Below are positions 1-62,214 of a DNA stretch of 62,214 bases, one piece after another. The number at the start of each line of letters is the position of its first letter. The first letter of the stretch is position 1. The DNA comes from Trichinella spiralis. Lineage: Eukaryota. The stretch spans positions 1,370,908 through 1,433,121 of the forward strand of contig NW_003526941.1 in the NCBI RefSeq assembly GCF_000181795.1, given 5' to 3'. Made by a program: the position numbers and the translations under genes. Under the pieces are notes generated by a model. That model was not told where the DNA came from. It did no database searches and saw nothing but the letters and a program-made list of their open reading frames with translations.

Positions 1-80
1 CGCAATTTCATTGATTGCAGACAATATAGATATGAAAATTAATTAAAATGAACAAAATGAATTGCAGTTTTCATGTAGTA

Positions 81-541
81 TTGCATTATTTCCTTCTATA
101 AATGCAACCGCTTCTATCAGGCAATTTTGCCAAATATCTCATTAAAGAATCAATTGCGCAAAATTGAGAGTATTTAAAATTAATAAGATTAAAATACTGT
201 TTCCATATGCGAGGAAAGAATTCAATAATACATTGTAATTCCCTGGAGGCACGCCTTTTGTTTTACATAGCTTATATGCAAATATGTCGAAAATTAGAAT
301 AAATACCAATCATAGGCGCATTATATTTTCATAAATTGTTAATTTATTTTATTTTCACCCTTGAATTTAATTATTTTGACAAAACACAACATTTAAAACT
401 CATTTGCATAAGCGCATTTCATTATGACGAACAAAGCTAAAACTGAATCAAAGAGCAACATTCTTGGTATCATCGAGATGCGCAATGAGTAATGAAGATC
501 ATGAACAGCGTAGAATTCCATGAAATGATTGTTTTTTGATG
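81..541. repeat. Diverged duplicated segment, copy 1 (paralogous to about 1491-1723)
   Basis: Colinear shared blocks, e.g. caaatatctcattaaa, tgtttccatat..gaggaaagaa and gatcatgaacagc, occur in both copies. Copy 1 has an extra stretch of about 240 nt between blocks. Confidence 0.7.
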
Positions 542-841
542 ATAACAAGCGTTCCGAAGGTATACTATAGACTCTCAGGTATTAATAAACATTGACAGTC
601 ATAGCTGGAAAAATTCTTTTCTATTGGACGAATTAAATGAGATAGGTCAGTGAGAAATAAATAAATGGAAGATTTTATGCACATCTGAAAGCACAGTTAC
701 ACAACTTTTTTTTAATTTATTCGAAATGGACGGAAAATGAAGGGAAAATCAAGTTGCCCAAAACAAGGAAATATTGAACAAGAGTGCAAAATGTGAATGA
801 ATACCTCATTATAATGGCGAAAAAGTTTCCTATACAAAATT

Positions 842-1277
842 TCAACCACCCTTCTTCCATTTCAAGGGAGTTCCAGTATGGCGGCTTTCCTGTGTATTAA
901 GATAGGCACATGGCAACTTTAGAGGCCATTTATTCGACACGTACGGGTTTATTTGCCGTAGAACTTTCCAGAACCTTCTGATTTATTAGAATTTAGCCAT
1001 ATATAACAAAAAAAGCGAAATTTGTGTCAAAAGCCTACCTTCGAAAATCGCAAAAACAGCAAAGGCTATAGCCTTGCTTTTTTGAAGCGTCGAAAATTTT
1101 GATTTCTTCTGAAAATGATATCGGTTGATTAGGAAAATTTTCTGAATCATGACAAACCTTGTGACACCATGCATGGAAGCGTATTTGTCGAGATATTGCC
1201 AAAAATGTTGTAGGATGATGCGATTTTAGCGGAGACTTCAGCGATGGAGTCGAAGCCTGCGCTCTTGATAGTACATC
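842..1277 (-). CDS. Possible 3' exons of a small lineage-specific hypothetical gene
   Basis: ttctag acceptor at 1277, open frame DVLSRAQ...CCFCDFR, AG|gtaggc donor, then aatcag acceptor and an in-frame exon RRFWKVLRQ...KWKKGG*. No homology recognised. Confidence 0.3.
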
Positions 1278-1490
1278 CTAGAATTGTATTTAATTAGTAT
1301 TTATACATAAATTTCAACTATTATCCGCGAGCAAAAGTTGCTGATTGCAATAACATTTGTGCCTGACTTTCTCTTTTGTAATATAGAATCCCCCTTTAAT
1401 TTTAAATTTTTTTGCGCAATTTAATTAAGTATGATATAGTAGTGAGAATGATTGAAAATAAAGCGTTTTATTTACAGTTTATATGCAATC

Positions 1491-1723
1491 TTGTATTATT
1501 TCCCCCTATATCCGACGCATCTGTTATCAGGGAATTTTGTCAAATATCTCATTAAATAATTAATTGTGTATTATTAATAGTTTCTGTAATTAATAATTGT
1601 ACAATATTGTTTCCATATATGAGGAAAGAACTGGTGATACATTGCACTTCCGTTGAGGTCACGATCACCAGTATGATTGAGATCATGAACAGCATCGTTT
1701 TCGATGAAATTATTATTTTTATG
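1491..1723. repeat. Diverged duplicated segment, copy 2 (possible pseudogene of a small minus-strand ORF)
   Basis: Same colinear blocks as 81-541. The minus-strand frame open in copy 1 is frameshifted and stopped here. Confidence 0.6.
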
Positions 1724-2823
1724 TACAAATAGATATCCAAAGTGTATGTTAAGAAACTGATGTATTAATGTTTGTTAGCAGTCATAGCGATCGAAATTTT
1801 GAATTATTATGACAAAATATAGCATTTGAAAATCATTTTGGAAGTGTCATTTTACATATTATTGTCACCACATTAGGTTTTTCTAGTTGAAAGTACAGTC
1901 TACGACTTCTAGTACAGTCCATGATAATATTGCTATTTTGGGCTGAACGGATTTTTGACGTTCTGAAGCTGGTTTGGGAATGATCACTCTTCCTGTATCA
2001 CGCTTTGTAAATCGGAAATTTACGGTAGAATCCTTCTGAGACTGTCTATTGTTCTACTTACATATGCATACTGAATGTTTATATCGCCCCAACATGACTT
2101 AACAAAACTCTGAATGCAGACGAGCTACAAAAATGTATCACCGTGCGAGACTGGATAGAATATAATTGCGGACCTGTTGTTGATACGTCCATTCTCAAAT
2201 TTGAATTTTATCTCTTGATTTTTATAGATTAAATGATATATGTATAGCATATAATAGCGTGGCTTGTCAAATGCCTGAAAATGTTATATTTTCCCTCTCT
2301 GTTGTACCTGAGAGCCGCTCTTATTGACAGCTGGCGATTAATGAACACCACTGTATTTAATTTGCCATTGGAGTTTCACTGTAAAATACTTACTTGCTTG
2401 CTAAATAAAACAAATGAAATGCACTAATTCATTCACGATTTTCTGGGTTAATAAGGGTCAAATTCGGAATAATACTACCTCAATATCTCGTTGTCTTAAA
2501 TTACTGAAACATGGTCTCGTTTTTCCATTTCCTCCTAACACTATCCATTTCTCACTGTTCACAATGACATGCTAGATCGTTATGTTACAGGACTGCCATT
2601 TGATAGTTTATGAACAACAGAAGCTGCTAAATACGCTATTGTTCCGTGAATAATCTTTTACACTGTGATCATGCTTCATTGCGTGGAAATGCTTCAAATA
2701 AACAACTTGACCATCAACGAACACAAGCAGCACGCTGCACATTCACAGACCAGTACGCAACACAGCGGCTATTGAGTTGAATTTAATGTGAATAATGGCA
2801 TCAAAGTTTGTTCTGCTTTCAGT

Positions 2824-4751
2824 TTATATTAAAGTTAGACCCAAAATCAAACCAATAACCAAACCAATGAGAATAATTCCAACAATTAACCAGACAAGTT
2901 GAGTAAAGTCTTTGCAGCAGAAGAGAAAACAAGCGCTGGGCTGCTCTTCTTCGTATAACTTTTTCAACTCTTGATTTTGATGATACAATGCTTCATCAAA
3001 TTTATGCTTTTTCATATCAAGGCCAACTGTTGAATCGTAATGATCATACATTTTGAAACCACCGTTTTGCAAAGGCACAGCAGTAGATATCTGCATTTGC
3101 TTATCTGGCGCTGAAAATGGAACGAATGGACCGCCATACGGCGGCATCAACGATGTTTCCATCCCTGCCCTGGGCAGAGCATTCACGGGTATTGGAACGG
3201 GCATCATCTTTTCGTTACGATTAATCGGAGGCGGCATCAGAGGAGGCATGCTTCTGAAATCTGGCACAAATCCGTCCATGCAATCCAAGCTGTTCGAGCG
3301 TTTCATCGGTTTCCGTTTCTGTTTTTTCATCTCTTGGTACGAATGCATTTCCAAGTCTGTGTGCGGAAAGTTCATTAGTCCAGGTGAAAATGGCCCATTC
3401 ATCATCGGCGGTGACATGGCTGCTCCGGGCGGAAACGTGGATGGTGGCGGAGGGAGAAAAGGCGCGAACGGGGGAAAGGGAAATAAAAAAGGAGGTACCA
3501 GACCGGGGAATGAAATTCCATCTGCGACCGGAAACGGTGGAAACATATTACCAGGCACCTGAGCATTCGGAAACGCTTGTTGCGCAACAAGATCCATGCA
3601 AGGTGGGGACATTGGACCCCCGATTCCAGGTGGCCTATACAATTCCATCGCGCGATTCACAGCAACGGTGTCTTCATATGGAACAACAATTCCATTGTTA
3701 GCCTCCTCTTCCGGAGGACCACATTCTAAAATTCGATTCGCAGCTACTCTGCCACGTTGACGAGCTACCTCGTTCAAACAGTAGTCGTCGTAATCCCTAA
3801 AGCAAATGAAAATAATTAATTAAAATCACCGTTCATTCTCATTCTCACACTAATTCACGAAAGCGATGAAACAGCAACAACTATCGACAGTCAGGTGAGA
3901 AAAGTTAAAACCAAACGCTGTACACTTACAGTATAACATTTGAATAAAAAACGCTTTGAATAATAAATACATTTCAGTTTTGACTTTAAAAGTTGTCAAA
4001 TTATTATAAAGTTTAATTATTGCAAAACAGACAAAATCTTTCAATTTAAGCCCCTATTTTTGTATTTTGAATTTTTAATTTCGTCAAAAAGCTTTGAAAA
4101 TAAAAAATGTCACCCGCATAAATGCTACTACTGCATAAATTTTTTCAATCATTACTGTGGGTTTCTCATTTTATATAAGTCAAGTAAAATGAACACTGAT
4201 CATTTTGATGAGCAAATAATTTTTTTTTCATTTCACTGCTATTAAATCACTGGGAGAATTTTGGGCCAACCTTCAAACCATATCGTACTAGTGTAGTGTC
4301 TACTGTAGCGCAGAACAAAATCAATGCAGCTGCCAATCTATGAACCTTATTAAATTCATAAAAAAGATCAGAAATCTTAACTGAAAATTTGCATTACAAC
4401 CCATTCCCAACATCAATAAAACGTAGAAAACAATAATGAAACAAAAAGAACAGAATATTCAAAAAACAATTTTGATATTAAATATTGCTTCGTGCACCTT
4501 CGTGTTTGCAAATATAATTAAAAATTAATGCCGTTTTACAATCGCTGCATAGTTTCTGCAAATGTTGCATTTTTACAAAAATTTCGAAGAAAAGTATGCT
4601 TGCCCAATAGGCCTACGAAAGAATACAGAATACTGTTCACTTTCATTTAACAAGAACATTTGCATAAAGATTAGCGATAAATCATGTGACATGTTGTCGG
4701 GAGGGGGGGGGGAAGAATGGTAAAATTAAGGCAAAAATTAACCTTTTTTAA

Positions 4752-4786
<35 letters not shown>

Positions 4787-6154
4787 CACAAAAAGTAAAG
4801 CAGAAATTGAATGAACATGATCGAACATAAATGAATAAACACTGAACTTACCGTTTAGGAATGAGTGGGGGCGAATCAGAAGACGCGGCGATCATTTTGC
4901 TACCAACATCTTCGTTGGCTTCTCTCCAGGAACGCACTTTCATTTCACGTGACCCGTAATTGAACGCTTCGTTTATCTGAATGGCAATAATATTAATAAT
5001 GAATCAGCTTTGAACTGAATTCAATTTAACCATCGAATGCAGAATATAGTATATAAATGCACTCCTTTATGCTCATTGCTGTGACAAACAGTTATTCGCT
5101 TTTTAGCAGTGAGTGATGATTCCTAATCGAACAATAACACTGTGAAACAATTTTGCTAAATTATGTTTATGTTTGCGCAATATCGTTGAAGAAAAGACAA
5201 AAAAGCCGAATTCACTCAAGGCGAAATTTAAAATAAACCGAACAAAATGTGGAACGTTGTTGTCAGATAGATGGTGAGTGTATTTGTTGTTGTCGTTGAA
5301 CGAAAGTATTTGAAATTGGCATTCCAATTTTCATGATATTCATCAAATCAGGACGCTGTTAAAAACATCAAAATTGAGCGGTCAAAGGTACGAGAAGGGG
5401 CCAGTCATTAAAAATCCACATCAATTGCTGAACACGCATAAATACAAGCTATTTTCAACTTACAGTAGACAGAGTTGTAAAAGTAAGTTGAAAAATTAAA
5501 TAATCAGAAATATTCAAAGATATCAATGTTGCAGTGATAGATAATTGATCCGTAGCAAGCAAGCGAGAAGAAGAAGAAGAAGAAGAAAATGCAAATAAAT
5601 GAAAAAAAAATATTTTGACCTTGTTCAAGATCCAGTTTACAAAATCGAACATGTTTACAAGATACGCGTTGGAAAAGCCAGAAAAGCATTAGCAAAGAGT
5701 GTGCGCAGCCGCTTACCTGTCCATTGTTGAAGTGGGAGCGTATCGGTTGCTGCTGCCCCAGGCATCTGACGTAGGACGCTTGTTGATCGTCTCGACTGTC
5801 GCAAAAACTTGCCCGAGAAGTATCCACATACCTTGGCGTGTGCACGACACTTCTTGAACAAATTGTTAAAAATTTACAACAATTACAAACACTTTTCAAG
5901 AATAGTAGAAATCAAGTCGAGTTCGAACAGAAAAAAAAGATGAATAAATAATACAAAAATGTGATTATCTTTTCAATAAACAATATATACCCAACATCGC
6001 TGGGTGCCATTTCGGTGATTATGGGTGAAGTGACCACCAATTCGGCAGCAGTTGAAGAACGGCCGGTTGTCGCCCAGCATGGTACGGGCATGCGAGGAGG
6101 GGGTCTCGGCGACGCGTACGAATGCATGTATGGATCGGTTTGGAAAGGTAGCAT
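2824..6154 (-). CDS. Proline-rich protein with a C-terminal transmembrane helix (tail-anchored), unknown family; 4 exons
   Basis: Exons of about 6154-5991, 5855-5717, 4976-4852 and 3795-2824 join in frame at GT-AG sites (MLPFQTDPY...SDVG|SVVHTPR...NNGQ|INEAFNY...IPKR|DYDDYCLNEV...). Ends ACFLFCCKD followed by LVWLIVGIILIGLVIGLILGLTLI*. Confidence 0.75.
4756..4783. repeat. (AT)n microsatellite (intronic)
   Basis: Direct dinucleotide run. Confidence 0.95.
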
Positions 6155-6699
6155 CGTCGACGATGGGGATCCAAGCAGGAGGGGAAAATCGAATTAACAG
6201 AAGCAACAGAGCAGAGAAAATGCAAAACGAAATGCAACCGAACTCGCGTCGCGTGTTCTCTCTTTGCAATAATACCGGGGCAGTGTTGTACAGAGTTGGC
6301 AAATTTAAAAACCGACGCCGGTCGCGTTTCCAGCCGTTGCCAAGGTGAACCACTGACCAGAAAAAGCCGGTTTGCATTTTGGAAGTAGAAGAATCTAATG
6401 ACACGCCAAAACGACAACCGCAACGTCGCGTTGACAACAACAGCAAATTTGCGAACCGTGTGCGTGATTGGAGAAGAAGATTAAGCTGTGGAAAATTGAA
6501 CGACGTGTCGGTTGCAAGTGTCACGACGCTCTGCTGAAGCTTACACGGTCGACCGGTCAACGGCCAAAATTATGCAAGCTGTACGTACGAGAAAATGTAG
6601 CAAATTTCAAAACCACTCCGCACAACCAACCGCCGCACACCACGAACAAGCAAAAAGCGTCCGACAAAATTCCTCGGCGTACTTCGAACTTCAAACGCA

Positions 6700-6721
6700 T
6701 CTCTCTCTCTCTCTCTCTCTC
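6700..6721. repeat. (CT)n/(GA)n microsatellite upstream of the proline-rich gene
   Basis: Direct dinucleotide run. Confidence 0.95.
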
Positions 6722-7325
6722 GGTTTCTGTACTTCTCTTTTCTTACTGTAGCTCCAACCTCGTAGTGACCAAAAAAAATTTGAATAACTTACTTCCGACA
6801 CTGTAAATGAGAAACATTTCGATCAAACTGACACATCAGCGAATTATTGCGAGCAAAATGAAAAGTAATATAACTTTAAAAAAAATTAATCAAAACAATC
6901 AATACTCTCAAAAAACAAATTTTACAAAATAAATTACAGTATTCATTGTTCTTCACAATAGAATTACAACTTCTCATACTGTGGCAACCTGAAAATTAAT
7001 AAGCAAACAATACAGACTTCCCTCCAAAAAATCATTTTAGTTTATAAAAAAATTGTTAATCTTTATTAATATTCGAATTGTTTCGACAATCGACACTTCA
7101 CTCAGTGCACTTTACGACAAATTTCCAACGTCTCGTTTCACTGTTCATATGAATAAATTTTTTCAAAAGATTTTTGCAAAATTTTGCTCGTGTGCAATTT
7201 TCATCTGAAATAACGTTAAAATTTCAAAAACATAAACAAAACAACTGAAACCCGTTTGGATGCTATTTATTTTTCCAAGCTTCAATCGCTCTGCAAAGTA
7301 GCATCACAAATGATCAAATGCACTA

Positions 7326-9846
7326 CTATTGGGTAGATTTTTCTGTAGCTGATTTGCTCCCTCTCTTTGCTGCCTGTTCGACTTTAGGAGCCGGTTTCAC
7401 GAATGGAATGAAATCTTTGTAATCTATAAATTCATAAATATACATCAAAAACAACAAATTTTTATCACCAAACAAATATAATTATAATGTAAATTAAACC
7501 ATCCGGCATGTATTGTCGTAAAGCTTCGGGAACTGCAATGCCATTTTCTTCTTGAAAGTTCTCCAAAATAGCACATATTGTTCGTGTTGTTGCGCACATC
7601 GTGCCGTTCAACATGTGCACAAATTCTGCCTAAAATTGATTCCATTTTACAAACTATAAAATTTCATAAAAATAAATAATTTACAACAAAACTAGCAACA
7701 ACAACTAAAAAGCTTGCCTTAGCCATCATCTTTTTTGTTTGACCATAACGAATACGCAATCGCCTGGATTGATAATCAGTACAGTTCGAACAAGACACAA
7801 GTTCCCTGAAAGCCCCAGAACCAGGAAACCATGCTTCCAGGTCATATTTCTTTGCCGCCGCATTGTTCAACTCTCCTTCAATTATCTCATTTTTTCATTT
7901 ATTCCAAATAATCATGATAATTTAATAAGTTGAAAATGAATTTACAACTGTTACCTGATACAATACTGACAACTCTGTATGGAATGTTCAAAGTCTGATA
8001 AAACATTTCTGCATTCGAAATCATTTCTTCTAACATTTCCCACGAAGCGTCATCATGTGGAGAAGTGATGCAAAACTGCTCAACCTATAGAAGCAACAGC
8101 GACCGAACTCAAAACTAAGCAATACACAATCTCTCACGTAAATATGATCCTCACCTTTTCAAACTGATGAACTCGAAATATGCCACTAGTATCCCGTCCA
8201 TGGGAACCAACTTCTTGTCTAATAATAAGAGACGATAATTTGTAAAAACTACTTTAACAATAAATACATCAAATAATCAAATTACACTAATCTATTCATT
8301 TCATTTCACTGCAACATAAGTAAAAAATATTTACTCAATTTCAATTGAAATCAAAATTTAATTTCATGAAAATATTAAAGCCGTTAAAATTAATTCAAAA
8401 AATAAAAATTATTTTATTAAGTACAAAACAGACTTATCTTTTAAAATATATTAAAAAAACACATTTGAAAAATAACCATGTAATTAAAAAACAAATAATA
8501 GTAATAAAACGCACAGTACCGAAAACATGTAGAAAATCCAACATAACGAAGCGGAAGAGATTCTTTAGAAATCCACTCGTCGCGATGATAAGCGGCGATC
8601 GGCTGCTCACTTGTAGCAATCAAATATTTCTCTTCTTCTGCTATCTCTTCCTTTACCTCGCTAGACTTTCCTATCACCTGCAAATCGCATTGAATGAACA
8701 TTTTACATTATCAAAATTCATCAATTATTGCATCAACAGCATTCTCTTCCTTTGTCGATTAATTAAGAATTATAAAACAACTCTATTACACAATAATTTA
8801 AAAAACAAAGAAAGATAATTTACTTTATACAACTGGTCATCAAAATCACTGAGTTGAGCAACCTCCTGCATCACTTCTTTTCGCATAAAAAATGGAGTAT
8901 ACAATGGAGTGTACTTCTTCTTAAATAGCATGTGCATTGCTAGTTGAATCAAAGCTTGCTCCAGAAATACCAACGGACCCTATCCAAAACAGTTCAAGGC
9001 ATCTTTAATTTGTAATAAATACTGTCAGCTTTACTTTGAGAAAATAGCCACGGCTACCAGCGACAGAACAACCTCTTTCACTGTCATAACCGTCAACCAT
9101 GATGCCCAAGTCCACTTGCGAATACTTTTTGCGCACTTCTAATTCTCCCCACGTCCTCACTATTTCATTATCATCCTGATGAAAATAAATAATTAAATAA
9201 CAAAAACATAATATACAAACAATTTAATGAAACCTCGTTTTCGCTAACTGGAACAGAATTATGCACCAAATTGCCAATTTGACTCAGCGCTTTGAAACGA
9301 ACCGCTTCTAAATTTTCCACCAGTTTATATGATTTTTCCATTTCATGATCAATCAATAATCGAAGCTGCTTTATCTGACTCACTGATAAAGCCTAATAAA
9401 CATTCATGGAAAAATAAAAGAAAAAACGTCAGAAAAAAACAATAAATACCCGAATTTGATCTACAGTCAATTTCTGAAGCTTGTCCGTCAAAGAATCCGG
9501 AAGGGTGCTATTACCATCAACTGGCTCTTTTCTCTTAAAAAATCACTTTGATAATAATAACAAGAATAACGTCTCTTTTACTTTAATTTTTTCTCCAATT
9601 TCTTTACTGCATAAATTTTTCAATCGATTCCATTCATCCGATAGATAGCGAGCTAAACATTCGCTTACAGTTTATTAAAAAGTTATCCGCATCAAGGCAG
9701 AAAAACATACAACGCCGCCACTCTTGATCCGTTTCTACCACTTGATCAACTAAATCAACTGATTGGAAGCGCTTCTGCTGACTAACTCTTACTGCCTGCA
9801 CATTTCCGCCTTTTTCAACGCGAAAATTATCCAAATCGAGAACCAT
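7326..9846 (-). CDS. SARS1: Cytoplasmic seryl-tRNA synthetase, multi-exon
   Basis: [10 protein letters not shown]-terminus; [14 protein letters not shown]; motif 2 [59 protein letters not shown]; motif 3 [21 protein letters not shown]. Confidence 0.97.
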
Positions 9847-10942
9847 TGTTAACAACAAAACAATTAATGCCTACATTAAATACAACGTATAAAGATTTAT
9901 TTTATCAAATATTCAAAGATTTTCTGAAAACTGTAAAATATATAAATCTCAGTATTACCTAATGCCAAACAATAAAAACAGTTAATCAATCTAAATAAGA
10001 GAAAACGACAAATGAACGTGTGCAACACTTGATGACAGTCATACCAAAAGATGTAATTTTCAGGTACAAACAATTCTAAAACAAAAAAATAAATGAATAA
10101 TATGAAATTTTAAAAACTTGCTTGTTCATTATTAAAATTAATTTGTTCAAAAACACCATCTTTGTTAAAAAATAAAATATTTTAAAATAACTGTATTTTA
10201 CATATATCATTTATTTTCTTGTCTTTAATGTATTTTTATCCAATGTAAAATTTATTAATTTAAGAACAATTTTTGAATTTCAATTAATCATGTTTAATAA
10301 AAGTTTACCTAGCTTTTAACTTGAAAGTCATTTTCTCCATTGTATCTCACGTTCGTGATTGGAACATTTTATTGACGCATGTAGTATACATTTTTTCTAT
10401 AAAGAATTGAATTTTATTTTCAAAACAAAAATATTAAACGGTATGTATATTTTATGATTTATATCTGCTTTTCATGTCGATGTTCTCTTACTTAAAACAA
10501 ATGTTGGGACAATAAACGTCGTGGTGTACTGTACTATTAATGATCTTAATTGAGCAACACCAGTTTTATCAATCTTATTTGATTATTTTTTTCAGTGAAA
10601 GGAATTGATAAATTTTGTTGATAGTAGAGTTGAGTTCTGTCAAGTTAGTGAAAAGTTAGATGGCTGCTAAATCGATAGCTTATTGAGCCATACTTGATAG
10701 ATTTCGCATTGTCGGTCTGCGACTAGTTGATCAGTCGTTGAAATGGCTTTACATTGCTTATATAGCGCAACAGATGTGTTATTATATTTCTATGTTTTAT
10801 TCAAATAGAAATTATTACACGTATAAATTAATTTAAATTTGCATGAGCGTTTTGTTGAATTTAATTGTTTACATCTGTATGTGAACATGCGAATTTGTTT
10901 CCAGACGCTGCATTGGTCTTACAGCTCCAGTTAAGTGCAGAA

Positions 10943-13158
10943 ATGGATAAATCACCGAAAAGAACAAATCCAGTGACAACTACTTTATCACTTGTGACTT
11001 TTATGCGTAAGTTTATAGCTGACGTGAAGCAGAATGAAAAAGCAGCAGACAACATTTACAGTGATTATGCTCTTCAGTTTTTGGTAATTTATTTATTTTT
11101 ACGTTTCAAATGGTCCGATTTTGTACTTATTTTTTAATTAAATTGTTATTATAGAAAATTCGATTGGAAAGTGATGAATTTCGTGATTTGTCTCAATTTT
11201 CTTCTGAAATAGGAGCAAGAAAAGAAAATACGTTCAAAAATCGCTATCGTGATATTCTTCCGTGTAAGTGAATAAAGTAGCAGTTCGACTAGCATTTTTC
11301 ATTTCATCAAATCCTACAACTTTTTATACTGTCGGGCACATTCGTCACTTATTATGCAGAATTGAAAACTAGATATAAATTTGGTTGAACTAGTTTCTTT
11401 TGTATATTTTTTTCATTAAGAAATTTCTTCTTACTTGCATCATACTTTATAGAAAATGTACGTCTACTTTTGTTTTTTGTAAATATGCTGAGCTATTCAG
11501 TTCTGATTGGTATTTTTCTGATCACCTTTCCATTATGTTTAAAACTCGCAAAGTTTGTTTTCCAAATTGCGTTGCTTCTAATTCATAGCTCTGATGTTGT
11601 TAACTCGTAATTGCAGTGATCGATTTATTTTATGATTAGTCATGGGTACTGTATTTGATTGTCAGGTAAAGTGCAGCATAGTCCACTTTGATTTACTTGT
11701 ATTTAATTTCAGATGAAAACGCAGAATCAGTAACAGAATTTAGATTAATATTAATTAACTTATTATTTCTAGATGATTACAACCGCGTGAAACTTCTTTC
11801 TGGTGGCTCTTCATCTGATTATATTAATGCCAGCTATTTGAATGTGAGGAAAGGAAATTTTCATTTTGAGAATGTTAAATATTTGCTGGTGAAAATTCTT
11901 TTTAGGGTTGCAATGGTAAAGTTGCTTACATTGCCACTCAAGGACCTTTGGAAAATACTTGCGATGATTTTTGGGCCATGGTAGTGCAAAGTCGGTGTAG
12001 AACGATTGTCATGCTTTGTGAGTTGATTGAAGATGGAAATATAAAGTGTTTCAAATACTGGCCAGGCCTTAGGGACAAAAAGCAGTATGGCAACGCAAGG
12101 GTGTGTTTGGTATGTGATTGTGTGAACTGATTTGATACGAGTTTATTTTGTTCTTTTATTTTTCAAGTACAACCTCTTTTTCAGGTGGAAGAAAATCGAA
12201 TAAATCGACATTTCACTGTGCGTAAGCTGACCATACGTGTTGATAATGAAAAGCGCGATTTGAAGCAGTTTCACTTCCATCAGTGGCCGGATCACAGCAC
12301 ACCAGAAGAGGTTGAGCCGTTGATCGAATTTTTACGACTCGTTCGCGAACATCAGTCCGAATCCTGCACTGAACCTGTTGTTGTACACTGCAGGTTGAAT
12401 TCCATTATTTTATCGATTGTGATTTTCAAATTTCAATTTACAGCGCTGGTTGTGGACGTACTGGCACATTTTGCGGCTTGGACTATGCTTATTGTTTATA
12501 TAAAAGTGGCAAGCTAACCGAAGAATTCAGCATTTATAAACTGATCTTTGACTTTCGTCGTCAACGATCATCAATGGTTCAAACACGGGTAATGAAGATG
12601 AACGAACATTGATTATTGTTTAAAATGAAGTTTTCCATTGTATCACAGTAATTATTTCTTTTTCATTTTACAGGAACAGTATGTTCTGCTACATCAGTCA
12701 GTGTGCATTTTATTCGAACAATTTTTGGCAGATCTCGGCTTGGATGCCGTGAGATTTTAATTATTGAAGATTCTGGTGATGATGCCTTGTATAAATACTC
12801 CTTTTTTTAATAGAATATTAAAGATACCGCAGTGGAGTGTGCCACCGGCAGCGGGGAAGGTAAACAAGAAGCAGGTTCGAGCTGTGATATAAAGAAAAAA
12901 AGTCCAGTGCAAACGGTGACTCTGTGTCCACCTCCGAAATCGAAAAAGGTCATCAGTAAAGAAGACGCGGATTCGTCTGTGGAAGGAAATTCTAAGGGCC
13001 GTTTTGCTGCTGATGAGAACTCGTCTACACAGCAGAATGGTGGTTCGGAATCAGTTGAGTTCGACGATGACGATGATGATTCAAGTAATATTTTATATAC
13101 ATTTTTAAACAGTTTTGAAAAGATATTATTTTTTTTCTCAGACGCGTCTACTGAATGA
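10943..13158 (+). CDS. Non-receptor protein tyrosine phosphatase, PTP-PEST (PTPN12/18/22)-like
   Basis: KNRYRDILPYD, DYINAS, YIATQGPL, WPDH, HCSAGCGRTG (split by an intron) and MVQTREQY motifs. N-terminal PTP domain followed by a short acidic, Ser-rich tail. Confidence 0.9.
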
Positions 13159-13525
13159 GAAGTCACGGAAAGAGAACAGGTCAAAAGTCGTACAATATAG
13201 ACGAGCAGAAATTATCCTACGTTTCCTTATAAGTATATATATACATATATATTCTGAAAAATGGAACAGCTCAATGGAATCAAGCCATTGTTTTTTTTAT
13301 AGCGTCACAAAATGTTTGACAAATTTTTAACAATTGTCAGTCATCACTATTTATCAAGCTTAATAAATAAATCTGCACACTTGAAGTTATTTTTAATACA
13401 GAGTGGTAAATTTGAAACTTTTAAATCACATATATCAATCATTTAAAAGAAGAAAAAAAGTCGACAATTATATAATTCATATTAATCAATGGAGAATTGT
13501 GAAGAATATTTAAAATGACCAGCAA

Positions 13526-15060
13526 CTATTGCAATTTGTTTGAATTGTTGGTGAACAACACTGGCAGTAGTACGGCTGTAGTGAAGAAACAAAAAAAATG
13601 TTCAACAAATAACATACCGTAAAACAGTGCAGTAGGCAAGCGTCCGATCGGTATCAACGCGACGAGCTGATTCAAGCCGACGCCGAGCAATGCTTGAGCG
13701 AATTTGGTAGAGAAAAATTTCGATGCAATCTTGTTGTTGTTGTTTGTAAACATGGATTTGTTAGCCAACAATATTGCAACGCTAATTAGCACACCGACAT
13801 CACGAAAAAATGATGCCAACGGTGTGGTGGACTGATGGATCCATTCAGCTCGGTGACAATATTTAGCCGCTAATTCTATCGACCGGTGCGTGTCGACGCC
13901 GAAAAATCGGTGCGCTTCGTGCACGCTCAGGGCAATCAACAGCAAAGCAATCATGAAAGCGATCAGATTCGACCATCGCCGACGACGATGACCAACCAGC
14001 GAACGCGTAACCAACGCTATGCAAATTCCTGAAGCATGAATAAACAAATTAAATAAAAGCAAACGCTTCTCGGTCTAATTAATATGTATGTGTATGAATT
14101 TGCTTTACCAACAACGATGCCCAAAATCACTTGATCAGGAAAATGAGCGCTGATGTAAGTTCGAGAAATGGACACTGCGATTAGAAACACAACGTACAAC
14201 AGCCAACAAATTCCAGATAAATCACTGTAAATATTTTTCTTTTTCATTCGATCATTATGTTTTTTTTTATCGTTCCTATTCCAGCTTACCCGAGCACCAG
14301 ATCGCTTTGCAAATTATACAACAAATTAAACCAAACTGAAGCCGAAACCATCGCATGACCACTCGGGCTGCCTGTTTAAAAAACATTACAATTTCATTAA
14401 TGAAATTTAAAAAACTGAACAAAAATCTATAAAATATCTGGCTGCTGTTTCAGATTGAATAAGTAGAACTTGTAAAAAAACATGCTTGTCTACGGCTGCG
14501 TAAAAAAGCAATAAATTTTAACACATTCAAAAACAAGACAAACGTTAACCGTGACATTTGCTTGTTTTGTTTGACTTGAACCGATTTTTATAAAGTTCAA
14601 CTTTAGTTAGTACTCTACCATTTGGAAAAGCAAATCAAATGAAAAAAATAATTATTACCAGGTCCAGTTTCACATGTCCATTGAAACTGTTTCAACGGAT
14701 GCGACAGTTGTCCACTCACTCCGGCTGTGTAGACCCACCAGTATGGTCGATCGTCCAGCAGAATCCTAAAAAAGAAAAAACGCCTCATAAATATTATTCA
14801 ATAAGTGCAAGGTCGGTGAAAAGCCGGTACCATTTTAATATGCAATTGGAAATTTCACTGAAAGCACCAACAATTACCATATCCAACGCAGCGGTGCCAA
14901 AAAATGGAAACAAAGCTGGAAAGTATAGAGAAAATGTCATTACCGGATCGCCCAGTTTTGTCACTGCGAGCCAAAAATGCTGCGCCGTTTCGCCAAATAT
15001 GGGCAGTCGTTGAAGCCATACAACCATTTGAATTCCCAACAATTTTATCGGATTGATCAT
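13526..15060 (-). CDS. G6PC: Glucose-6-phosphatase catalytic subunit (G6PC family, PAP2 fold), multi-exon
   Basis: PAP2 motifs: LKW(ILLDD)RPYWWV, QFQWTCETGPGSPSGHAM and SRTYISAHFPDQVILG. Also AAKYCHRAEWIH..TTPLASFFRD and several TM segments. Confidence 0.92.
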
Positions 15061-15697
15061 TTCTGAAATGAAATCTTCTTCAAATGAACCTTTCCGAATT
15101 AATCAGCTATAATTTTCACGCATATAATGAACCGATTTCAAAATAATTTAGCTGTGCGCGTAAAAATACCGTTTCAAAAAAAAAGAATGAAATTCAACTT
15201 TCCACAGTTTCTGAAATACCGCAATACCAGCGGTACCTGTACCCCAGCGTCTCCAGTACTACGAAGACATTAATTAACACCGGTCTGTCCAGTTTTTTTC
15301 ATAAAAAACATCAAATATATACAGTATAAAAACGATCAAGTAAAATGAATTTATAGAATAAATTTGATTTGAATTTCAAAATAAACAAACCTAAAATAGT
15401 CAAAAATTAGTTATATAATAAATAAAACCTTGTCAAATAATTAATTATCTGCAATAATTTTTCAAATTACAATTTACTGTAATTGTAGTTCAAATGTAAC
15501 CAAACGGTTAACGTGAACCGCACACAAAAAACATCGACCAACATACGGACGGACATAAAATTAATTTTAATTTTAGAATTATGAACAATTTGCACCGGTC
15601 TGAAAATGTCCGGCGTTAAGCATGGTCGTTCGTGTGTGTTACAAATAAATGACACACAAAAAAACAATTCACTAATTTGACTGGAAAAGTAGAAAAA

Positions 15698-17858
15698 TCA
15701 AGAACCGGAAAATGGCGTGCCTGATGACTGTTCACCCTGAGCAAAGCTTATATAACGCAATTTCTGTTGCAAAGAAGGGCGCAACATTGGAATAATTCGA
15801 TCAGTATCCTGTCGAACACTGTCACCAACGTACATATATTTGACGTGATAGAAAAAATCACAAATCAAATCTTCGTATTTCCAATTACCCACTTCACAAT
15901 CAACATTGTACAACATCTGATATAGATCTGTTGTAATCTGAAAAGAAGCTCATTGAAACAAACAGTTGCATTCATCAAATCAAATAATTCTAGAAGATGA
16001 AAAATAAATTTTCGCCATTTGAACTTACGTCCATAGTAAATTTGGTACGTTCTTGGTAGAATCGCTGCAGAAATGGTGCCACCAAATGGCAAACATACAA
16101 AAATTGTCCCTCAGAACGTACGTGAGGTATCCAAGTTGAGCGTAAAGCTCTGAAAAATGCAACAAGCAAAAAACAAAACAAAACAAAACAAAAATTGAAA
16201 TAACAGCTGAATAATTAATAGATTATAAGATAAATAAATGACCAACTTACTGAGGTAAGAGTTGCAAGTAGCCGGATGCGCTGTGCAACCAAACAGCGTG
16301 ACAAAGGGCAAGTATACGTGCCGGATAGCAGTCTTCCATCAATTTTGATCGTTTTTCAAAATCTAACTTATTACTGACGTCCGTGTTGATCGAATTCATA
16401 TGATCCGAACAAAGTGTCGTCAAAATAGTCTGATAAAATGGTTCCATGTAACTAATCTAAAAAAATTGAACAAACACTTTAAATATTTCTATTCAAATTA
16501 AAAGAATGGACAAATTCACCAACCGGCAGAGCGGAAAAGATCAATCCGATCGCATTTACCCAATACATGACGGTATTTTTATCGACCAAACTGTGCCTGG
16601 AAGATTGAGACTACAAATGAAACAAACAAATCAAACTGAATTGCTGTTACTGTACCAATGAGTGACCAGAGTGACCAGAGCGTTGCCGACGTCGACAACG
16701 CCGACCGGCAGGGACATCAATTCGATGCATATGGAGTAGAGAGCGTGGGTTTGGAAGTTGTTGAATTCGACAAATCTCAGGTCAGTTTTGCGCGACCACT
16801 GCTGCCTGGGCTCGGAAAAGGTGTCGATCAGGCGCCGAACAAGGGCCGCGTAGTAATTCAAATCGGGAACCCATGGACCGCGGTCGGTCGCCTGACCGAC
16901 CCAGCCGACAAATTCGGCCGACAATAGCCAGTGGTCGTCGCGCGACGGTACGCAGGCCCCGTGCACGGCCAGAGCGAGTTTCTGCTTGATGGCCGGCGAT
17001 TCGACCAGGCGTTTTTCGTAAAAGCGGAACGTGGAATAGAGAAAACTCACCGGATATGGGTGGAACCGATACAACGGACCAAGTATGCTCAGGGTCGAGT
17101 CGAGAAATTTCAAACAAGCGGCTGGTGATTCGACCAATTTTTGCAACAACAAATCCACCACCGGAAGCATTTGCAAGCAACGGGTGCCAAAATAAACAGG
17201 CAGTGGACAGTCGTTCGGTGTCAACGAGGCGCGGCTCAGTTCCACATGGACCTGGGACCAAGTGCGTTCGGCATGCTTGATCTGGTAGGCTTGGTATTTG
17301 TCGTTCCAGTCCTGGCAGTGCCAGTAGTCGGACGGTAACATGGCCACGCAGTCGGCGACCGCCGAGCGCAGCTCTTCGGAACGCTGTACCAACAGCATGA
17401 CGATCAACAGCGCGTAAAAGGCGTCGTTACCTTCGTAGTCGCGCAGCAGCATGGTCAACATGAACCGCTCCAACGGAACCACGGCATATTTGAATATTAA
17501 ACGATTGAGCACGTCGACGCAACGATTCACGTCGGCGCTGTTGGTCTCGTAGACGAGAAAGTCGGCCAGCGATTTCAAATGGACGAGCACCTTGCGCGGA
17601 CCGAGCACTTCTAAAATTTTCATCGACACCGCCGGCAATTCGCCCGTATCGTAAACAAGGCGCCACAACAAGCACAAATATACCGTGCTTGTTGAAGTGT
17701 TTGTAAAATAATCGATCAAGCTCAATTCTGAGCCGAAAGTTCTGTGTTTGATGTATTCTTCGTCTACTTGCTGTTTGAGCAAAAAACGACTCTGTTGTTG
17801 CTGTTGCGGCTGCTGTGATGAACCAACAACAACGTTCAATTGCTGTGGTTGTGGTTGC

Positions 17859-17894
<36 letters not shown>

Positions 17895-20800
17895 GGTTGT
17901 TGTTGTTGTTGTTGTTGTTGCTGCTGTTGCTGCTGCTGTTGCTGTTGTTGCTGAGTATAATGTGAGCAAAATACTTGTGGAAATACGCTAAGTGTTGACT
18001 GAGGCCAACTGTAAGAAGGAAGCTTGTTCAACAATTCTCGGTATACCCCTTCGATGAAGCACGAATCAGAATCTTAAAAATTATCGAAACATTTAAACTG
18101 CCAAATAAATTTAACAAAATAACTACTGGATATAACTGTAGAACGAGCTAATGTTAAAATTATAATTCTCATCAATTCTTCATTTTCAGCAATCGACTGC
18201 TTTGTTCCGTCGGCTGCAACTGCGACGAAGGAATTCAAAAGACGCGCAAACGGGGCCTGAAAAATTTCATAATGCGGATACCACTGAAATTGCAACAACA
18301 ACGTCCTCTCAAGCCTAAAAATCAACACCAAATAAACAACCCACGAAATAATAATAATAATAATAGCATCTATACATCCAGTAAAGAGATGCGTTGGTTT
18401 GAAATTTTGCAAAAGCCAACGTCTGCTGCAATGTAACAATTGCGTGAACACGATACGTCGACGGGATGTTGAATAGACGATAGTTGAGAATTTCACAGCA
18501 AATGTACATCATTTCGCAGCATTGATGACGTGCCGCTGTGAGTACTATGTGCGATGTGAACTGCTTCAAGCCGAGAATTTCCAAATCCGGGTACGTCAAC
18601 ATGCGACAATACGTTTCCACCAAAGCTGGCGATGGCCAAGCACTTTTCCCCTGCATAAACCGACCAAACGTTCCAATCAAACTGTTCGCAATACTGTTCA
18701 CACGAGCATCAAAATCAGATAAAAAGATCAAAGCAAAAAAAAAGAATCAATAATCTCACTTCATCCGAACATGTACAGAAACAGAGTCGAGAAATTCCAA
18801 TTTCAGTGGTCTCAGTTTGACTTCAGAGACAGCACCGTTCGGGTATGGCATTGAATTGGTAGCGTTGGACGCAAAATTTCCAGATGCTTGGGTAGAATTA
18901 TGCCCACGTGTGTTATCCAAATTCTCTAACAAAATAGGCAAAAGATCTTGTTGAAATATTTCTGAAGTTGAACTATCTGAAAATTTCAAATTTTTCTGAT
19001 TAAGTTTCATACAGAGAAAACAAAAACTAAATTATCAATTTTTACAAGCGTTGCATAGCACGGCTACCATATAATTATCCGTATTAAACTGTGTTTTGTT
19101 CTTCAAAGCTTCTTGCAAAAATCTAAACAACATACATATAATACAATTATCATCTGAATGAACATCTCACATACTTCCTCTGAGTATTAACGGTAGGTGG
19201 AAGCTCCACTTCCATACTTGGTGATTTTTTCAAAATGTGTATCCATATACAAGTTGGAGCAAGCATTAGAACACAACTGGAATCCGATCCAGAAACAGTA
19301 AATATATCTCGTCCAGTGTACAATAATCGATACAAATCAAGAATAACGGCAAATTCTTCTACCTAAAAATATAATTATAATAATGATCGCTATACAAGTT
19401 TGTCTTTTTTTAACTAATTAATAAAAAAAACAAAATCAGATATTACACCTACAGACATATAAAATTTTCCATTTTTTAACAATTAACAAATGATCGCTAT
19501 TATAATTTAATATTCAAAATTTCTATTTTTCATACCGAATATTTCTGCATTCCACCAGAAAGAAAGTTAAACAAACACCACATCAGCTGATTCCTCGCAT
19601 ATCGATATGGATAATGAGTAAGCTGAAAAGAATGAATTTTCATAACAATATATTTTACATATGCATCAATTATAATACCTTCGTATGCAAAATTTTTACT
19701 AATCTTGTAAAGCAAATTGACTGTTGAAGGGTAAGGTAAATAATCTGCGTTGAAATAATGCGCCAAGCCTGTGGATTTAATTGACTGTGGTCGCATTCTG
19801 CAGTGAACATTAACTCCAAGATGATTTCAGTTATCACTTCTTCAAAATAAGGTATTCGTGATTTTTCCTGAAATATTTATGAAATGTGATATTCACATTT
19901 TCTGCTTCAAAATATAGTACTCACTGGCTTAGCAGTCCCAAGTAGCACCGCAATAGCGTCTCGATATGTAAAATGCATGAATACATGTGTTAACAGCCGC
20001 ATCTGGGGATTCAGTAGATCCTTAAAATTGTAATAACTTGTTTATACAAAATTCACAAAGAAAAGTCTTTTATACTTGACTGTAGGGAAGTAAACCTTTC
20101 AAAGGAAACCTCAGTGACAAAGCCTCAAGTTTCCAAAATGCGTTAAAATAAAATCCAACGTGTCCTGGAATCGGGGTCATAAATGTTCGTCCTCAAAATA
20201 AATATATTAATAAAAAAACACTGATTATTAAAAGAAAAGCATAAATGCTTACCGCAAACAGAATTTAACTGCGCCAACGGTCGAAAAGATTCTATTATTT
20301 CCGTAAAACAATCTGCCATACGCTACAAAGCAAAATAACATATAAAGTATAATAAAATAAAAACAAATAAATCAAATAAAATATTAAACCCAATGTGAAA
20401 AGCATCTCTGCTCTGGAAGATTCTTTATAATTTCCGTAATGACAAAATAGGCAGGAAGCAAATTATTTTTTCGATCACAAATTGTTTTTATTAACTAAAA
20501 TGACACATAAAAAGTTATATTATTTAAAAAAATCAGAAAATTCAAACTTTTTCGACAGCTTCTACAGATTTCCGTTGATCCACTTGAAGATGCACAGGTA
20601 TAGGAATGTCAAGAAGTCGTTTCAGAGTATCGCGCACACCCTAACAATTCAAATATCAACAAAATAAAAGCATTAATTACTTTACCTTATAGTCAAGAAG
20701 AGAAATATTTTCCATAAAGAAAGCAAATGTATCATTCCAGCCGCAGTTGTTAATGTTCAATTCTGCGCAGGTTAGTAACTTTTCACAAATGCATCTAAAT

Positions 20801-21376
20801 TACATTTATTATCCAAAAATATGTTGATTAAATAAAAAATTTACTTGATGCTCAGCATCTGTCGCTGAGTTACATTTCTGACAAAGAAATCAACAATTCT
20901 GTTTGCTGAATTTGATAACACTCGATGTGATATCACGATGGAAAAAGCCGATTCTTGCAAATTCTAAACTTAACAATGACATGCAATAAATAATAATTAA
21001 CGTACAATATACTCATAATCAAATAAATGTTATACATTAATTAACAGTAATTATTATAAATTATTATATTAGAAAATAAAATACGTCCTAGAAAAGATCA
21101 TCATTGCAGTTATTTAAAAATGACTTCAAAAATCACCTGTGGCAAAGATGTGAAAATTTCAATAAGTTCATTTGCAGTAGATATAACCATTTTTTTCTCA
21201 CATTCTTCGCTGGATGTTATCAAATAAGGTTGGAAAAAGAAATAGGCAATTCCACTTTTCTGAAAGATGCACAAGTTTTATTCTGTTTCAAATGAATTAT
21301 GTTTCATAAATCTTACTGCATGCTCCTTGAACAAATTTTTTACTTTTGCTTCAAAATCAGAAAGTGAAACTGACAT
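15698..21376 (-). CDS. MED23: Mediator of RNA polymerase II transcription subunit 23 (sur-2 ortholog), multi-exon
   Basis: RNQLMWCLFNFLSG, LAPTCIWIHI, SPALVETYCRML, NEELMRIIILTLAR, LPVYFGTRC, RFVEFNNFQTHALYSICIELMSLP, CHAVWLH, HLVAPFLQRF and EDLICDFFYHVKYMYVGD are all MED23 signatures. Confidence 0.95.
17791..17953 (-). repeat. CAA/CAG trinucleotide repeat encoding a polyglutamine tract inside MED23
   Basis: (tgt/tgc)n on the + strand, in frame with the MED23 exon 16631-18034. Confidence 0.95.
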
Positions 21377-22441
21377 TGCGACAAAAGCACAGTATCCCCA
21401 AAATGAAATTCTACTTTAAAATGGATAATTTAATTTTGTCAACATCCAACAATTAGAACGTCTTAATAAATATGAAAATACAGTAATACCAATTTCAAGC
21501 ATAATTTATATCTAAATGTCATCAGCCTATTTTGCGAATACAATACATAAAAAAATTCCAGAATAAATATTTACTTTCTTATTATGCATAAAGAAAGTAA
21601 TGTAACTTATTATTTTTAAATCGAAGCTCTTTTTAGGCTACAGTAGGCTTCAGAAAAAATTTTCTTTATTATATTTTTCATTCACATCGCTTTTAATAAA
21701 ATTTAATTTTAGTGAATGAGCATTTTCAAATTTATATTCAAAATATTACTTTCAGCAAAATTTAAAGAAGTAAAAATTAAAGCTAAAAAAATTAGTTTCG
21801 AAACGACATTGCTATGATTAATTTTTACTTACATTTTTAATCAGTTAATAAAGATAATTAATTATTTATACTCTTTTGCTAATTGAATTATTTATGTAAC
21901 AGGGAATTCGAAAACTCCATTTTGCTGTTTATGTTTGCGTGTGTTTTTTGCATACCTGTAATTCAGTAAAGTATTTTTTATAAGGATGTGTAGCATAAAT
22001 ATATATTACTGACGTAATAAATATAAACATGCCATAAATATGTTCTTATGTATTTTCAGTTTAGTAGGCAGAGTTTCAACACAACGCAAGCAGTAAGGCC
22101 AATCCTGCATTTCATTTATTTTATACCATACTACAATAAATCTTGCCGTTGAGCGTCAACTCTCGGTTTGATTGCTTTTATAATTTATTGCAATTTTTAA
22201 AGGTGGAAATGTTATATAGTTATTTTATGCAAATTTTACTTTTACAAAATTTCAAATGTTAAAATTTTTATTACTTATGTTTTCGTTAAAGTTTTTGCTA
22301 GTGATTAAACATTGATGTCAAATACATTTTAAAATTATCTTAAGTTGACTTTTGTTGTAAATTTTGCTCAAGTTGGTAAGGTTGCTTGCTTTGAGAATTT
22401 TAGGTTTTTAATCTTAAAATTATTTACTTTTTAGTGTCATC

Positions 22442-23929
22442 ATGAGTTATTATGACTGCGACATTGTTTATTATTACATATATGGCAAAGTAATGGGCGA
22501 GTTGCCACCTTTGCAAGAGATAATGGATTATATCAATTTGCTGTCATCAGATTATATTTGGCAGAGAGAACCTTTGAAATTGCAGGAGAAATCTCTCCCT
22601 GAAGTACACTATTGTGGAAATTTGCATTTTGATGACCACTTGGATGATGAGAAAATGGTTGTCTCTCTGCTGTTAAAAGTAACTGTTCGTTTTCCTAATG
22701 TATTGGTAAGATTGGTTGAGTTGGACTCGGAACTGCTGTTCACATTGCTTGCGAATAAAATTCCCATATGGATAACCGAACGAAATGCTCCTAATCGCGT
22801 TTTCCTTTCTAACGGTGAAGTTATGCTTATTCCTCAGGGTAAAACTGTCACTGATGTTGTCGACATTCCAGATGACGTTATACCTTTAAGTACAGCCTTG
22901 GACGTGGTTCGCAGATTTCCATGGATTTGTAGGACGTCGGCAGAGTATAAGCATCAACTTCTGAATGAAGTGCAACTTCAACAAAAAAACGAACATTTTG
23001 CAAATTGCATGTTACCGAGAGTATTGGCAGCCGCTTTACGTGTAAATCCTCAACTTGTATCCGATGCTGTACACGCTTTTAATTCTCAAGGCGTAACCCC
23101 TCGCACCATTAAATATCCACCTGTTGATTTGGTCAAACAGCCAGTCAGATTCAGCAAATGTTTATACGCAATGCTGTTATTTGGTAACAATCCATTGTTT
23201 GACAGCAATAATTGGCCATTTCCAAAGGTTGGCGGTCCTTTGTACAAGGCATATAACTTAGGCTGGAAATTAACATGCGGTTTTGAACTGTTGGACTCTG
23301 TAATCTCCGTTGAACAGGATGTGCTTGAACAACAACCGATCGAACGACCGGATGACAGTGAGAACTGGTTAGTTATCAGTGCAAATGAAGTGAATTTAGA
23401 CGGGGAACCAAATTATTTAGCAAAATCTCTGAAACGTTTTATGAAAAAGAAAAGTTCCATACGTGGTGTTAAGGTAGAGAAAAATGGTTTACATTTGAAA
23501 CCTGGTTTATACGCCAACCGTTTGAAGCGAGTTTTGGATTTAAGTGAAGATGAAGATGGGAGTGACTCTGAAATGGTAGAGGATTCATCTATGTCAGAAG
23601 ATGAGGATGACGATGACGAAAAGATGGATTTTAGCGCTTCTTGCAAAGAGATGCAATCTCTGATGGATGATATGGATCGTGAATTGGCAATGACTGATGT
23701 TGGACGCAGTTTTGAAAATGCAATGCAATACAGCGAAGTCGAAGGAAACAGTGGTACAATTCCAAGAGTGGATGTGGAGAAAAATTTGATTGATAATTTT
23801 TACCAGTCATATTATTCAGCAGGAGGAAACACTGGTGCGGCAGCGACTGTGTTGCATTCAATGAATGTGAACATGATACCGCCTACACAGAATGACTACA
23901 ATCTGGACAGCGATGATGAACTGAACTAA
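22442..23929 (+). CDS. ECD: Ecdysoneless / SGT1-like protein, single coding exon, 495 aa
   Basis: DYIWQREP, FDDHLDDEKMVVSLL, NRVFL.NGE, VRFSKCLYAML, LGWKLTCGFELL, PDDSENWL, FMKKKSSIRG, MDDMDRELA and VDVEKNLIDNF..SY match the ECD/SGT1 pattern. Confidence 0.9.
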   Translation: MSYYDCDIVYYYIYGKVMGELPPLQEIMDYINLLSSDYIWQREPLKLQEKSLPEVHYCGNLHFDDHLDDEKMVVSLLLKVTVRFPNVLVRLVELDSELLFTLLANKIPIWITERNAPNRVFLSNGEVMLIPQGKTVTDVVDIPDDVIPLSTALDVVRRFPWICRTSAEYKHQLLNEVQLQQKNEHFANCMLPRVLAAALRVNPQLVSDAVHAFNSQGVTPRTIKYPPVDLVKQPVRFSKCLYAMLLFGNNPLFDSNNWPFPKVGGPLYKAYNLGWKLTCGFELLDSVISVEQDVLEQQPIERPDDSENWLVISANEVNLDGEPNYLAKSLKRFMKKKSSIRGVKVEKNGLHLKPGLYANRLKRVLDLSEDEDGSDSEMVEDSSMSEDEDDDDEKMDFSASCKEMQSLMDDMDRELAMTDVGRSFENAMQYSEVEGNSGTIPRVDVEKNLIDNFYQSYYSAGGNTGAAATVLHSMNVNMIPPTQNDYNLDSDDELN

Positions 23930-24117
23930 AATTGTGATCATTGACGAAAATATTTTGTTGAATTGAAGCGATAGATGATGTTTGTTTAGAGCATCAGTTG
24001 TGAATAAAAGCTGCAAATTGTTATTTGTTGTTTTCATGTCCACAATCAGTATTACAAGATTATCTTTTGTTTATTATCATATTAATATAGTGTTATTTAT
24101 TAAAATGAGAATTGAAT

Positions 24118-25174
24118 TCAATATTCAACGTCAAATTTATCAAAATGCCTAAGAATAATAGCTAGACGAAGGCGCAGTTTGCCAACGCTAACAGTGTTCA
24201 AGCGGCAACGATCAAATGGTGCCGAAATAACGTCCGTATCGACCACTTGAATTCCACTACCTAGCACCCAACGACGCAATTCTTGTTCAGCAGAGCCAAG
24301 CGGACGCCACATCGCACATTCGATCATATGCTCACCTGGAAACGTTGGAACGTGGCAAAAACCATAACCAGCTATACGCATCCTGCCCACTGAGTCCGAA
24401 CTCCAAACATGAAATTGCAATTTAGGCCAGCCTAAAGTGTATTTATTTAAATAAAAAATTCGTTAATATTTATTTCAAGAAATAAAGTTTATTGTTAATT
24501 TCTTTGTTTTATTATATTTGATTGTTAAATTAATTTTCAATTCACAAATAAAATTGCATACACTGAACTCAGGTTTCATTTCAAAATAAGACCATATAAA
24601 CAAATATAAATAAATTTTTCAGATTGAAATTCTATTCAAGTAAAATTAATTTATGAGTAGATTTTATAAGATTTATAGAAATGGAATTTGTAAAATTTCT
24701 CAAAATGTACAACATATTACGATTTTTAAATATTTGATCGTTAAATGAAATAATAAAAATTCATTTCAATTTCAAATTACACATCATACTGTAGCCACAA
24801 TGTTTTACCAAGGTAATCATTTGTTTGTTAATTATTTGGTATTTTGTTTTATATACATGTACACATATTGACTTCAAAGTAACTTGAATAAAAAAAATAA
24901 AGACATAGCCAACCTTGAATAGATTTTGTACACAGATGAATATCTATCGGATGTGCAAAAGTTGCATTGATTGAAGCAGAACTGAAAGCAATTTGTGTCT
25001 GTCCCGACATGCTGCCTTCCAAAACTCTCCAACCACCACCTTTAAAAATGAATACATTATGAAAATAAAAATAATTTTTTGTTTACCATATTTTAACGCC
25101 CAAACACAACTAAGACCATCTTCAGTAAAACCAACTGCATCCAGAATTTCGCCAATCACATGCAATTCGGCCAT
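24118..25174 (-). CDS. B9D2: B9 domain-containing protein 2 (MKS ciliary transition-zone module; mksr-2), 3 exons
   Basis: MAELHVIGEI...GGGWRVLEG..GQTQ...FAHPIDIHL.TKSIQGWPKLQFHVW..D..GR..IAGYGFCHVPTFPGEH..C.MWRP...LRHFDKFDVEY. Confidence 0.93.
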
Positions 25175-25301
25175 CAGATAAATTTCTGGTCGGCTAACAG
25201 CTCGCTTTTGTCCTTTTGTCGTCAATGGATACGGAGGATGCAATCAGTTGAACTTGAATAACATTTATAACTTACAGTAAACTATTCACAATATTTTAAT
25301 A
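25175..25301. promoter_or_regulatory. Very short bidirectional promoter region between B9D2 and ZIP9
   Basis: Only 127 nt separate the two divergent start codons. Confidence 0.6.
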
Positions 25302-27113
25302 ATGGCAGAAGCTTTCAGTGTACTTTTATTATCTGTATTTATGTTTATTGGTTCTCTTATGATAGGCATTGTACCAACAATAGTCTCTTTACCGGAAGTA
25401 AGGCAAAATTCAATAAAAATATAAACAACTAAACAACACGTATATGGAAATTTCATGAATTTATGATAAAAAAAATTTTAATTTATCAGAAATTACTTAT
25501 ATGCATAGAATACACTGCTTGTTGATTTGAACGGCAAATATTTTTTTCCAAATCTTAAAAAGTATGGCATAATTATGAATTACAAAATCAATATTTGCAC
25601 TTTAATTAGGTTCTCAACAGTCGTAATATAGTTTTGAAATTTAAGCTAAGTTTCAAATTAGAATATCACAATGAAATTTGTGAAAATTCTCATTTGTGTT
25701 TTCAAAATTATGTCAAAAATGTTATTGTTATTGCATTTTTTTTGATTGGAAAGCGTTTTAGAATCGAATAAAATTATCTGGCGCTCTTGGGGCTGGCCTG
25801 CTAGTTGGAACCGCTCTTGGTGTCATTGTTCCTGAAGGAATTCATGCAATTCACGCATCTCCACGTATGTAATTTGGCACCTTTATTGTTACTAAGAGTA
25901 ATAAAGTTGCATTTTTTAATTTTTTTAGTTTCGTTTTATGTATAAATTTTAATATTAATCACTTACAAAAATTATGTGTTGCAGGTGATTATGACTAGCT
26001 CATGGGCTAGCTGTCATGTGAATTTAAGATATTGAATGAATTACCTAACTTTAATGTTGTTTGCATTCATAATTAGTTTTATACTTCAGATTTGAATGCT
26101 GAAGGGAAACATTTTGATCATTACGAAAATATTCCCATCAATAAAGATGTCAATGTAGTAAAGCAGTTTATTCCTCGTCCCAAAGGTAATTTTTTTGAAA
26201 ACAACACCAAAAATACAGCAATGGGAAAAGCAGATTTACATACTGCGCAAGAAAATTGGTTGATGCATGAATGCTCTGCGGTGAACTTTGAGGGAAAAAG
26301 TCGAATTATTGGTGTGACATTGTTGTATGGTTTCTTATTCATGTTCTTAATAGAACACATAACTGAACGATACACTCATGGTAAAATCAGCCCAAAATGT
26401 TTTTTGTTTTCAATGAATTTATGTTAGGAAATGATCGTGGACGTGTCAGAATCCATCACGGATGGATGGCGACTATTGGATTAATTGTTCATTCAGCAAG
26501 TACGATATTGCTGCATGTAATTTTTTTTATTCAATCTGTTTTATTGATACTGACAATTTAGCTGATGGAATCGCTCTTGGTGCTGCAGCATTTGCAGATT
26601 CATCTGTTACTTTCATCATTTTTTTAGCTGTTTTATTACATAAAGTATGAAATTGTTTAAAAATTATTCGAAAGTGAAAACGACTGAAACGAAGTTTTAG
26701 GCACCTGCAGCATTTGGTCTTTCAACTTATCTTCTAAATGAAGGATTTGAGAAGTCGAAAATAAGGAAGCTTTTGATTATATTCTCTAGTTCAGCTCCGT
26801 TAGCTACTTTATTAACATTTGCTGGCATAAGTCAGGTATTTATTATTTAATTTGTATATTTTTTTCAAACTACTTTGTTTCATTACAGGCTCAAATTGGT
26901 CACTCGGCGAGTAGCTCTTCCAATGTAATAGGAATATTGTTACTAATTAGTGCAGGTTCGTTTTTATTTGTCGCCACGGTGCACATTTTACCTGAAGTTA
27001 TTTCAAGCATTCGTTCAGCAGGAGAGACACGTTCTGCATGTAGTTTGGAACTGCTGAGTTTATTAGCGGGTTCTGTTATTCCAGTTTTGCTTACTGTCCG
27101 TCACGGACATTAA
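25302..27113 (+). CDS. SLC39A9: Zinc transporter ZIP9 (SLC39A9), multi-exon
   Basis: [89 protein letters not shown], and C-terminal HGH*. Confidence 0.93.
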
Positions 27114-27962
27114 CGGGTGATTTGTTTCCCATTTTTAACTTAAATCAAACGTTTTGCATGGATAAATTTTCCACTTTCATCTGTTTAGAAATGTTAGAGA
27201 CGTTTCTTTTTTCATTTTACTGCGCTTTCTTTTCAGGTAAAGTTATGTTTCTTGAAATTTTCAAATTAAGTAAATTTTGCTTTCGACTAGTTCATCCGTT
27301 TGAAACAATTTCCGAAGTAAAGTTGAAAATTTGAAATGTATTACTGTAAACAACTTTTAAAAAAGTGAGTAAAATTAAAAATACAGAATTTGAATTGCTA
27401 GAATAAACATTAATTTATAAGCGAACTGAAATTTTAGTAACTACTAAACGTAATAAATGCTTCGACACTTATTAGTCACCACAAACAATTTTGAAGTTTA
27501 CGTTAAAGATTTTCAGGTTACTGAGGGAGCGAGCGGTCTGTACTATGCATACCACTCTGTCATTTATTCACTTAGGTTCCTTATTTCTGTCTGGCTGCAT
27601 TTTTTTGCTTGTATCGCATACGCTACTGGTAAGTTTGAATTCTTTATGCATTTTTGTCATGATTTCTTTTTCGCTCAAAAGCTTTTCATGTTGACATTGT
27701 TTTGAATAATTTGAAGTTCTTTTATTTTGAAATATGTAAATTTCAGTTTTATATATGGTTCAATGTTATAGTACTTGTAAACTGCATAACCGTAAGTGCA
27801 TAAATAATATTTTAAATATGCGAGTATTGTAATTTGACTTTTAGCTAACTTGTATGTTATTGGTTTTTATCATTCCTTGATAGTTTACTTTATGTATATA
27901 TTTTTTTACATAAGTTTATGGAATATATTTTAATTTCTGATGCATTTTTAAGATTTTCAAAA

Positions 27963-28894
27963 ATGACTGAACGAAATACTTGTTCATTGGAAAATTTGAA
28001 TTCAGCGACTGACAAACGTAGCCAGTTCGACAAACAATCGGTTGAATTCGACGTATATTTTGTTCTCAATAACTGACGAATAAATCATATACTTTACTGT
28101 TTTCATAATATGAAATATTCCCTTTTTTGTGTTTTCAGCGAATCATCCATATGCATCCGAAGTACTCTAATCCCGCTGCTCTTGGTCTGTCCGGTTATGC
28201 AATTGCTTCGTTCTACTTTCAACTATACAGTTTAGAAATAGTTGGTCCACATTTAACTGTCTGGTTGGCAATAATTCTTGGCGGTTTTATTCAGCTTTTG
28301 GCTGGTATGTTTTTAGACTTTTGAAGGAAAATATGAAAATGATGTTTTACTTAAAATGTATACGTTTTTTAGACATTGTAATGAATTTTTCCTTTTTCTT
28401 AAATTTTAGGTCTTCAAGAATTTTATACAGGCAACAGTTTTGCATACGCATGTTTTGGTACTTTCGGTGGAATTTGGATCTGTTTTGGTTTGCTTCTGTT
28501 TCATAGTAACAATTCCGAGGTGGATGCAATTCGCATGGATATAGGTTTTGCTTTGTGCATTTTTGCAGTTTATTCTGCATTGTTTTTGTCCGCAACGCTT
28601 ACTATGCCATTTATGTATACTGTCTTTTTTTCTGCTATTCTGATGAACCTTGTTTTCTCTATCCCAGCTCATTTCATTGCTAAAGAAAATGCAGTTTACT
28701 TGGAATACCTGAGCGCCGGTTTTTCGATGTCTGCGTGTTTGATAGCTTTGTACATCGTAGGTCACTTAATTTTTTTGGGCTCTGAGAATGAAAAATTTTG
28801 GCCCCTTGGTAGAACATTTTATGAAATTATGAAGCAAAAGAAGACGAACAAGAAGAAGCAGAATGCGAATATTGAAAATTCACCTCAGTCATAA
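27963..28894 (+). CDS. satP: Gpr1/Fun34/YaaH (SatP, AceTr family) acetate/succinate channel homolog; 3 coding exons, 246 aa
   Basis: Exons 27963-28052, 28139-28304 and 28410-28894 splice in frame (741 nt). Signature SNPAALGLSGY, GGFIQLLAGLQEFYTGNSF..FGTFGGIW, about 6 hydrophobic helices and C-terminal WPLG parallel the SatP pattern NPAPLGL..GG..Q..AG..E...GNTF...YG.FW...LPIG. Confidence 0.9.
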
Positions 28895-29017
28895 TTCTTC
28901 ATATAACAATTATTATTATCGTGGTAAAATTCAAATTCCATCGAATCCTTGTTATTTTTTCTTTAGATTCAATTCATAATGAATGAAAGTAAAATTATTT
29001 GAAATCATTTTATTCCT

Positions 29018-32000
29018 TTATTCGTTTTCCTCAAGCAATGTTTCTTCATTATCCAACTTTGGATGAATTGCCCGAAACAACGCTGCTAACTTGTCCATTT
29101 CGTTACGACGGGCATAGATATATTCAACTGTTTCCCACATCATTGCTATTGCATCTGAATCTTTGCTTACATTTAAACTGTAATGTTTTGACAGCGGAGG
29201 TGAAAAGCGGAAAATGGGGATTTTGCACGCGCTGCAATATTGCATCGCATGTTGCACACCGAATCCTGAAAAAAAACCTTTCTATAAAAAAAATCTGCCG
29301 TCACTTAATAAAGCAAATTTTATCACCATCTGTGACTGTAACCTGGGATATAACCAGTTTTATAATATCTATGATTGCCCCTATAAATTTATATGGATTT
29401 GATGATTTGATGTTTTTCACTTTGGTTGCCGTTCGCGGCTGCTGACCAGTACCAATGCTTAGAAGACAGCCAAGTTTTTCACAATTTTCAGCATTCTATA
29501 CCATCAAAGTAAAATTAATTTCATGATTTTACGTGAATAGTGAAGCTAAATTTAATTAAAAAAACTGTGATTACATCCTCCTCCAATAATTTGCTGTATT
29601 TTACAAAATCAGTAAGCGCCACTGCCGTTGGATTGTTTGCAATCAGACCACCGTCCATATATAGCTCATCTACAGTGGAAAAATAAAATGGCGCAGCAGT
29701 GGTACAACGCAGACATCTCCATAAAAGCACATCTTAATTTGAATTGATTAATAGATAACGTACAGTAATCTCAAAAAAGTAAAGTCAAAAAATAATTATT
29801 TAAAATAAAAGCTAAAAAAGAAGTTTTAATTATAATAATCTGTGAGTGTATGAATGAAAATCGAAACATCTAAAAGTACTGTTTTGGGCTTTTTATATTT
29901 CACTCATTTAATTCAACATGCTTTTCTTTATACTATCCATAATGAACTAGTAACTAGTTGAAATGGTTTGTTTTCGACTGATAATATTATACATATTTGT
30001 TTTATATTATTCATAATTGGAACATGATTTTGTTTGAACTTTGGCTAAATAAATAACTTACCTTCTGGATTTTGACATCCGTCGCTTTGCTTATCACTTT
30101 CCGGTACTATATAGTTACGCATAAGGTGCAACGTTGCTGGAAAATTGTCTATTTTTGATGTTGTAAGAAGTAATCTTAAAACGCATTTCATGTTTATAAT
30201 TTTAGTTCACTTTAGTATTATTTCAATTTTGATGTTATCAAGTTACATACTTGCAATTGCCGATCTCCGCCATTGTGGTAGATATCCCTACAAAACTTTG
30301 GAGCGACTTTTCAAAAGTCGACGACGGATACGGCGGCCGGAAACGTTCAAAAATCTCGTCTTTCAGTTGTAAGTATTTTCTTTGTGTATCTCGCAAAGAC
30401 ATTTCTTCAACAAAAATTTAAAAATATGTATCAGCGTGAAATTGAAAAGTAACAACAAACGCGACAAACTTAAGGCTAAAGAAGACGCTATTAGTCCTCC
30501 TGTACTGGTTCCAACTGCCCAATCCACGTAATTGTATACAGGAGCGTTAAGCCTTTTTTCCAACTCTATTAATATCTGAAAAAGAAATCAGACCGTACAG
30601 CATGATAAGCTATTAATTAATGCTGAAGTGTAAATTGGAACTGACTTGCAGCGCTATCAACCCTCGAATGCCTCCGCCGTCTATGGTGACCATAATTGAA
30701 AAATAATCTCCTTTCTTTATGTTGTTTAATACATATTCTGGATAATGCAAAAAATCTAAAAAATCGAAATGTGAAACACAAAATTCATCGACTTTCTTAT
30801 CAATAATGAAATAAGGATATTTGATATTTTGAAAAAAATTACCATTATTTTCTTCTGGCAGCGGTATTTCTTCAACGATGAACTCAGTGCAGAATTTCTT
30901 GTGGCTCAGAGATGAACGGTTGTGAATTTGGCAGGGAAAAGCGCCGTTGATCACAAGATACCGGACAAATTTTCTGAAATGAATTTTTCCAAATGAAACA
31001 AAATCCGATCCATACCAATGGAATAGCTCATTTGCATTTACTCGCTGGCGTCGGTGGGCAACATCGCGGCAATGTGCCGAGGAGTCTCGCCTTCACAGTT
31101 GACAACATTCGGATCAGCCCCGAAAACAAGCAGCGCTTTCACCAGTAGTTCATGTCCATTCTGCAAATTGAACAGAAATTAATGAAATTTGCTTGTTTGT
31201 TGTTGTTTAGCTGTTTACCGCAACGGCAATATGTAAACAAGTGTTTCCTTTGTTGTCGACGACGTTCACATTTGCGCCTTTGTAATAGAGTACCAAAACG
31301 CAGTCAAGTTTACCGGATGATGTGTGCACATGCAGTGCTGTTTGGCCGTCTTTGTTTTTAACGTTCACGTCGAAATTTGGGCAACAGTTTAAGAAAGCCA
31401 ATAGCGCCTAAAGGAAAATACAACAACAACAACATGCTTGAAATTCCCACGCCAAGTTTGAATTTACTTGCTTGCTTCGTGCAACATGCAAAGCACGGTT
31501 TCCTGTACTTTCTTGGACAACATCCGTAGGGTCATCCAATAATTTTACCACCGTTTCTATTGATCTTAAAAACATCCAATCGACTCTGTGAATTGCATTA
31601 TATTGAACGCATTACTTTCAACTTACTTTCCAGCTCTATGTGCTTTTTGTATCATGGCATGATGAAGCGGCGACAAGCCTTTTTTATTTCTGTCCATTTT
31701 GGCCCCATGGTGAAATAATAATAAAATGCATCCTGGTTTGCAAGCACCGATCGCTGTCATCATCGGCGAGTCGCCATCAGTGTCCAACGCGCTCAAGCAT
31801 TGTTTTCCGCTTTCAGTTAACATGATCTCCTTTAAATGTATAAAAATAATAGAATAATCAACACTGAAACGTTTATTATCATGATTATCACTTTGATCAT
31901 CTTTTCATTAGTCGCAGCAGCGTAATGCAAAGCATTCTTTCCGTTTTTGTCGATTTGCGTGGGCGGCACATTCAACCCGTGCATTAGATATTTCACCAGG

Positions 32001-32710
32001 CGGAAGTGGTTGTTTGCGATGGCCAAATGCAACGCACACTGACCTTCCGGACTAGAAGCTAATTTCAACAATCTGAACGTGATCAGACTGATAATATTTG
32101 AATATTGTAAAATTGAAAATGAAATACTTCTCCTTGTTTTCAGTTTGCAATTCCAATGCTTGAAAAAAAGGCATTATTCCCAACGAGGCTGCAACGTGCA
32201 CTGCTCTCCAAAGCGGATGTTCCTTGATCAAGGAGACTAGCTTTGATAAAGTTTTCTTACCTGAAGTTTTGTATTACTGGAGTAATTATTCGTTTTTTTA
32301 AACAGTGCTCTCGTCATACCGACTAGAAAAAATAACTCCTCAAAAGGATGCAACATTTTAATAAATTCCTTGCAGTCTTCTCTTTTGTTGAATCGGTGCA
32401 GGGAAACGGAACTCTCTTTCCAATTCAGCACAATGTGGTACGTTATTTCGCCCATGTCACTGGTTTTGGATTGAATTGAAAACTTGCCGAAACTTTCTTC
32501 CACGTTCATACGTTTCAGTACCTTTTTCGGAACAATGACCGAAATTGTCGGATCTTTCGGGAAGGTGAACATTATTCCAATGATTTTTTCTTTCACAAAA
32601 TCCCACGCACTGTCGCCGTCGTTTCCACTCTTCTGCTTCTTTTTCGCGTTCTTCTCGTTCATCTGTTCAGCCATACTTATTGCTTCAGTACGTATTCTGA
32701 AATGAGACAT
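29018..32710 (-). CDS. 85/88 kDa calcium-independent phospholipase A2 (iPLA2-beta/PLA2G6-like), paralog A
   Basis: Ankyrin repeats ([38 protein letters not shown]), then a patatin domain with [25 protein letters not shown]...[10 protein letters not shown] and FRFSPPL. Start may instead be MAEQ at about 32674. Confidence 0.9.
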
Positions 32711-33597
32711 ATGGAGAAGGAATAAAAAATTTGTTTTGGCATGTCCAATGAAATTGTACTTGTAAACTATTTGTTACAGTATGACAAATTGACATCTTGA
32801 ACAATTCTAATTTTTGAAAAGGTGTTATTATTTATATTTTTACTAGTTATTTTTTGTATATTCAAGGAATTGTGATAGAAAAAATAGTTTCCACTTACCT
32901 GCTGTAAAGTTGACAATTTTTTGAATTTGCGACCGAACTAGGCGTTGATTATCAGAGTACTCTGACTGAGGTTTGTGTTGACAATGGCTAAATTGTTTTC
33001 CGCACCGCAGAGTGTATGGACTTTAATGTGTTTTAAAATTTAAACAAAATTTTGAATTCGATTGAGCTTAAAGTGGAAATAGTTTAAAGTTTTAAAATGT
33101 GCAATACTTTTGAAGGAAAAATGATTGTTTTTTTTGTGTTTGCTTATTTTTCCATTTTATATCGACGATTACTTGTCAATTGTTTCGTAATTTCAACGCA
33201 GTGCTTTTAATCAGCAGTATAAATTTGCATTCCGATCGTGTATTTGTTTTCACTTATCAGTTGGTTGCGCCAGGCGCAGTGCGTGCAATTAGTGGCTTCG
33301 TTATCATCGTTTGTTTTTAATCGATGATGCTGCAAACGTCCAACAGATATTTCCTATTTTGGCCGTGTTTCTATTTAGCATTTGACGGATGAAGTGAACA
33401 GTGAAAGTAAAAAAAAACGACAAAACTGGAATAAAATTGTTGTCCAAGCAAACACGTTGATGAGTCATCGTTTTGCGATTGCGCTATTCGTTGTCGTCAT
33501 GTGGTGATTTTGCAGTTGTTCTCTGCGTTATAAAATACCGACTCGTCTCTTTGAGTTCATTTGAACTGTTCTGAAGGGAAAAAGAGAACTAATAATT

Positions 33598-36500
33598 ATG
33601 GCTAATCAACAAACGCATATTTATCAAGATTCCAACAAAATCAACCAGGTATCGAAATTTGTCGGCAACATGGTGAGCGCGGTGCGTGAGAAGGTGATGG
33701 GCGAATCTTGGTGGCTGCCGAGCAGTTCCAAAACGGTCGTCGAGATTCCGACACGTTCCGTTCGTCTGCTTGTTGAACAAGAACGACACGAACAGTTTGC
33801 AGTTTTTCGTGCTAATGAAAATCCAACCGGTGCAAATAAACTCTACCACGTGGTCTTGTACTGGATAGACAACAAAATGCTCTCGTTGAGGCGCTTCAAC
33901 GATTCGAACGAAGCTTCGAACTATTACAACATGCTGGTGCATCATTCTTGTCTGTTTCAATTGATAGGTTTGTTCTGCGCCCAATTGTACATTTAAAATT
34001 GTGCAAACGCACGCGTTGCAGATAATCGAAAAGCTCTCGACACACTTCTCGACTGTATTCAAGCCCATTCACTTTGGTTGCCAGTTCACGTTGCCGCCAA
34101 ATTGGGAATGAAGAACTATTTTGAACTGATCAAATCCAATCAACTGTGTTGCAAACAGTAAGCAGTAATTCGGCTTTTTCATTGTATACTGTCCAGTGTT
34201 CGCAGCAGTGCTCAGTCAGTTGTGTTTTGTAGACAATTATCGCACGTCTGCCAGCCGGAAGGCTGTTATCCGTTGCATATTGCGGTAGAAAGTGGCAATG
34301 TGGATTTGGTGGTCTATATGATTGATTGTTTGCAAGCCTCGTTGACTGTAACCGACATTCGAGGACAAACGCCGTTCCACTACGCTGCACGCACTAGCCC
34401 GACGATGATTACGGTTTGTGGAACAGTTTTACAAAAAAAATACCTTTTTCGTTCAACAGTTTCGATTTCAAATTTTCTCCCATTTAGGCACTGGCGTGCT
34501 ACGATAACGAGAAAAGCCGAATCAATGCACTGAGCAAGGATGGTTACACGCCGTTATTTTTGTCCATCAGTAGCTGCAAGCCAACTTGCACGGCAGCTTT
34601 GTTGAAACAAGGTGCCGTGCTGAATATTATGTGCAACGGTCGATCGCCGATTCACATGGCCATGCTGCAAAGCGGAAATAAACTTAACGAGTTTGTTTTC
34701 AGCAGATAACAATTGATCTTTTGCACGTTTTCATTCAATTCTTACATAAAGGATAATCAGGATCAATTTTTGTAATTATCTATTACAGTATCTCGTATAA
34801 CTTTTCTTTTTATTTTAAATATAATTCCAATTTTGCTTCAATTTATCTATTTTTTAAATATATATTATACAGTTATTATTTGATTTATTATAGAATGATC
34901 AAAACATTAGTCGAAGCATCTCCAGATTGCATTTACCAAGCTGAAAAGCAGACCGGCAACAGTGCACTGCACGTCGCCGGCAATAAGCAGGTGCGGGAAG
35001 CAAATATTTTTTTTTCAACTTCAAAAATATTATACAATAGTTCATATTATTTCTTGTAATGTTTTGAAATGTTTCTACTGAGATGTAGCAGTGTTATAGA
35101 ATTTGTTTTTCAAATATGTAAAATGTTAATGGAATTGAACCGAAGATTGATTAATTCGATTGTTAACTGTGTTCGTAGTAGTTAAATGTAAGGGAAAAAA
35201 CGCAGCGAGCGAACTTCAATTATAATTTTGTTTGTTACTGTTGGTAAATTTTAGGCTCTCAACGCTTTGCTGAGTGTTTGTCCTGACATTAATCTGAATT
35301 GTCGCAACAATGCCGGTCAGACTGCGCTTCATTTGCATACGTACTTGAACAATTTGAGCTGTGTAGTGGCGCTTTATTATCACGGTGCCGACTTGAACGC
35401 GAAAGATACGAATGGAAACACCAGTTTGCATATCGCCGTGTCGGTAATCGAACTTCGCCATTGTAGTTGAGGGAAATTTTTGCATTACGATAAATAATAG
35501 GCGGAAAATGAAAGCATGACAAAAGCGTTGCTTGTTCTCGGTGCCGATCCGAACATTGTCAACGACAATGGTCACAGTCCACGGCACACTGCTGCTCGAC
35601 TGAACGTTCGAGGAAGGTAAGCAAGGTTTCCTTTTATTTACTTCCCTGTTGGTTTGTTCAATTATTTATTGTTCAATTATTGTTCCACTGGTTTGAGGAA
35701 CTGATAAGCAACTATTCGTTTTTCACATTCATTCAGGGAGCTGATGAGATGTTTGATTATTGGTGGTGCGATTCGATGCCCGATTGAGAGTAGCGGTTGT
35801 GCGGCTACTTGTAGTTATCGTAATGCCGATGAAAGTGATCTTTCCGTCCAATATACTGCACTTAATTATTTGGAAAGTAAAATAAATAAAATTATACTGT
35901 CATTATTGTTATTGTTATTGTTATTACTATTATTTCATTGTTTGGTTTATTGTTTAAGCGGTTAGTGTTCGCAAGCAAGAAAAATGCATCAAAAAAGTTG
36001 TTGAAATGGCAGCTACTGGAAAGAAATTCGATGTATTGTTAAGCTTGGACGGTGGTGGTATTCGAGGCGTCATTTTAGTTCAGGCATGGGGGAAAATATA
36101 ATTTTTTGTCATTGTATTAAGTTCTGTTTTTTTTCCATTTTGTAGATTTTACTTTATATTGAAGCTGCATTGAAGAAGCCGTTGATTTCTTACGTCACTT
36201 GGCTTGCTGGTACTAGTACTGGAGGATTTTTGGCTGCTGGTTTGGCAAAAGGTAAAATAGCAGATTGTTTATATTTTTGTTCTATGTGTTAGAATTCTGT
36301 TTTAGGAATGTCACTTCGAGATTGTCAAAAAATTTATCTTCGAATGAAAGATTGTCTTTTCGAAGGCCGCATACGGCCTTATCAGAGTGATGCTTTTGAG
36401 CAGTTGATAAAGGCAAATATTGGCGAAACTTCCAAAATAACCGATATCGTCTCTCCAAAGTAATGATGAAAACGTTTGCTTTTGTTTATTTAGGAAAATT

Positions 36501-37454
36501 TGTAATTTATCTACAATTTTAGACTGATTATTACTACAGTTTTGGCTGAAAAGCATCCTGTTCAGTTGCACATGTTTCGTAATTATACTTTGCCGGGTGA
36601 CGACAGTCAGTGCTGCACCCAGTGTTCTTACATTCCCGGTACAGTTAATTTGTTGTTTATTGGCTTAATTTTTATTCATTTTTTTTATTTTTTTTTGACT
36701 AATTTCAAAACCATATTTGTTTTTTTGATTTATTTGTAGATATTCCACTGTGGAAAGTGCTGAGATGTTCCAGCGCCGCACCGACTTATTTTGACAGTGT
36801 AGACAATAAATTTGTCGACGGTGGGCTAATTGCAAACAATCCTGCTTTGGATTTGCTGTCAGAATTTGAACGTTACAAAAGTTGCCAAGAATTTTCAGTA
36901 AATTTTCATCAGTAAGTTTTTTATATACGCACGAAGAAAGTTATCTTTTCTAGGAATGCAATGAAGAAGCATCGGTAGGTTGTCTTTTGAGTATCGGTAC
37001 TGGCAGAATTCCAGATATGCCTATCGAATCACTCAATCTTGGTTTTATCAATGTGATTGACATGGTGAGCGCCTTTAAAAATCTCGGCTATATGATTATG
37101 GATCAAGTGACAGCTGCAGAAGGTAAATAAAATGGATATGAAATTGTCTTTTCTTTTTTCATCTACTTAAAAATGTCAGTTTGTGTTTATTGGTGTCGAT
37201 GAGTGCTATTTGTTTATTAATGCATTTCAGGTAGACCCGTTGATCGGGCCAGATCTTGGTGTCATTGTATGGGTGTGCCGTTTTTCCGCTTTTCTACACC
37301 AATGTCAAAAGACTATGCACTGGATACAAAAAGTGACCAAGATCTTATACAAATGATGTGGGAGACATTGGAATATGTTGTGAATGAGCGAAACGAAATT
37401 GCAAAGCTGGTCGAGTTGCTGAACACTCTTCACTCAAACAGTCGTTTCACTTAA
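33598..37454 (+). CDS. 85/88 kDa calcium-independent phospholipase A2 (iPLA2-beta/PLA2G6-like), paralog B
   Basis: Ankyrin repeats (GCYPLHIA, GQTPFHYA, GQTALHLH, GNTSLHIA), LDGGGIRG, AGTSTGG, LRCSSAAPTYF...[10 protein letters not shown] and DRARSWC..MGVPFFRFS. Confidence 0.92.
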
Positions 37455-40400
37455 GCTTAAGTGTTAAATTAAGTTGCTCTAAAGTTGTATGTTTATTTTT
37501 GTTTTATTTTTTGCTTTTCTGTTTGGTTCATTATATATATATATATATACAATTACTGCCATTTTCACGTTTTACATAATCTACGTTATTTAGGAATAAT
37601 GTTGCCATAGATTTCAGCGTAGTGCTGGCTGTTCTTCTGTTATGCAAAATGTGTTTGCTATCTATTCTTTTAATTCATTTTCATTTTTCTAAGTTTCTTC
37701 TGTTTTAAATGATTTTAGAACAATGTTTTGTTCTGCATTATAATAAAACAAGATAAAGTTTAACTGTTGACTACAACTGAAATTTCTATATAAAGTATTT
37801 AAGAATTAATGATATCATATATCATTTTATTATCAGTTATGACTTCCCAAAACGAATTGATTATTTAAATTGTTTTTATTTGTTCATTACAATAGAACCA
37901 TTATTGTTTTTGTTTGAAATGTTCAAATGATCATGAATTTGCATTTTAGGTTATACAACCAGAATTGAATTTGTGAACCTTTTCAAGCATGCAAGCCAGC
38001 CATAACCAAATTTTGATGTGTATTAAAGGTGATACTTAGAAATCAAGGATATTTTTATGTTAATGACATCTTTTTTTATTTTATTTAGTTTTCTCAATTT
38101 GTACTTGTAGGTATATTTTTGTACATTTACTTAAGGTACAGTAAATTTCTAAGTAAGGAAGTAAGAAAGAAATATTTGGTAATTATTATAGCAGCTTAGA
38201 AATGTAATTGAGCAAGTTGTATTTTTGCCAAAAAATAATTTTTTGACATAATTGTAAGGACATTACACAGAATTTATAATTTTTCTTTTTATTTGAAATT
38301 TTTTACTTTCATCATAGATCTGTCTATCTATCTATATATATATATATATATATTGATGATTGAGCATTTTTTATTGGTGAAGTTTTCTAGCACACGTCAT
38401 TGTTACGGCATTGTTATATAGCACTTTTGTGAACGAGGTGGAGTCGTTGCCAATGAATGACCTTTGCTGAGAAAGAACTCTGACCTGAGTCAACACCACA
38501 GGAAGTTTTTTTTTATTGTAATAAGTTTTAATCCATCTTCACTCTGATACAAATTGTCATCTAACTACTTATAAGTGCGACAAGATGTAATAATTTTTAT
38601 GCCAGTGTGAATTACAGAAAAAGGACTGTGAAGAAGTTAAAGACATATTAGAAATGAATGGCAAATTGTTGAACAGTGAAATAAATTGTCGTCGCTTATA
38701 TGGTGAGAAGTATGCTTCAGTAGTTGTACAGCATTGAACAAGTGTAAAGTGATTTGTTGAGGACCAAAAAAAAATAACGTCAAAACCCATAGCCCCTCAT
38801 CAGCTGACACTTTGGAAAGGATGTTTGCAAATGGTTATGGGCATATGGATGTATTTTTGCAGGGCACTGTTTTTTTGCGGTCGGTCTCAAGTGTTCGAAG
38901 AGTAAATGATGTTCAGCACTCAAGGCAGCAGTCGTAATCCTCACAGCGCCAGTTCTGTTTACTAATCAGATCTGTGAGCAAGCCTATGCGTCATAATCTG
39001 CTCGTTGACTGGACCGGCTAATATGGACCACCTTGCTTGGTCAACAAGCGGACCGCATGTCAGTATAGGATCGAGGCGACCGGGCCGTGGTTTTCAATTT
39101 GTCGACGTTACGCAGCACATCCACTAATGTCCACCTTGTCAACACCGGTCGGTCACTGTGGCGTCTTGTGCAGCCGCAGTGGCAGGAGGTCAAACAGCGT
39201 CGATTGCGCTGTGGCGCCGGAAGCTGATCAGCTTGGCTTTCGACTGTGGACAGTGATCATCAACTTATCGCTATTTCTCTGTGCAAATTGCCAGAGATCG
39301 ACCATTTTCAATTTGACATGCTCATCATGCATGTTAAGCAATATGGAGTCGCGTTTAAGCTGGCCTCATTTCAAACTAAAATGCAATGTATTTCAAAATA
39401 CAGTGTCGGTGTTCTGTATACCACTGTTCTTCCCCAAATATACTTGTTCAAAAAGAAAATTTGAGCAAAACCATAATTATTGTTGAATCAATATGCTTAC
39501 AAATACACACACGCAAACAAACACACACGTACATAATAATTGCATTAAACCAAGCTTAATCAAGATGCTAAAGATGACAATAAATAAGGTAAACTATGAA
39601 ATTTTTACTGTTTTAAATTTATTGTTATTATTTTACAATTGTTTTTTTTATTATTTTAACATGTGAAAAAGTGTATTTAATTTCTTTAAAGGTTTTATGC
39701 TATTATTTATTATACACGGCCGTGTAGTTTTAGGACTTGTTGAATTAATTTATAAAATTTGAATAATGTTAGTAATTTAATTGTAATTTATAAATGTGCA
39801 TGCTTTGTCATTTTTACGTCAAAAAGCATGTCGCTGTTTTGTTTTGTCATTTTTATTTCTTTTGTGATTTATTGTTGCATTTTTCTTTTAATTTGTGCTA
39901 TCTGAATTATGGGGTTGTTTTCAGTTTTTCTATTCATTAAAAATTTATTCCAGTGGAGAAAGCAGTTTCAGTTTGTTCAGTGATTATTGCAACAGAGCAA
40001 TCGATCAATAATTTTCAACAAGCTAATAATCGTTGAACGATTGCGACTGTCGCCTCCTAATGGTTGATTGCTGTTTCAGTAAAGCGTCCTTCAATCAGGG
40101 TAGCATTTGTTATTACACAGATGCAGCCTCTGCTTAGTAAGCTTTGCACAGACGAAATAAGAATAAAAAATGTTATTAAATTTTTGAAGATAGCAATTGA
40201 TCTTAGATTTGTAGAAAATGATCTTTTCCAATTAGAAGTGAATAAAATTCATTTGCTCTGTTCTACAATTTTACGTATGCATGTATATATGATTTCCATT
40301 TTTGCACATTTCACTTTCAATTTTTTTTCTAATATAAGTCAGTTATCGTATATAAAAGTATAGAAAATATTGTTTAGGATTCCAATTGTAGATTAAAACA

Positions 40401-41940
40401 TCGTAATATGATGCGTAAGTGCAGCAGCAGCTATATTCTGCAGTAATGGCAAATAGGTGCATTCTGAAGGCTGGAAAATGTTTATACAAGGCACGCACTC
40501 AGTGTAAAGTAAGACGTTACAAAACAAGTGCAATAGAAGTTGAGCTTTTCTAAAATAAATTCTACCTACAGAGGTTCTGAAGACTGAATTGTTTTAAATT
40601 GAAACTGAAAAATATACTTTGCTTTTAATTCAGCTTTTAAAATTTTAAATTTGCTTAGTGAAAATTGCTTCAACATTCTTTTTATTAAGTGAATATGCTT
40701 CTTGATGCTGATGCGTACCTTTTGACCGTCTTTAGTGAGCAGATGTTTTTTTATTATATCATTTAAACATAAAATTGTTTTTATTATATGTTAATTCACA
40801 GCTGTTTATAATTTGAGTGTTTGTTTATTTATTTGTCATTATTCAGTATTTTGTTATTATAATTTTGTTATTATGCATGCATGCATATATATCTTTGGAA
40901 TCAAAATTAACATTTTTGGTTTCATTGTTCATCGTGAATGCGATTAATATTGAAATGATGTAAGTAGAGGCAATTGTTGATGCACTTGCATATCAGGCAA
41001 TGGAAAATGTAGTTCAAGTGCGAGCTAGCTGAATTATTACTTTGTCTTTTATGTGAATTACTGAACTGTTACACTATTTTATATATTATTTTTGATATAG
41101 CTTTGCGAAAATTACAAATCACCTAATTTGTGACATATAACAAATAACTGTGAGTGTTTAACGTGAAAAAAGTCTTCAAAATAAATTATTATTTGCAGTT
41201 CCGTTTTTCCATTGTTGTTGCGTTGAAGTGTTATTTGTTTTAATGAATGCTGGATGTTTACGTTAAGATTAATTTTTATAAGATGTAGTGATGTTATCAG
41301 AATGACAAAGCTGCATTAGGAGCTACAAATTATAAAACAATATATCCTGAAATTTTGATGTTTTTTTTAAATAAGAAAGGGAATTTACTTTGTTCTGCTT
41401 CAATTAAATGAAAGTTAAATGTTTCGATATTTGGTAACAGTTAGAAAATTGAGATGTGCTAAAAATTTGTTCAGAATTGCTTTTCTTGGCGCTTGCAAGA
41501 AGTCAAGGGGCGTTTTCGAGCGCGTGATGAGTGTGTTTGTGAAAACGCAGTCCTATTCACGTATGCTGACTGACGGATCGGAAATTCTCTTGAGCCACAC
41601 TTGGATTAAGGCTTGAGGCTTGTTGCCTTGGTACTTCACCGCTTGTTCAGCGTTTTTCACCTCAATCGGTTTGTTTCTTTCCAGTTTCTTCTAATCGACC
41701 AAAACCGTCGAAAAGAGTCCTTGTACGATGGGCTCATGCTGGTTGTGGAGTACGGTAGCCTGTCAGTTGACCAATCAGCACGGAAGATGATCGTGCTCCG
41801 CCTGCAAGGGTCGAATTCATCCAATAGAAGTTGCTTCTCCTACCCAAAGTACACAAACCAGCCGCGACGACAATGCCCGTTTATTCATTGAGCAAACATT
41901 GTCGTCGGTGTATTGCAAACAAAATTTGGGGCTCATTCAG

Positions 41941-43262
41941 ATGATGTTCATAGGCACCCTGAAGGCAGCTGCGGTACCGGACACCAGTCTCTGCTCTTCA
42001 GCCGGCGCTCTATTGCAAGCTAGTTCTTCACAGCACCAGTCGACTCGATTTTCAGTTACTGACATTCTCAGTCCTTTAGAGGATCCTTTAACATCTCAGT
42101 GGCGAACACTGAAACCACAAATGATCATGAATTCTTTTGATGGCAGTTCACTTAATCCATTCAGCGCTTATCGGACTCCGCCGTCATCAACTATGCACTC
42201 TCAGCAAGCGCCAACGATGTCCAACCCATACTTGGGGCATTGTCCAGGTTCAGCTGGTGCTGGAGCACCTTTTGCATCTCATCAGTATCAACCGTCCACA
42301 GATTTTTCATCTTACGCTGCTGCAGCCGCTGCAGCCAATCAAACTGCAAGCTGGTATAATGCGACACATGACAGTCGTTTTGGAGGTGATTACATTTTTG
42401 CTGTTGCTTGCATTGTTTTTCTTTTGTTATATACTTTCCGGTAAATTGAATTTTAATTTATCACTGTTTTACAGTTCCAAGACTTATGGCTACGACTACT
42501 GGTGGCCCGGCACCGCCAAGCATGACCATGCTCGGCGCCTGCGGTATGCTAGATCCGGCGAAAGCCGCTGCCGCTGGTATTCAATTTCCAATGCCGCAAC
42601 GCCGCAAAAGGAGAGTGCTGTTTACGCAGGCTCAAGTATATGAGCTGGAGCGACGATTTAAACAACAAAAATATCTGTCAGCTCCAGAACGTGAACATCT
42701 CGCTCAGTTGATCAACCTCACCCCAACCCAGGTCAAAATTTGGTTCCAGAATCATAGGTATAAATGCAAACGACAAGCCAAAGAAAAGCTCATGCAAGAG
42801 CCAGACGCGGCCGCCAGTGCTGATGGGCAGCAGAAAATATCAGTCATTGACTCGGATCGTGAAAGTTACGCTGACTCACCGACGCCAAGTCGTGATTCTA
42901 GCGCTGGGCCAAGTGCAGTTGGATCACCGACGCCGGTCACCGTTGGCGCCGACATGTCTAGTCGGTCACCGAGAAAAATTGCAGTTTCTGTGCTGGTAAA
43001 AGATGATAAACCATCTGAAGAAGCTCCAAACATTAGTCCAGTTGTTGCGTCAATTGACTACAATAAGGCCAGCGGCATGTCGGGTATGCCGTGCACGCAA
43101 GGTAGCAGTTGGGCTCAGCCGCCCACGCATCCATTTCCTTGCCCTGCGCCTAGTTCGTTCAACTCATTTGCCAGCTCACATCTGGCAGCACCGACAAATC
43201 TCGGCTATACAACCATGCCTGGCTCATCACCGTATTACGCTCTGCACGCTCGTGGATGGTAA
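41941..43262 (+). CDS. NKX2-1: NK2.1-class homeobox transcription factor (NKX2-1/NKX2-4/scro/ceh-24-like), 2 exons
   Basis: TN/eh1 motif [21 protein letters not shown] before intron 42386-42474; homeodomain [35 protein letters not shown]...[14 protein letters not shown] (Tyr54); NK2-[19 protein letters not shown]-terminal Trp. Confidence 0.95.
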
Positions 43263-44443
43263 TCATACTTCCCTTCCCTAAAAATGTGTCTTTTTCTTCC
43301 TGTTCTAACGCTTGATGATAATTCTTTTTAAACATTTCTGTATTGTTGCACAAGCTACGTTTTTGCTTTCATCACGTCTTTTCACTGTTTGCTGGTATTA
43401 GTAAAGCATATCTGATGCGTTTATGAGGTGAAAAGAATGGCCGCAAAGGTCGGCTCAGTGACGAGGTCGAAGCGGATTAACGTGACCGGCTAGTAGAAAA
43501 GTTTGTAGGCAAGGCACGGCGTCCCGCAGGGTCAGGCAATCCGAGGGTCGCGCAGACAGTCCGTCGCCGCTTTGTGAAGCTCTGGCTGGGTCCCACACAC
43601 GTTCGCATTCCAATCCATCTATTGTGAGAACGTGAACCGCTAAATAATACCCGGCCTTAATAAGGCTAAGCTATTGTTTGGCTGCGTTAAGCTAGTTGCA
43701 CCTGCGTTTAGCGAACGCTAAAGGTGACGTGTGGCATGGGCGGCTTTTGTCTTTCGGCTGTGAAGGGCAGCATCAATCTCGAAACAAAAAGAAGATAAAA
43801 ATAAAGAATGAAAAAAACGCTCCACCCGAAAGAAGTGGAGAGTACTTTTCAGGCAACAGACACAGCAGAACCTACAAGTGATTCTTCTTTTTGTATGCTT
43901 GCTTCTTTGATTACAAACAAAACACGACAACAGATAATTTATGCGCTTGTTCAAATTTCCATCTTCAAATGAAATAATGCACTTTCTTCGATCATTTGTA
44001 TGTATAATGTGGCAATGGCAACAGATTTTTTGACAAAGTGAAATAAACTTGCACACATTGAGCATGATATCAATAAATTAAAGAAGAAAACGCTGGACAA
44101 CTTAAAATTATTACCTTACTTATAGTAGATTATAAATGTTAGTTTGTCAAATGATGGTCGCATCATGTTTAATCTACAACTCAGTGTGTCACTTTTATGG
44201 TAAAAACATCAGAACTTTTCAGTTTACAATACTTGGATGTCTTTGTTTTCTAAAATAAAAATGACATAGTTCAATTTAAATTTCAACAAACTTAAGAACA
44301 AACCGTGCCAGGAGCTTTTGAAAATTTGAAAAGGAAAAGAAAAACTTGTCAACCTGGTCTGCACAGTACTCTTGTAGATGTTGTACTCTTGATCAGAATA
44401 AATGAAAACCTGTTTTGAATTCACTAGCTCTGCCACATAAACG

Positions 44444-44469
44444 ATATATATATATATATATATATATAT
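44444..44469. repeat. (AT)n microsatellite
   Basis: Direct dinucleotide run. Shorter ones occur near 37532 and 38335. Confidence 0.95.
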
Positions 44470-47400
44470 CTGCTTCTTCATTTGCAGGTAACTAACTGTC
44501 TACTAATGATAAACACTAATTTTTTTAGTCATAATAGGTACTTTTGTAAAGTTATACAATTGAATAGGTAAGCAAACTGAGAGACGTTTGCATGATGCTG
44601 ATTAAGCATAAAATCTTATTGTATTGTTGGTTTACCTCTGGACTTTTAAAATTGTATAGTGAACTGTGTTAAGCAATACTAAAAATGCAATGAATTCCAT
44701 CGAATAAATGTATCAAAGTAAATGGAAATGAAGTAATATATTTATTTTTAAATTACTACAAAATATAATGTAAATATAAGTAAAAATGAATAAATGTATA
44801 TAGATAATTTTTCAAAGAACATTTTTAAAAGTCAGATTTCAATTTGTACAGAATTTGTTTTATATATGGATCAGATGGAATTGTATGACAATGGTAAAGA
44901 AATACTAGTCCAAATTGGCACCCAGTGAGGTCAGAGTGGATTGGATGGTCAGAGAAGAGTACTTATTTTGTTCTTGCCTTGGACAAGAGCAGAAGTCGAG
45001 CTTTCGTCTTTGCTTTTAACGTGTCAGTCAACGAGCGATTACTAGAGAAAAAGGCTGATAAGCAGCCAGTGGTCGAGAGGTTTTTGAGAACTTAGTAAGT
45101 ATGAACGAGAAAGAGCTATTCAGAGAATACAAATCGCGCAAGCCGTTTGTTGGACACTGGTCACCTTGCAATCATTTTATGTTTTAAAATTTTACATTAC
45201 ATTTAGAAGTACCAACTGTCGATGGCCTACTGTACTATATGACGTACCATGAGGTTGATGATTGGTCAGATCTTGTCGAATGGATAAATTAAATTTGAAG
45301 TGGACCCAATGAATGAATCATTGATTGTCAGACAATCGTAGCTGAATCTGACAATGGCTCTGTGTATAGCAGAAGTTGTCGACAGTTGCTGACAATTTCC
45401 GAATCTGGCAGGCTCTGTATCGACTCCTCTGTCCACTTGACCGCTTATCTTGCCAAGCTGGCATCCATTGCAGACGCTTCTTTAAATGTCATCGGCTTGA
45501 ACGGTCATTAGCGGCTTGCATGCACTTTCTTATGCTCCTTTACAAAGGCAAATCAATTTCCTTTCTTAGTTTAGACAAATAAATAGTTTACAATGTTTAA
45601 GAAAAGCAATTTAAACATCAACTAAAGAGTAGCATAACAGTATACGGTAATTTTGAATTCTCAGATACTGATTAACTATTTCCCGCTAGCTCAGTTTTTG
45701 TCATAATATTAGTTTGGTTTGTAATTTATTTTTCTCTATGTTAATGCGCACTTGAAATTTTACCATATATATAGAAATTTTTATCTAAGAATTACTAATT
45801 CAAAGTACCATTCATAAACAAATTATCACAATGCAATGCAGTTACTTTTATCCCAACATGATAAAGTTATGAAATGATTATTGAAATGTGAGTTATTTAT
45901 CATTTATTTGTTCGTAAAATGTTGCATCAAGGAAATCAAATCACTGAATTTTTCTTTAACTAACCTGCTTATAGAAAACTTTTGCAACTCAAACTTGTTT
46001 TGAAAATAATAGCAGTGCTGCATAGTATAGATTTACAGCACCCAGAAAAAATAGACCAGTTGTGATATTAAAAGGTTGTTCGTGTTAAAAAAAACAGTTA
46101 TCAGTGCCAGATTTAACAAAGTCTGTGAAGTTTGATGACCATTTACAGTGACCGTTCTTGCAGAAGTGTCACTTGAAGATATGTAAATTGTTTGCCATCA
46201 TCTTTGTATATGGCGTGAAAAGAGATTCCTGTTTGGTACAGTGCAGATCTTGAAATTTGGTGGATTTGTTTAACACTGTCAATTCAATTCGCGATGGTCG
46301 TTTTTGACCAAGAGCCACTCATTATTGTTGCTGTACAGCCTTTAACGTAATAAATGGACTTTTATGCGACACTTCCTGGAACAAGCGGCACCGGCTGAGG
46401 CGGCTTTTTGTCAACGTAGAAGGAGCTTTTCATTCGCATTTGCTTAGCGCCTCTTCCAACTGACAAAAGTGGTCACGTTGGTACTCAGCTTTCCGTTTGA
46501 AAACTGCTTTAACGAGCACGTTGAGCCGATCGACTGACTAGCTTAATTCGCTTAGCAATGATCATGTTTGTACTAACAAGCATCGGTAAAGGCACGCTTT
46601 GACAATGGTCCAATTCCAATTGACCGCTGAACGGCTGCAAACTCTGTTCATAAAAGACGCACAAATGGGCTCAATTAAGCTGCCTTTTTGTGGACGCTTT
46701 TCAAGAAGCGTCCTGCTTCACAGGGACCACTTGAGCGGTTGAATTCAAATTGTGCCAAACATGCAGGTCTTATTGGTTGTGATTACCATTCTATAGCTGC
46801 AAGGAAAAGCAGACGCAACGGCAAGGATCGATTTGTCGAACTGCACTTTTTGGTGCTGCTCAAGCAGAATCAGATTTAGAATTTTGAAAAGTTCAATCGC
46901 ACAAACGTAGCTCAAAGCAAAAGCTTATCTTCAATCATTTTAAAAGAAAATAATTATCATACGTCAATTTTATCTTTGCATTATCAATAACGATTTAATC
47001 AAAAAAAGTTGCAATTTGAAATCACATACACAGATTCTGTTTTATCAATTAAACATATAAAAAGAAAGCAAAAATTCAGCAAAGATGAGTCGCTTTGCAG
47101 TTCATTTATTCTATTTGTTGAGATTTATTTATTTAATTAAAATAAAGGATGATTATTTTACTTCCCGAGTTTCATTAATGTTATATTATGCATGTTTCAT
47201 TAATGCAATCGTTTAAATTGCATATTTCAAATTTAATTCAGGTTAAATAAGTCATGCAAAGTTATTGTTTTGAATTTATAAACTGAGGACAAGTATGGAA
47301 CAAGTAAACAAAAAGTTTAATGAATAAAAGTTTGTATTTAAACGTTTGAAAAAGTTGTTTATTGTCATTTAAAACTGAGAATAGATATTGAATTATTTTA

Positions 47401-50400
47401 AACTTTCCACTTGTCATTGAGTCAAGGTTGAGTACCGATGGACCAACAATCCATTCTAGCCAAATAACAAACAGCTAGTCTAAACAAATGTCTGGGCAAA
47501 CAGTTTTTCATTCTCCAATTCTGAGACGTCGGAAGTGGGCCGCAATCGGCACTTACCTTCCAAGGACACATCCGTTAAACCAGTTGCTTATAAGCTGGTC
47601 AATTTTGGGCCGGATGCGACTCACTTTTAGCTTAAAACCGGTCTATAAAATTTCCGACGCATTTTAAGAGCTTAACAGTGACGCGTGTCAACATCTTTTA
47701 AAAGCTTATCGTCTTTGCAAGGCGATCGCCGCATTTCACTGTTTGTCAAATTTATTCATTTGTTCACATTTATACGCAATTATTTACTTCGTTTCTTAGG
47801 CCCATAGCTGACCTGCAACATGTACCCGATCCATTGTGTGTGTGTGTGAAAAATGCTTGAACAATGAATAAAAGAATTTCGTTTAAAGTAAATTACAAAT
47901 GCGTCAAGCAGATGAGCTTATCTCGTTGTGAGGCGTTAGCTAGATTTTCATATTAGCATCTGGAAACAACAGCCGACCCAACTTAACCCGGGAGTAGTTT
48001 AACTTTTATTTACATTGTGAGTTTCAACAAAGCTCAAAAAACTGCTGCAATTATACATCTCGGTCAGCATTAATCTCTAATTAGCTGACATCTTATTTTT
48101 TTCACCAATGCACCAGTGCTAACGAGGTTGCGCCTCCAAATGCTGAAGAGTTAACCTTATGGTTAAGCTTTGTGCGCAAAATCTTGACCTAAAAGCTGAA
48201 AATAAAGCGCATTATCAGTTAACCCAAGCTTTTGAATAAACATACGGCATTTTAATTTTCTCTTTTGTAATTTATGCTGCTATTATGATCTGTACCAGTT
48301 GCATGGCAGAATCAATAACAAAATATTGCTCATTTTGCCTCGAATATTGCTATTTGAAAATTTTCATTCTTCAGACTTTCCATAATAATTTTTTTATCAG
48401 TTCAACCGTGAAAGTTGTTTTCATTTTTTTACAGCAGTTTACTTTCAATATTTACAAGATGCTTAAGTGTTAGTGCACAGAAGTATAAATATTAAAAAAC
48501 AACCTGAGAAGATTAATATTCTTTTTAGCATTTAGCTATGAATAAAAATTAGAACTTCATGCTGCAATGATACTTTCAAAATTCTTATATTTCTTCAATG
48601 TAAAAATCCTTTTTATGGTAAAAATGATTTCAGATCAAATATGCATGATTAATTTTCCAAATGATGTGCTCACGTGATATAATTATTTATAATATGAAAA
48701 TATTGCGCAGTGACTGATAACACATTTGCAATTGATAACTGACGGCAACGTTCAAAACCGCTATCAGCGCATTAGAAATGCTAACGCTATTAAAAACAGC
48801 TTGATTTTATTCTGTTGCACTGAATTAGAACCTTTTGACAGTTTTTTACTGTACTTCAATTAGAATGAAATTGTAGTTGAATTTTGAAGATAAAATTAAG
48901 AAGAAAAGACAAAAAATAAGTAAAATAAACATTTTGAATTCGTAGTCGAAATAATTTTGATTATTATTAACATTATTATTAGCTTTCTAGTCATAAATTG
49001 CATATTGAAAATTGTTTGCGTTAAATGTGTGAGTTTTCCTTCATGAAAATATTATATTGGAAATTTTAAACTGAGAATTAAAGCTTTGCTTTTTAAAACT
49101 GAACACCATGTGTGAGATTAAGCGAACTGAGTTACAAGTGGAACATAAGCGAGTTCTTGTAAAAATAAAAACAGAAGCGCACTTGACCAACGGTCAAAAT
49201 GCATGAAACGTTGCGCGATGGGAATAAAGATGTCAGAGAAGAAAATCCATTTCAAGCAAAGCTAATAAATTTATAGCAGTCAACAAATGTGCATGTGGCA
49301 ACAAAAAGCGTGTACAAACTGAACTAAATGAACACACTACGTTTGTGGATTATTGGTTAGCTATCGTTTGGCTAGCGTCCACTTGAACAAGCTTGGATCA
49401 AATTTTCCCCCCACAGCAGGTGCCGTGTGCAAGCACTGCAAGCTCAGTTCGACCGTGAGAACGCGCCAACTTTTGTTAGCAGAGTTATGCGCGTTGTATA
49501 TTTTAGCGCCACTTTAGCGGCATTTGGACAAATTGTCGCTGGTAAAACGCAAACACGACCGTCAGGTTCGACCAAACAAGAAGCAAAACATCCCCTTTTC
49601 AAAACGGCTTCCAGATCCGGGTCAAATTCCGTCGATTTTGGCCACGTTTGCAAACATATTAGTTTACTGTAATTAGCGGTGGTTGTGAATTTTTGAAAAT
49701 CCGATTATTTGCCACAGCCCCATCTGCGCATATTGGCCGCGCATCGATGTGTTTATTGTCACTGTTTTAAATGGAAATATGGCTAATCTGGTTAAGCGGG
49801 CCTATAACAAAATGACCGGTTTCATTGACCGACTAATCGTGTAAACGGCATGTAAGCAGCGGGAGTCAATTAACACCTGTGATTTAGAAACGGTATACTG
49901 CAGTTAGTAACTCGCATGCTGCGTTGGGGCCATTGATGGTGATGTGATTGAAATAAAAAGCGGTCAGCGACAATGTCCAGGGTGCCCAGTTGCCGGAACT
50001 AGATGAAGAACCTGGCCAGTAGGACTTCGTAAGAAGTGGCTCTTGAAAACGTGTCTCATTCAGCTGTCCAGCCGACCAGTGGACAATCCCCGTCTGTAAA
50101 AGACAGACTAGACAATGTGTCGCCAAGCTACTTTACTAGACTGACAATGCTGACATACTGGACGACTGTCGGCAAGGATACAGGCATACTTAAGCGGGGC
50201 CAATTTTTTCCTCCTTGATCTACCATATGCTCTCTAACGAAAACCAGGGTCGGTGAAAATGAATAGCCATCGAAAATGGCCAATACATCCGCACGTGGTC
50301 TATTGTCAAGAGACGACCTTGTCGATCAGTTCACTTCTGTATCACCATTTCCATTTCTAGCAGTGCTTTGAGTAGATGTTTACAATAAAATGACCGTTTC

Positions 50401-52224
50401 AACTGGTCCAACGCAGCTGCACTAATTTAATACTCAATTAGTGAAAATTCTCCATTTTTAGAAATGGCTAGGTCAAACGGCTATTAAATGATGTTCTCTG
50501 TATTCGCGGTTGATTATCTACTGACACCGTCTCGGTCGCGCTTGGAATTTCCTCATTCATTGTTGATATGCTCTGCTGAACAACTTATCAGTCAGGATGC
50601 ACTTCCTGCTCCTCCTACATTTTTCACCTTGCCAATGTAATACAACACCTCTTTGAGAATGCTGCTAATAATTTTTGACAGCATGACATTTTGTCAAGTT
50701 CACTGAAATTGATCCTACTGGTATTTATTGATGAATAAGAATAATTATCAGCATTCAGTTTAACAATATGTTCTCACCTGTAGGCAAATTATAGCTAGAT
50801 GTTCTTTTATTGTCATTTCTTTAGAATTAAATAAAAAATGTATAAAATTATCAATAGAAATTATCAAGATAATGATATGCATTCAGGAAAGCTGAATAAC
50901 TGAAATAAATAAATTAAAAGAATCCAACTATTGCAATAGCATTCAGATAATGTTGATAAATTGATACCAAGTAACTATTCCTAAAATGTCTGCAATTTCT
51001 ATTTAAAATTTTTAACTTTAAAACAGCTAAATGAACGTCTTAATTAAGAAAGGACTTTAATATGAAGAATTTTTTTATAATAAAATTCTCACATGAACAC
51101 TCTCAATGAACAACCGATTCGGCTGAATGCATATAAAAAGCAATATAAATTAACATTCTATTTTTTTGGATTAATTAATTTTAAATTTAGCAATAGCTCT
51201 CATAAAATGAAGTACATGGATTTAATAGAAATATTTCAATCAAAAAAATTCATTTTAATTATTACCCACGGGAATGCATAATTATAACGCATATACGGGC
51301 AAACATGCATGGCGATAAACATCATGTATTATGAATAAATCGTTATAAAATCAAAAAATAACATTTCTATTTTCTCGCACCATTTGATTCTTGCACTTCT
51401 TGTGTTCAGTTAGATCATTTGCTATCTACTGCTACTTGTAATCATCTATATTAAAAACTTGTATGTAAAATTAATTTTTGCAAAAATAGATGAAAATAAT
51501 AAAAAAATAAGCAAATTTTCAACAAAGTTTGAGATGAAGATTGGTTTTGATTAAATTTACATTTATTTAACTCACATTTAACATGCAACTGCAAGTTTTT
51601 ATCTGTTAAACTATATAATTGATTAAAAAATTAAATAATATGCGATATTTATTTAAGAAATAAGGAATTAAAGCTTTAATTGCATCAGAATTAAATTTTA
51701 AATATTTTTTATATATGCTACATTTGCTGTAAAATGAAATTAAATTAATCGTGATTGTCTTTTTACTGTAACTCCGTTGTGCCAGTTGTAGTGGTTGTGA
51801 AAGTTTCATGTTATTCAGAAAGTACGTATTTTGTACTTCTGCTGTAAAGTAATGTACGTGATTATATATTTTTATTATAATTTAGATTATTAATTTTTGC
51901 ATCGAATAGTATTACTCATTGTTAGCATTATTTATATTGACTAGTGTTGCGAATTTATTATTGCTATCTCGTGTACTTGTTACACTCGTAATTTAAAATA
52001 ATAAATTTATGAGATCAAAAAGTGTATCAGTGGAATTCTGATATTTGAACATGTTACTTTCAAACGATTGGCAATTATTTATGTTAATTGTTGATTTCAT
52101 TTCAAGCATCGATGATCATATACAGATCAAAGCGTTTCACTTTATACACGTTTGTTTATACCAGTTCCATAGATTGCTTATTTATTTTAGCAGAATTAGA
52201 CGCATGATAGGCTGATTGGTTGAG

Positions 52225-55200
52225 ATGGTGATGGCCAACGACATTAGTCCGGTGATTTCGCTGGCGCATTGTGTCCGTTCTGAACAGAACGATGGATGCA
52301 AAACTCTAGAGCAAAGTATATGCACTGATTTGGAGAAGCAGTATCGTTCAGCTGCACGTTTCTTTCGAGGTTTTGATTTTGTTAGAATGTAATTTTGAAT
52401 TTAAAATTTTTACTTTTAGACAAGGAAGAAAAAGCTTTTCACGTTCCGTATCAGAAAAGAATATACATGGCCGCTTTGTCGAAACAAATTGCTCATGGCA
52501 GTTTTGAACAGAATAAGAAAGATAGCGATGTGGGGTTTTTCGATCTGTTTGGTCATGATCGAAAGTAAGTGTTAATGCAATATTTGTTGCATATCTGAGT
52601 AGTTTGTTTATTTATTTATAAAAGTAGTATTATTTTATTTTAAAATTGACTTGTTTTTATTTTATTTGTTGTTCATTTATTTTGCTTTTCTTCAGACAAT
52701 GTTATTTGCTGTGTTATTATATGATACGCAAAATCTAATTAATTGTTAACAGAGTAGTTAGGCTTTTACTTCTGAACTGATTTTAAATTAATGCAATGTA
52801 AATAAAGTCATAAGTACTTGGCGCTGTATTATTTTTAGTAATAGGAGTGAAATTTTTCTAGAATTATAGCTAGCACATTTATAAATTTGTTTGTTTCTTC
52901 GATACTGTCTTTTAAAGCTTGAGGATAGATATAGTTCTACTGTAATATATTTGGCAACTAGGTTTTTTCCCGATAATTTTATAAATATGATGATTATTTT
53001 TATTTTACTTGTGGGAATGAATTAAATCAAGTAGAAACGTAGATGTTCATTTTGCAATCAAATAATGATTAATTATCTTCCTGTAAATTTGTAACGTAGA
53101 ACAAAGTAGTACAGGATGTAGGATTCGGAAATTGAATTATTGATGCAGTATTCCGATTCGATAAATTTGTTTTACGAATTTACTACAACTTTCAATTATA
53201 AATGATACCCTGCTGATCAGTGAAGTCTGAATTATAGGTTATTATTAATTTTGCAAAGCACTCGTTGTGCATTGTGCATATGAGAATGGTATTTTTTTTT
53301 CACTTAAGCAACTTTTTCTCAAAGTTTATTTTATTGATTTGCTAAATTTTATTTTGTAAGGTGTATTTTTAATTTTTAATTAACTTGTTTAGCGAAGCAT
53401 GGAAATCGTTGGAGAATAAGAGTCGAGAAGATTCGATGAAAGAGTATATAAATTTGCTGTTAGATATGTGTCCACAGTTCGCGTTCTACTATGCAGCGGA
53501 AATTCAACGGCAATCAGATAGCAGGTATTACAGTGCACGAAGTATACAAGCTTTAAGCATTAGTGAAACTTATCAGTTAAGACGGTTAAAAATCAATATC
53601 ATTTTTGTGCTATTTTTAGACGTTTGACATTGTAAGAATGGAATTAATTTTTACATTGAAAGTTGTGGCTTATTATTCATTTCAACTTTGTTATTATTTT
53701 CATTGTTGGTTTGATTTAATATTTAGCTGCTGATTAAACAAGAAAGAATAATGAAAAATCTACCCTTGGGCAGTGTGTGTGTATGTGTGTGTTCTTTTAG
53801 TTTTGTTTGCTTGCCAGTTTTTATATAATATCGACGACGCATTGTTGTCTTGACTGGTGTAGAAAATCAATTTGACGTTGATGATTATTGACGTTCTGTT
53901 CTTGACAGAGACGTCTTATTTGTATGCTTGTTGCAGAAATCAGTCGCAGGATCAAAGTTCGCCAAGTACAAATCCCAACAGTTTGCCTGATTCACAGATT
54001 CGTGACGCTCTCAATCGACAGACTTTTGAACAATTCAACCAGTATGCAATGGTGAAATACGCCAACGATCCACAGAAGGTATCTCTTGTGCATGCATAAT
54101 TTTTGAGAGACAGTGATAATTTCATTCAAATTCATTTAGTTAAGATTATTTTCAGGAAGTTGAATTGTTTATTGTTCAATGATTTTTGCAGCTGATTGTT
54201 ATCAGCAATTTCATGATCACTTGTATAATTATTTTTTAATAAGTTTATCGTTTTGTTTCTTTTCACCACCGCATCAATTCAGTTGCACGAGTGTAATAAT
54301 GAAAGAACAGTGTGAATGTTTCTGTACAGGGTTTTAGTCCTTTTTTCTATAAAACACAAAAGTTGTACATTTGCCGATTTGTGGTGTGGGATTAAATGAT
54401 AACTTTATTTTTGAACGATTTTTTGTCGTTTGTTAGAGGGACGAGTTAATAAAGCAGTTGCAAGAAAAACATTTTCACGAATACATGACTCGAGTGCATT
54501 CGCAAGTTGCTAGTTCGGACGAGAAGGGTTGTTTCATAATGGAAGATGAATCACCACCAGCCGCCTGCTCCGGTGAAAATGAGGCGAACGTTACCGATGC
54601 CAATACGGTGCCATTCTATTCTCATCCGACAACACGTTGGTTTTTGTCGATGATATACATACATACGGTGAAAGATGTTTTTGGACAGAAGTTGAAAATC
54701 GATTTTTTCCATTTAGGGCAGGTGAACATGCTGCCCGCATCGATCTGGACTCGCCGAGATATTAAAGATTTCAAAGAGTCTATACGTCGAAGCGGTGACA
54801 ACGGTACCATTCGAGTGGGTTACGGTGAAACTGTCACTGTATGATTATGACCGTGATCGATGGTAAATTCTTTTATGTAAATTTTTTAACAAAATCTTTT
54901 TCCATACTAGGTCCGTGTACCAACACACGACGATGGTAATTCGTTGTTTTGGGAATTTGCAACCGACAATTATGATATTGGATTCGGTCTTTTCTTCGAG
55001 TGGACAGTGTCTGATACAAATGTAGTCTCAGTCCACGTCTGCGAATCGGAAGACGACGACGACGATGACGAAGCGGACAGCAGTTTGTGTCCATATTATT
55101 TATACCTTGTTTTTTTCAAACTTTATTAATTCTGATTTTGCTTGTTTGTACAGTTGCAACGAACAGCGATGATGTCGAACGAGGAGCAAGGACCTTACCT

Positions 55201-55377
55201 GGTAGCAAGCCCGCAGTAGACCAGATTATTCCAGTGTACCGTAGGGATTGTCACGAAGAAGTTTATGCAGGAAGTCATCCTTATCCAGGACGTGGCGTAT
55301 ATTTACTCAAGTTTGACAACTGTTATTCACTTTGGCGTTCCAAGACGCTTTATTATCGAGTATATTACAGTAAATAG
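52225..55377 (+). CDS. ACBD3: Golgi resident protein GCP60 / acyl-CoA-binding domain protein 3, multi-exon
   Basis: ACB domain ([26 protein letters not shown]), [14 protein letters not shown], and GOLD domain ([70 protein letters not shown]). Confidence 0.95.
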
Positions 55378-55821
55378 GTAAATGTATGAACAGTACCTGT
55401 GGAATGCGATGATTTTTTCATCTTCAATATCGGCAGAATTGTTTGTTGTACACCCATGGCATATAAATTTTAAACGAAGCAATGCAGAATTACTGACTGG
55501 CTCTGTTAACTTTTATCCAAATGTCTAGTATTTGAAGAAGAAATCGAAAAATGATGACAACAAATGAAAAAGAAAATTGAATTTCATTCTGTTTGAAATT
55601 TGTCATCATTAAAAATTCAACATTCTGTTCAGAAGTTTTCACATGCAATTTTCAAATATACCCAGAAAACATTTTTGTAACACAGAAGAAGTTCACGAAA
55701 TTTAGATTGCCAATATTGCACAGCATGATTATGCAAATTCTGCAACGGTATGTTTATTTTAAAATATACAACAATAGTTATGAAAACGTAATTTCACTTT
55801 TAGGCCATGCAAATAAAACTA

Positions 55822-57577
55822 CTAGTATGAATCATTAATCGTGACTGTAAAGCATACAAATAATTTTCGTATTGATGTAGTTTCCAAAGTCACCAATGGA
55901 AACAGAGTCTTGAATCCGGTGAGCAACAACGCCATTTGGCGAACGCTATGTATGTGATGAATGGAAAGTCCACCTGTGGGTAACTTACATGTGAAAATCA
56001 AAATTTCAGTCATGCAAGCCGAAGAAGGTGATTAAAGGCTGTTCCCACAAGTTGGAGAAGCCACCAACGAAAGTAGGACCACAATAGAGCAGGCTCCTCG
56101 CGGCTTACTCGTTAAAAATACATTTTTTGATTGACACTATATAAAATTTCTACAGCATTTGAAACAAGGAGACGAATTATTTTACATGTCTGAAAAAATG
56201 ATCGCAAATGCTGTAGCCTGTAACAAAGCAATAGAATTAAGCTGCTGAACAGCTTTGTCACATGACTGATGGTAGAACTGACTGTAGCTTTGTGGGAAGT
56301 CAATTTCTGCTTCTTGCAAACCAAGAAAGTGTAATGGAATTGTCCTTTTATTTAACAGTTCTGAAACGAATGGAAACAATATCTGCCTCGATGTCCTGGA
56401 TGCTTTTAGTTGAAATAATTTATTAATCAGCCGCTTGTCAAACTCAAAGACATTAACATCATCTTCGCCGATAAATTGATCTGAAAGAAAAAGATTAATT
56501 TATCGTAATATCCGACTTTTGCAACAATTTCTTGAATGAAAATAATATTTTCAAAAAAAAAAGTATGTATATAAATATATGTATATGTATACATAATAAA
56601 ACAACTTCATTCACAGCTGCAGATGTTGTTCGCCAATTTTTCTACTTGCCAAAATGGAAACAACACAAGAAACTGCTCCGCAAATGCGACAGAAAATTAT
56701 CGTTGAACTGACAGATTATACCCAACTGATTAATAACCAAGTAAACATTAATTTTCATCCTTATTGCGCAGATAAATTTATCAACTCATGCAATAAAATG
56801 TCATTTTTATAAAGGCTTTATACAAAAAAACATTCAAAAGAATTGAGAAATCTTACTGGTTTGAATGACTGGTGAAATGTCGTTCAATTTCTTTCCACAC
56901 TGTCGAATACTTAGCACAGTATGCAGACTGTGGTTAAACAGCAAATTTGAATAGTCGTCTTTTCGCAAAGGATTCGTTGGTAAGCATTCTCTTACATAAC
57001 AAGTAGCGGATGGAATTTTCAGCGCCACCAGTATTGCCAATTTCGAAACAAACGATGGACTAAAACGAATTTTGGATTTCGTAGGTATAAATGCAGGCAA
57101 ACTGCATAAATCTATGCAAGCCCACTCTAAAATTTGCACAGAACGACTCATCAACACCCAACACAGTATTTTATTATTAAAACAATATGATAGCACCGTT
57201 TTCCACTGCTTCCTTACGGTCTCAGAAGGATTTGGATGGCAAAGCGCTTGTAAAGAACGTTTTCTGCTGTTAAATCGTGTTCCACGAGCAACTTCTGTAG
57301 AGATATTATCATTTATTATTTTGAATAAACTATCAGCTGTTTTGGCATGAACATCTTTAAAAGAAAATAGTCTTGAAATTTTCTCATACTTTGTCATGCA
57401 ATTATGAAGCTTAACAGTTAATGGAACTGAAATTACTCCGTGCGTTTTGATTTCCAAAGAAGTTCTGCATTTATTAACAGCAGAAAGCAAAATCTCATCT
57501 TTCTGTTTATGAAATATATTATTGTATAAATTTCCATAACTAAACCATTTCTTTTCCATGAAATGTCCTTTTCGCAT
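55822..57577 (-). CDS. Unrecognised, probably lineage-specific protein; 3' end uncertain
   Basis: 247-codon ORF in AT-rich DNA with donor cca|gtaaga near 56856, joined in frame via tttcag (56480) to a second exon NQFIGEDDVNVF...AIIFSD. Last exon not resolved. Confidence 0.5.
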
Positions 57578-60500
57578 CTCAGTAAAACTTTTGAAATTTC
57601 TGTATATGTATTAATACTAATTACAGTCTTCAATCAAGTACAATTTAGCTACAGTACTTCAGTCAATCATTTTCAACGGTATATTGAAAACGTTTAATTG
57701 AAAGCATGAATGATCCATAAATCGATGCATTTGATGTTTTCAAAATATTAATCATGTACACTTTGAAACTGTTATTATTTTTTTATGGCATGTTTTACAG
57801 CTATTAGACAAAGACTGAGAGAATTCGTAGGCCTAAAGCGCAATCTGATTGCTCAGTTCTGATTTCTGGTTCCGCCTTGAAATTTGCACAGAACTGTTTT
57901 AGTCATTCACTTCTCCGGATTTTGTCTAGGCGTGTGTCAGTTGCGCATGGCTTTCTTCGGCTGCTGATGCTGATCATCACTGCTTGTCATCTTCCATGCA
58001 CACTTATCAACATTTTCAATAGAATATTATGCAATTATAATTATTATATAATATTAATTTAATAATTGCATAATGTAATGTAATAAAACTGTAAGTATGT
58101 TTTGCTTTGTTTTTCAAAATTATGCATTATTGAATGATGATGTTCATGTATACCTACTTGTAGTGCAGTGTTTTAATTGCAGCTTAATAGATGAAGAGTA
58201 AATTATGTTATTTTGGAAACATTGAATTGTGACGTCGTTTGTTGTAAATATCACGTGAAAAATAAAAACTAATGTTAAATTTGATTGATTGATTTGATGA
58301 AATTTGAAAGTCATACATTTAGATTCATACATTATTAAACAGCAAGCAGTGTGCATGTGAACGTAACTGACATTAGGTCAACATTGTGAACAGTTGTGCA
58401 TGATTATTAGTATGTATTCATTTTATGACTGGTGTATTCATTTCTCAAAACTAAAAATAATAAAATAACTTTTTATAGCAGTGATATAACAGGAATAATG
58501 TTACATTTTTTTCATCATGAGCTCTTACAAATTCTGCATTTCAATTCGTTTATTTTATTAAACATTTTTCTTCGCTGTTTTTTTCATTTACGTTTGGTAA
58601 TAATATAATCTGTGCTATTTCTGTTTGGTTTTTATTCCAAAACAAAATATCTACGAAAACAACAATATCAAAGCTGTCGAAATCTGTCGTGTCTGGTGTT
58701 CACCATCATCAGCGACCTTCTTTCTATTGATGGTTGATTTGTGCTTGTTTATATGCAAAATAATATACTTTATTCTTCAGTCAAGTTCAAGTGAGATTGA
58801 TGGTTGATTTTTTACTTTTTGAGTTACATTGTAATTACTGTAAAATTACTGGGAATTAGATATTGATTCTCAGGTGTAAGAAGTTGTTCAGCGTTTCGTT
58901 GATGTTCAGTACTTGATGATATAATTTATTGTATATGAAAATGTGGTTTAATATTTAATGATAGTTGTTTTCTACATCTGAGAGCATTTCACACCCCATA
59001 CGTTGTTGTAAATGATATCGGCATATATTATTTATTTGTGGAAAAAGAGGTGATTGGACTTCAGTCATGATCATACCATGTTATGCAGTTGGTCAAGAAA
59101 TTTTTTTTCGTTTCCAGCAGTTGTTTGCACGGCTAAAATGTGCATATTGGAGGATTTAAATAATAAAATAGCAAGTTGTATTCCGAGCAATGTCGTAAAT
59201 TGCATTTGACTTTCTGGTGGCCAGTGTTCTGAATCAGTTGACGTTAGGTGACACGAATTGCTAAATTTTTAGTGCTAATATAGCAATTTATTATGTAAAT
59301 ATTCAAACGAGTTTAGTTTAAAATGTTTTATATTGATGAAGTGAAATAAATGAATTTGTATATTCATGATACGTTTTGTAATGTTATATAAAATATAAAT
59401 GGAATGTACATTTCTATAGGCGTACATTTAGTTTAGTTTAATTAAATTTATGCACTATTAAAAATTCAAAATTAGGTTATTCTACCTGAAGCAAAGTATA
59501 CTGATATTTGCGTAATTAATTTAGTACTCCTTTATTGATTTTTAGTTTCATGGTCAGTTATTCAATGTATCGTCATCAGAGCACGTAATGTACTTCAGTC
59601 TCTCCTACAGTTATAAACCAAGTTTGAAAGGTATAATACCTATCTTTTTTCTTAATGTTTTAGGGGCATTCTTTGCTTGCTGGTTGCATGAATCTATAAA
59701 TTTAATTACTGATGAATTGTTTTACGTCCAATTCTATGATATAATCGCATGATTTTGAAATTCAGTTGAATGTGTACTGTGGGTTGTAGGCAGATAATTG
59801 CTATAAATAAATAATATGCCTAGTGTTGAACACAGTGTGATATGCTGTCATGCAATTAATTGTTTGTTAACATTTTCTTAGTCATTCCTTTATTACTTGT
59901 TGAGCTTCATTTTGAGCAATTGTAGGCGAACATTGTCGAACAGTAGCTGACGATTTGCTTTTCCATTGGAAAGTTGGATGCGCATCCATGAAACAGATGT
60001 GTGTTTGTTTCTGTTGATTGTAATTTCATTTCTTGAAAATGATTCATCGCAATTCAGAACAGCACAAGAAAAAGGTGCCTATCAAGTTGTTTTAATATTT
60101 GACATTGCTGGTTAGTTTAAAATTGAGATTTTATAGTACAAAGTTGAGTTGGAATTGCAAATTATTTTTCAGAATAATTAATTTTGTGTGTTCAGTTTTA
60201 ATGCAGTTAGTTTTGGCTGAATAGCGACGCCACCTGAACAGTAACAAGTAATTTTAGTAAAATAAATAATAGTAGCGTCACATAACGTCTCCAGCTAATT
60301 ATTACATTAAGTAGACGCTGAACCTTGTTTTTCATCACTCGACAGTATTCTGTTTTTACATTTATTTTACAACTTTATAAGCATATTTACAGTGTTTTAT
60401 TGCATTTGATTTAAAACTGTAATAACTTTGGTCATTTAATTAAGTTATCCATTACATTTATGCTAATAAGCTATTACTGACGGAAAAATGGGTTGTTCTG

Positions 60501-60867
60501 CCAAGGGCAAAGTTTCCTTCTTTTGCATAATTTAATTATTGTGCTTATTTTCAGAATACTTTATTCATTGCATCGCCATGGAAGAACGCACGTGTTAAAT
60601 TGATTCAACTGATTAAGAAAGACGTAAGTTATACATTGATAATGTGGGATATGTATTTTTTGCATGCTGTTTGCATGATCTTAGAAATATGGTGAATGGA
60701 AACGGATTTTTTGTTAATATGAAATATCATTAAGCAGTTGTTTTCTATATTGAGATTTCATCTTCAATATTTACGTCAAATAAAAAAGAATGCTAAAAAT
60801 GCATTTATGTAAATCAAATAGAAAATTCAATGATTTCAAGATATTAAAAATATTTTATTTTTTTCAG

Positions 60868-60904
60868 ATGGCAGATAAGCAAGAAATGTATCCATTACAG
60901 TTAG
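60868..60904 (+). other. Possible micro-exon (MADKQEMYPLQL) of a gene not resolved in this window
   Basis: ttttcag|ATG... and ttag|gtaaaa sites. Further strong cag|gtaagt donors near 61149 and 61270. Confidence 0.25.
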
Positions 60905-61400
60905 GTAAAAGATCATTTGTCATATTCACATGTTACATTTATTATTGTTATTTATTCGTCAATTGTCAAAAATGTAAGTCTGTTTTACTTTTTGCTTTTA
61001 TTTCTCATTTTTTACTTTGTACGTTTTTATTTTTCAGTATTTTGTAATTTTTTTTAAATACAAATTTTGTTTTGAAATGGTGAAAAGTAATCGAAACAGT
61101 TTAAGAAAGAATCCTTGCTTGGCACGTTGCTTTTGAAAATAAGTCTTCAGGTAAGTATTTTTACAGTGAATTTTCTAGTTGCAGATGAATCGAAACAGCT
61201 TGGGACTGATTCTAAAAGTTTTTTGGATTACGTTGTTTTGTTTCAGATATGATCTTCAATTGATTTTCAGGTAAGTATTTTTTACAGTCAAGACTTTCTA
61301 GTTTGTAAGACTAGGTACTAGGTATTTTGTACTGTTTATACACGATTGAAAAAGCATTGAAACTTAGGTAATTTTAAATACCTCGAAGCATTCGAAATGA

Positions 61401-61950
61401 AGAGGAGAGGGGAGAAGAGTGTAGGTGGAGAGGGGAGGGGAGAAGAGTATGAGAGGGGAGGGGAGAAGAGTATAGGTGGAGAGGGGAGGGGAGAAGAGTA
61501 TAGGTGGAGAGGGGAGGGGAGAAGAGTATAGGTGGAGAGGGGAGGGGAGAAGAGTATAGGTGGAGAGGGGAGGGGAGAAGAGTATAGGTGGAGAGGGGAG
61601 GGGAGAAGAGTATAGGTGGAGAGGGGAGGGGAGAAGAGTATAGGTGGACAGGGGAGGGGAGAACAGTATAGGTGGAGAATGGGGAGGGGAGAAGAGTATA
61701 GGTGGAGAATGGGGAGGGGAGAAGAGTATAGCTGGAGAATGGGGAGGGGAGAAGAGTATACGTGGAGACTGGGGAGGGGAGAAGAGTATAAGTGGAGAAT
61801 GGGGAGGGGAGAAGAGTATAGGTGGAGAATGGCGAGGCGACAAGAGTATAGGCGGAGAATGCGGAGGGGGAGAAGAGTATAGGTGGAGAATGGGGGACAC
61901 AGGTACAGGTGGACAATGGGCGAGAAAGGGTATAGGTGGAGAATGGGGAG
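61401..61950. repeat. G-rich purine minisatellite with 28-bp (aggtggagaggggaggggagaagagtat) and 30-bp (aggtggagaatggggaggggagaagagtat) units
   Basis: Direct tandem array. It accounts for all the low-complexity ORFs at 61336-62088. Confidence 0.95.
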
Positions 61951-62214
61951 AAAACGTATAAGTCGGCAAGGTGGGATATTGAGATCTAAAATTGCTCGAG
62001 GGGTCCAGCCTGGGGCGTATCTTGAATCGACCCTAAGGCCGAGCCTAAAGGCGTAGCGGAGGAATTCTGCCGGAAGCCATAGCCCCAAGCATACCCTGGA
62101 TGCAAATTATTTGCCATATACTTTGCCTGAGCTAGCCTGGAAGGTAATATTTTTTTTGGATCTTGCCCTGGGCAAGTATAGCCTTAATAGGCCAATATGA
62201 ATTTTTTACATTTT

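Follow-up and report, generated by a model that had tools for sequence, protein, structure and literature searches.

The stretch of Trichinella spiralis DNA analyzed here (the window, 62,214 nt in length) carries a three-exon gene for a protein of the AceTr (SatP/YaaH) family, located between a ZIP9 zinc transporter gene and an iPLA2-beta-like gene (Table 1). The coding sequence begins with the ATG at 27963 and ends with the TAA at 28892-28894, giving 741 nt that encode 246 amino acids plus the stop codon. We took the exon model from the splice combinations enumerated within the window; many other combinations were also open, and the choice of exons therefore rests on RNA joints. Both introns were recovered as GT..AG joints in seven of eight runs from four studies, that is, in three of the four runs of a first batch (X1 and X4 as contigs, X18 as raw reads) and in all four of a second. 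The seven spliced runs are mostly contigs whose RNA status is the search tool's guess, no indexed dataset being recorded as RNA, and X18 is the sole raw-read run, read to 18% and yielding 40 reads in 4 kb. The stranded X18 reads crossed the two AceTr joints once and four times, and their first mates lay on the minus strand over ZIP9 and AceTr and on the plus strand over iPLA2, matching the orientations of the genes. The eighth run (X14) carried no joints; its single 19.6-kb DNA contig covers 26000-30000 with two differing letters, may be the source of the analyzed DNA, and ties AceTr to ZIP9 and iPLA2 at the DNA level.

The GC and GC3 contents of the coding sequence (38 and 37%) resemble those of the adjoining single-exon SGT1 ORF (40 and 37%), and the window contains a single AceTr copy. 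Three exons encoding a 246-aa protein, two introns of host style, a host-like composition and a position between the metazoan genes ZIP9 and iPLA2-beta had all been claimed in the original prediction, and all were borne out. We have hardly any doubt that the locus is a bona fide spliced and transcribed Trichinella gene of the AceTr family. The seven public Trichinella models examined were all mis-spliced, truncated or fused to ZIP9. Variants of the gene in related organisms amounted to two synonymous and two non-synonymous changes, too few for a test of selection. A C>T change at 27972, which makes codon 4 a stop, was seen in one contig of organism D (X11) with a depth of 3.9, and is probably an error.

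Table 1. Features of the AceTr locus and its neighbors (window coordinates)
Feature	Coordinates	Strand	Description
ZIP9 zinc transporter	25302..27113	+	Zip (PF02535); upstream gene, stop 27111-27113
Two AATAAA hexamers	27402..27457	+	At 27402 and 27452, 115 and 65 nt before 27517; candidate ZIP9 poly(A) signals
Non-coding leader exon	27517..27628	+	Behind TTTTCAG acceptor 27510-27516, a candidate trans-splice site; X9 contig begins at 27517
5' leader intron	27629..27952	+	324 nt, GT..AG; acceptor 10 nt before ATG; X1, X4, X9
AceTr coding exon 1	27963..28052	+	ATG and 30 hydrophilic N-terminal residues; joint 28052->28139 in 7/8 runs
AceTr intron 1	28053..28138	+	86 nt, GT..AG, phase 0
AceTr coding exon 2	28139..28304	+	NP-x-x-LGL signature, TM1-TM2; PF01184 35.2 bits; residue map to E. 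coli SatP
AceTr intron 2	28305..28409	+	105 nt, GT..AG, phase 1
AceTr coding exon 3	28410..28894	+	TM3-TM6 and basic tail; PF01184 27.2 bits; AlphaFold, Foldseek
iPLA2-beta-like gene	29018..32700	-	Ankyrin and patatin exons; convergent to AceTr; 5' end approximate; minus-strand splicing

Two iPLA2-beta-like paralogues with ankyrin repeats are arranged head to head in 29018-35467, the minus-strand copy from about 32700 and the plus-strand copy from about 33590, with patatin confirmed only for the former. On the other side, the single-exon SGT1/ecdysoneless ORF is convergent with a B9-domain gene (22418-25400), whose start lies about 120 nt from ZIP9, head to head, as if the two might share a bidirectional promoter. 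Other exons, at 11682-19826, 42450-43259 and 55069-55374, belong to genes of ordinary metazoan kinds: a protein-tyrosine phosphatase, a PAP2 protein, Med23, a homeobox gene and a GOLD-domain protein. The window ends with a strongly G-skewed tandem array (61340-62000) that has a purine-rich unit of about 24 nt and a GC skew of 0.70.

Protein family and fold

The assignment to the AceTr family and the signature motifs quoted in its favor were confirmed. The frames of exons 2 and 3 each exceeded the 25-bit cut-off of PF01184 (E 1.3e-8 and 3.5e-6; bit scores in Table 1), and the spliced protein scored 154.6 bits, compared to 156.3 bits for E. coli SatP, with a subfamily profile that was built without it. 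The motifs are located at residues 41-50, 78-86, 89, 93-96 and 101-108. The TM1 signature NPAALGLS (residues 41-48) agrees with NPAPLGL(M/S) at seven of eight positions; its P-to-A change is common to Trichuris, and a like change is reported for some Candida Atos in the accessible literature. The SatP residues N8, P9, G46, G47, Q50, E57, G61, N62, F64, G73 and W76 are all kept. Single-sequence searches recovered Trichinella models only, SatP structures were reached only with profiles, and a genome scan with the Trichinella profile gave no match.

The AlphaFold model of exon 3 (pLDDT 90, pTM 0.79) has four long helices, and the top six Foldseek rows were SatP chains, each with a probability of 1.00 and a TM-score of 0.66-0.67 and with E-values (0.014-0.063) above the 0.001 bar. 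TM1 and TM2 were placed by ungapped profile alignment, the predicted structure covering exon 3. In the SatP-fold test the Atlas model of the Trichuris muris protein aligned at TM 0.76/0.91. As modeled, the window protein is a six-TM-helix protein with the SatP fold, in agreement with the roughly six helices originally proposed.

Relatives and phylogenetic position

Homologues more than 90% identical occur in Trichinella britovi, murrelli, nativa, T9 and pseudospiralis. Compared to T. pseudospiralis, 184 of 201 common residues are identical, with four changes in residues 41-218 and 13 in the termini, so the AceTr core, as judged from sequence, has changed little within the genus. Searching 1.84 billion representatives with a profile produced 62 matches; 21 were looked up, and the seven that carried organism names were all Trichinella, Trichuris or Soboliphyme. 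The subfamily profile gave 263 matches, and the 11 organism-named rows among the 120 listed were nine bacterial and two Trichuris. Animals outside the clade I nematodes were found neither among the seven named matches (of 62) nor among the 11 named listed rows (of 120), and the closest named non-nematode relatives of the protein are bacterial. In a metagenome scan the T. muris protein was 35-47% identical to named bacterial loci (best 80 of 511, a sample picked by likeness to T. muris). None of these 80 loci fell in the nematode-containing clade and none had introns. One metagenome contig contained two adjoining AceTr matches (L147 35-1064), and the N-termini of two subfamily members (P0187 and P0012) read like mitochondrial targeting sequences.

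We built IQ-TREE trees (LG+G4) of 74 rows with, and 67 rows without, seven long-branch rows (P0188, P0038, P0053, P0017, P0020, P0031 and P0015), which were also left out of a FastTree tree of about 250 rows and of the AU tests; the rows included no vertebrate triple-domain sequence. The window protein, Trichuris and Soboliphyme_1 formed a clade at 100/100 in both IQ-TREE trees. A wider clade of 14 rows, made up of six nematode rows (including Soboliphyme_2) and eight rows without a source name, was recovered at 100/97 in the 67-row tree, whose bootstrap was not fully settled, at 93 by FastTree, and as 16 rows at 88/93 in the 74-row tree. In the 67-row tree it lay inside a 58-row NPAVVGL subfamily that stood apart from SatP and fungal-type Ato at 100/100. 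The window protein is itself a long branch (1.2-2.1 changes per column), and when the long branches were retained, FastTree placed the nematode rows together with other long ones. The nematode clade was nested among bacteria in the 67-row tree but not in the 74-row tree, with no single donor phylum. Grouping with fungal-type rows was rejected by the AU test (p 0.008; six rows, classed as fungal-type from their sequence and not from a source name). By these comparisons the protein is akin to the NPAVVGL subfamily and not to the fungal-type Ato. The six nematode rows as one clade were not rejected (p 0.38).

The eight sister rows carry long tails at both the N- and the C-terminus, and two of them begin at or just after the intron-2 point of the window gene; they are therefore probably eukaryotic, and may represent the published single-domain clade of protostomes. 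The Soboliphyme model P0009 and the model P0018, which lacks a source name, begin at this point, which suggests that intron 2 is common to them and the window gene. Since orthologues are present in Trichuris and Soboliphyme, the gene is not a recent acquisition of Trichinella, and on its relationships it predates the split of the three genera. Trichuris suis also has a degenerate paralogue (P0188/P0032), possibly a non-transporting subunit, in which the F17 site is H and the NP motif, both glycine motifs and E57 are gone.

Origin of the gene

The AceTr/Ato family is reported to be widespread within Bilateria (iScience 2026, PMC13316224), and the original statement that it is not a standard animal family is thus outdated. 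The accessible text of that paper describes a mostly vertebrate clade of triple-domain Sua5 fusions of about 900 aa that is missing from mammals, homologues in vertebrate lineages other than mammals, and a single-domain protostome clade (legends of Figs S5 and S7). In an Atlas search with the T. muris model, chordate clusters aligned at TM 0.66-0.67. Its dataset comprised all UniProtKB entries with PF01184, and entries from Trichinella, Trichuris and Soboliphyme with this domain exist in UniProtKB. The same text, as accessible, names no nematode, does not discuss the origin of the protostome clade, and holds nothing on how the Trichinella gene is correctly modeled or on the residues of its pore. 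The accessible part of a review on horizontal gene transfer in Trichinella (PMC9079694) does not mention acetate, SatP or YaaH, the main text of a Xiphinema preprint gave no match for acetate or transporter, and the open-access literature held no dedicated paper on the AceTr family with nematodes, Trichuris or transfer. The presence of AceTr in animals is already in print; what is new is the position of the nematode copies in a bacteria-rich branch, together with their possible early acquisition and their likely passage of small organic acids.

The proposal of a foreign gene was upheld in one respect and weakened in another. The nearest named non-nematode relatives are bacterial and the best tree nests the clade among bacteria, but this nesting is not required by the data, as placing the 14-row clade outside all sampled bacteria was not rejected (p 0.21). 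The broad animal distribution that had been named as evidence against transfer was found in part, namely a family reported throughout Bilateria (PMC13316224, accessible text) with a single-domain clade in protostomes. Horizontal transfer is only plausible, because neither that placement nor a single clade of all eukaryote-like subfamily rows (p 0.18) was rejected by the AU test. We give even chances, on the sequence comparisons, to the view that the animal single-domain clade came from bacteria in the distant past. The gene would then have entered the worm lineage long ago, probably from the bacteria-rich branch of the family.

The alternative that survives best is vertical inheritance, which needs no transfer into animals: an NPAVVGL-type paralogue old in eukaryotes or in animals would have persisted in clade I nematodes and some other protostomes and disappeared from the remaining lineages. 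The reported spread of the family across Bilateria agrees with it, as do the p of 0.18 for one eukaryote-like clade, the eukaryote-like tails and intron-2 starts of the sister rows, and an Atlas search with the T. muris model, in which a Euglenozoa-rich cluster was among the nearest. However, the best trees scatter the eukaryote-like rows separately among bacteria, the sisterhood to fungal-type proteins expected from plain opisthokont descent was rejected, and clade I nematodes were the only animals among the named matches listed. We regard vertical inheritance as a serious possibility that falls short of being probable.

Pore constriction and predicted transport

The constriction of SatP (F17, Y72 and L131) corresponds to Y50, F104 and I162 in the window protein, all three changed and all hydrophobic or aromatic. 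Among 167 subfamily rows, none had Y at the position of F17 or I at that of L131, and 10 had F at that of Y72; in T. britovi the F17 position is H. In a first HMM alignment to SatP, A161 had been matched to L131, a placement that would predict a wide succinate pore; it was dropped because the alignments with orthologues and with the subfamily put I162 at L131 with the top posterior. In yeast Ato1, according to the accessible text of PMC8379382, Y155F is functional and position F98 can do without an aromatic residue; acetate and lactate pass through L219V, and succinate requires a small residue at 219. Judged by these mutants, the I162 constriction would be nearer to L219V than to the succinate-permissive small residues. 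Passage of monocarboxylates is the likely activity because yeast Ato1 tolerates comparable changes at the constriction, and an altered specificity is possible because Y50 and I162 were seen in none of the 167 rows. By analogy with the family, we consider carboxylate transport by the Trichinella protein to be fairly likely.

The single-domain protein would thus act as a six-helix membrane channel for small carboxylates, for example acetate and lactate. Each six-helix subunit is expected to have its own pore and to oligomerize like SatP, with acid flux along the gradient or by proton coupling, as known for the family. Excretion of organic acids by helminths is well documented, and the protein may help an anaerobic parasite of tissue or gut to rid itself of fermentation acids. 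We suggest this as the most likely role by analogy, because T. muris or its secretions are reported to contain acetate and succinate; the accessible part of PMC11731824 lists acetate and names succinate as dominant in the secretions of T. muris. The open-access literature held no paper that ties the AceTr family to helminth acid excretion.

Substrate or activity may also have drifted in the Trichinella copy, and a second alternative takes this further by proposing that the protein kept the fold and took on another role, such as ammonia export, transport of a different anion or acid sensing. The residues unique to the constriction (Y50 and I162), the H of T. britovi and the long branch are in line with such a change, and the degenerate T. 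suis paralogue P0188 is an instance of drift within the clade. The public models bear the name 'Ammonia transport outward protein 2', an automatic designation derived from yeast ATO2. Trichinella larvae are reported to excrete nitrogen as ammonia and amines (PMC9079694, accessible part). On the other hand, all other signature residues are kept, the yeast changes Y155F and loss of the aromatic at F98 are tolerated (PMC8379382), and the characterized members named in the accessible literature carry carboxylates. We consider a changed role unlikely.

Proposed co-transcription with ZIP9

RNA joints connect the 3' region of ZIP9 with the AceTr acceptor. The joint 27627->27952 was present in three of the seven spliced runs and the joint 27115->27952, with its donor 3 nt past the ZIP9 stop codon, in one of the seven (X10). 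A further alternative joint, 27115->27188, was seen within the ZIP9 3' region. In the shortest ZIP9-AceTr RNA the AceTr ATG lies 13 nt after the ZIP9 stop and out of frame, making it an RNA with two ORFs and not a fusion. The fused public models are probably accounted for by alternative cis-splicing, which joins the 3' region of ZIP9 to the start of AceTr. A genuine fusion of ZIP9 and AceTr in one protein, which the models P0003, P0004, P0005 and P0007 depict, could draw on the same linking joints, but every one of them leaves downstream of the ZIP9 stop, the junctions of the fused models were found in none of the eight runs, and the models disagree with one another; we consider it very improbable.

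The sequence between the genes has an operon-like geometry. The accessible text of a study on T. spiralis operons (PMC7668243) gives intercistronic distances of 74-213 nt from poly(A) to acceptor, and the spacing from AATAAA to TTTTCAG on the same strand fits this range, resting on poly(A) signals that are themselves candidates. From the RNA joints and this geometry, AceTr would share a transcript with ZIP9 as the downstream gene of such a unit. No spliced leader was found among the loose ends, X18 contributing only 40 reads in 4 kb, and the supplements of the operon paper (12 files, all but one of them searched) contained no ZIP9 or AceTr family names. We treat the operon as a hypothesis because no leader turned up and the ends of contigs count for little as evidence; the ZIP9-AceTr joints would also suit a promoter of its own for AceTr, combined with read-through splicing. 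The leader exon contains an upstream ATG that opens a 33-aa ORF, running from 27545 to nt 8 of the coding sequence and overlapping the main start out of frame. By its position, this ORF could possibly damp translation unless trans-splicing occurs at 27953.

Combined interpretation and significance

Both a recent horizontal acquisition confined to Trichinella and a bacterial or fungal contaminant in the assembly could appeal to the bacterial identity of the closest named non-nematode relatives, and both are scarcely credible: the gene is spliced in four studies, is joined to ZIP9 and iPLA2 in unbroken DNA (contig X14), resembles SGT1 in composition, occurs in five named Trichinella taxa and is orthologous to Trichuris and Soboliphyme genes, which excludes contamination, as had been anticipated. 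The explanation that best joins the results is a spliced, single-domain AceTr gene with orthologues in whipworms and Soboliphyme, encoding a likely carboxylate channel that probably entered the lineage long ago from the bacteria-rich branch, and we hold this to be somewhat probable as a whole. A bolder version is that an acetate channel of anaerobic bacteria passed to the ancestor of the clade I parasitic nematodes, or of a wider group of protostomes, in an event separate from the fungal and vertebrate Ato lines, and that the channel, in an operon behind ZIP9, is now the main exit of fermentation acids (acetate and succinate) in Trichinella and whipworms and a drug target absent from mammals. 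We offer this version as a conjecture that is, taken in full, quite doubtful.

AceTr in an animal is a surprise already published, and the family is known; the gene described here adds a member to it, now correctly modeled. The RNA-supported 246-aa model corrects the public Trichinella models. A channel that is absent from mammals and common to Trichinella and Trichuris is a cheap and testable candidate, and if the acid exit of bacterial origin proves true, it would be a drug target without a counterpart in mammalian hosts. The original claim of no host counterpart stands for mammals, from which the family is reported absent, but not for other vertebrate lineages, in which homologues are reported (PMC13316224, accessible text).

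Comparison with known systems

Among the closest parallels are the proteins annotated GPR1/FUN34/yaaH in Trichuris muris, suis and trichiura and in Soboliphyme baturini (A0A5S6R4L6, A0A085NCD8, A0A077Z4H6, A0A183IY54 and A0A183ICR3), which are 33-38% identical to the window protein and share its F at the Y72 site. These worms have at least two paralogues and have kept F17 and L131, whereas the Trichinella copy is far more diverged. The single-domain Ato/AceTr clade of protostomes (PMC13316224, accessible text) agrees with the window protein in being animal, in having a single PF01184 domain and a length of 200-300 aa, and in having no Sua5/YrdC.

The bacterial NPAVVGL acetate uptake transporters of Rhodocyclaceae, Desulfobacterota, Bacteroidota, Verrucomicrobiota and Chloroflexota belong to the subfamily of the window protein and are about 30% identical to it. 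Unlike the window protein, they are intronless, with short termini and an F/Y/L constriction. E. coli and Citrobacter SatP (PDB 5ZUG, 5YS3 and 5YS8) and yeast Ato1/Ady2 have the fold and the signature residues in common with it; they come from a different branch, at 27% identity across 116 residues, and have NPAPLGL and F/Y/L in place of NPAALGL and Y/F/I. The triple AceTr-Sua5/YrdC proteins of vertebrates share the AceTr domain (TM 0.66-0.67 to the T. muris Atlas model), but differ from the window protein in their length of about 900 aa and in combining three domains with an enzyme.
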